Assembly: GCA_964016885.1 (NCBI GenBank)
Contig: OZ024741.1
Location: 37,448,001-37,512,000, forward strand
Length of the DNA: 64,000 nt
Reading direction: 5' to 3'
DNA from: Eledone cirrhosa
Taxonomy: Eukaryota
Positions 1 through 64,000 of the stretch are shown piece by piece (positions within the stretch are counted from its first letter, which is position 1; each line of letters starts with the position of its first letter). The notes beneath the pieces are model-generated. The model was given only the letters and a program-made list of their open reading frames with translations. It was not told the origin of the DNA and did not search any database. A program made the position numbers and the translations under genes.

Positions 1-1217
1 CCAGGTAGAGCCACTACTTCTCCAAATTGAGAGATCACAGCTCTGATACTATGTATAGGCATGTGGTTAAAATGTCTCAGAGAAGGATCGCTGGACAGAT
101 TTTATAGGCAAAACCAACTAGCAGGAGACCCAGGAGTAGACCCTGAGCAAGATGGTTGGATAACATCCGTAAACTCGGCTGGTCTTGCTTGGGGATCAGT
201 TGGAGATGGTTGCTGCTGGAAGAAGGGTTTGAGGACTCTGCTTTCACAACTCTCTCAGGCTTAAAGTGAAGAAGAAGTTATATTACTAAATCCTCTAATA
301 CTTGAGTATTTAAAAAAATATTTGAAATTCATAGGCTGTGTTTTTCATTAGAAATATGGTAACAATATTTTTTTATTTTACTAATTGTAATTCTACTACA
401 GTGGAAAGAATGTTTTGAAATGGTTTATTTAATGCAGATTTTATTCCTCCTTGCAGCAACTTGATCTCAACCAGCAGTTAAAATATGTTTTTATGCCAGT
501 AATCTGTCCATCAATGTATTTGTTACTCTCAAGCCTTATAAACATTCTCCTAATTCATCACCAAGACATCATGACATCAGATGTCTAAAGCTGCTCATTT
601 TCTACAACATACTCACATATCAACTTAACCCGTTGATAAATGGAGGAGGCATATGTCATTTGTTGCTGAGAATGAAATGTAAGAGTTTCAAATTCTAAGA
701 ATTTGAACTTACCCCATAGGCATAATATAAGGACATAAATAATTAAACCAACAAAAATACTTATCTGGTTTAATAAACATTTTCGTTTTCTTATACCATG
801 ATGAAAAGAACAAACGCACAAAAAAAAACTATTTTTTTCTTTATTATCATTATTGATAACTCCCTTATGATATATAACCAATAATAATATTATTATAAGT
901 TTATAAAAATTAAAATCCTTATGACTGAGTGGATATCTGGCCTCCAAGCCAAAGAAAGTGTGAGTTTGCATCATGTGATTGGCAGTGTGGAATGAATGGC
1001 CTTGAGAAAGGCACTAAAACCACTCTTATTACCATTTAGTTGGCAGCTGAGAGGGTGGAGGGCTAAGAAAGAGAAAGAATATAACTGTGTGACTGATCTA
1101 ACTAGAAATTGGCTTTGTTGTTGTTTGATCATTTGCAATGCCAAGATAGGAATAACTTCACACAAGAATGAAGCATTATATTTAATTGTTTCCATGTTGT
1201 GGTATGAGACTACATCC

Positions 1218-1321
1218 CATCATCATCATCAGCAGCAGCAGCAACAGTAGTAGTAGCAACAGCAGTCTTCTTTTTCTTTTCCCTCTTCTTTTTTTTGTTG
1301 TTGTTCTTCTTCTTCTACTTC

Positions 1322-1355
<34 letters not shown>

Positions 1356-1372
1356 GCTGCTGCTGCTGCTGC

Positions 1373-1405
<33 letters not shown>

Positions 1406-1416
1406 GCTGCTGCTGC
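1218..1416. repeat. compound trinucleotide microsatellite (CAT/CAG/TAG/TTC/TTG/CTG)n
   Basis: Directly visible; explains the poly-Q/N/L/T ORFs. Confidence 0.95.
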
Positions 1417-1499
1417 CTTCCATATCCTTGTTCAAACTTCTTCCATTTGTCCTTATCCATTGTTATTATTGTAACACCTCTATTTACCTTAATGTATTA

Positions 1500-1760
1500 G
1501 TTGATGTCCTCCCTGCATCTCCTCTTCTGCCTTCCCTCTCCCAAAATCCAACTTATGGGGGTTTTTTTTCATCCAACTAATTTCCTCTATTCTGGCTAAA
1601 TGTTCTGCCTACCTCCATTTCGTTTTTTGCTATTTCCTGAACTATATCTCTAATTCCTGTTTTCCTTTTGATCTCTCCAAACTTAATTCCATCTTTTAAT
1701 GTGATATTTAACATTCTTCTCTCCATGGTATGTTGTATTATGATTATAAATGATGCCAAA
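1500..1760 (-). mobile_element. degenerate RTE-clade LINE C-terminal fragment
   Basis: MERRMLNITLKD..EIKRKTGIRDIVQEIAK, then a frameshifted W-AGHLAR-like motif typical of the RTE post-RT region. Confidence 0.7.
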
Positions 1761-1791
1761 ATATGACCAAAAAGCTCTAAACCATTGAGAA

Positions 1792-2015
1792 GGGCGGTGG
1801 ATTGGCTGAATTCTTAGAGTAGTGGATAAAATGCTTTGTGGTATTTTGTTCTGCTTTTTTGCATTCTAAGTTTAAATCCCACCGAGGTCAACTTTGTTTT
1901 TCATCCATTTGGTGGTTTTGATAAAATAAAGTATCAGTCAAGTACTCAGGTTCATTTAATCGACTTTCCTTTCTTCCAAACATACTGACATTGCGCCAAA
2001 ATTAGAAACCATTAT
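1792..2015 (+). mobile_element. tRNA-derived SINE, family S2 (GCCTTTCATCC...GTCGATAAAATAAAGTACCAG core)
   Basis: B-box-like GTTYAAATCC plus a core shared with copies near 37640, 39470, 56651, 57578 and 58808. Confidence 0.65.
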
Positions 2016-2875
2016 ATCCACTGTAGAATACTTTGCTCAAAGATATAAACACTGTGTTTCTACACAAACCTCACTTTTAAACAGTTTATCAAGCTATAAA
2101 TTTTGCATGAATCTTATTTTACAACTGAAAGGGTTAAGCTATCTAGAATTAACACATTTTCAGAAGTATCCAACATAGAGAAAATGTAATATAAATGTCA
2201 TTATCGAAAACACTTTTGAAAATGACCAGCTGGCTCTTATCTCAGTCATCTGTACTATGCCTACTTGTGTAAAAAATGAGGCCGTTTTATAATTGGGAAA
2301 GTTAATTAAGTGTTAATATCTCTTGTTGAAAAGTCTACTTTGTACAAAAATTACTTTATTGATAAGTCTAATCACCTCAAGAAAAGAAGAATATGATTTG
2401 GGTAGAGCTGTAATGAAGCTCTAATCTTTAAAGGGAGGTAAAAACAACAGCAAGGTATCCAATTGGCAGTGTTGTTAAGCCATCAGCTTAAATGCTTTGT
2501 AGTATTTGTTTCAGCTCTCTGCATTGGATATTCTGATAATAAATTGTCCTAGATAACCCAACACCGAGCAAGAATTATATCATAATCTATGAAGCTCAGT
2601 GTGTGGTCATGCACCTTCGTTATAGAAATCTACGATATAGAATTTCTTCAATTGAAATTTAGAATTTAGTATTCGAAATAGCTTCGATTGCGTCTTGACG
2701 CAGAACATTTTTTCAATTTCACCCACAATTACGCAAAAAATAGATAAAACTCAATATTTTACGATTTTTCTCTCTCATTTAAACTGCTGAACTCTTTCTA
2801 CTACCATTCAAAATCTATACAACTTCATACTTTCTGCTACTTTCTCTTTCCAAGCTTGATGGTGATACTGTCCGT

Positions 2876-3180
2876 TCACACCACTCCCTACTGTCTTAAA
2901 TTTAGAAAACACATATCCTCTATGAGGTTACTAAACCTGCTAGAAACAGCAGCTAACTCTCCCCCATATCACACCACTCCCTACTGTCTTAAATTTAGAA
3001 AACATATCTTCTATGAGGTCACTAAACCTGCTAGAAACAGTAGCTAACTCTCCCCCATATCACACCACTCCCTACTGTCTTAAATTTAGAAAACACATAT
3101 CATCTATGAGGTCACTAAACCTGCTAGAAACAACAGCTAACTCTCCCTCATATCACAACCCTCCCTACTGTCTTAAATCA
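2876..3180 (+). repeat. tandem repeat, ~92-bp unit x ~3.3
   Basis: CACACCACTCCCTACTGTCTTAAAT recurs at 2877, 2970 and 3061, with a variant at ~3154. Confidence 0.95.
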
Positions 3181-3897
3181 TTGGGTATATATTTAAAAAG
3201 TAATTTGTGTTATCCTGGAGTGTCTGTTTAAATATTTAAAGTCTATAGCTGTAGGTAGTGTCCATAATTGCTCTAATAACTGTTCTCAAAGTAAATTGGT
3301 GTCTACGAGTAAATAGTTAATGGTTACGGAATAATATCTAAGGAAAGACTTAAGTCACGTTAAAGCCATCTGACTGAAGGCATAGATTTGCTAGCCTTGG
3401 ATTTAAAATTGTTGCTGTGGGAAGTCATGTATTTAAAACCCTCTTGATATCAAACCACTTGAAACCATCCTTAGTTCTATGATACATAGCTATTTGTTTT
3501 AAATTGTTTATATTTATCTAAAAACTCTCCATTATAATTCTATGTAAAAACCTTTGATATGTTCCAAACACGAACTTAATAACGAGAATGTTAGTTATAT
3601 TAGTAAATATTTTACTGCATACATACATACATATTCATGTATACATCGTTATTTCAGAGCACCAATCCTAATATCTAATTTTTGCTGGACTGGCAATCGC
3701 CTTCTATAATCAGCTCCTGATTATTACTGGAAATCTATAGGAATCCAGCTTCTATAATTTTCGGCGGAAGCAGGGAGTGTGTGGCTCTGATGAACGCCAA
3801 CCAGTGTGAAAAAGAATCCAGCTTCTACTTTAAAACTGATAACGCATGGTCTTCTAAATGTTTTTAATTAAACACACAGCATATTGCCAAATATACT

Positions 3898-3944
<47 letters not shown>

Positions 3945-4476
3945 GTGTGTGTGTGTGTGTGTGTCTTAGTTAGGTGTGTAACAACAGTTACAGGTGGCAC
4001 GCTGTTCAAAGCCCTCAATGCTGTTATGAGGTCTGTTTCATTTGGGCTGTATTCCAGAGTTCCAGTGTGTAAATAGATTAAAAAGAATCAAAGTCAGTGT
4101 TGCAGCAAATGTGCAAACTTTATTTGCATGTTACACTTGTTTCAATATCGATCAGCTCAGGGTAGAATCAAGGTGGTGGGGCCTGACTCATTTTCAACAT
4201 CTTGTCAGATATGCAAGCTTATATGTGCAAAGACACATCTAAACTGTTGACTAAGGTTCCGAGATCTGTTTATGTACACTTATTGCTGGGTTTGTAGGGG
4301 GTGGAGGAGTGAAAGGAGGTTTAGCTTTAAAGGGTTATTTTTTTCATCCTTTATCCTTCACTCTATTTGAGCAAGGTACAGCGCGGCCAAGTGGCCATAC
4401 TTGTATCATAACGTTATCGACCCGTTTTACCCATGCAAGCATAGAAAATAGACATTAAACTGTGAATATATATATA

Positions 4477-5360
4477 TCATCATCATCATCATTTAATGTC
4501 CACCTTCCACGTTAGCATGGGCTGGACGGTTTTGTCCCACTTAAGGCGAGATTGGTCGGGAGACCGTGTCTTGCTCATACAGAACTGTTTCTGACAGGTT
4601 TTCTATGGCTGGATGCCCTTCCTAACACCAACCACATTTACAGTGTGGACTGGGAACATTTTTACCATGTCTCCTACACAACCACTTAACAGTGTGGACT
4701 GGAAGGTTTTTATTGTGTGACCGACACGACCACTTTGCAGTGGATGGAGTATGGGTGTCTGGGGTGTATATTGGGTTTAGAGATGCCTACTGACTGTAGG
4801 TTTAGGTTTGTATGCAAGGGAAGGCGGGTCTTCTGTATTACTGCATAGCGCCAAAGATCTCGATCCAGTGACATGACATACATGAAGATCGATATATGTG
4901 ATATGCCGCTGGCAGGAAAGCACACATCCTAATGCCTGTACGCCCAACATACATGTATGTCATGTCACTGGATCGAGATCTTTGGCGCTATGCAGTAATA
5001 CAGAAGACCCGCCTTCCCTTGCATACAAACCTAAACCTACAGTCAGTAGGCATCTCTAAACCCAATATACACCCCAGACACCCATACTCCATCCACTGCA
5101 AAGTGGTCGTGTCGGTCACACAACAAAAACCTTCCAGTCCACACTGTTAAGTGGTTGTGTAGGAGACATGGTAAAAATGTTCCCAGTCCACACTGTAAAT
5201 GTGGTTGGTGTTAGGAAGGGCACCCAGCCGTAGAAAACCTGTCAGACAGTCCTATGCGAGCAAGACAACCACTCTTGCCTCAAGTGGGAAAACTCCCGTC
5301 CAAACGCATACAAGCGTGGAATATGGACGTTAAACGATGATGATGAGGATGATGATGATG
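4477..5360. repeat. inverted repeat of two RTE-B-type 3' ends (arms 4477-4884 and 4952-5360, 67-nt spacer)
   Basis: 4591-4884 is the reverse complement of 4952-5245 with ~3 mismatches; the (GAT)n tails point outward. Confidence 0.95.
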
Positions 5361-5437
5361 CATATATATATAGATATATATAATATATATACATATATAT
5401 ATACATATATATATAATATATATACATATATATATAC

Positions 5438-5482
<45 letters not shown>

Positions 5483-5493
5483 TATATATATAC

Positions 5494-5579
<86 letters not shown>

Positions 5580-5723
5580 GTACATATATATATATATGTA
5601 CATCTATATATACATCTATATATACATATATGTACATATATATATACATATATATATACATATATATACATATATATACATATATATATACATATATATA
5701 CATATATATATACATATATATAC

Positions 5724-5767
<44 letters not shown>

Positions 5768-6292
5768 GTACATATATATATATATATATATGTACATATA
5801 TATATATATATGTACATATATATATATATATATGTACATATATATATATATATATGTACATGTATATATATATATATATATGTACATATATATATATATA
5901 TATGTACATATATATATATACATATATATATATACATATATGTACATATGTATATATATATGTACATATATATATACATATATATATATACATATATATG
6001 TACATATATATATATATGTACATATATATATACATGTACATATATATATACATGTACATATATATATATATGTACATATATATATACATATATATATACT
6101 TATATATATACATATATATATATATATACATATATATACATACATATACATATATATACATATATATATATACATATATAAACATATATATATATATGCA
6201 TATATATATATATAATATATATACATATATATACATATATATATATATATATACATATATATATACATATATATATATACATATATATATAC

Positions 6293-6337
<45 letters not shown>

Positions 6338-6370
6338 TATATACATATATATATATACATATATATATAC

Positions 6371-6446
<76 letters not shown>
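5361..6446. repeat. ~1.1-kb degenerate (TA)n/(TACA) microsatellite
   Basis: Directly visible. Confidence 0.98.
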
Positions 6447-6449
<3 letters not shown>

Positions 6450-8230
6450 AATGTAAATCAGGATGTTGTTGGAGATAAGTGTGTCCGGAATGATGCTGGT
6501 GTACTTAGTGTCACGAATGATCAGCAAAAAGAGGCCTGGAAATATCATTATGAGAGACTGATGAATGTGGAAAATGAATGGGAGAGAGAGAAATTACCCC
6601 AGTAGACCTGACAGAGGGACCAGCTATTGAGATTGACGAATATAGGGTCCAAGAGGCAATTAAGGAAATGAAAAATGGTAAGGCCACTGAACCGTCAGGG
6701 ATAGTTGCTGAGATGCTGAAGGCATCAGGGTAAGTAGGCACTAAACTGGTTGCATGCATCGTCAATCAAAGCTATATAAAGCGGTGTCATACCCAAAGAT
6801 TGGTGCAGCAGAATTCTCATAAATTACTACAAAGGTAAAGGGGATGCTCTGGAGAGGAGCAATTATAGGGGCATAAAGCTGATGGATCAGGTTATGAAAG
6901 TGGCAGAGAGAATATTAGCAAGTAATAAGAGAAAGGGTCAAACTCGATGAGATGCAGTTTGGTTTTGTGCTTGGGAAAAGTACAACAGATGCTCTCTTCT
7001 TAGTGAGACAACTACAAGTGAGGTTCTTAGAAAAGAATAACCCACTATACTTAGCTTTTGTTGACCTAGAGAGGGCCTTTGTTAGGGTACCCCGATCTGT
7101 CATCTGGTGGTCCCTAAGGAAACTAGGTGTAGAGGAATGGCTTGTGAGGACAGTGCAAGCTATGTACAGAGGTGCTGCCAGTAAAGTGAGAGTAGGAATG
7201 GAGTTTAGTGACGAATTCCAGAAACAGGTAGGAGTACATCAGGGTTTGGTCCTCAGCCCGCTCTTGTTCATTTTAGTCCTCCAAGCCATAACAGAGGAGT
7301 TTAAGACTGGCTGCCCATGGAAACTTCTCTATGCTGACGATCTGGTTCTTATAGCAGAATCAGTAGAGGAGCTAGAGTATAAATTCTGGCTATGGAAACA
7401 GCAGTTGGAATCAAGAGGACTGAGAGTGAACATAGCTAAGACAAAATTGTTGAGAAGTAGAAAAGAGGACAAAACTCTGATTCCATCAGGGAATGGTCAT
7501 GTTCGATTTATAGAAAAGGAACTGGCATAAATTCTATAAAATGTACACAATGCAGATCTTGGGTGTTCAAGAGATGTAGTGGGATAGCAGGCAAACTAAC
7601 AGGTAGGGAAAACTACATATGCAGTAGATGTACAGAGAAATTTGACAGTAGAAGTCGCAGTGATAGACACATTTTTCAAATGCAGGTGGGTTCTATACAA
7701 GTAGTTGATAGCTTCCGGTACTTAGGTGATCAGAGTAGCATGGGAGGGGGGTGTTCTGAAGCAATAGTATCTAGAATAAGGATGGGTTGGAAGAAGTTTA
7801 GGAAGCTGCTTCCTCTGTTGACAAAGAAGGGTTTCTCCCTGCATACAAAAAGCTGGTTATATGATGCCTGTGTGAGATGCGCGATGCTGCATGGTAGTGA
7901 GAAATGGGCAGCAACTGCAGAGGATATGCGATGGCTGGAGAGAAATGAAGCAAGCATGCTCCATTGGATGTGTAATGTCAATGTGTGTGAACGACCAAGC
8001 ATAGATGAGTTGAGAGAGAAACTGTGTATAAGAGGGATAAGTTGTAGTGTGTGGGAGAGAAGACTGCGATGGTATGGAAATGTGATGCACATGGAGGATG
8101 ACCGCTGGGTAAAGAAGTGCCAAGAAATCCCAGTAGAAGAAAGACTGACAAGTGGATAAATGCTGTGAATAGGACCCGCCCACCCTTGCAAGCAGGGAAA
8201 AGCAGACGTAAAATGATGATGATGATGATA
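6446..8230 (+). mobile_element. 5'-truncated, frameshifted RTE LINE family A copy
   Basis: Collinear with 11000-12890; YADD, PHD-like finger, (GAT)n tail; deletion near 8140. Confidence 0.95.
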
Positions 8231-8242
8231 TATATATTTAGT

Positions 8243-8365
8243 GAAGGCGTGTGGCTAAGCGATTAGAGAACTGGATTCGCAATTGTGAGGTTGTCTGCAG
8301 TTCGATTCCTGGACCGGGTGATGCGTTATGTCCTTAAGCAAGACACTTTATTTCACATTGCTCTT
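8243..8365 (+). mobile_element. partial tRNA-derived SINE (family S1 head)
   Basis: A-box-like TGGCTAAG and B-box GTTCGATTCC, then GCAAGACACTTTATTTCACATTGCTC shared with the 26271 copy. Confidence 0.75.
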
Positions 8366-8512
8366 TCTACTTGGAGTTGCGACCGATAGATAGTACTAGC
8401 AATTGGAAAGACCAACGGAAACAATGTTTCCTTGGTCCGATTTCACGAAAGTAGATCGACAAATTAAAAAAAAATTTTTTTTTTTCATATATATATATAT
8501 AATAATAATAAT

Positions 8513-9313
8513 CATCATCATCACCGTTTTACATCCATTCTTCCACGTCAGCATGGGTTAGACTAGTTGTCCTATTGCGGGGAATGTTAGGTTGGGTGAC
8601 CTTGTCTTGCTAATATGGGAACTGATTTGGCTTGATTTCTACAGCTGGATGCCCTTCCTAACACCAATCTTATTTACAGTACCCATAGTTTGCATTTGGG
8701 GAAGAGGATGGAGTTCCTAGTTACACCTTTCCTACATACTGAGCAAGGCCATTTCCCTGAGGGGTTCTGTTTTCTCATCTAATTACGAGGACCTTGGTCT
8801 TTGTCAGGTTGACTTTGAGACCCTTTCTTTCTAGTCCCTGCTTCCATATTTGGAATTTTTTCTTTAGTTCCTCCATAGATTCAGCTATAAGTGTAAGGTC
8901 TTCCACATACAGGAGTTCCCATGGGCATCTGGTCTTAAACTCTACTGTTATAGACTGCAATACTATAATAAACAGGAGAGGGCTAAGAACTGAGCTCTGG
9001 TGGACACCGACCTGTATGCTAAATTCCTCGCTATAGTCATGGTAAACCCTAACTTTGCTGACTGCTCCCCTATACATGGCTTGTACAGCTTTCACAAGCC
9101 ATTTATCTACTCCTAGTTGTCTAAGAACCCACCAGATTATAGCACGGGGGACTCTGTTGAAGGCTTTTTCCAGATTGACAAATGCCTGGTAGAGTGGCTT
9201 ACTTTTAGCTAGGTACTTTTCCTGTAATTGCCTCACAAGGAAGAGAGCATCAGTGGTGCCTTTTCCTGGCACAAACCCAAACTGCATCTCATCTAGTTTT
9301 ATCCGGTCCCTAA

Positions 9314-9315
<2 letters not shown>
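8513..9315 (-). mobile_element. RTE family C copy with internal deletion
   Basis: RT motifs (MQFGFVPGK..., [10 protein letters not shown]) run to mid-PHD, then jump at ~8680 to a 3' UTR matching 37245-37412. Confidence 0.9.
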
Positions 9316-9345
<30 letters not shown>

Positions 9346-9405
9346 CTCTTTTAATCTTTTACCTGATCCAGCCATCCGGCTGAGGCCATGCTGGGGTACC
9401 ACCCT

Positions 9406-9707
9406 TATATATATATATATATATATATATTTGTATGTATGTATGTCTGTATATATATGTATATATATATATATGTATGTATATATATATGTTTGTATGT
9501 ATATATATATGTATGTATATATATATATGTATGTATATATATATATGCATGTATATATATATTAATGTATGTATATATATATATGTATATATATATATGT
9601 ATATATGTATATATGTATATATATATATATGTATATATGTATATATGTATATATATATATATATATGTATATGTATATATATGTATATATATATACATAT
9701 ATATATA
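9406..9707. repeat. degenerate (TA)n/(TGTA) microsatellite
   Basis: Directly visible; left flank of the intact LINE. Confidence 0.95.
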
Positions 9708-12700
9708 AGTGGCGCTGGTGTTAGGAAGGGCATCCAACCAGTGTATCAATGCCAAAAAGCTTATCAGCACAGCAACAAAACAGCATAGAAAAATATGAAG
9801 ACGTCGCATCTCAGAGTTGCAACACTTAATGTTGGCACTCTCAGAGGTAGATCTGCTGAAATAGCGGAGATGCTGGAGAGAAGGCAGGTGGATGTGTGCT
9901 GCGTGCAAGAGGTGAGATGGAGAGGTGCCTCTGCGAGACTAGTCGTAGGCAAGCGTCTTAGCTATAAGCTATTCTGGGTAGGTAAGGATGATGGGTTAGG
10001 GGGAGTAGGCATTTTCCTGGCTGAGAAATGGATCAATAAGACAATAGAGGTAGTTCGAGTTAGTAATCGAATAATTAAGCTTAGATTAGTTGTAGGTAGG
10101 AGACTACTGACAATCATCTCGGTCTATGCTCCCCAAGCAGGCCTAGGCAAAGATGAGAAAGACTGCTTTTATGAGCAACTTTTGCAAACAACCACAATGA
10201 CAGAGGACGGAGACATCGTTATGCTAGCAGGAGACTTCAATGGTCATGTTGGACAGCTCCAGGATGGTTACACTGGGGTACATGGTGGGCACGGTTACGG
10301 TTCAAGAAATGAAGAAGGAGTGAGACTTCTTGAATTTTGTGATGCAAGTACATTGACTATTTGCAACACAAACTTCCAGAAACCTGCCAATCACCTAATA
10401 ACCTACAAATCTGGTGAGCACATAAGCCAGATTGACTTCCTGCTAGTTAGGCAGCGGGACAGGCAGATAGTGTCTAATACCAAGGCATACCCTGGGGAAG
10501 AATGTACCCCACAGCATAGGTTAGTTGTTAGTGATATCTCAGTAAGCAAGAGATGGAATGAGACATATAGGAAGGTGTGGAGAAGAAAGGTCTGGAAGCT
10601 AAAAGACCTTTCACTAAAATTCAAATTTAGGAAAGCCCTTCAAGATGTATATGACGAAAAAGAAGACGATTTAGAGACGTATGACATAGATAATAACTGG
10701 AATTTCTTACGTGACAACTTGCTGAAGGCTACTGATGAAACCTGTGGCTGGAGCAGCGCTCCAACCAGACAGAGAGTGACCTGGTGGTGGAACAGCAGTG
10801 TAGATAAGGCTATTAGAGACAAAAGACTAGCATGGAAGGCTTGGAATAAGGGTGGGAGTAGGGAAGAATATACAGCCACTAAGAGAGAAGCTAGACGTCA
10901 GGTGTACTTAGCACGCAGGGAGGCAGAGAGTAGGAGGTTTGCCAATGTTCTGCGACGGGAAGATCAGAGGCGTGCGGTGTTCCACATTGCAAGGCAGTGT
11001 GTCAATGCAAATCAGGATGTTGTTGGTGATAAATGTGTCCGGGATGATGCCGGTGTACTTAGTGTCACGAATGACCAGAAAAAGGAGGCCTGGAAATGTC
11101 ATTATGAGAGACTGATGAATGTGGAGAACGAATGGGAGAGAGAGAAATTACCCTTGGTAGATCCGACAGAGGGACCAGCTATTGAGATTGACGAATATAG
11201 GGTCCAAGAGGCGATTAGGGAAATGAAAAATGGTAAGGCGGCCGGACCATCGGGAATAGTTGCTGAGATGCTGAAGGCATCAGGGGACGTAGGCACTAAA
11301 CTGGTTGCACGCATAATCAATCAGGCTATATATGGTGGTGTCATACCCAAAGACTGGTGCAGCAGTATTCTCATAAATTGCTACAAAGGTAAAGGGGATG
11401 CTTTGGAGAGGAGCAATTATAGGGGTATAAAACTGATAGATCAGGTTATGAAAGTGGCAGAAAGGATTTTAACACAACTAATTAGAGAAAGGGTCAAACT
11501 AGATGAGATGCAGTTTGGTTTTGTGCCTGGGAAGAGTACAACAGATGCCCTCTTCTTGGTGAGACAAATGCAAGAGAGGTTCTTAGAGAAGAATAAGCCA
11601 CTATACTTAGCCTTTGTTGACCTAGAGAAGGCCTTTGATAGGGTACCCCAATCTGTCATCTGGTGGTCCCTAAGGAAGCTGGGTGTTGAGGAATGGCTTG
11701 TAAGGACAGTGCAAACTTTGTACAGAGGTACTCTCAGTAAAGTCAGGGTAGGAATGGAGTTTAGTGAGGAATTCCAGATACAAGTAGGAGTACATCAGGG
11801 TTCGGTCCTCAGCCCGCTCTTGTTCATTATAGTCCTCCAAGCCATAACAGAGGAGTTTAAGACTGGCTGTCCATGGGAACTTCTCTATGCTGACGATCTG
11901 GCTCTTATGGCAGAATCAGTAGAGGAGCTAGAGAATAAATTCCGGCTATGGAAACAGCAGTTGGAAGCAAGAGGACTGAGAGTAAATCTAGCTAAGACAA
12001 AAGTGTTGATGAGTAGAAAAGAGGACAAAACCCTGATTCCGTCAGGGAAATGGCCATGTTCGATATGCAGAAAAGGAACTGGCATAAATTCTATAAAATG
12101 CACACAATGTAGGTCCTGGGTACACAAGAGATGTAGCGGGATAGCAGGCAAACTAACAGGTAGGGAGAAATATGTATGCAGTAGATGTACAGGGAAATTA
12201 GACAGTAGAAGTCGCACTGATAGACACATTTTTCAAATGCGAGAGGGCGCTATAGAAGTGGTGGATAGCTTCCGGTACCTAGGAGATCAGATTAGCATGG
12301 GAGGAGGGTGTTCCGAGGCCATAGTATCTAGAATAAGGACGGGTTGGAAGAAGTTTAGGGAGCTGCTTCCTCTGTTGACGAAGAAGGGTTTCTCCCTGCG
12401 TACGAAAGGCCGGTTGTATGATGCCTGTGTGAGGAGCGCGATGCTGCATGGTAGTGAGACATGGGCAGCTACCGCAGACGATATGCGACGGCTGGAGAGA
12501 AATGAGGCAAGCATGCTCCGTTGGATGTGCAGTGTAAATGTGCGTGAACGACCCAGCATAAATGTGTTGAAAGAGAAACTGTGTCTGAGAGGGATAGAAT
12601 GTAGTGTACGGGAGAGGAGACTGAGGTGGTATGGACATGTGATGCGCATGGAGGATGACCGATGGGTGAAGAAGTGCCAGGAAATGCCAGTTGAAGGAAG

Positions 12701-12888
12701 ACGTGGTAGAGGTAGACCACGAAAAACATGGGCGGAGGTGGTGAGAACAGACCTCAGATCATTGAAGCTCACGGTGGAGATGACGAGGGACCGTGACGAG
12801 TGGAGAGATGCTGTGCTGAATAAGACCCGTCCCACCCTTGCAAGCAGGGAAAAGCGGACGTAAAATGATGATGATGATGATGATGATG
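9708..12888 (+). mobile_element. apparently full-length RTE-clade non-LTR retrotransposon, family A
   Basis: Short 5' UTR, single 1022-aa ORF, (GAT)n tail right after the stop, (TA)n on both flanks. Confidence 0.95.
9795..12863 (+). CDS. RTE ORF: APE endonuclease + reverse transcriptase with internal PHD-type zinc finger
   Basis: APE motifs [27 protein letters not shown]; RT motifs [30 protein letters not shown]; [11 protein letters not shown] and RGRPRKTW; no stops. Confidence 0.97.
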
Positions 12889-12893
12889 ATATA

Positions 12894-12930
<37 letters not shown>

Positions 12931-12947
12931 GTATATGTATATATATG

Positions 12948-12983
<36 letters not shown>

Positions 12984-13056
12984 TGTATATGTATATATAT
13001 GTATATATATATATATATATATAAGTATATATATATATATATGTATGTATTATATA

Positions 13057-13932
13057 CAGGATGAGGACGATATTTGTTCGCAATTTTCAATTCCTAATTT
13101 TATGCAAATTTTTTTTACTTCCGTTGTCACTCTTGTCTTCATAAAAACAGTGACTATATTTCCATTATATATTTTCAGAATAACTGATTATGAATAATTT
13201 TGAACCTCCAAATTTGTGGAAGAGACACAGAGTTCTTCTTGGAATCCAAACTGGGAGGACAAATAAGGAAATTTCAGAAACTCCCAGAACAACAGGTGGC
13301 TCGCTGTCTCATCCAAAGACGTGCCCAGAGTCATGCAGACAAAGTTTCCAGCAACAACATTGGTCTTAGGTGTCGTCAGTAGTCAAGGTGACGTCATGCC
13401 ACCTCACTTCTTCCCTGAGGGCCTCAAACTGAACACTGATGGCTACATCCGCGTTCTGAGCGAGGTAGTAAAACCCTGGATCAACCAGATAGCTGCAGGT
13501 AGGCCGTACGTGTGGCAGCAAGACTCAGCGCCCTGCCATACCAGCCGAAAGACCCAAGCCTGGCTGTCAGAGAACTTCGTCGACCACACTTCACCTGACA
13601 TCTGGCCTTCCAGCTCGCCTGACTGCAACCCCCTCGACTTCTTTGTGTGGGGTGCAGTAGAACGAGACACCGACAGATCTAGCTGCAATACGAAAGACGA
13701 TCTGAAGGATCACAAGTGCCTTTAGGGGCCTAAGTTGGAGGACAGTGACGAAGGCCTGTAGCCGGTTCTGAGGCCACCATCAAAGCCAATGGCGGGTTTA
13801 TCGAGTGAGATTGAAAGAACAAGTCATGAAGATAAACTGACCCAAGTTTGATAAATATATTTAAAAAAATAAAACTACTGTGTTATTTTTTCCTAGACAG
13901 TAATCTTGCAAACAAATATCGTCCGCACCCTG
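13057..13932 (+). mobile_element. internally deleted Tc1/mariner transposon, DD37D (maT) family
   Basis: 27-bp imperfect TIRs (CAGGATGAGGACGATATTTGTTCGCAA / CAGGGTGCGGACGATATTTGTTTGCAA) with TA on both sides. Confidence 0.92.
13321..13725 (+). pseudogene. DD37D transposase catalytic-domain fragment
   Basis: WQQDSAPCH...WPSSSPDCNPLDF with 37 residues between the second and third Asp; N-terminal HTH absent. Confidence 0.9.
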
Positions 13933-13934
13933 TA

Positions 13935-16657
13935 TCATCATCATCATCATCGTTTAACGTCCATCTTCCACGCTTGCATGGGTTTGGACGGGAATTTTCC
14001 CATTTGAGGCAAGATTGGTTGTCTTGCTTGTATAGGACTGTCTGGCGGGTTTTCTACAGCTGGATGCCCTTCCTAACACCAACCACGTTTACAGTGTGGA
14101 CTGGGAGGTTTTTACCGCGTTACCTACATGGCGACATTACAGCGTGGACTGTGTTTTTTTTGTTGTGACACCTACATGACCTCATTTATTTCGGACTGGA
14201 TGTTGTGGTACCAACATAACTTCACATTTAAGGGGTGGTGTGGATGGGGCGGGTGTGTACTTTTTTTTTTTTTGTTAAGAGGTGTCTACTGACTGTAGGT
14301 TTCGCTTTGTACTTAGGCAAGGCGGGTCTTCTGTATTACTGTGTAGTGCCAAAGATCTCGGTCCAGTGACATTGTCTTGGAGAGGTGTAAGTGTGTGAAG
14401 TCAGAATTTATCAAGTCATCCTAGGTTTTTCTGTGTCTGCCTACTCCGTGGCTACCGTCTATTTTTATCGCCCTCCACTTTTTTATACAGCTGTCGTCTT
14501 TCATGCGCATCACGTGACCATACCAACGTAGTCTTCTCTCGAGTAAATAACATCTAATTTCTCTTACTCCTAATTTCTCCCTTAGTTCATTTATGCTTTG
14601 CTGTTCACGTATATTACTATTACACATCCAGCGGAGCATGCAAGCTTTGTTCCTCTCCAGTCTGTGAATATCCTCTGCACACAATGCCCAAGTCCCACTG
14701 CCATGTAACATTACTGTTCGTATGCAGGCATCATACAGCCTGCTTTTCATTTTTAGAGAGAACCCTTTAGCAGCCAATAGTGGTATAAGCTCTCTAAACT
14801 TTTTCGATCCCGTTCTGACTCTAGCTACTGTACTTTCAGAGCACCCTCCACCACTGCTGATTTTGTCACCCAGGTAACGGAAGGTGTCCACTATTTCTAT
14901 AGAACCATCTGTGCAATGGAATGAGCTAGTATTCTGTGAGCACTTGCTGCTACTTATTGCATCTGAGCACTGGCCACATATAAAATCTATATTCTTAGTT
15001 AGCTTACCTGTGATCCCACTACATCTTTTATGCACCCATACTTTGCATTTGGGACATAAAATGGAGTTTCTGCCTACTCCTTTCCTACACACTGAGCATG
15101 GCCATTTCCCAGATGGGACCAGTGCCCTATTTTCCTTCCTACAAACTAGAACTTTAGTCTTAGACAGGTTAATTTTAAGGCCTTTTGATTCTAGGCCATG
15201 CTTCCATGTTTGGAATTTCTTCTCTAGTCCAGCCATTGATTCAGCTATGAGCGTTAGATCATCTGCGTATAGGAGTCCCTATAGGCAGCCGGTCTTGAAC
15301 TCCTCTGTTATAGCCTGAAAGGCAATAATAAATAGTAGGGGGCTAAGGACGGAGCCCTGATGAACACCAACTTTTACGCTAAACTCTTCACTATATTCGT
15401 TGTTAATTCTAACCTTGCTGACTGTTTCTTTATACATGGCTTGTATAGCTCTCACAAGCCATTTATCAACACCTAGTTTTCTAAGAGCCCACCAGATAAT
15501 GGAGCGGGGTACTCTGTCAAAGGCTTTCTCCAAGTCAACAAAAGCTAAGTATAGGGGTTTACTTTTAGCTAGGTACTTCTCCTGTAGTTGTCGTACAATG
15601 AAAAGTGCGTCTGTTGTACTTTTACCTGACACAAACCCGAACTGCATTTCATCTAGATCAATTCGCTCTCTGATTAGTTGCGCTATTACTTTTTCTGTGA
15701 CCTTCATGACCTGGTCAATTAATTTAATGCCTCTATAGTTTCCCCTATCTAGGGCATCTCCTTTGCCCTTGTAGCAGTTAATGATGCTGCTACTACACCA
15801 GTCCTTCGGAACGACCCCATTCTGTATGACTATGTTTACTATCCGGGTAGCCATAGTGTGTCCCACCGTTCCAGATGCTTTCAGCATTTCAGCAACTATT
15901 TCCGAAGGCCCAGCCGCCTTGCCTGTCTTCATATCTTTGATCGCCTTACTTATTATACTACCTTCAACTTGTACTTCTGGTCCCTCTATTGGATCGATAT
16001 GTGGGAGACTGTCTTTCTCCCAATTATTCTCCTCATTTAGTAGCCTTTCGGAGTGACACTTCCAAGCTACCTTCTCATCAGTGTCAGTGATGGCAAGTAC
16101 ACCATCATCACTAAGGACACACTTCTCCCCGACAATATCACGGTTTTCCTTGACACATTGCCTAGCAATCCTGAACACTTCACGTTTTTGGTCCTCGTGT
16201 TGTAGAACATGCTTGAACTTTCTTTCCTCTGCTTCCCTTCTTGTGAAGTACACTACGCCATGCTTTCTAAGCCTGCTTTTTGGCCTTGATTGACTCCTCC
16301 ACCTTACTGTTCCACCACCAAGTTACTCTCCTCCTGCCAATAGGTCTGCTCCAGCCACAGATTTCATCTGTCGCCTTCAGCAGGTTAGCTTTCAGGAATT
16401 CCCACTGTTCCTCTATATTGTATGACTCTAATTGCTCTTCCTTACTATCAAAAGCATCAAGTAATATGCTTTTAAATTTATTACTGGCTGTGGGGTCCTT
16501 TAGCTTCCATATTTTTCTCCTGAGGATAGTCCTCTTCTGTTGTCGAGTACATCTCGTCCTGACTATGAGGTTGTTAATTATGAGTCTATGTTGAGAGGTG
16601 CATTCTTCATGGGGGAGGGATTTAGTGTTTACAACAGACACTCTGTCATGTCTTCTG
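13935..16657 (-). mobile_element. 5'-truncated RTE LINE family B copy with stops
   Basis: ORF pieces 16641-16267, 16253-15279 and 15236-14421; ~350-nt 3' UTR; (GAT)n tail. Confidence 0.95.
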
Positions 16658-16682
16658 GTATATGTATATATATATATATATG

Positions 16683-16723
<41 letters not shown>

Positions 16724-16799
16724 TATATATATATGTATTATATATATATGTATTATATATATATGTATATGTATGTATATATATATATATATATTTATG

Positions 16800-17400
16800 C
16801 CAGTTGGTGCTACTGGTAACATGTATCCCAGTACAACCTGTCCCATGGTCGGGTCGTTGACGACTAAACTGGCAACCCCACCAAGGTTTCTTGGTGAGGA
16901 GGGTGACTTTGGACATCCTGCAGGACTAAAAACAAAACCTGTCAAAGGGCAAAGGAGCTCTTAAGAGTCAATGGCCATCCAAAATCACCGGGAGGGATGA
17001 CCCCTTAGCCTTTGTCAAGGCAGAATTCTAGGAGAAGGAAAACTCTGATATAACACCTGCAACCCTGATGGTATCCAATGATGTTGACTTGTTCTTCTTT
17101 TTGGTAAATATCATCTTGGTTAAGAGAGTGGGACTGGCTTTGTGCAGTGCCTTTGCTCACTATAAAAGCTTCACGGCACAGGCATTGCTTTATATCTGGA
17201 GATCTCTCTGCACTTGTCGTCACATGGTACCATGGGCCCAGCACTATGTGTCAGTAATTGTCACAAGTGTAGTGTTTGTACCAGAGTTTTCAAGTCGCTG
17301 GCTGGACTAAAAAGTCACACTCGTTCAGCGCATCGGTAGGGGTTCTCCTACATGGATATAAAGTAGTGGCCGTACTCGAAAACGAGTTGGCAGCCACCAT
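16800..17400 (+). mobile_element. bipartite or internally deleted RTE(BovB)-like element: 5' UTR joined to a C2H2-finger 3' end
   Basis: RTE 5'UTR-like CTAGGAGAAGGAAAACTCTG; 17268-17339 translates CSVCTRVFKSLAGLKSHTRSAHR*; short 3' hairpin CTCGAAAACGAG. Confidence 0.65.
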
Positions 17401-17623
17401 ATTTATGTATGTGTATGTATATATATGTAAATGTATGTATATATATGTGTGTATATATATATATATATTTATATATTTATATTTATATATTTATTATAAT
17501 AAATTGAAGTGAAAGCAACTGGTGCGTGTGTTTCTTATTGGCAACATGACCCTCCCAAAGTATAACAATATCGGTTTCAACACACGTTTTCAGATAAAGA
17601 ATCTTGCTAAACAAATTCAGAAA

Positions 17624-17666
<43 letters not shown>

Positions 17667-17804
17667 GAAGTTGTATTTAATTTGTTGGAATTCCAATAAA
17701 CATACATGTTTATAACTGATTTAGAGCACTCAACATGTTACTGGAGTAAATATTCCATGATATTAAATAAATGGAAACTATATCTATATTTATAAAACCA
17801 TATT

Positions 17805-17975
<171 letters not shown>

Positions 17976-18659
17976 GAATAAATAATCAGAATCATTTTTA
18001 TAATTGAATCTTTCAGTAAAAGTATATTTAAATGAGTTACTAATCTGTTTAATGTTTGTGGAATAAATTCTTTGCATATGGTGAATAACGTATTTAATGT
18101 GGGTATCACAATCCAATAGTGTATTATTTTGGCAAACAATCACCTCTAGAGTTTTGCACTAATTGATTAAAGGAAGCATAAAATAGACGTTTAAATGATT
18201 ATGCTGGTTCCAGCTTGGATGGCAATTAGGTATCATTTCACGCTCTAGCGAGCCTCAGCTAGCAAGGATGTCTTTTAGAGTTAAAACATAGAACAGAATG
18301 TATTACTGTCAGGGAACTAGAGCAGAAGACATTGCTATTTGCAAGCTAGATTTGTTTTGAGTTTTCATAGCTTTTTTTCTATATTTCTTTAAAGAAATTT
18401 CTTTATTGCTTGAATATATCAAGTCCAGTGATTATAAGTTTTGTGGCAGTTTTGTTGCTTCCGTTTTATTTCAACCATTTATATTTCTGCTGAAAGATTG
18501 TTGTGTGTGAAAAACAGTTTGAGTACATCAGCAAAAAAAAAAAAAATCATCTAATTATTTCTTGACTGATTTATGGTTTAAATAATTTTATAATGTATTT
18601 AAAGTAAGTACGATTTAATGTTTTAAGTTTTGTTTTGAAATTCTCAAACAAGTATAAGC

Positions 18660-18970
18660 TGGCTGTGTGTTTAAGGAGTTTGCTTTTCAACCATTCTGTT
18701 TCAGGTTCAGTTTCATTATGAGAAAATGTTTCTATCATAGTCTTAGGTTGACAAATGCTTCATGAGTGAAATTTGAAGATAGAAACTGCAGAAGCCTGTT
18801 GTTTATATATATTTGCCAGCAAGGAAAACGAATGATAAATGATGATAATATATATGTATATATGTATGTGTGTGTTCCATGTCTGTGTTTGTATTTGTGT
18901 CTGTTTATCTCCCATAACTTAGCACTTTGACAAAAAGAGATTGATAAAATAAGTATCAGACTTAATAATA
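18660..18970 (+). mobile_element. degenerate tRNA-SINE
   Basis: GGCTGTGTG..AAG..TTTGCTT..CAACCA...GGTTCAGT head, GAAACTG.AGAAGCC and an internal microsatellite; family recognised from memory only. Confidence 0.45.
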
Positions 18971-19197
18971 AGAAAGTTTGCTATACTACTAAATCACTCC
19001 AAATTCTTGATTTTGAAAATGATTTAAATAGTAAAGATAGTGTCATTCATTAGTAATTGATTGTGAGTTAATTCTAATTTTATTGTGCTAAGAATGAGTC
19101 ATTTTCTTTAATTTTACAACCATAGACAAACAGAATATATTTTAAAGTTTGATGTATTTTTGCGTTTTGAATATTTGTTTATACTTGTAATATTCGA

Positions 19198-19472
19198 GGT
19201 CTATCTTGAGCCTAGAGATTAATCAGGCCGAAGCTTATCTTAGCTTCATTAGGCAATAAACAACTGAGAACACAAGACTCCCTCTCTGGACAGGATGCCA
19301 GTCCAGTGCAAGGTTACAAAAGAATTGCTTCTACTAGTACTCATTTTGTTCGGATGAGTGAACTGGACCAACATGAAATGATGTACCTTGTTCAAGGAAA
19401 CAATACATTGCCCAATCCAGGGATCGAACCATGACCTTATGATTATGAGATTTACATATTAACCACTAGGCC
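19198..19472 (-). mobile_element. tRNA-SINE family S3
   Basis: Reverse complement resembles 42482-42755 (tRNA head, CORE-like segment, TGGACTGGCATCCTGTCCAG). Confidence 0.7.
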
Positions 19473-21647
19473 TCAAAATCTTTCATTTGAAAATATTAAT
19501 AGCTAATTATATTGATAATATAGCATGAAAAACTTTTTATAAAAACATATAAAATTTACATAGACTAATATTTAAAATTTTTTTTTTTTTTTTTTGCTCC
19601 TACTCAGCTCTATCTGAACAGTCCTATGATCAAAGCTAACCCTAACCCATATGCCGAGGTAACTGAAATATATGTACCTACCATTCTTACACTAATGTAC
19701 GTTTATTATACATAAACATTGTATATAGGTTCATATATATATGTCTTTATTCTGAATCCCACTGTATTAGTGTTGTATCTAAATTTTGATATAGTAATGA
19801 TAGTTTAATTTACGTGCTGCATTCACCCACAGCCATTCCATTCAATGTAAATTGGTAATATAAGCTAATAACATTCCCAAACCTTCCTTTTTGTCATACA
19901 CTTGAATTATTTTAAATAGAAAAAAGGTATTATTTATTTAATTTATTATTTATTTTATTTTGCATGCTATATAATTCTTTCCCTCTTGGGTGGTCTTTCA
20001 ATTTCGAGATTAGAATTTCCAAGTTTTTACTATAACTCAGTCTATCTGATGAAGTATTCCAACCAGTCATAGAGCTTATCAAATTTCTTTTGCAATTTTT
20101 TTAATTTCCACCTCTATCATCATCATCATCACCTATCTGTTTTCTATACTGGCATGGGTTAGATGTGTTGTCACAGCCTGAGACTTGGCCTGTTGAGGAA
20201 TCATATCTTGCTTATATATTCCATTTTTAGCATGGCTTCCACAGCTGTATGTCCTTCTTAATGCTAACTACTTTACAGAGTTGATGATAGGAAAGCCCTT
20301 CTACCATTAAATACTGCCTTAAAAACCCCATCAAACTCATGCCAGTATGGAAAGTCGGCTGTAAAGTGATGATGCTGATTGTGATGATGCAGCAGGGTGT
20401 TTTAAGACAACCTTGCAACTCCATGATAGTGTCCATTTTGAAGTAACATTTTATGGCTGGGTGCCTTTCCTGCCACCAACACCTTTGGTCGTTTCTTTTG
20501 ACATGCAGGGCTATGGTATACCTCTTCTAAATCAAATAAATGCACTATATGAGTGTGATGAAATGATGATGTGTATGATTTATTATTTTTTGTTTGTAAG
20601 CATTTGTATGTGGAAGAATTCTTGAATCCTGTTTCTCATCAACTTCACCATTCTCACTCCCTATCTGTCCACTGCCAGCCAAAAGCATCCAGTTGTGAAA
20701 TATTGCCTCAAAAAGAATCCCACGATGAGTATAAAGCCTGTCATAAGGCCCTCATAGCTAACCACTGCTTTAGTTGGGAAAATGGCCTTAAAATGCTTCT
20801 TGTTGTATTAGTTTTCTGTCTCTTCTAAATTACACTTTCCCTTCTCTCTTTATTCTATAACTGTTTCATATACTTTCTCTGCCCTTTTATCTTGTTCAAG
20901 TAATTTATTCCTTCATTTTATGGCCCATGTATACCCTATCTGCCACTTCCCATCAATTATTTTGTGCTTGTTACTTATATTTTATGCAGTCATGTTTTAT
21001 TTTGTATGTAAAATGTCCTTCACTTTGCGCTTCCTTTGTTATTTGTGAATAAAAACATTTCCTTTCTACAACCCCTTATTTTTACCTGTTCTTTTATTGT
21101 TATAGCTAATCTCCTCTGAATAGAAATTTTTCTACCTTGAAAATTATTTCCTTTCATTCTCCTATCTTAATAAAACTAGAGAGGAATATCAAAGGTGGTG
21201 TGGCATCTGTTTATATATGCTGTAATGTTAGGCAGATCTGAAAGAGAAAGAAACTTACTTATTGATGAGGCAGTCCCCTATCAGTTCATTGAATGTTCTT
21301 TTTCAGAGGCTGTAGTGTAGCTAGATATTTGAAATTCTTTTATTCTTTTCAGTCTGTGGCTATGTTGGACTGACTTCTATTACTATGATAAGGCAGTCTT
21401 CTATTGCTATCAGCTCATTGAGTACACTTTTTCAGAGGCTGTAGTATAGCTAGATATTTGAAATTCTTTTATTCTTTTACTGGTTTCTGTCATTAGACTG
21501 TGGCTATGCTGGGGCAATACCTTGAGTCAATCATATCAACTCTAATACTTAAGTCTGGTGCTTAATTTTTAGATCTCATTTTTTGTCAAATTATTATGGG
21601 ACACAAACACAAATGTAAATAGAGATACGGCAAAATAGAGAAGCTTT

Positions 21648-23565
21648 TAATGCACTTTTTTATACAGCTGTCGTCTTTAATGCGCATCACGTGGCCATAC
21701 CAACGTAGTCTTCTCTCAAGTAAACAGCATCTGATCCCTCTTATTCCTAATTTCTCACTTAGTTCATTTATGCTTTGCCGTTCATGTATATTACTATTAC
21801 ACATCCAACGGAGCATGCATGCTTCGTTCCTTTCCATTCTGCGTAGGTCCTCTGCACGCAATGCCCATGTCTCACTGCCATGTAACATTGCTGTTCGTAT
21901 ACAGGCATCAAACAATCTACCTTTCATTTTTAGAGAGAAACCTTTTGTGGCCAACAGTGGTATAAGCTCTCTGAACTTTTTCCATCCCGTTCTGACTCTG
22001 GCTACTGTACTTTCAAAACACCCTCCACCACTGCTGATTTCATCACTCAGGTAATGGAAGGTGTCCACTATTTCTATAGAAACATCTGGGCAATAGAAGG
22101 AGCTAGTATCCTGTGGGCACTTACTACTTATTGCACCTGAGCATCGGCCACATATAAAGTCTCCGTTTTAGATAGTTTACCATAATTGCATTTGGGACAT
22201 AAAATGGAATTTCTGCCTACTCCTTTTCTACACACTGAGCATGGCCATTTCCCTGAGGGCACCTGTGTCCTATTTTCCTTTCTATAAACTAGAACTTTAG
22301 TCTTAGACAAGTTAACTTTAAGGCCTTTTGATTCTAGGCCATGCTTCCATGTTTGGAATTTCTTCTCTAGTTCAGCCATAGATTCAGCTATGAGAATTAA
22401 ATTATCTGCGTATAGGAGTTCCCATGGGCAGCCGGTCTTGAACTCCTCTGTTATAGCCTGAAGGGCAATAATAAATTGGAGGGGGCTAAGGACAGAGCCT
22501 TGATGAACACCAACTTTTACACTAAATTCTTCACAATATTCATTGTTAATTCTAACCTTACTGACTGTTTCTTTATACATGGCTTGTATAGCTCTCATAA
22601 GCCATTCATCTACATTTAGTTTTCTGAGAGCTCACCAGATAATGGAGCGGGGGACTTTGTCAAAGGGTTTCTCCTGGTCTACAAAAGTTAAGTAGAGGGG
22701 TTACTTTTAGCTAGGTACTTCTCCTGTCGTACAAGGAAAAGTGCGTCTGTGGTACTTTTACCTCACACAAACCCAAACTGCATTTCATCTAGATCAATTC
22801 GCTCTTTGATTAGTTGCGCTATAACTCTTTCTGTGACCTTCATGACCTGGTCAACTAACTTAATGCCTCTATAGTTTCCCCTATCTAGAGCATCCCCTTT
22901 ACCCTTGTAGCAGTTAATGATGCTGCTGTTACGCCAGTCTTTTGGTATGACCCTATTCTGTATTACTTGGTTAACTATATGGGTGACCATAGCATGTCCC
23001 ACCATTCCAGATGCCTTCAACATCTCAGCAACTATCTCCGAAGGCCCAGCTGCCTTGCCTGTCTTCATATCTTTGATTGCCTTACTTATTATACTACCTT
23101 TAACTTGCACCGCTGGTCCGTCTATTGGATCGATTTGGGGCAGACTATCCTTTTCCCATTTATTCTCCTCATTTAATAGTTTCTCGTAGTGACACTTCCA
23201 GGCTATCTTCTCATCAGTATCACTGAGGGTAAGTACACCATTATCACTACGGACACACTTCTCCCCGACAATATCACGGTTTTCCTTGACACATTGCCTA
23301 GCAAACCTGAACACCTCACGCTTTTGGTCCTCACGTTGTAGAACATGCTTGAACTTTCTTTCCTCTGCTTCCCTTTTTGAAAGGTACACTTGTCTCCTAG
23401 CTTCTCTCCTGGCCACTTGATAGTGCTCTCTACTTCCCCCATCCTGCCATACTTTCCAAGCCAGCATTTTGGCCTTGATTGTCTCCTCCACCTTACTGTT
23501 TCACCACCAAGTTACTCTCCTCCTGCGAATAGGTCTGCTCCAGCCACAGATTTCATCCGTTGCTT

Positions 23566-23571
<6 letters not shown>
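21648..23571 (-). mobile_element. degenerate RTE family B copy lacking both ends
   Basis: ORF pieces 23491-22763, 22598-22128 and 22068-21586, collinear with 14470-16385. Confidence 0.93.
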
Positions 23572-23603
<32 letters not shown>

Positions 23604-23604
<1 letters not shown>

Positions 23605-25420
23605 TAGCAGTATATAATACAGTATATAATAACTGCTATTTAATACCCGGCGTTGCTCGGGTATTAAATAGCAGTTATGTATACCATTTATGTCAATACT
23701 TCAGTGCTGCTTCAAAAACTATACTTTTACAAAATCATCGGCTTTTTCCCAAAGGGGGTTCCTGCCCCCAGGGGTCCCCTACTCAATATATGCCAATTCA
23801 CATTTATCTGTAGAACAAACGTAGCCCATGTGTCAAGTTTTGTGAAAATCGGTTGCGAACTCCAGAAGTTATGACGTTTTGTTGTATTGCACTGCAGTGC
23901 TTCAGTCGACTCCAAGGAAGCGGTTGAAGGGGGTTATCTGCCGGAAGGCCCTATAATTAATATCTGGAAAAATGAAAGTGCCCATGACCATCCAGGAGTA
24001 CATAAGTAACCTATGTCTTAAGTTTGGTGAAAATACTGTAGAAATGCATAAGGCTTACACACACACGCACATGCGTGCATCCGTGCGTGTGTGTGACTTT
24101 GTGTGTGCGTATGTATATGTATGTGTATGTCCGTTGGCGCATACGTATGTACTGGCCTAAATCTTCACTATTTACTTTTACTATTTTAATAATCTCTGTC
24201 ATTTTCGTTTTCAATTTTATTTACATCATTCTTAAACTCCGGGGCTGGAAATCATTTGGTTATTTTAAATAGAATATTAGTCTAATGACTCCATTTATAC
24301 CATAAACTTGGTCTTGTCTTTGCATGAAATTGTTCTTCTCAGTCCACATAACGACGTATTATCCTCGCTTATTTTCCCGTTCATTGCCAGGGAACGTCTT
24401 CACGAACCAAAATATCGTCTTCCTGTTTTCCTTCGGTCGGTTGCAACGTTTCTTGAAATATTTACTTTTGCATTCACAGATTAAATTTTTTAGTTTCAGA
24501 AGATCCCGTTAATGTTGAAAGCAGCGATTCTTTGCTTAAACTTTAATCTGTTCTTATGACAAATATATATATATATATATATATAGAGGGACAGAGAGAG
24601 AGAGATGCTTTGTATGGCTTTTGGAGGAAGGAGTGACCAGCAGTACGTTGTTCGGTATTATTACGAAAAGGTATAGCAGAGAATCCCGCGTGAACTAACA
24701 GCTCAGGAGGAAACTGCTTATCTCGGACATTTATTCGCCATCGTTCTTGTCAACGCTCCGTTATTTGGTATTTGTTGGTCTACAGTTAGATGAATGGCAC
24801 ACAAAGAGTTAATGTTTATTGGCAAGAAGTTTTTTGAATAATAAAAGACAGGTTAAAGCAACCTACAATGTATCTGTATATATATATATTTATATATATA
24901 TATATGTGTGTGTGTATGTATGCATATATATATATATGTGTGTATGTATGTATGTATATATATATATATATATGTGTGTGTGTATATATACATATATTTT
25001 TATGTGTATATTTATATATGTGTATATCTATATATGTGTATATGTTTGTATATATATAGATATATATATATGTATATGTGTATATATGTGTGTGTATATG
25101 TATATATGTATATATGTGTGTGTGTGTGTGTGAATGTAGCGAAGATAATACGTCAGCAATGACGTGTTCATCAGAATGTCGTTATGCAGACAGTCAGACA
25201 TACAGACAGATATTATAAGGGCTCGACGGCGATCGATAACCGGCGCCTAACACTCCTTTAACAACAAAAAATTGAAAAATAAAAGCGGCAATTAGTATCG
25301 TTAGACCGCAAGGAATATATAAATGCAAGTTTGAAGTCAATTAGAGTAGAAATGTGGATTTGTATAGACTTTGCAAAAATGAAGAAACACACACAGACAA
25401 CATCAGTTTTATATATATAG
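23604..25420 (-). mobile_element. non-autonomous Helitron
   Basis: Minus-strand 5' TCTATATATATAAAACTG at ~25420; 3' CTAG at 23604 preceded by a CCCGAGCAACGCCGGG hairpin; shares blocks with the 46545 Helitron. Confidence 0.7.
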
Positions 25421-25522
25421 ATATATACACATGTTTATATATATATATATAGATATATACACATGTTTATATATATACATATATATATATATATTATATA
25501 TATATATATCGATTAGGCGAAA

Positions 25523-25622
25523 CCTGCTGATGAAGCCACATGCACCGTTGCATAATATATGCGGACATAGGGTGCAGTGCACCCTACTGCTACATTAAGT
25601 GTCGCTGAAACTCGAGTTCGGG
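25523..25622 (+). ncRNA. Penelope-type (type I minimal) hammerhead ribozyme candidate
   Basis: CTGATGA-AGC...GCT-GAAAC-TCGA-GTT; palindromic loop III; 4-bp stem I. Confidence 0.6.
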
Positions 25623-25900
25623 AACTACTATAGTCACCCATGTATTGAAGCGAATAACTATGTGTCTACTCTGGGAGTGTATTTTACATTACCTATAGAG
25701 TACACTGAGATGCAACCAGTACTAGCATTGACCTATGCTGGGTCCATCAACTTATTATATATATATATATGCAAAAGTTTTATTTAAAATTGTTGGGTTA
25801 CAACGAGTAAATATTTTATAACTAATATAAAGCACTCAACAAGTTTTGGAGTAGATATACGATATTAAACAAATGGAAACTATATTTATAAAACCATATT

Positions 25901-25966
25901 TATTTCATTATACATATTTCAGGGATACCATATTAAAAATATGGCATGCCTTCTTCAGATAAAATA
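25901..25966 (-). ncRNA. type I hammerhead ribozyme (inverted copy)
   Basis: Reverse complement of 26099-26164. Confidence 0.7.
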
Positions 25967-26098
25967 CAATATATAAGCAGTTTTATAAATAAATTTGATG
26001 TACCATAAAATATTGAAACTTCCAAACCAACTTTTTTAAATGGACGTTTCAATATTTTATGGTACGTCAAATTTATTTATAAAACTGCTTATATATTG

Positions 26099-26164
26099 TA
26101 TTTTATCTGAAGAAGGCATGCCATATTTTTAATATGGTATCCCTGAAATATGTATAATGAAATA
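26099..26164 (+). ncRNA. type I hammerhead ribozyme
   Basis: 8-bp stem I (TATTTTAT/ATGAAATA), CTGAAGA, stem II AGG..TGCCATATT/AATATGGTA..CCT, GAAAT-ATGT-ATA. Confidence 0.7.
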
Positions 26165-26270
26165 AATATGGTTTTATAAATATAGTTTCCATTTGTTTAA
26201 TATCGTATATATATATATATATATATATATATGAATGAATGAATGAATGAATGAATGAATGAATACATAT

Positions 26271-26594
26271 GGAGGCACACGGCTTAGTGGTTAGAGCATT
26301 GGCCTTGCAATCGAAAGGTTGTGAGTTCAATTCTCAGACCGGGCGATGTGTTGTTTCCTTGAGCAAGACACTTTATTTCACATTGCTCCAGTTTACTCAG
26401 CTGTAGAAATGAGATGCGGTCCCTATCATTCCACTGCAAAGTGGTCGTGGAGGTGCCACAGCAAAAAAGCACCCAGCACTCACTGTAAATGAGGTTGGTG
26501 TTAGGAAGGGCATCCAGCTGTAGAAATCAAGCCAGAATCAGTTCTCGTCCAACCCTTGCAAGCAAGGAAAAGTGGACGTAAAATGAAATGAATG
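26271..26594 (+). mobile_element. full-length chimeric tRNA-SINE family S1
   Basis: A/B boxes, CORE-like segment, body matching the RTE-C 3' UTR, tail matching the RTE-A 3' end. Confidence 0.88.
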
Positions 26595-27719
26595 TATATA
26601 TATATTCATTTATTATAGCTAAGTAGTGAGCCTTGTTACTCTGGAGTTACATCTGCACACTCACAGGATCATCAGACAAGACTAAAGTTTCAAAAACAGA
26701 AACATTATAATTAGAAGAAGGGGATGGTAGGTGTTTTTGAATGGGTGTGTAGGGAGCGAAAGAAAGAAGTAATGAAAAGAGGAAGGTGAAGAAGAAGGAA
26801 GTATAGAAAGAACTAAGAGAAATAAGGGAGATATGGACATGGCATGATTGTTGATGATGATGATTAAGTTGATAATAGGAATTTGGAAGATTAGCAAAAG
26901 TGGAGAAGTTTCGGGATGAATAAGGTAAATGAGATTAATAGAAGATAGGTGGTAAGGTGGGTATATATCTATTGGTAGGGGTGAATAAAATAATTTACTG
27001 AAAAATAGAATTACTTGAGAAAACAGCGGGTGTGGTATACATGATCCATTATGTTATCACTTTAATTTCATTAATTTCAACCTTATCATCACCATCATCA
27101 CATATACTGTACCCCTTGTCTTTTCAATTACATTTTCCCCTAAATATTTTATGTATCTCCACCAATTGACTCACACTCACCTATGTTATTTTCTATTCGT
27201 CATAACCTCAGACTTCCACTTTATCTCGATCACACCTTTATATGTCTACATATTAAAATGTGTATATTTATATTCACATGGGCACAGTCTCTGTTACCCT
27301 CTCTGTACATATACAGATATAACTTTATTGTACTCTTCAGCTGCTAGCACAGTTTTTAATATATATATCTTAATTAACTACTGACATGAACACTATATGC
27401 AAATTAATACGTCGATTTCAGAATATCACAAAGACCCAATGGGTATATAAGCTCATCAAATATGTGTTTTCTTATGGTTGTTTAAATGATATATACACGA
27501 GGATCCAACTAGGTCCAAAATTTGATTAAAGGTATTTATCATTTTTTCAATTTACAGGGAAATTCATCCTTTTTGGAATGTTTACATGTCTACATATTAA
27601 TAATGTGTATATTTATATACACATTGGCGCTGTCTCAGTTACCCACTTTGTATGTATACAGATATAACTATATTATACATTTCAGCTGTTTAGCAAACTT
27701 CTTAATATATAGCTAATCT

Positions 27720-28950
27720 CTCATAGGCTGAGGTCATAAGAGCAATTTAAAGTGTTCAAACGTGGCAAGGCCACTGGGGTGGAAGAAATTCGGCCCAAGA
27801 TGTTAAAAGTCTTAAATAGAGATTCTCTGACTGACTTGTGTGTCCTGGGTAGCCTGGATCTCTGGAAAGACACCTAAACAATGGTAATCAGGAGTGATAA
27901 CCCTAATTTTCAAAAAGGGAGACAAAAGAGATTGCTCCAATTATAGATGGATCTTGTTAAGTTTCCCTGGTAAAGGTTATGGTAAGTGTCTGGAAAAAAG
28001 ATGGAGATTGTGAAGTCTAAGCTAGCTGATGCTCAGTGTGGTTTTCACCCCAGACGCAGCACAGCCAATCAAACACTGCTGCAGGTCTTTCAGAAATTAT
28101 GGAAGTACTGCCAAGAGGTATATTCTTGCTTTGTAGACACAACTGTGTTCCACAAGATCTGCTGGGGAAGGTTCTGCAAGAGTATGGGAGTGATAGTTAG
28201 CTTGTTGCCCTGATGTCTCAATGTGAATGCCCGAGAATTTGTGAATGGATAAATGGTGTCTAAGACCGTCGTGAGACAGGTTAGTTTTATAGTACTGATG
28301 TACTGCATGTAGGCGGCGGCTGCAGCTTTTTGAGGTTGCGGTTGCCAGCAACATCAACTTGGCTATGGCTATCCTGGCCAGTATGAGAGGAACCGCAGGA
28401 TCAGAGCAATGGTTTGCGCACTCGCTCGATAGAGCGATGGTGCCAGGCTGCCTCTGAGCGGTAACGGCTGAACACCTCTAAGCCGGAACTGTAGTCGGAC
28501 CCGAGTTGTTTTTCGAAAACGTCTCAATCTTCTTAAGGCACATGCCTTAGTTTGTCAATTGCCGTCCATTCGGCGTGCGCGTCGGCAGTGCCAGCGGAAT
28601 TGTCATTCTGGGACGGCGACTTAGTCGTCGTCATCCATTTGATTTGTCAAAAAGGATCGCTTGTATACGACTCGACTTGCCGTTCGGAGTGATGTGCTTA
28701 GTAGAGCAGCTACCACACTGCGATCTATTGTGTCGCTTCTCACGAATGAAAAGACACTTTATCTTTTGCGAGTGTAAACTCGGCCGAAGAAGAAGATAAA
28801 TGGTGCTAAATCAAAACCATTTAATGCGGGAGTCGGACTGTGTCAAGAGTGTGTACTGTCACCTCTACTGTTCATTATTTTCATGAACAGGATTGACATG
28901 TGCAGCCAGGTTGGAAGTGGTATCACGACTGGCAAGTGCAGAATCACCTG
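27720..28950 (+). mobile_element. old degenerate RTE (Rex3/Expander-like) RT fragment, interrupted at 28259-28794
   Basis: GKATGVEEIRPKMLK, PNFQKGR..CSNYR, AQCGFHPRRSTANQ; after the insertion [30 protein letters not shown]. Confidence 0.8.
28259..28794 (+). pseudogene. retroposed 3' end of 28S (LSU) rRNA with TSD and (GAA)n tail
   Basis: AGACCGTCGTGAGACAGGTTAGTTTTA; sarcin-ricin loop AGTA(T)GAGAGGAACC at 28380; CTGAAC(A)CCTCTAAG; AGTAGAGCAGC..CTGCGATCTATTG; flanked by GATAAATGGTG direct repeats. Confidence 0.9.
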
Positions 28951-30339
28951 TTCTGGAATTTGCAATTGACAATGTGGGCTTTTCGTTTCATCTTTTCAAG
29001 GTTGATGAATAAACTATTAATCAAGTAATTGGGTTGATTCTTCTTTCTTGATTTTTTTTCTGTCTAGAAGTAATTGGTACTGTTCAGACCTGGAGAGGAT
29101 TAGGCTCTGCTAGGTCTGAAATGCTGAAGACATTATCATGATTCTACCCTTGTGACTTTATCAGGAGTTCTGGGCCTTATGGATATTTACATGTAACATT
29201 TACAGAGAGGATTCTTAAGTCATGTAAAGGACAAGACAATTTCTCTAGTACTGCTGTCATGATAAAAAAAAAGTACTGGTGCCACTCAGTACACTTAGTG
29301 AAGTGGTTGGCAATAGGAATGACATCCCGTCATAGAAACCATGCCAAAAAGGACTGTTTCTGGGTGAGATGTGGACTCCTGACTTATCTTGAAGCACAGT
29401 AGCTCCAATTAAGTTCTGGGTTGGTCTGTAACAACTTGTCCAACCCATTTCAGCTTGGAAAAATGAATGTAAAATGATGATGGATGACATTGTAACATAT
29501 ATTATGAATTGAGGTTCTGTTGGTCCAGTAGATAAGTGACATGCTAGGTTTTCATGTATTTTCATGAGAAAAACTGACTTACACACAAGTTTATATGCTT
29601 CATTTTATTACATTTCATTTTTTATTTTTATTTTCAATTGCCCAATCAAAGTTCAATAGATTATAGTTTGAATTAAAAAGTTTTAAAAAACATTTCTTAG
29701 AAAATAATTAGATATTTCATAACTAATTTGCCTGTTGAGTCTTGAATCTTGTAATAATAATGCTAAGTGGTTAAAGTGATTATCATCCTGTAGGTCATTT
29801 CAGTCTTTTTTTTTTTTCAATTATATTTTTTGCAGACCATCAGGAAATCTGATGACTATCCACATAAGGATTAAGTAGGCTTCAGTTGACTGAGGATCCA
29901 ACTTTTCTCACAGACAACAAGTAAGTTCATTTTATTATTAAGTTGGATTTTTATATAAGATCTCTTAGCATGTGAGAGCCATGAGTGTATTGTCAATAGT
30001 TGAAGTGTCCTTGTTATATAGAAAAGTTGATCCTTCTCAGCTATTGACAAACACATTGTTGCTGTAGGACAACTCTGGCAAAAGGCATTAGTAGTTGTTT
30101 TTTTTTTTAAGACATTTTTAAATATTTCTTTTTATTTTATAAAATTGTTTCTATTGCTTTATATATCTTAATTTTTATTAATTGATTTGTACTTTGTCGT
30201 GAAGAGCACTTATAATATTTCTTAGAATATATACAACTTTTTAATTTGTTACTTTTAAGTATTTTTTTGTTGTAAATATTCAAAATTTTTATCTTATTTA
30301 TGAAATTGGAAAATAAATCTGCTTTTGTTTATTATTGTT

Positions 30340-30347
30340 ATTATTTA

Positions 30348-30390
<43 letters not shown>
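30340..30390. repeat. (ATT)n microsatellite
   Basis: Directly visible. Confidence 0.95.
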
Positions 30391-32062
30391 GGTGATAGTT
30401 GTCATAGTATAACTATAAGTTCTCAGTAACCTAAATCTGGGAACCAGTTTCAATTTATAGAACTATTAATGCTTTTGGAAAAGGCATGAACATCATGTAT
30501 TCCATAATTCCAGTCTTATGAATTTGATATATTATGTCTGTGTATGAAATTAATATTTTGATGGCAGCATGGTTCTATGGTAAGTTCTCTGGGAATAAAT
30601 AATGTCTATGACTTAATTGGAACTATTTTTTTTTACTGACACTCTTGGAAAAAGTATAGATATAACAGTTACCATTTCCCTCCCCATATATATGTGCCTG
30701 AAATCTGTCTTGGACAGAGTGCCATCTTATAAGTATGTATGTTTCAAATCATTATGTCTGAATTATATTTGAAAATAACAGCAGATTGAACCCAAGATCA
30801 GAACTACTCACACTTTGAACCCTTACAATTAAAGACTTTTTTAGTTACTTATAAAAACTGATTTTTGAAATAGAGATTTTCAAATCAGGTGTTTTTGGAT
30901 AAACGCTTTTTACACAATGGAAAGTATCTGAAAACACAATTGAATTGTATATTTTGAGTGACATACCATGGATTGTCTTTGTAAAATGATGTTAATTATT
31001 GTTATAGGTTTTATTGTGGTGTAACTGTTTCAGAGGAAAGCATTGTTGTCTTTGAGTAAATAGATTTTTTGAAAATATTCAGAGTATTTTGAATAAGGAT
31101 ATTTATGCAACAACAGAAAGGGAATTGTACAACCAAAATAATATACATTGCAAATTTGGCAGGCGTGACTTGTATTACATCTGTTTTTAAAATAACTTTG
31201 AAATGACAACTAAAAATTTAAAGTGGTTTATCTAGGTTGCCATTGCATAATGTTTTCACAGATATAAATAAACTTGATGATCCTTGCTCAGTTCATTTAA
31301 TTGTTATCAAAGGACTGGCAATGTGGAACTTAGATAAATAAGATTTGAGGTCTTTAGCTTAAATATATATTGTGTGTGTGTGTGTGTGTGTGTGTGTAGC
31401 TGGTACTTTTACATGAGGGAGGACAAGGAAGATATGGGATGAAGTGGTTAAGACTGATTCCAAGAGGGTGAACATCTTTAATGTACATTATTCTCATTAA
31501 ATATGTTATAGAAAGAAATGATTGTTTCTTATTTATAAATTGTAGATATATCCCAATTATCTTCTGAAAAGTCTCTTTCTTCACTTTCTCTTTGTCTCTC
31601 TATCTCTCTTTTGCTGATCCTTTCACTTCTGTTTAGGCTCTGATGTGTCATCACCTTTTAAATCTTGGAAAGATGCTATGGAAGAAATACTAGATTATTA
31701 TAACACCATATATTTTCTAAGTAGTGCTTGTGATATGATAAAATATACCTACTACACCCTGTAATGTGATTGGTGATCAAACAGAAACATTATAAGGTAG
31801 AGAGGACTCTTCATTTTTGCTGAATATATGACAACTTCTCTAGTGCTGGTGCCACGATGAAATGCACCCTGACTCTGAAAAATGGTAATTTTAGTGCCAT
31901 GATAAAATGCATCCAGTTTGCTCTGTAAATGGTTATCGTTAAGAAAAGCATCTAGTCATAGAAACCATGCCAAAATATGGAACGTATGAGCAAAATATGG
32001 TTATCTGATCTGTTTTGTCTCTGACTGTGATGACCCCTAAAACCATTGAAAACGCACATAAA

Positions 32063-32140
32063 ATGAGGATGATGATGATGATGATGACAATGATGAAAAT
32101 GATGATGATGATGATGATGACAATGATGATGATGATGATG
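32063..32140. repeat. (ATG)n microsatellite, extended tail of a degenerate RTE-related SINE
   Basis: Directly visible; preceded by a degenerate SINE body at 31830-32062. Confidence 0.85.
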
Positions 32141-32479
32141 TCGTTCAGACAGGTTATCATGGGTATGACTTTTTCTTCTCACTGCTCTAGTATTTCATAA
32201 ACAACATTTGTTTGCTTTGTTATTTTGATGCAATTTGTTTTGTTTTTCTTCAGTTAATGATGAATTACTCAGTTGCAATAGTGAAGCACATCATTTGTAT
32301 GGAGTAGTCTTAGATTTTCTTCTCATAAATCAACAAATAAGTCTGGAATTTGAGAAGTCTAAAGGGTGATGTGTAAAAAAGAAAAAATAGCATGCTATAG
32401 TTTCATAAGTTGGAATTATTGTAAATTGTCATGGGAATATCAAGGAAGAAAAATGGATTCAATGTTTTGCAGATGTGGT

Positions 32480-33010
32480 TGGTGTCAGAAAGGAAATTGG
32501 GAAGTTTAAGCCTCAGTAGCTACATATTGAAGATGACAGTTATAGTATTACGGAAATGAGAATGGTTCAGTGGATTAGCAAAGTATTGCTGAGAGAGGGA
32601 AAGAGGGGACAACAATGAATTGTTGATGATGATGGGAATAGAACCAGTGATGAATGTTGTGAAGAGAAATGGAATGAGATGGCTGGGTCATGTGTTGAGG
32701 AAAGATGAAAGTGACTGGGTGAGAAGAGTAGTGGGAATAGAGCCAGTGGTGAATGTTGTGAAGAGAAATGGAATGAGATGTTTGGACCCTCTGTTGAGCA
32801 ATGATAAAAGGGATTGGGTGAAAGGAATGGTGGAAATAAATTTGAAAGGAAGGGAAGATGAAGAAAGACATGGCTAAAGAAGATGGAGGAGAAAATGAAA
32901 GGGAGTTGGTGTGTGGGGATGCAGACAATAGAGCAATATGGAAAAGCTTGTCATGGGCCTGCATGGCTAACCGAGCTTTAGCAGGGAAAATAGTTTTAAA
33001 ATGATCATTG
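32480..33010 (+). mobile_element. old RTE 3' fragment with ~100-bp internal duplication
   Basis: EMRMVQW..., MRWLGHVLRKDESDWV; GGGAATAGA.CCAGTG.TGAATGTTGTGAAGAGAAATGGAATGAGATG occurs twice. Confidence 0.75.
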
Positions 33011-33309
33011 TTGTTATTGTTATATTACAAAGGTTTCAGTGTCATAGAAACTTACAGCTTCACTTGTAGTTATGTTCACAGAATGATGAGTCTGTGAGAA
33101 GACAGAGCATGTAGAAAGTTATGGTGCTGAGTTTAAATATATTTATATATATACGGCACATTTGTAGAGTCATTAAGGAATAGAAAGAAATATCTTGGAG
33201 TGTTTGTTCCAGCACTATGCTCTGAGTTCAAATTCCAGCTAGGTCAATTTTGTCTTTCATCCTTTCAACAACAACACTTGTTTTAAAGCCATTCTTCTTA
33301 TGCATCCAT

Positions 33310-33960
33310 CACCAACAAATGTCTGCATCAAAAAGGAGGATGTGGGGATCATGGACGATTTCACCTACTGCAGAAACTCTATCAACAGAAGTGGGGACAT
33401 GGTGAAAGAAATTAATTGCAGAATAGGTAAAGCTTCAGCTGTCATTAAGCAACTCAACAAGATCTGGAGAAGCAAATAACTTCCGTTTGATACCAAGATG
33501 AGATTTTACATCAGCAATTTGCTTCCAACACTCCTGTATGGCTGCAAAATGTAGAGTGTGAAGACTATCCAAGAGAACCAATTAGATGTTTTTGACACCA
33601 AATGACTACAGAAATTCCTTGGCATCAGGTGGGAAGACTTCATCACCAACAAAGAAGTCTGTTAACGAACCCACTAACAATGTGTATCTAACATAATGTG
33701 CAAGAGTCGACTAGGCTGGTTGGGACATATCACACAATTACCAAATTAGAAACATTAATCAGGTCCTGTATTGGTACCTCCATGGAAATAGGCAAAGAGG
33801 ATATCTCAAGATGAACTGGCAGCAGACAATTGAGAGACCTGAAACCTGTCAACAGAATTCAGAATGGTGTATTGATAGATGCAACTGACTGGTCATTGGA
33901 GCACTTTAACTGCCTCATGTGTCTCAAGACGCAGGAGCTTCTAATTCTAAATAAGTAAGT
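33310..33960 (+). mobile_element. old degenerate RTE-type LINE 3' portion
   Basis: DDFTY..., KEINCRIGKASAVIKQLNKIWRSK, PTLLYGC, RLGWLGHI; TAAGTAAGT tail. Confidence 0.75.
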
Positions 33961-35322
33961 TGGTGACCTAGTAGGATTTGAGAAATAGGTGAACAATTGC
34001 CATGGATTAGTGATGTATTATCAAAGAATACCCCAAAAGGGGAAATTTTAAAACATTTCAGTTTCTTAAGAACAACAGAATAGACATTGCACAACATGGA
34101 AAACTGATCTCTTTAACTGATGCCAGAAAAAGATAAAAGCAACCATGAAATTGATGATTTGTTGTTGTTGTTGGTGGTGGTGGTAGTTGTGATGATGTTG
34201 ATATCATCAGCACGGCATTTACCATCAAGCCAGGCTTCCAAGCAGGCGGTTTTACATATTCTTTTTCTCATGAATTCCGTTCATGAGAAGAGAAAGAAAT
34301 AAGGTTTTTAAATTTTTTTAATTTTTACTTATGTATATTTAAAAAAAATAAAATGCAGACAAAGCGTATGCAATGAGTCATTTAAAACAAACAGTTAAAC
34401 GTCTAGGAGGCCAGTGTTTGCAGAGCATATAACAGATGTTCTTTAGAAGGAAACTGTTGCAAATGAAGTGACCTTGACTGCTTTGCTTTCACCTACAACC
34501 TAATGATATATATAATATATTTTGCTTATCAAGCAGCATGTCTTATCAATGTTTCTTTTTTATGGTTTGTTGTGTTTTGGGAAAACTGATGTTCCTAGCA
34601 AAGTTTTCAAGTAGGCCATCCTCATCACCTGGAATAATCAAGTGTTGTCTCAGTCATCTTGTGTCTATTAGAGTGTGTGTGTGTATGCAAACACATATGT
34701 GCAAGCACACACACATGCACGCATATATGTAGTTTAATCAGGTGTTATATCTCAGAAACAGTAAGTGCTAGTTTAGTCCTTTCCTTACCATATTTCTAAT
34801 GAAAAACACTGCCTATGATTTTTAAATGATTTTGAAAATGATCAAGAATTTGGTGTGATTTAGTAAAATAACTAACTTCCTTATTACTAAGCTATTATTT
34901 GGAACATAACAGTTCTCACATAAAATCTTGATGGTAGACTTTTAGATAAATACTTTCAGGTCCCAAGTAATAGGAGGGGGTAATAAGTGCAGTGGAGGTT
35001 GGACATTTGCTTAAATTCTTATAAGTGGGGCGTGGGTGTGTGTGGAATAAAAGGTGGGAGGGTGGGGGTGGGGGTGGATCAGTAATTGTATAGTGTATAT
35101 TTGTAAATATGGGATTCCTTGTAATGTTCTTTTTTATATACTATCAAGACCTGATAGTATATAAATCCTTTAACTCTGTCATTACAATATTTCTAATGAA
35201 AGACACTGCTTATGTTTTTTAAATAATTTTGAAAATAATAAAAATTTTTCATTATTAAACAGATAACTTAAAGGTTTTTACATAAATATAAATATTTAAA
35301 AATAAACTGTTTTGTATTGTAG

Positions 35323-37412
35323 GTGAGCTTGCCCTCACAAGTGCTGAGAAGAAAGATGCATGGAAGAGTCATTATGATAGATTACTAAATGAGGAGAATG
35401 CATGGGAAGAAGAGACCCTACCCCACGTAGACCCTATAGAGGGACCAGCAGTACAAGTCAGCGGCAGCGTAGTAAGTAAGGCAATCAGAGATATGAAGAT
35501 AGGGAAGGCAACCGGTCCATCGGGTATAGCTGCCGAGATGCTGAAGGCATCTGGGTCTGTAGGTCACACTATAACCACACGTATCGTTAACCAGGTAATA
35601 CTAGAGGGGGCCATACCAAAAGATTGGTGCAGTAGCATCATTGTCAACTGCTACAAAGGTAAAGGCGATGCACTAGATAGAGGAAACTATAGAGGTATAA
35701 AGTTGATGGACCAGGTCATGAAAGTAACAGAAAGAGTTATAGCACAGCTGATTAGGGACCGGGTGAATATAGACGAGATGCAATTTGGGTTTGTTCCAGG
35801 GAAAGGCACCACTGATGCGCTCTTCCTTGTGAGGCAATTACAGGAAAAGTACCTAGCTAAAAGTAAGCCACTCTACTTGGCATTTGTCGACCTTGAGAAA
35901 GCCTTTGACAGAGTTCCACGTGCAGTAATCTGGTGGGCTCTTAGAAAACTAGGAGTAGATGAATGGCTTGTGAAAGCGGTACAAGCCATGTATAGGGGAG
36001 CAGTCAGCAAAGTTAGGATTGGCAATGAGTATAGCGAGGAATTTAGCGTACAGGTTGGGGTCCACCAGGGCTCTGTTCTTAGCCCTCTCCTGTTCATCAT
36101 AGTCCTGCAGGCAATAACGGAGGAGTTTAAGACCGGATGCCCATGGGAACTCCTGTATGCTGATGACCTCGCACTCATAGCTGAATCTATGGTAGAACTA
36201 GAGAATAAATTCCAAACCTGGAAGCAGGGACTAGAGAGAAAGGGCCTCAAAGTCAACATGACAAAGACTAAGGTCCTTATAAGTAGACGAGAAAACAGAA
36301 CCCAGATCCCCTCAGGGAAATGGCCTTGCTCAGTATGTAGGAAAGGTGTAGGTAGGAACTCCATTCTTTGCCCCAAATGCAAACAATGGGTACACAAGAG
36401 ATGTAGCGGGATCTCAGGAAGCTTAATTAAGAATGTAGGATTCACATGCAGCAGCTGTGCTGAAACAGCAAGCAAACAGCCACAGGAAACAAGTACCACC
36501 AATCTCTGGGAGGGCCCTGTAGAAACAGTAGACAGCTTCTGCTACCTAGGTGACCGAATTAGCAACGGAGGTGGGTGCTCAGAAAGTACAATAACTAGGG
36601 TAAGAACGGGATGGAAGAAGTTTAGGGAACTACTACCACTGCTAGCTGCAAAAGGCTTCTCCCTCAGAATGAAAGGCAGACTGTATGATGCGTGTATCCG
36701 AACAGCGATGTTGCATGGTAGTGAGACCTGGGCGCTGAAGGTGGAAGACTTACGTAGATTAGAGAGAAACGAAGCCTGCATGCTCCGATGGATGTGTAAC
36801 AGTAATATACGTGAACGACAAAGCATAAATGAATTGAGAGAGAGACTGAGCATAAGAGGAATCAAATGCTGCGTGCAGGAGAGGCGGTTACGCTGGTATG
36901 GACATGTGATGCGTATGAAGGATGACAGCTGCATAAAAAGGTGCAGAGCACTAGAAGTTGATGGAAACCGCGGAGTGGGGAGACCCAAGATGACTTGGGA
37001 TGAGGTGATAAAAGCCGACCTTACCCAACTACACCTCTCAAAGTCAATGACACACGACCGTGACTTCTGGCGTCACGCAGTAATACAGGGTACCCGACCT
37101 CCCATGGGTACATGCTGAAGCATATAAACAATATGCCCCCCCCCCCCACCGCAAGGTGGCCGTGGAGGTGCCACGGCAAAAAAGCACCCAGCCCACACTG
37201 TAAAGTGGACGTGTAGGCGCCACGAAAAAGCACCCAGCACTCACTGTAAATGAGGTTGGTGTTAGGAAGGGCATCCAGCTGTAGAAATCAAGCCAGATCA
37301 GTTCCTGTATGAGCAAGGCATGGTCAGCCGACCAGACACTGCCCACAACAGGACAACCCGTCTAACCCATGCTAGCGTGGAAGAACGGACGTAAAACGGT
37401 GATGATGATGAT
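35323..37412 (+). mobile_element. 5'-truncated RTE LINE family C copy
   Basis: Open frame through RT, ~290-nt 3' UTR, (GAT)n tail. Confidence 0.95.
35493..37118 (+). CDS. RTE reverse transcriptase with PHD-type finger (endonuclease lost to truncation)
   Basis: [46 protein letters not shown]; no stops in 541 aa. Confidence 0.9.
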   Translation: MKIGKATGPSGIAAEMLKASGSVGHTITTRIVNQVILEGAIPKDWCSSIIVNCYKGKGDALDRGNYRGIKLMDQVMKVTERVIAQLIRDRVNIDEMQFGFVPGKGTTDALFLVRQLQEKYLAKSKPLYLAFVDLEKAFDRVPRAVIWWALRKLGVDEWLVKAVQAMYRGAVSKVRIGNEYSEEFSVQVGVHQGSVLSPLLFIIVLQAITEEFKTGCPWELLYADDLALIAESMVELENKFQTWKQGLERKGLKVNMTKTKVLISRRENRTQIPSGKWPCSVCRKGVGRNSILCPKCKQWVHKRCSGISGSLIKNVGFTCSSCAETASKQPQETSTTNLWEGPVETVDSFCYLGDRISNGGGCSESTITRVRTGWKKFRELLPLLAAKGFSLRMKGRLYDACIRTAMLHGSETWALKVEDLRRLERNEACMLRWMCNSNIRERQSINELRERLSIRGIKCCVQERRLRWYGHVMRMKDDSCIKRCRALEVDGNRGVGRPKMTWDEVIKADLTQLHLSKSMTHDRDFWRHAVIQGTRPPMGTC

Positions 37413-38699
37413 GAACTAAGGGTAGTTTCAAATGTTTTGTTATCAAAAGAGTTAATTGCTTTTTTACTCTTGAGAATATCTGATGGTTCTATGCATCTGA
37501 ATTATGATGTGGTGTCTGAAAGGTTAAGGTTTAATTTAAGGTGTATTCAAAAATAAAATTCTTCAAACATTTTATTGTATCTCATATGGAAAAAAATAAT
37601 GTTCTGTTGCTTGCTTCCAATAACAAAGCTTCTTTGACTGGCGGTGAAATGATAGGGTCATTAGAATGTCGAACAGAAGGTTTTAGTATTCGTACTGGCT
37701 TTTTGTGCTCTCTGACTTCAAATCCTGCTGATGTCAACTTTGCTTTTCATTTTGTCAGTTTAATAAAAAAAAAAAAAAAAAGAATACCAGTCCAGTATTG
37801 GGTTTGATTCTTTCCCTATATCTCTTTCTCACCCCTCTCTCTCCTATGGAAGAAATTGGCTGTGTTCCAACCTGGACAGGCAATGAGCTCTGCCAGGTTT
37901 AAAGTGCCATTGTCAGTGCACCTATTTCTCCATCAGGAGATACTGGTTCATGCATACATACATTTTTTTAACCATTTATATACCAACTCGCTTGAAACCA
38001 TTTCTATTAAAGTGTTCATATTTAAATTCAAACCTTAGACTGAAATCTCATTATTACATGACAGACAATATTAAATTTCAAGAGTTAAATATTTGTCTTT
38101 TATTATTAGTTGAAAGTTATTTATTTCACTAAGCCTTTCATAATTCTTGATTACTTTGATAATTAAAATACAAAGATAATATATTCTTGTTAGAAATATG
38201 GTCAGAAAGGGATAAAATTTACAAAGCAGTGATGCTACTAATTTCTTTGTTAATTGTACAAATCTCACTGCCACAAATTGTGTTGTTTTTCTATGAAGGA
38301 ATCATAACTGTGCTTGCTCCAGTTTGTTTGACTTCACTGTTGAGTAAGTAGGGAGGTGGTTTGTGGACTCAGGGTGCCAGGTGTTTCTCAAGAAATCTAT
38401 TGGAGAGCTGCCAGTACTTTGTCAGCCTATGATTGTCAGCCTATCGAGCAATGGATCCTGGGTCAAACAGTGATTTCACTGGCTTGGAGAAAATATTGTT
38501 GTGTTACATCACAAATAAAGAACTTACTCATTTTCCATGAAAGTATGGAAAAATACATATAAAAGAGAAAAGAAAAAAAAGCACCACAAAATATGCCAGA
38601 ATAAAAAAAGAAATGTAAAAATAATTTTAAAATATAGAAAATGTTTGTGTGAATTCCATATTTCCCCAAACAATTGTATAGCTTATACTTGATAATGTT

Positions 38700-39100
38700 A
38701 TCATTATCATCATCATCACTATTTCATGTCTATTTAACATGCTTGCATGGATTAAACAAGTAGCCATGTATTGAGGCTAGATTGATCAGGTAACCATGTC
38801 TTGCTTGTATGCTCCATTTTTGGCTTGGTTTCTATAGCTGGCTGTTCTTCCCAATACCAATGACTTTGCAAAACATACTGGGAGCATTTTATCATAATTT
38901 CAGCACTACCATTTTACAGAGTGAACTGGATGGTTTTTGTTGTGGCACCAGCACTACCACCTTACAGGGTGGTGTGGGTACTTTTTCATTGCACCAGCAC
39001 TACTGCCTTACAGTGTGGACAGGGTGCTTTTTATCATGACACTAACACTATGATTTACAGAGGAGGCTGAATAATGCATTTTTATCATGGCACCAGGACT
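38700..39100 (-). mobile_element. degenerate RTE 3'UTR/SINE with ~45-bp module repeated about 5 times
   Basis: Repeats of GCACCAGCACTAC..TTACAG.GTG..TGG.TGCTTTT next to an RTE-type tail. Confidence 0.6.
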
Positions 39101-39394
39101 CAGGAGGCATTAATGTGAGTGGATAGGAGGGTCATAACATCATGTGAGAGACAGCTTTGCATCATGGAGGGGACCCAAAAGAGAGTGAGTGTGTCTAGTG
39201 GTATATTGTGAGGTGAACCTGAATTTCCATGCTAGCATGGGTTGGATAAGGAACAGGGATGTTGGCGGGAGTAGGTAGCATGCCTTGTATGCTGACATGA
39301 ATTGAACAAGGAAGAACAGGGGATGTGGAGGTGTGTGTGTATAGGATGTATAATTTCTTCTTTTTGGACAAAGAAAAAGGATCATTATATTTAG

Positions 39395-39690
39395 GTTAAC
39401 TTTGCCTTTCTAACGGGGGTCGATAAAATAAAGTACCAGTAATACACTGGGATAATTGCTGGCCATAAGGATGGTAGATTGGCAGAATTGTTAGTGTCAG
39501 ACGTAAGTCTTTTGCTATTTATTCCAGCTCTTTATGCTGTGAGTTCAAATCCTGCCATGGTCAGCTTTGCCTTTCATCCTTATTGGATTGATAAAATAAA
39601 ATACCAGTCAAGCATTGCACATATATCAGTTTAAGTGATTTATACCTCCTCACCAAACTGCTGGCCTTGTGCCTAAACTATAACATAATA
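39395..39690 (+). mobile_element. tandem S2 SINE (one partial, one full copy)
   Basis: Two TTTGCCTTTC...GATAAAATAAA.TACCAG cores. Confidence 0.7.
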
Positions 39691-42481
39691 ATAGTCAACA
39701 TTGGGTTCTCTTCTGAGGCAATGTTTTATGGCCAGATGTCCTTCCTGGTGCCAAATCTTTCAGTTTCCTCTTATGCCATGCAGAGCTATGGTTGTACATA
39801 TTCTAAACCAGAAAGAAAATGGCCTTAAATCTCTTCTTGTTGTTATGCTTAAACTAGGAACTATTAACAGTATTGATCTATAAGTACAGTATGTTAATCA
39901 ATTGTGCATATAATACAACATTTAACTTGCACACTCAGAAATGTCTGTATATATTTCACAGCATGTGGGACACCATGAATGTAATTAATAAAGCTTGTAT
40001 GTTAAGCTGATTTCTTTATTATGAAATAAAATCAAAGTAACTAAAATGTCTCTCTATAAATATAGGTAGTTGTCAGATCTTTAACTCAAAGATAAGCTTC
40101 ACATTGAAATCTAAAGCCTATTATGCATTTCAAATTCAATATAATGATCATGATTACTGTCTTGATGACTATTTTTGTGTTAATCTAGCATAGAGCACAG
40201 CTGACGTGAAAATGACTGTTTTATTTCAAATATATCAACCCTTGCTCGCATTGAAAGCAGACATTAAAACGATGATGATGATGATGATGATTAACCCTTT
40301 TACTATCATAAATAATGACAGTACCTATGATTTTCAAATAACTTAAAAAGTAATCAAGATTTTGAAGAGATATAGTAATGTATAATAACCAACTTTTTGA
40401 TTATTAAGTTGTTTAAAACATTTGCTGTTTGTTTTTGTTATGCATTAGTAAAGATATATAACAACAACAAACAAAAAGTTCCCCTCTCCTGCTGGTCTAC
40501 AGTCATCATCATCCTCATCATTTAACACTCATCAGGGTGTACTGTGAATTTCCTTATGACACCAGTGCTGGGGAGGTTGTCATGTCTTACGTCATACACA
40601 GATACAATGTACCTATTCTCAACCAATTTACACACAGCATTGCCCAGATTAATTTAAACACAAAAACGACCATAGCTGTGTGACTTTTAAAAAGTCATCA
40701 TAATGGGATAAAACAAATTGTCTCCTTTTAAGCTGAATGGAATCGATAATTTTATTTTTCCCAGTTAAATATATTTCTCTTGTCAGTAGAAAAACTGTGA
40801 TGTGTTGCTGTTATTGCTGCTACTGTTACTACTGCTACTACTGCCTCCAGCCAAGTGATATATAGTCAATAGGTAACTGTTGGAAAATATGCATGCTTGG
40901 CTGATTATTCTGTGCCAAGTTATTTCACCAAGTCTCCATGCTAGCAGAAGCATTGAAAGATCTTAAATCATGAGCAAGCTGAAGTAATTTTCCCAATCAT
41001 TGAAGTGTGTGCACAAAGAAGGGAGATAGAAAAAGAAAAAACATAAATGTAAAAAGAAAAAATAATCAAATAAAATTTCTGATAAAGATTGTGGTTAGAG
41101 TGGGATGGTATAAGAGGATGTATTTCTGAAAAATTCAAACAGAGTAGACTAAATATAACAAATTGATAGCTAAAGCATGAGTTCAACATATATATTTAGG
41201 TGATAGCTCACAAGGACTTTGAGGTTTGATCAATATTGTGCAGAGCCCCATTACTTTATATTTAGCATCTTGTATGTATATTTTTATTGTACATACTGCA
41301 TGTTCTACATCAGTGGTCATGAGTCTGGGTTCATACAAACCCAAAAGGTTCATTGAAATATTTTTGGGCTTGCAAATGAAAAAAAGCAGTTTCTGCAAGG
41401 TTCATCAGTTAAAGTTTGATAGTTTTTCATGCCATTCTAAATTTTCTACTTTAATATGTTACTTTTTGCAGAGCCCACACCACTTAGAACCATTGATCCA
41501 GGATTTACATCTTTCTGCTATCTTCCAGCTGATATTATAATCAGTAGAGTCCTCTTTTAGCTTCCATACATGGCTGGAGAACTTAGCTGTCTTCCTTTTC
41601 TCCTGTTTCTGAAATGTTGCATGGTTCTTTAGTGTTTTTTAAACTGTCGTTTTGTAAGACTGATGTACTGCTTGAGATTGGTGGTCCAGTCTAGGTTTAT
41701 CAATGTCACTGTTGCCTCATAGACAATGGTGTTGGTCTTATATGCCCCTTTAGAGGGCATGCATTTCTGATCCTACTCCCAAAATAGGGGGGGGGGGGGT
41801 GAATAAGCAGGAGTGTTGGAATAAGTGGGGGGGGGGGGGGTGTCATTGGAATAAGCAGAGGGTTAGAAAATTGGTAATTTTTCTAGATTGTCTCCGTTGA
41901 TTTTTTTAAGAACCAGAATTAGTTGTTTAGTTTACATATTGAAACCCCAACCCATCCTATTTATTTTATAACATATGGGATTTCTCGTAATGTACTTTAT
42001 TTGTCATGTATAATGTTTTTTAATGTCTAAAGAAAATTAATTGTTGCAGGAATGCTACCACTTAAAATAAAATTTTGCCAGAGATGGATTAGCAAAATTG
42101 AATAAGTGGAGTGTGGGGGTGGAATATGAGTGGGGATGGTTGGAAAAAATCTGAAAAATTAATAAGTAGAGGGAACAATTATTTGAGACCTGAGTATATG
42201 ATCATTCGATTAAGTTGGGTAGTGGTGGCTTACTGGCTATGATGGATTTAAGTTGAGCATTGAGCTAAAACTGACTTTAAGGTTGTGTCTGTTGAATAGT
42301 TTCCTGTAATGGTGGCTAGTTGGGAGTGTTTGTCTTCTAAAGCTAGGTATGTTCTGATGATGTTGGTCTTGACATTCAGTGAAAAGAGAGGAGTAAACCA
42401 GATTCTTCTTTGGGTTCTGTGTTTTTTCTTCCCCTCTCCCTCTCTCCTCTCTTCCTCTCTCTTTATATATATATATAGTAA

Positions 42482-42755
42482 AAGCACATAGCCTAGTGGT
42501 TAGGATATTGGATTTATGATAATAATGCCATGGGTTTGATTCTTTGACCAGGTGATGCATTGTGTTCTAGAGCAAAACATTTCATTTCATACTGCCCCAG
42601 TACACTCAGCTGAAAATGAGTAGGTAGGGGTTAACCCTGTGATGGACTGATGTCCTGTCCAGGAGGAAGTCTTGTACTCTCAATTTCTTAATGCCAAGAA
42701 GACCAGAGATAAGCACCAACCTGATGAGCCTCTGGGCTTGAGACAGACTTTAACA
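42482..42755 (+). mobile_element. tRNA-SINE family S3
   Basis: TAGCCTAGTGGTTAGG A-box, CORE-like segment, AACCCTGTGATGGACTG, CCTGATGAGCC tail. Confidence 0.75.
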
Positions 42756-42769
42756 TTTTTACTAGAATA

Positions 42770-43400
42770 AATAACTTTCAACTTAATGAGACCTAGTAAG
42801 ACTATAGCTGTCACGTTTCAATAAAAAGATGACTGCTTCCATCTGTAGGGAGGGCCTGAACATACATATGGCACACTCTGGACCTGCCTTCAGAAGACTA
42901 CTTTACAAACCTCAACCTACATATGATATATGCACACTTCTTAACTGTCTCATCTACAATGAAGAAGTGCGCATAGGAGCATATGTAGTCTACAAGGTCA
43001 CATGTGACAATGTAGCTCCTTGTACATTGGAAGTACCATCCAGATACTGCACATATGGATCAAGGAGCACATGACAACGAGAGCGTCATCTTTCAAAAAC
43101 ACTTTGAAACTGAGAAATTGAGATCACTATAGAAATGATGGGAAGGAATGTGGGGAATTTGAGAGTTAAAGAGGCTTTAATTATCAGAAGCCACAAATAA
43201 ACAATATATCAGAACTACATGGAGAAGAGTGGCTTCTATGACTGCTCCATGCACGCACAATCCAGACACTTGGACCAGTTAAGGAAAAATGATGTTGTTC
43301 ATTTTTGTTTTGTTTTGAAAAGAGGGTCTTAACCCTGAAATATTACGTTGAAATATAACGGGTAAAAAAAACCCAGTTTGTTTTGTTTTATTTGTCATTC
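42770..43400 (+). mobile_element. Penelope-like element relic (GIY-YIG endonuclease and degenerate pLTR)
   Basis: VVYKVTC, then after a frameshift LYIGSTIQILHIWIKEH and LRVKEALII; degenerate hammerhead-like TTGAAAAG-AGGG..CCCT-GAAATATTA at ~43315. Confidence 0.8.
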
Positions 43401-43502
43401 TTTGCCCTTTATTTCTACTACATTTTACCGGCTTTCTGAAATACTTATCAATCATTTATTATATATATATATTTATATATATATATATTTATATATATAT
43501 AA

Positions 43503-43889
43503 TCATCATCATCATCATTTTACGTCCGCTTTTCCCTGCTTACAAGGGTGGGACGGGAACTGATTCTGGCTTGATTTCTACAGCTGGATGCCCTTCCTAA
43601 CACCAACCTCATTTACAGTGAGTGCTGGGTGCTTTTTTTTCCGTGGCACCTACACGTCCACTTTACAGTGTGGGCTGGGTGCTTTTTTGCCGTGGCACCG
43701 CCACGACCACTTTGTAGTGGAATGATAGGGACCCCAGTCCTATCATCTCATTTCTACAGCTGAGTTATCTGGAGCAATGTGAAATAAAGTGTCTTGCTCA
43801 AGGAAACAACACATCACCCGGTCTGAGAATTGAACTTACAACCTTTCGGTTGCAAGGCCAATGTTCTAACCACGAAGCCATGTGCCTCC
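43503..43889 (-). mobile_element. full-length chimeric tRNA-SINE family S1
   Basis: Reverse complement matches 26271-26594 with one extra module; RTE-A tail and (GAT)n. Confidence 0.9.
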
Positions 43890-46147
43890 ATTATATATGT
43901 ATGTATATATAAACCCAGGCTAGCATGGAAAAATGGATGTTAACCGATGATGATGATTATGCAGCCTGAGACAAAATACACTCATTACCATAATCCTTCT
44001 TAAACTATGTGGTTGAAAAATAATGTAATATTAACTTCAACTTTCAAAGTCTTCTATCTAAAAGCCACCCAACTGTAGAGACATCTGCTTGAACCATTCA
44101 TGCAATTGTCTGTATTTTTGGAATCATCCAACTATCCAATCATTCAAATATGCTACAAATTTGGCTCAGCATGAATTATTATTTCCTCTTGTATGAATTG
44201 GAGATGTAACATTAGTGAATAAACATAGAAAACCTTGTAAATAGCAAAATATATTGTCAGTGCCAGCTCGATTCCGTGCACTGGTAATTTCTAAATTGAG
44301 TTCTTTTGGTTGTTATGATGCCTATAATGGACATGCTGGACAACCCTACTCTGCTATGGAATGTAATAAGCCATTGATATATGTTGTGCAAAGCATCTAG
44401 GTGGTGAGCTTAGTTTGCAATATGACTTAATTACCCCAAAAAAGACATTTGCTTGAATTTGATTAAGTTGGTTGACTCATTACAAGTGAGACACCCATAT
44501 GTTTGACAGGAAGTATTCCCTCCACAGCTCAAAAGAGATTGAGATAAGTGAGATTGACACTAATGGTTACATTGAGCTGCCAGATTCTTGTAGCTTAGAG
44601 GTTTGCCTGAAAAGTACCAGCCCAACTCTGCCAGGCAGTCAATAAGTAAATAATAAATGTATAGAAATATTAAGTTTTGATTTTTATACAATATAATATA
44701 AACGATATCAATAACAATTCAAGTAATCTGTGTTTACATTTATACTGCTTAACAACAAGTACTATTTGTTTATGTTTCATAACTTTAACACTTCAACAAA
44801 TAAAGATAGTTAAAATAGGTACCAAATAAGAAAAAAAACTTGTACTGGGGTTGATATTGACAACAACTAATACTGCTTTAAGGCCATTTTCTGTAAGAAT
44901 TAACCATGCAGGCCTGGTGACAAGCTTCTCTATTTTATCCTATCATCATTTTTATCTAAGATTACTGAACGTTGCAAGTCAAATTGCTGAGCCATGGGAG
45001 ATATTTTTTACACAGGACATAAACAAAATCACCACCTGATTGACAAATGCAAAGTGAAGACACAGACAAATATAATATGCACACATATACATACACTCAC
45101 TTTTACATACATATATGCATACATCCATACACATACATACACCCACACACACATACATACTCCTTAGTTCTGGTGCCACAATAAAGCACATCATGTATAC
45201 CCTGTAAGATGGTCAGTGATAGGAAGAGCATCTAGCAATTGTGTCAAAGATGCAACAACCTCTCTAATGTTGGTGACATAATAAATTGCACTCAGTACAC
45301 TCTGTAAAGTGGTTGGTGATAGGAAGGACATCCAGTCATAGAAAATTACCAAACAAAGAGTAAAAATGACTCTTAAATTGTGCCAAAGATATTATGACCT
45401 CCTAATACTGGTGCCATAATTAAATGCATGGTGTGTTTTGTAGAGCAGTCATGAGTAAACTGCAAGTTGCATGCAGCTTGTTTGGTTTCTGAATGGCACA
45501 CCTAATTTCAAAATTGCCTTGAATTTTTTAGTAGTATTGTCCGCCTAATGATGGGCCACATCCTATGTGGCCTGCTGTTTGATAAATGTTGCTTATGCCT
45601 GCTGTAGTGTGTGAGATCAGTAGCTTTGATTGAGTACTGAATTTGTCTATGATGACTTGTCAAAGACTTGCTAGCAGGGAAAGCAGATGTTAAATGATGA
45701 TCTCTCTTTATCAAAAAAGAGACGGATAGATAATATAACGATTATCTGGCTCTATGTTCACTCAATGAGAGAATTGAAGCTTAAATTGCAAGACTATAGA
45801 ACGCTTTCACACTGCCAGTGTCATAGGAATCCACATATCTAATATTTTGCACAGAATAATCTAATCAGGTTGAAAAACAGAGAGACAGAATAAGTGCTAT
45901 ACCTACATAACCACTAAGATTTTATATGGTACGATTTCATGCCAGCAAAAACCATCAACATTCACTATTGATTAACATCGGTAAATGGTGAAGCCAAGAA
46001 CCATCAATCATCAGAAGGCATCTTGTAATTCCTGAAAAAATATTAAATCCCAAAGAATCAGTGGCCAGCCATTGCTGTTGTCATATGTATGTATATGACA
46101 ATATGTTGTCATATGTATATAAATAAACATAGAGTAAGTTGGAATGC

Positions 46148-46326
46148 TTAGAAATATAGAAAATCTCAAACGCAGAAAACTGGTAAAATACCCCTATAGA
46201 TAGAAAAAGTGACCATCAGAGTGGTTGCTGGCCACGTGTTCCATCTATAGTGGTATTTTACTATCTGGTTTTCTAAAGTTGTGTTCACGGCTATTTTCCT
46301 GTGTTTGAGATTTTCTACATTTCTAA
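46148..46326. repeat. imperfect fold-back element with TTAGAAA...TTTCTAA ends
   Basis: TTAGAAATATAGAAAATCTCAAACGCAG / CTGTGTTTGAGATTTTCTACATTTCTAA plus an inner stem. Confidence 0.8.
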
Positions 46327-46383
46327 ATAAATATATATATATATATATATACTATATATATATATATACTATATATATATATA

Positions 46384-46414
<31 letters not shown>

Positions 46415-46544
46415 CTATATATACTTTGCTTAAACTTTAATCTGTTATTTTAATAAATATTTGCTCTACGGTTCTTATATATTTGATATATATTTTCCTT
46501 ATCGAGCCCTCTTTGGATTTTAGTCTTCAATTTTATTATTATTA

Positions 46545-47864
46545 CTATATATATACTATAAAGCTGATGGCCATATGTAGGTAACAAACTTTCTGCCAAA
46601 CGGCTGGCCCAAAAAGCACCAAATTTGCACCATAGATGTAACTTTTTCCAAGTAAAAAGGTGAGGGTATTTCTGTCTACTGAATTTTGTTAAAAGATTAA
46701 AGACATTATTTAAATATTCACTTCTTTAAAATTTCAAATGTTCAACACTTCCGGTTATACGTCATTCCTCACTTTTTCTTATGACGTCGCACAACATTCC
46801 CCTCTTTTTCTTAGTCTGTCTTTTTAGATAGATACAACGTAGCACCCTTATAATATGTCTCTGTATGTCTGACTGTCTGCATTAGATAACGTTTTTCGAA
46901 ATATTTACTTCTGCGTTCACAGACTGATCTTTTTAGTTAAGGGTGAAAGCAGCGATTCTTTGCTTAAACTTTAATGTTATTTTAATATATATATTCGTGT
47001 ACAGATATTTTTGCATACACAAAAACAAAAGCCTATTTATTTCACGAAAGTACAGATGGCTTATCGTCATTGTTACTGTTTGAGGTTAGAGGACCACAGT
47101 CTTTCCAAGATCTGAGAACCATCAATGGCCATCAATGTTCCACTTACCGTTTGGCTTGCCAGATGTGTGGTATGTTACATGATGACAGCCATTGGCACCT
47201 CACTCTGCAAGAAATCCCTTTTCAGCTGTGAAAATCTTTTAGCTATTATGCTGCACAACTGCGATCTCGCCGACCCTCTCACAATGTGGAACAACCACTG
47301 TGAAAGTCTAGCTGAGGACATCCTCCACCGCACATGCAGACACAATCCGAACGTAACATACGATGTCGTTTTCAATGAGGCGCTCATTTGTCTTGAAAAC
47401 AGTGTCCTGGAGATTGGTGGTAGGCCTCTAAGTCACTACAGCTTACCTGCTCCTGACAGGAGTGTCCAGAGGTCAATGTATACAGAGCTTCTCCGTGAGA
47501 TGAGCTATGAAATCAGTGCTTCTCCCATGGTTAATTGTATACTCTGAGGCTCTAACAATGTAATTTAAATATTTTCTGTTTCTTGGAATTTCCATTATGG
47601 TTGTACAAATTATTGTTTGTTAAAAAATGTTTTCTCTGTTCAGCCTTTATTGTTGTAACTATCAATTTTTTTAACATACTGGCTGCTGAACTGGGGAATC
47701 CTAAAAACTATTCAAACCCAACATCAGAGCACATTAACCCCCCTCCCCCCTCCTCGCTGACTTGAGAGGGCATGTGGTATCTTTGCACTGGAGTGGAGGG
47801 GGGATTCCTGAAAAGATAAAATGCCGGTATACCTAGCCGGGCGCCAGTTGGACGGGCCAGCTAG
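46545..47864 (+). mobile_element. Helitron with RepHel fragment
   Basis: LLLFEVRGPQSFQDLRTINGHQCSTY and LLAIMLHNCDLADPLTMWNNHCESLAEDILHR match the Rep-helicase linker; GC-rich 3' end followed by CTAG|T. Confidence 0.82.
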
Positions 47865-48339
47865 TATATATATATATATATATATATAAAAGGTAAACAG
47901 AAAAAACAAAGCAAATGACACAGTACATTGAAGAAATATATTTGTTTAACATTTGGAATAGCAGAAAGAGAGTCTTAACGTTCCGAACACTAGTCCTTCA
48001 TCTGAAGATAATTAGAAATAGAACATAAATAGGAGAAAAGAGCAAGGAACCGGGGAAAATGAGGAAAAAAAAGGAGAGAAAACACACACTCACACACACA
48101 TATATATGTGTGTATTCAGTATGTCTGAAGAAAAAACTGGTGAGAGTACGAAAGTCAGCACTCGATGCTGGTCTGGAGTGTCAATCTGGATCACAAGTCA
48201 GCTGTTTGGGAAACATTTGTAACCAGGATTGAGCAATAGATCTCTTATGTAACACCTCCATTTTGCTATTATAATATATATATATATATATATTAGAAAG
48301 TGAGGTTTTTTTACAAAATGGAAAAAAAAACATGAGTGA

Positions 48340-48490
48340 AAGTATAAGGAAAAAAGATGAAATCGAAAATGCAACTGGAGTCTTTTTTTTTTTAAATATA
48401 TATTTATTTGGTTTCTTTACCGGTTTCGCAGTTCTTCTGCTTTTCAAAAGTAGAATTAAGATGGAGGGTTTGTGGTTTTTCTTACGTATA
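48340..48490 (-). mobile_element. Penelope pLTR-like repeat with U3-A8 hammerhead core
   Basis: Reverse complement of 60372-60508; TTGAAAA-GCAG..CTGC-GAAA-CCGG-TA. Confidence 0.6.
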
Positions 48491-48574
48491 TATATGTCAT
48501 TATAAGTAAACACAAGAAAGGTGTGTGTTTATTAAATGATTAGGTAGTTTTCTTCCAGAAAAAAAAAGTGTTCC

Positions 48575-48594
48575 TACTACTACTGCTATTGTGT

Positions 48595-48630
<36 letters not shown>

Positions 48631-48631
48631 T

Positions 48632-48680
<49 letters not shown>

Positions 48681-48692
48681 GCTGTTGCTACT
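48575..48692. repeat. (CTA)n microsatellite
   Basis: Directly visible. Confidence 0.95.
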
Positions 48693-50783
48693 ATCAAGTA
48701 AAAGATGAAGATGAAGGTGATGGAGGAGGAGGCGCATTCTCTACATAATATTATAATCAAGGAATTAAATTGTATATATAAAACACTATATAATTTTGAT
48801 AATTTTGCTTTTATTACTTCATCAATCAAAAGTAAATTGATAGAGTAGTTAAGAATTTGGAGATAATATTCATTACATATAACACACCTATATTTCTATA
48901 TAAATATATAAAACTTCTTTCCATTTTGTATACATTATTCATCACAAAATACTGCATGTGAATTATGCACCATATAATTGAAATGTAAGTAAAATCTGAT
49001 TATAATTTATAGGATGCCATTCTTTCACTTCTTCTCACATCCGTGATGCTTTGGTGATGGTGGAGGTCACTGCATCTTTAGCTGAATGGAATAAAATGCT
49101 GAAATACTGTTATTTATCAGTAAATTACATTTTCTTGTGGCATTTGAAACATTTGTGGTGGTGGGCTGCTTAGAATAAATGTTTCGTTATTGTTGGTGGC
49201 TCATCTTACTGAAGTATCAATTGACACTTGTGAGGGTGGTTGACTATTCCTGTGTTCTAGTCATGATATCATCATTGATATGGGTTGCCTAAAAATTATT
49301 TTGAAGATAACATCAGCATTTCCTGTTATACCTGAGGTAGAAAGAAACCTAGGAAGACATGGAACAAAGTTGTAAACAATGACTGCAAAAAACTGAACCT
49401 CATGAAGGAAATGACACAGGTTCAAGTTGGCTGGTGATTTGCCATTTTACAAAAGACAGGCACTGTGACACTAAAAGTAAATGTTGTGAAATATTGGAGA
49501 CTACATGGAGAGGTCCTTTAACTTGCATTGGTGAGACAAACTCTGATGTCACAACAGGATGCACTCAGTACCCTACCCTGTAAAGATCTAGAGAATGTAG
49601 ATTAGAGAGGATCCTCTGAACCTGTTGAGTACCTGATATCCTCTCTAGTTCTGATCCTATAATAAAATGCACCCAGTACACTCTGTAAAGTGGTAATACT
49701 GGTGCCCCAATAAAATGTACCCAGTACATCATATAAAGCAGTTGCTGTTAGAAAGGGTATCCAGCTGTAGAAACAATGCCAAATATGGAAGGTATCTCTC
49801 TGACCTGTGTAGCCTCAGACCGTGACAACCTGTCCAACCAGCATGGAAAGTGAACGTAAAATAATAATGGGTATTTTGGTTTTTAGAATTGATATACCTT
49901 ATGTCTGCATGTCTTAAGGTGACTAAAGGGTTTGGTGTTAGGAATGGTATTCAGCTGAAAAACATTGCCTCAAAACATTCTGTCCAAACCATGCCAGCAT
50001 GGAAAAGTGGATATAAAATCAATGATAATGATGATGAGTGTGTAATTGAGTGCACATGCCTTTCTAACTTTTTTATTGATTTGTTTCTTTTGTAAATCAT
50101 AAACATTATATAAATCATATATGGTCTTAATATTCTTGTTATATAAAACATGACAATAAATTAAAATATAGATTATTTATAAAACTTATGATTAACAGTT
50201 TTAGTAAATTCCTACTTTGAAAAGCAGATTGGAAAATAGAAATATTGTATATATTTTTTATATGTATGTAATTACTTCTGAAACTATAAAATAGTAAACC
50301 AAAAGAAAAGTAAGATAATTTATATAGATGCAATGAATGAAACTTTTAAGGTTGTAAATCAAAGTCAGGGTTATATTAACTCTGGGGTATGAGTAAAATT
50401 GGAATGAAAGAGACATAGCTGAAATGAAGAGAATGATAAATTTAAGCTTCAAATATGATATAGTGTTGAAGATGGTGGTAGGTAAAGCAGTAGCTGTTGT
50501 GGTGGTGATAGTGGAGTGACAGCTTTATCTTGGCTTTAATTTGTTCATTACCATATTTCTAATGAAAGACACAGATTAAAAGGCTGCGGAAAGGTGTTGA
50601 GATAAATATAGACATTTAAACCTAAGTTTAGTAATTTAAACTAGGTGTTGTTTCAGGTGAGTTGGTGGTATTGAAAGGGTTAATCCTCACTTGTTATCAC
50701 AACTATCCTATTAGTTATCACAGTGCCCTTAAAGGGTTATAGCCACTGCCATTCCATCACTGACTAAGTACTATATATAATAT

Positions 50784-50817
<34 letters not shown>

Positions 50818-50818
<1 letters not shown>

Positions 50819-52535
50819 CATCATCATCATCATCATCATCGTTTAACGTCCATCTTCCAGACTAGCATGGGTTTGGACGGGAATTTTCCCACTTGAGGCA
50901 AGATTGGTCGTCTTGCTTGTATAGGACCGTCTGGCGGGTTTTCTACAGCTGGATGCCCTTCCTAACACCAACCACGTTTACAGTGTGGACTGGGAGGTTT
51001 TTACTGTGTTACCTACACGGCCACATTACAGCGTGGACTGTGTGTTCTTTTGTCGTGACACCTACACGACCTCATTTATTTAGGTCTGGGTGTTGTGGTA
51101 CCAACATAACTTTACATCGAAAGGGGTGGTGTAGATGGGGTGTGTGGGGGGGGGGGGGGAGTGTATTTTGGTTAAGAGGTGCCTACTGACTGTAGGTTTT
51201 GCTTTGTACATAGGCAAAGCGGGTCTTCTGTATTACTGCGTAGTGCCAAAGATCTCGGTCCAGTGACATTGTCTTGGAGAGGTGTAAGTGTGTGAGGTCG
51301 GAATTTATGAAATCGTCCCAGGTTTTTCTGGGTCTGCCTACTCCGTGGCTACCGTCTATTTTGATCGCCCTGCCTTTTTTTATACAGCTGTCGTCTTTCA
51401 TGCGCATCACGTGACCATACCAACGTAGTCTTCTCTCGAGTAAACAACATCTAATTCCTCTTATTCCTAATTTCTCCCTTAGTTCATTTATGCTTTGCCG
51501 TTCACGTATATTACTATTACACATCCAACGGAGCATGCAAGCTTTGTTCCTCTCCAGTCTGTGAATATCCTCTGCACACAATGCCCAAGTCTCACTGCCA
51601 TGTAACATTACTGTTTGTATGCAGGCATCATACAGCCTGCTTTTCATTTTTAGAGAGAACCCTTTAGCGGCCAATAGTGGTATAAGCTCTCTAAACTTTT
51701 TCGATCCCGTTCTGACTCTAGCTACTGTACTTTCAGAGCAACCTCCACCACTGCTGATTTTGTCACCCAGGTAACGGAAGGTGTCCACTATTTCTATAGA
51801 ACCATCTGTGCAATGGAATGAGCTAGTATTCTGTGAGCACCTGCTGCTACTTAGTGCACCTGAGCACCGGCCACATATAAAATCTATATTCTTAGTTAGC
51901 TTACCTGTGATCCCACTACATCTTTTATGCACCCATACTTTGCATTTGGGACATAAAATGGAGTTTCTGCCTACTCCTTTCCTACACACTGAGCATGGCC
52001 ATTTCCCAGATGGGACCGGTGCCCTATTGTCCTTCCTACATACTAGAACTTTAGTCTTAGACAGGTTAATTTTAAGGCCTTTTGATTCTAGGCCATGCTT
52101 CCATGTTTGGAATTTCTTCTCTAGTCCAGCCATTGATTCAGCTATGAGCGTTAGATCATCTGCGTATAGGAGTCCCTATGGGCAGCCGGTCTTGAACTCC
52201 TCTGTTATAGCCTGAAGGGCAATAATAAATAGGAGGGGGCTAAGAACGGAGCCCTGATGAACACCAACTTTTATGCAAAACTCTTCACTATATTCGTTGT
52301 TAATTCTAACCTTGCTGACTGTTTCTTTATACATGGCTTGTATAGCTCTCACAAGCCATTCATCAACACCTAGTTTTCTGAGAGCCCACCAGATAATGGG
52401 GCGTGGGACTCTGTCAAAGGCTTTCTCCAAGTCAACAAAAGCTAAGTATAGGGGTTTACTTTTAGCTAGGTATTTCTCCTGTAGTTGTCGTACAATGAAA
52501 AGAGCGTCTGTGGTACTTTTACCTGACACAAACCC
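50818..52535 (-). mobile_element. 5'-truncated RTE family B copy
   Basis: Near-identical to 13935-15638, including the shared in-frame stop before YADD. Confidence 0.95.
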
Positions 52536-52552
52536 ATATTTATATATATATA

Positions 52553-52798
52553 GTCACGACAAAAAAACACACAGTCCACGCTGTAATGTGGCCATGTAGG
52601 CAACACGGTAAAAACCTCCCAGTCCCAGACTGTAAATGTGGTTGGTGTTAGGAAGGGCATCCAGCTGTAGAAAACCCACCAGACAGTCCTACGCGAGCAA
52701 GACAACCACTCTTGCCTCAAGTGGGAAAACTCCCGTCCAAACCCATGCAAGCGTGGAAGATGGACGTTAAGCGATGATGATGATGATGATGATGATGA
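52553..52798 (+). mobile_element. RTE-B 3' UTR-only copy
   Basis: Matches the B 3' UTR and (GAT)n tail; head-to-head with the previous copy. Confidence 0.9.
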
Positions 52799-52832
52799 TA
52801 TATATATATATTTGAAAAGATTCAGGACCCCG

Positions 52833-52941
52833 ACGGCTGAGCTCTGGCCATTTCGAGAGCTAGATCTGAACTAAACTACCAGTATTGAATACTGGCGCTT
52901 TAGTTCAGATCTAGCTGTTGAAACGGCCAGAGCTCAGCCGT
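52833..52941. repeat. 109-nt hairpin (truncated palindromic MITE-like element)
   Basis: ACGGCTGAGCTCTGGCC...AGCTAGATCTGAACTAAA..CCAGTATT-G-AATACTGG..TTTAGTTCAGATCTAGCT...GGCCAGAGCTCAGCCGT. Confidence 0.9.
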
Positions 52942-53631
52942 TCATCAGCATAGAGAAGTTCCCATGGACAGCCAGTCTTAAACTCTTCTGTTATGGCTTG
53001 GAGGACTATAATGAACAAGAGCGGGCTGAGGACCAAACCTTTATGTACTCCTACTTGTATCTGGAATTCCGCACTAAACTCCATTCCTACCCTGACTTTA
53101 CTGAGAGTACCTCTGTACAAAGTTTGCACTGTCCTCATAAGCCATTCCTCAACACCTAGCTTCCTTTGGGACCACCAGATGACAGATCGGGGTACCCTAT
53201 CAAAGGCCTTCTCTAGGTCAACAAAGGCTAAGTATAGTGGCTTATTTTTCTCTAAGAACCTCTCTTGCAATTGTCTCACCAAGAAGAGGGCATCTGTTGT
53301 ACTCGTCCCAGGCACAAAACCAAACTGCATCTCATCTAGTTTGACCCTTTCTCTAATTAGTTGTGCTAATATCCTTTCTGCCACTTTCATAACCTGATCC
53401 ATCAGTTTTATACCCCTATAATTGCTCCTCTCCAGAGCATCCCCTTTACCTTTGTAGCAATTTATGAGAATACTGCTGCACCAGTCTTTGGGTATGACAC
53501 CACCATTTATAGCCTGATTGATGATGCGTGCAACCAGTTTAGTGCCTACGTCCCCTGATGCCTTCAGCAACTATCCCCGATGGTCCAGCAGCCTTACCAT
53601 TTTTCATTTCCTTAATCGCCTCTTGGACCCT
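52942..53631 (-). mobile_element. internal RTE family A fragment ending at YAD
   Basis: High identity to 11197-11895. Confidence 0.93.
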
Positions 53632-54123
53632 ATATATCATCATCATCCTCGTTTAACGTCCACTTTCCACGCTAGCATATGTATATATATATGCACTTTC
53701 ACCCGTGTAGGACATCCGTTTTTTTTATTTTGTTTATTTTTATTAAAAAAGCCTCATTTTCTTATATATATATATACACATGTTACTCTAACTATGGTAT
53801 GATTTAGGTCCAATTGTTTCTCTGGCTCTCTATTTCAGATTTTCCATGAGACAGACCCCAGGTCATCAGCCAATGAATCCATTAGTAATGGCTGTGTTCT
53901 TTTCCTTCAAACATGAAAACGTTTCAAAAGAAACAAAGTAAAAATAAGTAATATACAGGGAGAGGTGTTTTAAATATATAAATAATGGAGTCATATGCTG
54001 ATGACCTTTGGCCTGTTTCATTGAAAATCTGAAATAAACAACTAGCAAAACAATAACACTTTACCCAATTCTGAATTTTTTTTACCAAATTACACTATAC
54101 TATATATACATGCACACACACAC

Positions 54124-55160
54124 AATAGTCCTCCAAGCCATAACAGAGGAGTTTAAGACTGGCTGCCCATGGGAACTTCTCTATGCTGATGATCTGGTTC
54201 TTATAGCAGAATCAGTAGAGGAGCTAGAGAATAAATTCTGGCTATGGAAACAGCAGTTGGAATCAAGAGGCCTGAGAGTGAACATAGCTAAAACAAAAGT
54301 GTTGTTAAGTAGAAGAGAGGACAATACTTTGATTTCATCGGAGAAATGGCCATGTTCGATATGTAGAAAAAGAACTGGCATAAATTCGATAAAATGTATG
54401 CAATGCAGATCTTGGGTACACAAGATATGTAGTGGGATAGCAGGCAAACTAACAGGTAGGGAAAACTATGTATGCAGTAGATGTATAGGGAAAGTTGGCA
54501 GTAGTAATCGCAGTGATAGACACATTTTTCCAATTCAGGTGGGTTCTATAGAAGTGGTTGATAGCTTCCGGTACCTAGCTGATGAGATTAGCATGGGAGG
54601 GGGGTGTTCCAAGGCCATAGTATCTAGAATAAGGACGGGTTGGAAGAAGTTTAGGGAGCTGCTTCCTTTGTTGACAAAGAAGGGTTTCTGCCTGCGTACG
54701 AAAGGACGGTTATATGATGCCTGTGTGAGATTTGCGATGCTGCATGATAGTGAGACATGGGAAGCAACTGCAGAAGATATGCGACGGCTGGAGAGAAATG
54801 AAGCAAGTATGCTCCGTTGCATGTGCAATGTCAATGTGCGTGAACGACCAAGCATAGATGAGTTGAGAAAGAAACTGTGTATAAGATGGATAAGTTGTGG
54901 TGTGCAGGAGAGAAGGTTGAGATGGTATGGACATGTGATGCGCATGGAGGATGACTGCTGGGTAAAGAAGTGTCAAGAAATCCCAGTAGAAGGAAGATGC
55001 AGTAGAGGTAGACCACGAAAAACATGGGCGGAGGTGGTGAGAGCAGACCTCAGATCACTGAGACTCACTGAAGAGATGACGAAGGACCATGACAAGTGGA
55101 GAGATGCTGTGCCGAATAAGACTCGTCCAACCCTTGCAAGCAGGGAAAAGCGGACATAAA

Positions 55161-55192
<32 letters not shown>
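54124..55192 (+). mobile_element. 5'-truncated RTE family A copy
   Basis: Open from [10 protein letters not shown] to TLASREKRT*; (GAT)n tail. Confidence 0.95.
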
Positions 55193-55193
<1 letters not shown>

Positions 55194-55844
55194 ATGATAT
55201 ACATATATATTGCAAAATTGGCAACAGGTACAAGAACTCCATGGTCATTTACTGTTGAAATGGGAATACACAGTTTTCACTCCTACTGACAGTACTGCTG
55301 GTCTATTCTGGGTCACAGTGTCTAACAAGATAGTTAAACAGTCTAGGTGTATTTTACAAGACAAAAGTGAAGCAGAACTTACATGAAATTATATGGTAAG
55401 GACAAATTTGGAATATATTTAAATGTTTGACATTTAAGTCAAACAATGTGTGACAAAGGTGTCAGTTAGACCCATATAGACAAGCTTGGATACAAAATTC
55501 AAAATATGTTCGGCTCATTTCATGTTTAAAATAACCCAAATGCTACTAATTGATATATTAATAATCTGCAATAGCAAGCTATCATCAGTCTTGCAGAAAA
55601 ATAGATTCTATTTTGATATTGTAATATTATACAGGAGGCCCACATCTTATGCAATTTTAAATAGTGCAGTTTTGAACATACACAGTAGGAAAGCCTTTTT
55701 AAAAAATTCAAAGAAGCTGTAAAGTTTTCAATCTCTTGTTCCACATAAAACTGTTTATCTAGATGTAAGTGTGAAAACTTTAATCTATTTGGTTGTCATT
55801 CTTTTCATGAGCTTTCCTGAGCTTGACAACCTGGCATTATGCTT

Positions 55845-56035
55845 CCTCCAAAACCAGTCACCGTTGAGACCTCTGGTGTTTTTGATCCCTGCATTGCCGA
55901 TTTCCTCCACAAAATCGGAAAGACAACAGCCCACCTGAGGAAGGAGCTCTGTGAGGCGTGGTGGCTGCTGCAGTGGGTGTTGCTGTCTATTTTTCCTGGC
56001 AATGCCTTTGCCATTCTGTCTGCAGTCCATGGCCA
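55845..56035 (+). mobile_element. CRE-clade-like non-LTR restriction-like endonuclease C-terminal relic
   Basis: PVTVETSGVFDP...FLHKIGK...WLLQWVLLSIFPGNAFAIL resembles the P.A.ET.G..G...QR.S.AI.RGNA..IL motif. Confidence 0.65.
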
Positions 56036-56650
56036 AATCACTACTCAAGCTAGAGTGTAGTGTCTGTACCTCCCTCCCTCTTTCTATTTGTAAATTTGAA
56101 ATCTCTTTCAGCATAATAAAAACAGCTGTTTTTATTTTTATATTCATATGATCATGCACAGGCACATGAACATATCTCTGCTTTGTTAACTGTTATTTGT
56201 CAGTAATTTTCTTAGCATTATATAATACTATATATTCCCAGAACAACTACAAAGAATGTTAACAATTTGTCTTAAATGGTATAAAAAAAATGCTAGGTTA
56301 TTTTGTTTTATAAATTTTTCGCCTTTTTTTTTGTTAAATTTCAAGGAAAATAATTTTCAAATATTTTATATAATTCTGAACTGAAAGAAATTTGTAATTG
56401 TGGTGTTTGTTTACATGCATATGTGCATGGTAGCATAAATGTACATATAATTGAGAGTAAGCCCTTGAATATTGTGAAGGCATAGCAGAAAATTTGAGTA
56501 TTTTGAAATTACTGTTGTCAGTTTTCCTAATTAACCTTTTTGTTACGATATTTCTAATAAAAAACACTATAAATATTCAAATAATTTCAAAAGTAGTCAA
56601 TTTGTAGGAATTTAATAAAATAACTATCTCATTTTTATGTTAGTGTTTGA

Positions 56651-56865
56651 GGGCGGTGGATTGGCAGTATTGGTAGAGTGTCGAACAACATGCTTTGCAG
56701 CATAGAGTTACAGCCTTTTACATTTTTAGTTCAAATCCTGCCGAGATTACCTTTGCCTTTCATCCTTACAGGGTTGATAAAATAAAGCACCAGTAACGAA
56801 CTGGGGTCGATTTAATTGACTTTCTCCACCTCCAAAATTGTGTATAAAAATCAGAAATCATTATG
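56651..56865 (+). mobile_element. S2 SINE
   Basis: GGCGGTGGATTGGCAG head, GTTCAAATCC B-box and S2 core. Confidence 0.75.
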
Positions 56866-57577
56866 TTGGTGTTTGGAACATAACTTAACAAAGAGACTTA
56901 CATATAATTATAATGGAAGTTTTTTAAAATAAATATAAACACATATATAGGTAAACAGAGTCATAGTAAATATATTTGCTACAGCTGGTTGTTCACATTA
57001 GTCACGCAATGAGACAAGATTTGATGATAGGAATGTGCAAAGCTATACCCAGAGGGCACACAATACATTATTTGTAATGGGGGCAGTTCCACGTGGATTA
57101 TGGTAAATATATACCATCTGTCCCAGTCCAAGAGATCTTAAGGTTTCTGCAAGTACAGACTGCTCTGATAAGTGCACATGCACTTGTCTTTCACAGTAAC
57201 TGTACTGTGCATAAGGATTATACCCATCTATATCACTTCATTAGCGGGATCACCCCTCCATAGCAAGAGAAGATCAAATAGTCTATCGACTTATCGCATT
57301 AAAATTTACTACTGCACTCATGAGAGAAGCAGTCAGCAACACTTGATGTCACATGAAGAAGATTCAATCATCACTAGGGAGCAGGCATTGGTGGGAACTT
57401 GAAATAAAACAGCTTCTATTATAGAATCAGGGCTGGTTTCAAGCAGTTTGTTATCCAAATGGTTAAAAAAGGTTTTTCATTGTGTCTCTTTACTATTTTT
57501 ACTTTTACTTGACCTTGAGTGCTATAGTGGATCTCATGCATCATAGTACTAAGTTGTCAACATTATATTACAGGTGT

Positions 57578-57760
57578 ATTGGCAGTATCGGTAGAGGGTC
57601 GGATGCCATGCTTTCCAGCATAGTTACGTCCCTTAACGATCTGAGTTCAAATCCCGCTGAGGTTGACTTTGCCTTTCATCCTTACGGGGTCGATAAAATA
57701 AAGTACCAGTAATACACTGGGATAATTGCTGGCCTTGTGCCAAAAGTAGAAACAATTATG
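57578..57760 (+). mobile_element. S2 SINE
   Basis: Closely matches 58808-58985. Confidence 0.75.
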
Positions 57761-58205
57761 TTATAGTTTACTTTGTTTTACAATAGTAATTGGAATTGGA
57801 TTTCAGAAACACTTAAATACCGGGATGTAAGGGACTCTTCTTAGAAGTAGTCCCACAGCTGTACACTTTGAGAAGGGACAGGCTTATTACTCCTCATCCT
57901 ACACCTTAAGGGCTCATGTCTGGCTCTTAATGTAATACCCTGGTAGACTGTTTTAGCTGATGAGGTAAACAACATGAATGGGTGATGTTGACACATCACT
58001 GAACAGATGAATTTCCCTGTCTTTGGAATCAACAGCTACGGCAGACATATTTCACATGTCCATGACCAGAGTGAATCTCTTAGTTGGAGGATATCGGTCA
58101 CGGCCAAGCCCAGAGAGGGCTCTGTTAGGCTGTAATTGCTGTATAAACAGCACCCTCATGACCTGGCAGGGTCAAGGGAAAAGGCGAGTGAAGTGAAGTG
58201 AAGTG

Positions 58206-58398
58206 ATCACCTAGGTATCAGAAGCTGTCAACCACCTCTATAGATCCTACCTGCATTTGAAAAATGTGTCTATCACTGCGACGTCTACTGTCAAATTTCC
58301 CTGAACATCTACTGCATATGTAGTTTTCCCTACATGTTAGTTTGCCTGCTATCCCATTACATCTCTTGTGTACCCAAGATCTGCATTGTGTACATTTT
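58206..58398 (-). mobile_element. short internal RTE-A fragment (PHD finger to YLG)
   Basis: [16 protein letters not shown]...CSRC...IEVVDSF*YLGD. Confidence 0.9.
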
Positions 58399-58418
58399 AT
58401 ATATATATATATATATGT

Positions 58419-58650
58419 ATCATCCTCACTGTTTAACGTCCATTTTTCCATGCTAGTATGGGTTAGATGAGTTGTTCAAATGTGAGCAAAGCCAGAGCAG
58501 ATGACAATCTCCAGCTCACACAGGACTGATTTTAGCTTGGTTTCTATGGTTGGATGCCCTTCCTAGCGCCAACTATATTTACAGTGTGGACTGAGTGCTT
58601 TTTGTTGTGACACCTACATGACCACTTTACAGTGTGGACTAGGGTGGGGT
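58419..58650 (-). mobile_element. RTE-type 3' UTR or bipartite element
   Basis: AGGAAGGGCATCC motif plus CCCATACTAGCATGGAAAAATGGACGTTAAAC tail on the minus strand. Confidence 0.75.
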
Positions 58651-58807
58651 GGTGCATGAAGATTGGCGAGGTAGATCTAGAGTGGAGTACTTATCAGATG
58701 AAGGATGGATCTTAATAATAATAATGATAATAATGAGTAGGAACAAGGTGGCAAAATATAATCATAATGATGATAATTTGACATGCAGTTCTTACACATC
58801 ATTATCA

Positions 58808-59182
58808 GTATCGGTAGAGGGTCGGACGCCATGCTTTGACGCATAGTTATGGCCCTTGCCATTCTGAGTTCAAATCCCGCCAAGGTTAACTTTGCCTTTC
58901 ATCCTTACGGGGTCGATAAAATAAAGTACCAGTAATGCACTGGGTAATTGCTGGCCTTGTGCCAAAAGTAGAAACAATTATTATTAAGAGCAGTAGATTG
59001 GCAGTATCAGTAGAGAGTCAGACACCCTGCTTTGAAAAATAGAGTTACGGCTCTTTATGATCTGAGTTCAAATCCTGCCGAGGTTAACTTTGCCTTTCAT
59101 CCTTACGGAGTCGATAAAATAAAGAACCAGTAATGCACTGTATAATTGCTGGCTTTGTGCCAAAAGTAGAAACAATTGTTAT
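58808..59182 (+). mobile_element. two tandem S2 SINE units
   Basis: ~190-bp unit ending GCCAAAAGTAGAAACAATT occurs twice. Confidence 0.8.
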
Positions 59183-59499
59183 TAGCAGTCTGCTTATGAA
59201 GGATACCGACAAAAGTGTATCACCAAATGTGCAATACCACATAGGAAACCTGACCCACTTACCCATCGAGTGCTCAAGCTGGAAGAAAAATATATTTTTT
59301 TCCTTTTTTATTTCTCTCTCTCATTTTTCTGGGTTAGAAAATGATTAAAACGAAATGTTTTATTTTGTGTGAAGTGTTAAGGTATTAGTTGATTTATTTA
59401 TTATTTAACAATGGCATTTATTTATCTATTTATATATAATTATATATATATATATAATTAGTTGGAGTAAAATGTTTAAATAAATAAATATATATATAT

Positions 59500-59658
59500 A
59501 TGTAAATGTGGTTGGTGTTAGGAAGGGCATCCAGCCGTAGAAAACCCGCCAGACAGTCCTATGCGAGCAAGACAACCACTCTTGCCTCAAGTGGGAAAAC
59601 TCCCGTCCAAACCCATGCAAGCGTGGAATATGGACGTTAAACGATGATGATGATGATG
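59500..59658 (+). mobile_element. RTE-B 3'-terminal fragment inside (TA)n
   Basis: Near-identical to 5194-5345. Confidence 0.9.
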
Positions 59659-60054
59659 ATATATATATATATATAAATGTAAGTATGTATGTATACGTAC
59701 ATACATATATGTATACAGACGAACAGTAGTATGTATATATATACATGCCCACATATATATATGTACGTATCGGTTTACCGAACATTTATTATAATGCTCG
59801 GTTTTTCTGTTTGTAAACAAACAAACAGCCCGAATTACGCCGTACAGTGTTCAAGCAACCATTGTCGCCCTTTTGTTCAACACTGACACAGGAACGATGT
59901 ACTAGTTTCAAGCTTATTAGCTATCGTCAGCATCGTATACCTTTCTGCCAGATGATTGAACGTCTGAAAGTATATACTTTCCTTATGCATATTAACGGCT
60001 GAGCAGCCTAATTTGCATATCGAGTGAGTTAGTCAGCCGGGCGCACCGAAAACA

Positions 60055-60170
60055 ATAAATGGAAAAGAATGAAACAAAGTTATATTTCTCACTCTTAGTG
60101 CGGCTATTATTTAAGTATCAGCCGTACTAAGAGTGAGAAATGAAACTTAGTTTCATTCTTTTCCATTTAT
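60055..60170. repeat. fold-back hairpin, ~51-bp arms
   Basis: ATAAATGGAAAAGAATGAAAC...TCTCACTCTTAGTGCGGCT / AGCCGTACTAAGAGTGAGA...GTTTCATTCTTTTCCATTTAT. Confidence 0.9.
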
Positions 60171-60250
60171 ATATATATATATATATATATTTGTTAGGTA
60201 ATTCCGAAGGAAAAGCAAGAGTGTTCTATGTATAGAACAGAGCTATTTAA

Positions 60251-60356
60251 TTAGAAAGTGAACAGCACAAAATATAACTACTCCATTACCAAAGGTTTCT
60301 GGATCCCAGACAATAATAATATGGAGTATTTGTATTTTGTGTTGTTCACTTTCTAA
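60251..60356. repeat. fold-back hairpin, ~36-bp arms, TTAGAAA...TTTCTAA ends
   Basis: TTAGAAAGTGAACAGCACAAAATATA..TACTCCAT / ATGGAGTA..TGTATTTTGTGTTGTTCACTTTCTAA. Confidence 0.88.
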
Positions 60357-60371
60357 ATATATATATATATG

Positions 60372-60508
60372 ATGTGAGAAAAACGACAAACCTTCCATCT
60401 CAATTCTACTTTTGAAAAGCATAAGAACTGCGAAACTGGTAAAGGAACCAAATAAATATTCTTAAAAAGACTCCAGTTGCATTTTCGATTTCATCTTTTT
60501 TCCTTATA
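60372..60508 (+). mobile_element. Penelope pLTR-like repeat with U3-A8 hammerhead core
   Basis: TTGAAAA-GCA..TGC-GAAA-CTGG-TA followed by AATAAA; second copy at 48340. Confidence 0.6.
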
Positions 60509-61544
60509 TATATATTTATATGTATAGAACTTCACTTCCCTTTTCTAATATATATATATATATATATATTTAGTTATTTAAACATTTTACTCCACCTAAT
60601 TTTTTTCACACTTCCTTCAAGAACATACAACAGTTTTGTTTTTTACTCCTGTTTTTCAATACTAATTGTATTATTTCATTTATTTATTTAATCATGTATT
60701 TATTTTTTTCATTTATTTATTTATTTATTTATTCATGTATTTATTTTATTTATTTGTTTGTTTTCTCAATTAATTCTCTGCTAAGTATTAGATTGACATT
60801 TTAATTCAATATTTTCATTTCCTTTATAACAATAGTCTAATTTGTTATTTAACACAGTTTTGAAAGTGTCTATTAATTATTGCTGTTGTTATTGCTCTCG
60901 TTGTTTATTACAAATTTGTTTATTTATTTATTCAATCATTAGATTTTTTCAATTCTGTAAACTCTATTTTTTTCTAACAAAGATAATCATTTTCATTCCT
61001 TTTAATTCTGCCTCAAGTATTTCATAAATAACAAAAATTTAAAAGGGGTGAAAAAAAAATAGAAATCAAACAAAGGAAATCTCCCCCACCTTTCTTTTTT
61101 AATAGTATTTCTTTTTTTATTTGTATTTTGTTATTAATCCATTTGAAAGGATTTTTTTCCACTTAAACTGACAGCATCTTTCCTTTCAAATTATGATATA
61201 TCTTATTTTCTTTCTCTTTGATCTAAAACCAAACTTACAGGGATTCTAAACATGACCTGCTGTGTGAGTTATTATTTGTTGGGTTGGATAGAGTATAGAT
61301 AATATCATACCAACTAATATTGTGTTATATTTAAATAAACACACAGACGCATACACACACACACACACAAACCACACACACAAATACACACATATATGCA
61401 TACACACACACATTAGCAAAGTTGCACATGGAAAAATAGATACAGATGACTAAGGAACAAAAAGCATTAGAATTCCTCATCAGATACCTCTTGAAAAATG
61501 CTATTTCATATGATAAGGTTGTATTGTGTAATTACTTGTTTCAT

Positions 61545-61695
61545 CATGCAGGTTGTCCAAAATAACCCTCTTCACCAAGCAAACTTGGTGGGGTTGCCTG
61601 TTGCCTGTTTAGTCGCCGATGACCTGACCAAGTTTACTTGGTGAGGAGGATGATTTGGGGCATCCTGCAGATGAAAAACAAAATCTGACAAAATC
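61545..61695. repeat. inverted duplication of the 16850-16945 RTE 5'UTR-like sequence
   Basis: Both arms resemble ACCAAGGTTTCTTGGTGAGGAGGGTGACTTTGGACATCCTGCAG. Confidence 0.7.
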
Positions 61696-62094
61696 TGACA
61701 TATATTGTATGGCTGTGTAAATATGTATATGTTCATTTAAGAGTGTGCAGAACTGTAGTAGATTTCACTGGTTGGCACTGAATGGTCTTTTGTGGTGTCC
61801 CCGTGTGTCCCAGTGTCTGTTTAACATGCCACTCAGTGAACTTATGACGTGCTATATATGCTCATTCAAGCTGAGCATCTACCTCTCTCAGTTCAAAGAC
61901 TGACCTATATGGTCACAAGCCACATCCTACATGAGGAGCCTCTGATATGACTATCATAGGATAGTTTAACGGAACATGTTGGATCTATAGGAGTAAGCCT
62001 CGATAAAAATCCTGCTTGTCTCATACTAAGCAGTAGCTCATGTGACAATCATCAGTTTAATTAGATAACCTCGGCACCGTGAAAACCAGTGGCT

Positions 62095-62858
62095 TCGCAT
62101 TGATAATTTTAGTCTTGTTGACTGCTTCTTTATACCTGGTATATACTTCCCTCACAAGCCATTCATCTACTTTTAGTTTTCTAAGAGTCCACCAGGTAAT
62201 GGAACAGAGGACTCAGTCAAAAGCTTCCTTTAGGTCAACAAATGCCAAGTAAGGGGTTTACTTTTAGCAAGGTACTTCTCCTGCAGTTGCCTCACAAGAA
62301 AGAGGGCATCAGTGGTACTTTTACCTGGTACAAACCCAAACTGCATCTCATCTAGGTTAACTAGGTTCCTAATCAGCTTTTTCTGTGACCTTCATGGCCT
62401 GGTCCATCAACTTGATGCCTCTATAGTCTAGAGCATCTCCTTTGCCCTTGTAGCACTTGACAATGATGTTGCGATGCCACTCATTGAGTATGACTCCATT
62501 TTGTATTACTTGGTTTACAATATGGGTGGTTAAGACATGACCTACCATTAGAGATGCTTTCAGCCCCTCGGCAACTATCCCTAAATGTCCAGCTGCCTGT
62601 CTTCATGTCCTTAATTGCCTTACTTGCTCTGCTACTACTGACTTGTACAACCGATCCCTCTGTTGGGCCTACTTGGGGAAAACTATCTTCATCCTATGCA
62701 TTATCCTCATTCAGTAGTCTTTCATAGTGACACTTTCATACTACTTTCTTTTCAGCATCAGTGAGGGCAAACATGCAATTATCATCTCAGACACACTTAT
62801 CAACATCACAATTTTCCCTGACACTGCCTCGCAATCCTGAACATCCCACGCCTTTAGT
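62095..62858 (-). mobile_element. degenerate RTE B/C-like internal fragment
   Basis: [33 protein letters not shown] and YKGKGDALD, with frameshifts. Confidence 0.88.
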
Positions 62859-63450
62859 CATGTCTATATATATACACACATATAGACATGACCAAACATA
62901 TATTTATATGTATGCATGTATAGACCTGTAACTACTGAGGGAATTGTAGGGGTGTCATATTGACATATGGTATTTCTAGGGCCTTTGTTTTAAACCTGGC
63001 AGAGCCCATCTCCTCTACAGGTCTGAATACAGCAGATTTCTTCCAGAGAAGGATAGAGTGAGAGAATGAAGTGAGAAAGAAATATAGAGGAAGAATCGAC
63101 CCCAGTACTAGACTGGTGCTTTTTTATCGACCTTAAATGGATGAAAGGCAAAGTTAACCTCGATCTATATATATAGACATAACCAAATATATATTTAAAT
63201 ATATATATAACTATATACACAATCATGTCACTTCAATTTAGGATCTAATAAAAGTGCTAATATCTTTCCTTGAGTGTTTGTAAACATTGTAAATCAAGTG
63301 ACTTACACACACCTTACATGCACATATACGCAGACAGGTAAGAAACACATATATACAAGAATATGTCCTTTTCTATACAGTTACAGACACATTTTCACAC
63401 TTACACACACACACATATGTTGTATGTATTTGTGTATGTGTATACATGTA

Positions 63451-63740
63451 TCATCATCATCATTTTTACGTCCGCTTTTCCCTGCTTGCAAGGGTAGGAC
63501 GGGAACTGATTCTGACTTGATTTCTACAGCTGGATGCCCTTCCTAACACCAACCTCATTTACAGTGAGTGTTGGGTGCTTTTTTGCCGTGGCACTTCCAC
63601 GACCACTTTGCAGTGGAATGATATGGACCCCAGTCCCTATCATCTCATTTCTACAGCTGAGTAAACTGGAGCAATGTGAAATAAAGTGTCTTGCTCAAGG
63701 AAACACTTTATTTCACATTGCTCCAGTTTACTCAGCTGTA
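63451..63740 (-). mobile_element. 5'-truncated S1 SINE capped by a 38-bp perfect fold-back
   Basis: Matches 43503-43806; 63652-63689 is the reverse complement of 63703-63740. Confidence 0.92.
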
Positions 63741-64000
63741 TATATATGTATATATATATATGTATGTATATGTATATATATATTATATATATATATACAT
63801 ATATATATATACACACACATATATATATATATATACACACACATAAGATGATGATGATGATAGTATAAATATAATCACCAACAGTAATTTATGGACATGT
63901 AGAGTGACAAGTATATACTTTTATATAAATAGTAACTTAGATTCAAACCAAAATAGACACACACACACACACATATATATATAGCAGCGTAAGCTTTAAA

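Follow-up and report, generated by a model that had tools for sequence, protein, structure and literature searches.

It is an open question why RTE LINEs, almost alone, yield SINEs in which part of the parental 5' UTR is retained (Kojima 2018, PMC5786205). The 64-kb window (the whole stretch of DNA that was analysed) raises it in concrete form. A 20-nt core motif lies at 9716-9735 (+) in the 5' UTR of LINE A (9709-12890, +), its sole 5' copy within the window, and the other copies are found in the 3' UTRs of the sister LINEs B and C and the older E, in S1 SINEs, or in a decayed state. Where is this motif native, how did it come to stand behind an ORF, and what may it do in either place?

LINE A carries a single intact ORF of 1022 aa (9795..12863, +) with AP endonuclease, reverse transcriptase and a PHD finger. 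One ORF with an N-terminal AP endonuclease and reverse transcriptase and without ORF1 is a trait of the RTE clade, as is a very short 3' end that bears a terminal hairpin and a microsatellite tail, which was found in A, in element 1 of a distant animal contig (L001) and in L019. We take these LINEs to be probable members of the RTE clade on their anatomy, the reverse transcriptase tree having been built from unnamed or fish-labelled homologues. Since the stop codon of A falls within the terminal box, A has no 3' UTR; the tail likewise stands without a 3' UTR in all three A copies having a 3' end, in L001 element 1 and in the L019 element. The terminal hairpin of A and its (GAT)n tail (12826..12890, +) also supplied the tail of S1. 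The 5' UTR as present (9709..9794, +) is 86 nt long, emerges from a (TA)n run and is possibly 5'-truncated; the core motif lies 7 nt after the start of LINE A (~9709) and 59 nt before the ATG at 9795, and 9736-9800 has no second match anywhere in the window, which holds one A copy with a 5' end and no full-length B or C.

Matching the 20-mer at ≤3 mismatches gave 16 hits in the window (10 exact) and none in 100 shuffles. An HMM and a covariance model added seven decayed copies, bringing the total in the 64-kb window to 23 at E<0.01, and the HMM control on the reversed window returned nothing below E=1. All 11 further positions at which a sequence-only reading of this DNA had seen the motif recur are genuine, 5206 with one mismatch. 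The bounds which that reading gave to the unit (9709-9748) were too short, as the conserved part extends to TGCC at 9750-9753. Its spacing of ~120-150 nt before the tail applies to B and C and also to the E type (125-140 nt from motif start to terminal box end), but not to the three S1 SINEs (26496, 43586, 63532), where the distance is 88-89 nt; for the copy at 49933 it is 86 nt.

In a 5'-truncated LINE B (13945..16656, -) the motif lies in the 3' UTR at 14062-14081, 129 nt before the terminal box end, and in a second B copy (50830..52541, -), 95% identical to the 14-kb copy, at 50951-50970. The 5'-truncated LINE C (35322..37410, +) has its stop at 37118, followed in order by a remnant of an old tail, a C-run, two ~49-nt array units (37156-37254), the motif (37257-37276) and the tail, and a C-like copy (8520..9315, -) has an ORF fragment fused to the 3' UTR ~18 nt upstream of the motif at 8647-8666. 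The older LINE 3' end E (49336..49860, +), whose ORF shares 49% aa identity with A over 41 aa, has a like 3' UTR with a decayed motif at 49743-49762. Shorter copies comprise a B-type copy with the last codons and the 3' UTR (4485..4874, -; motif 4611-4630), its inverted B-type partner (4962..5345, +; motif 5206-5225, one mismatch), two 5'-truncated B 3' UTRs at 52553..52790 (+; motif 52643-52662) and 59501..59660 (+), the latter starting ~11 nt before its motif at 59513-59532, and an older truncated 3' UTR of B/C type (58425..58646, -; motif 58552-58571). Some 5' ends lie shortly ahead of the motif (-7, -11, -18), but clustering there was not upheld, since others lie at ~-75, -90 and beyond and the sample is too small.

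The S1 SINE at 26269..26590 (+) consists of a tRNA-like head, a CORE-like body, a C-derived array with the motif (26496-26515) and an A-type tail; a second lies at 43500..43891 (-; motif 43586-43605) and a third, without the head, at 63460..63705 (-; motif 63532-63551). The A- and B-box-like stretches of the head were read by eye, and ARAGORN called no tRNA. Compared with C, S1 is identical at 91/96 positions upstream of the motif and at 44/44 across it, and its 3' end is 93% identical to that of A. S1 was considered as donor of the motif; the comparison with C and A reverses the direction, rejects S1 as source of the B/C module and makes it the recipient, its middle part being an RTE 5'-UTR motif obtained through the 3' UTR of C. 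Among the decayed copies, two stand in tandem at 45198..45363 (+) with an array unit ahead of each, and one at 38810..39095 (-) is preceded by five array units and followed by a B/C-type segment. The HMM and the covariance model located further ones at 31918..31983 (+), at 29292..29357 (+) and, as a pair, at 20217..20494 (-; 20217-20282 and 20429-20494). A 5'-UTR origin of the ~49-nt array itself found no support: the array HMM has 38 matches in the window and none in the loci outside it.

In L001 the motif stands upstream of both related ORFs (2/2), and for this reason the 5' UTR very probably is its native place, as far as comparison of sequences can tell. This also bears on the idea that the copy at 9709 is an unrelated SINE fragment abutting the ORF of A by chance, for which it can be said that the window has a single A copy with a 5' end and no second full-length A to compare. 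We consider it extremely improbable: motif and ATG are not separated by a tail, the flanks are unlike those of all 3' copies and yet form an 8-bp stem, and the motif is likewise placed in two distant relatives (L001). Motif and tail are also kept in unrelated animals (L006, L007, L010, L016 and L017, the loci L008 and L018 being duplicates of L007 and L017). Matches at L005 and L011, in bacterial sequence rich in GC, were restricted to the core, had no flanking homology and were set aside as due to chance.

The predicted structure in A occupies 9712..9753 (+). Its lower stem would pair 9712-9719 with 9737-9744 (8 bp), followed by an internal loop (9720-9723 x 9736), a GGA/UCC stem (9724-9726 with 9733-9735) and a loop at 9727-9732, whose GGCA is able to pair with TGCC at 9750-9753 to give a pseudoknot. 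The nested part is the minimum-energy fold of 9709-9748 and agrees with the RNAalifold consensus, a GGA/UCC hairpin plus lower stem, and the pseudoknot pairs were counted by comparison. In general form, the GGA/UCC stem would close an AGGGCA loop, and below this stem would come a bulged A, a Y-R pair and a lower stem whose 2-nt bulge slides; a (U)GCY strand, 14-17 nt downstream and beyond an A-rich linker, would pair with the GGC(A) of the loop. That the element folds into such a small RNA pseudoknot appears somewhat probable.

The fold was compared over an alignment of 27 rows, made up of 16 out of the 23 copies in the window plus 11 from the loci outside it, near-duplicates omitted. Under the pseudoknot model 87% of the cells pair, and 0/500 shuffles reach that figure or its 17 double-sided cells, in a control that ignores the relatedness of the rows. 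The downstream GCY strand, which no search had imposed, is present at offset 14-17 in 23/27 rows against a background of 0.13 per 7-position window; GGA, TCC and RRC, on the other hand, formed part of the scan pattern and are therefore given in the loci found with it. Pairing between loop and GCY is kept in 11/11 young lineages, with a duplex energy of -5.4 to -5.9 kcal/mol in 10/11 (a table without decayed copies and near-duplicates), and the pseudoknot helix of B and C has shrunk to 3 bp. A competing nested fold, in which the downstream strand pairs with the 5' TGGY, is likewise reached by 0/500 shuffles and is complete in only 2/11 lineages. Two independent junctions, in S1 and in a short old bipartite element (49917..50030, +; motif 49933-49952) whose tail is joined ~10 nt past the downstream GCC, sit 10-12 nt beyond the GCY strand.

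The sequence-only reading had instead folded the motif as TGTT-AGGAAG-GGCA within one outer stem that changes while staying paired. The T-A pair of the inner TGTT/GGCA stem is broken in 13/27 alignment rows and column shuffles match this fold in 117/500 cases, although among nested folds it has the lowest energy in the B and C copies and, exactly or nearly, in L001 element 2 as well. Furthermore, the outer stems of A and of the 3' copies lie in different registers and hence are not one covarying stem. The predicted GGA/UCC hairpin with loop-downstream pairing fits the comparison better. Nested ensembles favour different folds in different copies, thermodynamics alone does not decide, and no single copy folds better than its shuffles (z -1.5 to +0.5, 6/6 stretches).

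It might accordingly be asked whether the element acts as DNA or as plain sequence, as a site for a transcription factor or an RNA-binding protein, with the pairings incidental. The insignificant z-scores and a core that is invariant rather than covarying would suit this, and Kojima 2018 (PMC5786205) raises the possibility that regulators bind conserved RTE 5' segments. Against it stand the downstream GCY, with its constant spacing and its complementarity, and the pair adjoining the bulged A, which reads U-A in 13 of the 27 rows and C-G in another 12; this covariation is mostly one split, between the window and the other animals, plus one old copy (39704..39769, -), the sole window copy with the C-G version of this pair next to the GGA/UCC stem. 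Within its own family the pseudoknot helix shows no double-sided change in the 27-row alignment; stems do covary in published RTE segments. Among 23 BovB-type sequences in the supplement of Kojima 2018 (PMC5786205), the loop-downstream pairs are contiguous (4-5) in 18, need a bulge in 4 and are broken in 1, and by eye GGCAA/TTGCC changes to GGCCA/TGGCC; in the CoeSINE4 type, loop and downstream strand are complementary by eye in 7/7 across five different loops. A plain-sequence role is therefore improbable, and we retain the predicted pseudoknot.

The arrangement in B and C bears out the proposal that they captured a bipartite element as their 3' UTR, since behind the ORF there follow an old-tail remnant, the array, the motif and a new tail, and B+C form a clade (98% ultrafast bootstrap) which is sister to A. 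The degenerate old tail was recognized by eye after the ORFs of B, C and E. At fourfold sites B and C are 36-37% identical, i.e. synonymous sites are near saturation, and around the motif 34 contiguous nt are identical (41/44 from -3 to +41). From the monophyly of B and C and this invariant block against near-saturated synonymous sites we infer that the ancestor of B and C probably acquired a new 3' end behind its ORF by capturing a bipartite element, a tail that would since have been under selection. S1 would have arisen later from a tRNA-like and CORE-like head, the module of C and the tail of A.

The array upstream of the motif is 73% identical between B and C, so that some of the identity could stem from 3' UTRs exchanged later. 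Pushed further, this leads to neutral hitchhiking, i.e. a young module that recent template switching spread among B, C and S1 and that has no function beside the tail, and the 73% over the whole array region versus 36% at synonymous sites as well as the presence of mosaics (S1; the 4611/5206 pair) are in keeping with it. However, identity peaks at the motif (34/34 versus ~70% on both sides), the older E family and decayed copies are arranged alike, and the unrelated animals mentioned above retain motif and tail independently, which renders hitchhiking quite improbable. Capture followed by selection remains our preferred reading.

What the selected function may be was considered for RNP binding, translation and cleavage, all three only candidate roles, of which RNP binding is the likeliest and cleavage unlikely. 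A self-cleaving ribozyme could generate the 5' end of A, which starts 3 nt before the lower stem, one B fragment starts ~11 nt before the motif, and HDV-like ribozymes occur at some RTE 5' ends (Ruminski 2011, as cited). The motif shares with these the location in an RTE 5' UTR and, in likeness, a 3-bp stem and a 6-nt loop pairing downstream of the enclosing stem, but it has neither the HDV L3 or J4/2 catalytic signature nor P2 or P4. Moreover, an HDV-like ribozyme defines the 5' end of its RNA, while only A starts at the base of the motif, which is internal in L001 (at least 180 nt more sequence upstream of each copy), in B, C, E, S1 and L017; S1 and L017 retain their heads, and in B, C and E copies ORF and tail stay joined across the motif, a position between ORF and tail that, unlike HDV-like ribozymes, it tolerates. 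No ribozyme was matched in Rfam in the window, at the 5' end of A or in five loci: at gathering scores the whole window gave a 28S fragment only, an E-value scan of the 5' end of A gave six matches, all with E ≥2, and one of 5/19 loci gave two chance matches and neither a ribozyme nor another family. With a loose HDV descriptor, 8 regions gave no hit. Self-cleavage is thus very improbable.

Alternatively, the element could serve translation or ribosome docking, placing uncapped RTE RNA just before the start codon, with SINEs and 3' copies staying near ribosomes to catch new ORF protein. Alu stays near ribosomes through SRP9/14. The first ATG past the structure opens the long ORF in 3/3 5' copies, and in BovB-type sequences an ATG lies by eye ~11 nt past the downstream strand (Kojima 2018, PMC5786205, supplement); IRES-like roles have been proposed for the HDV-like 5' UTRs of R2 and L1Tc (PMC6765202). 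Against this, the spacing from structure to ATG varies between 11 and 41 nt (+41, +20 and +11 nt), 22/23 window copies have no downstream ORF start, and initiation itself cannot account for selection in a 3' UTR or in a Pol III SINE. We consider a translational role unlikely, though less so than cleavage.

The explanation to which we lean slightly takes the motif as the core of a ~42-nt element that ends the 5' UTR of RTE-type, PHD-bearing LINEs and adjoins the tail in their derivatives, and sees in this RTE 5'-UTR pseudoknot a second, position-independent mobilisation signal for the element's own protein. That protein would select its RNA through the motif, wherever placed, and in B and C, with the module beside the tail, each copy longer than ~150 nt would carry both signals, like a ready-made bipartite SINE. 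Binding by a protein or RNP, judged from distribution only, is an even prospect. RTE-1 templates used in trans carry both UTRs (PMC13708176), and the R2 protein binds a 5' pseudoknot (PMC6765202). No RTE protein-RNA structure was among 15 PDB matches. The R2 pseudoknot is a model for how the present element may work: it belongs to a non-LTR element with a single ORF, lies close to the 5' end, is kept in internally deleted R2 SIDEs and is protein-bound (PMC6765202). R2 belongs to another clade, however (RLE as opposed to APE), no relation between the two was seen in sequence or in Rfam, and its 5' element is tied to an HDV-like ribozyme, unlike the present motif.

Bipartite RTE-derived elements are known as Bov-A/Bov-tA, MAR1, AfroSINE, WALLSI2, SINE2-2_ACar, SINE2_Gav and CoeSINE4/5 (Kojima 2018, PMC5786205), and as in the present elements an RTE 5'-UTR piece is joined to an RTE 3' end. 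WALLSI2 and SINE2-2_ACar have the layout tRNA - CORE-like - RTE 5' - RTE 3', which S1 and L015/L017 show too, in S1 with a tRNA-like head. In contrast to bipartite SINEs, the LINEs B, C and E are of autonomous type and have the bipartite module as their 3' UTR. By eye, the RTE 5' segments in the supplement of Kojima 2018 have a like layout, and the exact motif was not found in its readable part. The BovB/RTE-1_OAf segment has the AGGA..GGC..TCCA core of the present element, likewise precedes the ATG and agrees with it in predicted topology, a match that consists of a ~15-nt core by eye, position and topology and carries no E-value; like this segment, the present element lies shortly before the ORF start and persists in bipartite derivatives. 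In squid and cuttlefish SINEs the Ceph-domain is likewise an internal RTE 5'-UTR segment forming the SINE body after a CORE-like part (Kojima 2018), but it is a different sequence, the motif being absent from four Ceph-SINE consensus sequences. RTE-2_OV of Octopus vulgaris (PMC9115989), compared by description, has 1109 aa, a ~600-nt 5' UTR and a C2H2 finger, as against the 1022 aa of A. No structure for the RTE 5' segment is proposed in the parts of Kojima 2018 (PMC5786205) consulted, and those of PMC13295347 and PMC6007223 mention only a 3' hairpin or nothing. A literature search, with subscription papers and patents outside its scope, brought up no description of the motif or of an RTE 5'-UTR pseudoknot and no match to the exact string. 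Tentatively, and with less than an even chance, a clade-wide pseudoknot ending RTE 5' UTRs may be a second template-recognition signal and the reason why the derivatives are bipartite, uniting the seemingly unrelated RTE-derived SINE bodies of the BovB, CoeSINE4, WALLSI/MonoRep and present types by shape, not by sequence, and moved beside the tail here.

Such a signal would explain why bipartite parasites keep both ends of their parent, and the capture would reverse the usual route, a LINE gaining its 3' end from a bipartite derivative. The window thereby offers a natural experiment, an element conserved on the opposite side of an ORF, together with a concrete 42-nt candidate structure whose predicted pairs can be mutated, which may also be relevant to RTE-1 gene-insertion tools, the templates of which carry both UTRs (PMC13708176). 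If the proposal is true, the relocation turned each short copy into a self-sufficient SINE-like template, which would help to account for a very abundant repeat, with 23 copies in 64 kb.

The window proved to be AT-rich animal DNA crowded with (TA)n runs and LINE fragments, and all of its long ORFs belong to one single-ORF lineage that combines an AP endonuclease and a reverse transcriptase (RT) with a PHD finger after the RT. The finger follows the RT directly (12063-12190, aa 757-800 of the ORF of LINE family A), is present in families B and C and in the outside locus L001 too, and is common to many of the 120 homologues listed. The C-terminal half of A was matched by 2585 of 8000 candidate proteins, mostly unnamed. 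We call the lineage RTE-type because it has a single ORF, a terminal hairpin and a (GAT)n tail and has given rise to bipartite derivatives; the name is an anatomical one, the tree containing no named RTE reference. Copies of A, B and the SINE family S1 lie mostly within (TA)n runs (9400-9708, 12890-13045 and most element boundaries), which suggests targeting of TA microsatellites and makes target-site duplications unreadable. The window further holds an isolated 28S rRNA 3'-end fragment (28354-28756, + strand; Rfam LSU_rRNA_eukarya, E 5e-29), a weak DDE_3 transposase match between LINE A and LINE B (13267-13722, + strand; E 0.0016), probably a Tc1/mariner remnant, and a separate dispersed repeat family of ~180 nt unrelated to the motif (several copies in 56640-59180; 1790-1968; 39393-39617).

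The 20-mer at 9716-9735, the core of the motif in the 5' UTR of A, had 16 matches in the window at up to 3 mismatches and none in 100 shuffles; profile-HMM and covariance-model searches brought the count to 23. One copy, that of A, occupies a 5' position. Seven have ORF sequence upstream, namely those at 14062, 50951, 4611 and 5206 (B), 37257 and 8647 (C type) and 49743 (the older family E). Of the others, nine are decayed, and truncated B/C-type UTRs and S1 SINEs account for three each. The sequence-only reading, which had placed the motif in the 5' UTR of A, in the 3' UTR of B and C and in SINE bodies, was borne out. Its spacing of ~120-150 nt to the tail held for LINE-type copies (125-140 nt from motif to terminal-box end) but not for S1, where the distance is 86-89 nt, as it is at 49933. 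The ORF of A extends into the terminal box, and no motif was found near the 3' end in the three A copies that have one.

A degenerate-pattern scan of GTDB genome contigs yielded 19 loci (L001-L019). L005 and L011 were rejected as chance matches in bacterial sequence, two loci duplicate others, and everything else is animal-type repeat DNA. In 17 of the 19 the sequence is an animal-type retrotransposon or SINE and the contig belongs to a bacterial or archaeal MAG; such loci are eukaryotic contamination or chimeric contigs in the GTDB collection. L001 contains two related ORFs, one complete and 46% identical to A over 1011 aa, the other represented by its beginning. The motif lies upstream of both, one copy being detected by the HMM and missed by the pattern, and in all three 5' copies the first ATG past the structure starts the long frame (+41, +20 and +11 nt). 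The tail stands directly at the end of L001 element 1 and of the L019 element, as in A. At other loci the motif lies 60-130 nt ahead of an RTE-type tail; L015 and L017 have a tRNA-like head, L006 and L012 do not. We conclude from the L001 ORFs and the motif-tail loci that the end of the 5' UTR is the motif's native place and that bipartite derivatives have repeatedly retained it. Headless bipartite elements open with a GC-rich segment and a TAAAAGG-loop hairpin (L006, 1765-1850; L012, ~4190-4290, - strand; L010, 970-1000, - strand), which we take to be reminiscent of ribozyme-like RTE 5' ends; neither L006 nor L010 gave an Rfam match. Bipartite RTE derivatives are already known (PMC7245038; PMC5786205), and retention of RTE 5'-UTR parts in them is a pattern described by Kojima 2018 (PMC5786205).

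In a tree that retained all 24 rows and was rooted on a distant fish match, B and C formed a clade (98%) sister to A. Their ORFs are followed by an apparent decayed copy, recognised by eye, of the old terminal sequence, then by a spacer rich in C and two or three ~49-nt array units; the motif comes next, and a further 60-70 nt separate it from a fresh terminal hairpin. This order is in keeping with the earlier claim that B and C acquired a 3' module. Between the two long copies of B, collinearity and 95% identity extend over the whole length from ORF to tail, so that the module belongs to the element itself and is not an insertion beside it. The ~49-nt unit, repeated one to five times directly upstream of the motif (37156-37254, 38876-39095 and 36 other matches in the window), had no match in the outside loci. 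B and C are 36-37% identical at fourfold-degenerate sites, 73% in the array, ~70% of aligned positions in the downstream part and 41/47 in the tail, and share 34 identical contiguous nt around the motif. Since identity peaks there, the comparison argues for selection on the motif in its new 3' position, while the high array identity would also be compatible with 3' UTRs having been exchanged later between families. S1 matches C at 91/96 positions upstream and 44/44 over the motif, and its tail is that of A (93%). It is a late mosaic and a recipient of the module; S1 was ruled out as donor, the donor being older. Two B-type copies stand head to head at 4485-5345, ~90 nt apart, with inner arms that are nearly the same but tails from separate subfamilies, a pattern suggestive of a recombinant or of gene conversion across the inverted repeat. 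Directly behind an A tail, an older SINE head with a CORE-like body (8230-8363, + strand; 75-78% to S1) lacks the motif and could be the type of neighbour that supplies a LINE with a captured new 3' end.

The fold was analyzed on 27 aligned rows (16 from the window, 11 from loci, part of the motif core in the latter being imposed by the scan pattern) and on 11 young lineages. The fold proposed earlier, an inner TGTT/GGCA stem within an outer stem, paired 83% of cells, a value reached by 117/500 shuffles; 13/27 rows lack its inner T-A pair and, in register, the outer stem is complete in 6/11 and the inner in 4/11 lineages. In B and C it is still the MFE among nested folds, and its A stem is included in the RNAalifold register, which in A has 8 bp and is the MFE. 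The RNAalifold consensus closes an AGGGCA loop by GGA/UCC and pairs TGGY with RCYR. A neighbouring GTY/RRC register, differing solely in the position of a 2-nt bulge, is complete in 11/11 lineages, with 7 bp in L001 element 1. Next to the bulged A, 13 rows have a U-A pair and 12 a C-G pair, a covariation that is mostly a single split among rows. A GCY lies 14-17 nt 3' of the hairpin in 23/27 rows and can pair with the loop GGC in 11/11 lineages at nearly constant duplex energy. The combined pseudoknot paired 87% of cells, reached by 0/500 shuffles, which ignore relatedness. The pseudoknot helix shows no double change within the family and counts no more than 3 bp in B and C, and no motif copy folded better than shuffles. 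The downstream strand might instead form a nested pairing with TGGY, which likewise beats shuffles but is complete in just 2/11 lineages.

By eye, a similar arrangement was seen in the RTE 5' segments that BovB-type SINEs retain, as given in the supplement of Kojima 2018 (PMC5786205): a stem and a small internal loop, then GG(A)/(T)CC, a loop with GGC, a stem, a linker, GCC, an A-rich run and ATG. There the outer stem varies on both sides between families (CTGGAG/CTCCAG, CGGAAG/CTTCCG, TCAGAGG/CCTCTGA) while the downstream GCC is constant, which favours the loop as its partner. Loop and downstream strand can form 4-5 contiguous pairs in 18 of 23 such sequences, many of them close relatives; in 4 the pairing requires a bulge and in 1 it is broken. 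RTE-1_OAf and BovB_Bh carry a GGA/TCC stem identical to that of the window motif, the CoeSINE4-type segment shares the topology, its loop and downstream strand being complementary in 7/7 sequences across five loop sequences, and the WALLSI/MonoRep type looks similar by eye. As judged by eye, the window motif is likely homologous to the BovB-type segment.

Regarding function, the suggested cleaving ribozyme is unlikely: neither Rfam nor a descriptor matched the motif, across which ORF, heads and tails remain joined. Translation could account for the motif in its 5' position; for the 3' UTR and SINE copies such a role needs an extra assumption. Recognition by the ORF protein or its RNP would fit every motif position, and the R2 5' pseudoknot, which R2 protein binds, offers a precedent for it (PMC6765202); judged by distribution, we give this reading about an even chance. 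Both UTRs are present on the templates that RTE-1 and Vingi-1 use in trans (PMC13708176). In the literature covered, with subscription papers and patents outside its scope, we found no account of the motif, of a pseudoknot in RTE 5' segments or of an RTE LINE wearing a bipartite module as its 3' UTR, nor did passages of PMC9115989, PMC13282606, PMC4758252, PMC13295347 and PMC6007223 contain one. The motif is a real, selected element, and its weight would grow if the bipartite rule turned out to depend on a clade-wide pseudoknot as its signal.

Follow-up and report, generated by a model that had tools for sequence, protein, structure and literature searches.

The window, which is the whole 64-kb stretch of Eledone cirrhosa DNA that was analysed and corresponds to G000:C2:37448001–37512000 in an assembly of 3.0 Gb, contains a 536-bp insert (28259–28794) that splits the old reading frame of a LINE reverse transcriptase (RT). 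The 5' part of the interrupted LINE is a decayed fragment at 27713–28247 (+) with 71–81% identity to other genomic copies, and its 3' continuation at 28806–28971 (+) is 86–89% identical to 11 other copies; RVT_1 matched this short piece only weakly, with an E-value of 0.099. The interrupted family has 3,409 candidates in the genome, and its other copies match an intact LINE ORF by tblastn. As described in the original prediction, the insert is GC-rich relative to its surroundings (50.4% versus approximately 42% in the flanking RT remnant) and ends in CCGAAGAAGAA, and the RT frame picks up again across an exact 11-bp repeat, GATAAATGGTG. The repeat is located at 28248–28258 and 28795–28805 (both +), with no third copy in the 64-kb window, and the chance of such a bracket is roughly estimated at 3e-5. 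Eleven other copies of the interrupted LINE were compared; nine have the 11-mer singly and join both flanks on it, with the left-flank alignment stopping and the right-flank alignment starting there, and the repeat is therefore a true target-site duplication (TSD). A short-read contig from run X2, which may derive from the very sample behind the assembly, spans 28109–28679 with no differences, and the left insert junction is therefore not an assembly artefact. On its left the interrupted LINE adjoins a 131-bp direct repeat of 85% identity (27578–27708 and 27234–27362), and no convincing host gene turned up when the window was crudely scanned for exons.

The larger part of the insert, 28259–28749 (+), is a 5'-truncated and decayed copy of the 3' end of the host 28S rRNA, which accounts for approximately 490–500 nt. 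The Rfam model LSU_rRNA_eukarya matches 28354–28756 with an E-value of 4.6e-29 and gives the sole Rfam match in the 64 kb; when the stretch was cut out, the match reached position 3401 of 3401 of the model at 28759. This covariance-model check confirmed the LSU rRNA origin, and the retroposed nature of the insert was likewise upheld. Compared with the host copy L002, the insert differs by substitution in 46 of 492 columns, lacks 79 nt in ten gaps, and has gained no insertion. The genome search gave 78% identity between host rDNA and insert positions 5–491 with gaps counted (40 of 149 candidates scored), a low value that is due mostly to the gaps. At non-CpG sites of the core, 250 of 262 positions (95.4%) agree with host rDNA, and the two share expansion sequence specific to the host. 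Full-length host 28S genes sit on chromosome-scale contigs; the whole-genome Rfam LSU search scored 4 of 22,526 candidates and is not a census. By these comparisons the donor is the host's own unusual 28S. The host 28S has a TATG/CGTC H88 break motif at L002:1322–1329, and this motif has been reported as specific to incirrate octopuses (PMC13321053); the host most likely belongs to that group. The idea that the insert is the natural 3' fragment below the H88 break was rejected, the motif (L002:1322) being approximately 175 nt upstream of the insert start. The host 28S at L002:1–680, directly upstream of the conserved TAGCCAAATGCC, is long, variable and partly AT-rich, and differs strongly among copies.

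Relative to L002, 27 of 123 CpG sites are changed in the insert, 25 of them as C>T or G>A, and 19 of 369 other sites are changed. Substitutions altered 18 of 154 confidently predicted host base pairs. Both sides were changed with pairing retained in 2 (1.2 expected at random, P = 0.34) and with pairing broken in 1, and one side was changed with pairing kept in 7 (9.9 expected) and broken in 8 (8.5 expected). The Rfam model score is 197.3 bits for the host stretch and 145.8 bits for the insert. Thus, the compensatory change and intact core pairing of a functional or foreign rRNA gene were not found. The pairs CGGCT..AGCCG and CGCTC..GAGCG, which had been read as compensatory differences, are letter-for-letter host rDNA, and the insert's own changes fit random decay. 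Since CpG-type C>T and G>A changes dominate and compensatory pairs are not in excess, the 28S copy has decayed neutrally. The suggestion of a functional but divergent donor rRNA holds for function, and the divergence is that of the host's own 28S and not of a separate rRNA.

Plain neutral decay does not predict the distribution of the missing bases. All 79 nt are absent from expansion columns (79 of 232) and none from core columns (0 of 344), and the gaps are partly symmetric. The first hairpin, at 28306–28350 (+), is an expansion hairpin on the 5' side of the sarcin-ricin loop; it is shortened, with gaps of 9+4+4+9 relative to the host. Paired gaps of 9/9, 4/4, and 3/3 leave the hairpins intact, and the two expansion-like hairpins named in the original prediction both fold, with z-scores of −4.1 and −3.8. 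Against random gaps of equal size, the symmetric shortening gave nominal P values of 0.048, 0.042, 0.18, and 0.30 for four hairpins. If the donor was a genuine host rRNA whose expansion segments were shorter, either from an earlier stage or from an rDNA variant since lost, the insert would be its fossil. This would account for ten gaps without insertions, none in the core, and for the preserved hairpins, and segment lengths do vary among host copies and organisms. However, the short first hairpin, the 21-nt gap, and the 15-nt gap are shared by none of 27 other distinct rDNA-derived sequences, and rDNA copies of comparable divergence (L023, 5.3%; L128, 5.8%; insert, 4.6%) still have both the 15-nt segment and a long first hairpin. 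Loose ends from runs X4 and X6, which represent other organisms, also carry the 15-nt segment, and it is bounded by 5-nt direct repeats, as slippage would leave. Correction of quasi-palindromes in DNA can also yield symmetric gaps. We therefore regard the fossil as possible yet clearly the less favoured answer to this sub-question, and loss of the 79 nt from highly stable, GC-rich hairpins, during copying or later, as the probable one. The fuller version, in which a lost octopus 28S variant with short hairpins was placed in front of a minimal 34-nt RTE-like stem-loop as the founder of a SINE that never amplified, is rather unlikely; if it were true, the insert would be a dated fossil of the growth of octopus rRNA expansion segments.

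The divergence of the insert from host rDNA is 5.1% at non-CpG sites, which corresponds to a Jukes–Cantor (JC) distance of 0.053 (0.10 over all sites). Copies of the LINE that donated the 3' tail (see below) differ by 6.7% from the majority of these copies, exact tails being over-represented in the sample, and the two ages agree roughly. With the Octopus vulgaris calibration of JC 0.065 to 18 My (PMC13282606), JC values of 0.053–0.10 would place the insertion roughly 15–28 My ago, or 15–30 My in round figures; both are rough dates. In run X5, which comes from another organism, the bins to which only the short-hairpin sequence can map have a depth of approximately 20, similar to the single-copy contigs of that run, and the X5 rDNA itself has the long hairpin arm. 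This depth pattern hints that the insertion may be shared with the other organism.

The last 34 nt of the insert, 28761–28794 (+), are the 3' end of an old RTE-like LINE and consist of a stem-loop followed by (GAA)3 (z = −2.8; 1 of 200 shuffles folded as well). The original prediction had suggested that the approximately 50 nt before the tail may be either the 3' ETS or a LINE recognition tail, and had proposed a search among LINE 3' ends. The ETS was rejected as the source because the host ETS does not match, and the LINE alternative was borne out. Specifically, the last 30 nt match 34 other genomic places, nearly all at 100%, and upstream of most of them lies the end of an RT-encoding LINE (RVT_1 E-value of 2.6e-8 in donor copies). 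A 20-mer of the tail has 70 exact matches and 170 matches at ≤1 mismatch genome-wide, with 0 control matches; the donor LINE thus has at least 170 ends in the genome. The interrupted LINE was also considered as tail donor and rejected, as its family differs from that of the donor and ends in a different sequence, the tail query having 0 matches in 11 copies; BLASTP of the donor piece against the short target piece gave no alignment.

Among the best-scoring copies of the donor family the frames are short or broken by stops, and no intact copy was found among 150 scored matches. A relative with 46% identity has a single ORF of 1056 amino acids with RVT_1 and an endonuclease domain just under the Pfam cut-off. 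Both the single ORF and the microsatellite end are as expected of the RTE group. Because the donor RT, the ORF of the relative, and the (GAA)n end together show these features, the tail donor likely belongs to this group, and the RTE-like enzyme postulated at the outset is supported by the RT frames upstream of matching tails and by the endonuclease-RT ORF of the relative. Comparison with the Atlas returned only generic endonuclease-RT clusters. Microsatellite ends are described for octopus RTEs in an earlier study (PMC9115989). An intact LINE ORF of 1056 amino acids with endonuclease and RT, ending in (TA)n, is located at L087:1019–4189; it has many genomic copies with equal open-frame length and probably represents a young family.

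The length of LINE sequence is <48 nt at 28 of 101 other tail sites, most of these being 25–37 nt, and at several short sites the end adjoins the 5' part of the element itself, in one orientation or the other. For these reasons, stopping or jumping approximately 30 nt into the RNA is a habit of the tail-donor LINE. Its TSD habit is weakly documented, a crude search having found candidate TSDs of 7–12 nt at 14 of 34 ordinary copies. Internally deleted or 5'-inverted copies of the donor LINE (L033, L034, L039, L043, L047, L051, L057, and L092) join the 5' part to the last 30–100 nt and resemble bipartite non-autonomous RTEs.

Between the two parts lies a junction zone at 28750–28760 (+), which comprises either mutated last bases of the mature 28S or extra bases. 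The Rfam model places the mature 28S end at L002:2076. Clear 28S homology of the insert stops at 28749, approximately 10 nt short of the modelled end, so that the 28S part ends 0–11 nt from it and includes no ETS. The rDNA variant L064 has GACACTTT in common with the insert at 28750–28760. Two dispersed 28S 3' pieces, at L121:2003–2081 (+, 79 nt) and in L124 (− strand, G000:C1597 near 6277, 63 nt), are 99–100% identical to the host and preceded by (TA)n; neither has a LINE tail, and no TSD was found at either. Because both end exactly at the modelled mature end (2076), they suggest that the mature 28S end does act as a template in the host genome. Most other dispersed 28S pieces examined run on into the ETS.

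The arrangement at the locus is that of an RNA/LINE chimeric retrocopy, with a cellular RNA directly 5' of a LINE 3' end, both parts in the sense orientation, and one TSD around both, opposite an intact empty site in the paralogues. The parts with their order and shared orientation, the TSD, the origin from the host, the neutral decay, and the presence of one copy have all been shown. The insert is a single decayed chimera of the host 28S 3' end and the last 34 nt of an RTE-like LINE, bracketed by one 11-bp TSD and most probably produced by template switching of a LINE enzyme. In the proposed course, a LINE endonuclease would have nicked the older LINE remnant, and reverse transcription would have started at the (GAA)n end of the LINE's own RNA and copied the terminal stem-loop. 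Approximately 34 nt in, the enzyme would have moved to the free 3' end of a mature 28S rRNA and copied approximately 570 nt of it before stopping, after which the site would have been sealed and the copy would have decayed with no further copying. One target-primed event with a jump is preferred because there is one TSD, the 28S is in the sense orientation and ends at the mature rRNA end, and the LINE length falls at the usual break-off point. Prior ligation of LINE RNA and 28S RNA would give an identical product, and an exact end-to-end jump is no more than a possibility, given the ambiguous origin of the junction bases 28750–28760. A two-step origin would involve insertion of a 34-nt solo LINE end and capture at the DNA level of 28S from rDNA or free cDNA, added at the 5' junction of that end either while the site was being repaired or afterwards. 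The ingredients are common, namely solo ends of 25–37 nt of the donor LINE (28 of 101 sites <48 nt) and dispersed rDNA pieces (33 non-array 28S-end sites). We consider this course improbable, as the 28S part by itself has no second TSD, and it is in the sense orientation and stops at the mature rRNA without ETS, which most other dispersed pieces enter.

The original prediction had proposed a 28S-derived SINE. In such a case the chimera would have been transcribed and recopied by the LINE via its intact recognition tail, and the 3' end shared with a partner LINE, together with the cellular RNA head, is indeed the architecture of RTE-dependent SINEs as given in two reports (PMC5786205, PMC5322556). 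Copies with the same 3' end and (GAA)n and with different TSDs were counted, and the junction was seen once. Specifically, a pattern over the 28S end and tail has 1 match genome-wide (exact matches only, by which old copies are often missed), and the short first hairpin was found in the genome search at the window locus alone. A 27-mer near the 28S end has 93 sites at ≤3 mismatches, of which 33 are dispersed or in the rDNA array and 60 are units of a separate tandem family. Among the 41 sites examined (all 33 and 8 of the 60 tandem units), the LINE tail is present only in the window and absent from the 40 others. Conversely, in comparison with 20 kb around a full 28S gene, no 28S was found within 700 nt upstream of 101 other tail sites (of at least 170), and the lone match to that 20 kb fell outside the 28S. 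The counts thus cover 101 of at least 170 tail sites and 8 of 60 tandem-type 28S-end sites, a scope that leaves the SINE some room. Compared with the consensus sequences, the insert has no B box even at two mismatches and one loose A-box match, and its 28S part has three internal runs of 4–5 T. Because the copy number is one and neither multiple copies with different TSDs nor an A- and B-box promoter was found, the SINE reading fails; the insert appears to be single-copy and not a SINE, and the proposed recopying is highly improbable. The result comes close to the one-off processed copy that had been set against the SINE, in that the insert is single and derived from host 28S, but it lacks the ETS and is a chimera with a LINE end.

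An Rfam search of 80 tail loci found no other structured RNA fused to the end of the tail-donor LINE. A full-length U6 (83.6 bits) at L097:1142–1249 was rejected as a chimera, being antisense and approximately 240 nt 3' of the LINE end. The separate tandem family has approximately 60 units, spaced by approximately 30–70 kb where tandem, at G000:C28:124.73–126.45 Mb and on contigs C178, C398, C760, C1185, C1204, and C1549 (L028–L030, L130–L134). In every unit, the 28S 3' piece is decayed and has lost 26 and 18 nt of the core next to short repeats, and the family is an amplified, rDNA-derived macrosatellite.

An rRNA from a parasite or another organism, as had been entertained, is barely conceivable, since the 78% BLAST identity that would favour it counts the gaps and is opposed by the core identity at non-CpG sites, the shared host-specific expansion sequence, and the full-length host 28S genes on chromosome-scale contigs.

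The insert can be compared with four known systems. Eighteen human 28S/L1 chimeras have been reported, for which template switching or RNA ligation was proposed (PMC13174262). As in the octopus, a 28S fragment lies 5' of a LINE 3' end in one insertion; 83% of the human fragments are sense and they are 50–482 nt long, and the octopus insert is sense and of similar size. In contrast to the human chimeras, the octopus LINE likely belongs to the RTE group with a (GAA)n end, the LINE part is 34 nt, and the host is a mollusc. Furthermore, the octopus fragment is the extreme 28S 3' end, whereas human fragments often begin near nt 3,636 of 5,035 (PMC13174262). Mammalian SINE28 elements likewise originate from the 28S 3' end, are 65–555 bp long with TSDs, often lie within another mobile element, and are frequently re-derived from rRNA (PMC4994717). 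Their tails are A-rich or simple, they number 27 loci in human, and transcription by Pol III has been reported for them (PMC4994717). The octopus insert differs in its LINE-specific tail, in being a single copy, and in that no B box was found. RTE-dependent SINEs and the platypus snoRNA-RTE element similarly combine a cellular RNA with an RTE 3' end, and a template-switch origin was proposed for them (PMC5786205, PMC5322556). The platypus element has approximately 40,000 copies (PMC5786205, PMC5322556), whereas the octopus insert is unamplified, and its head is a Pol I product in which no internal promoter was found. Tailless 28S retropseudogenes are also 5'-truncated 28S copies made by the LINE machinery (PMC5322556); unlike them the octopus insert has a LINE tail, and L121 and L124 resemble the tailless kind, with no TSD found. 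In the full-text literature, a scope that most subscription papers fall outside, we found no cephalopod for which a 28S/RTE chimera has been described.

The insert extends 28S/LINE chimeras, which have been published for mammalian L1, to a mollusc and to a LINE other than L1, and it indicates a preferred stopping or jumping point approximately 30 nt into the RNA of the tail-donor LINE. At a locus that went no further, it shows how the proposed route to RTE-dependent SINEs begins, with a cellular RNA gaining a LINE recognition tail. As a single dead copy the insert likely has no function; it would serve mainly as a phylogenetic marker, and it may also preserve a record of older rRNA hairpins.
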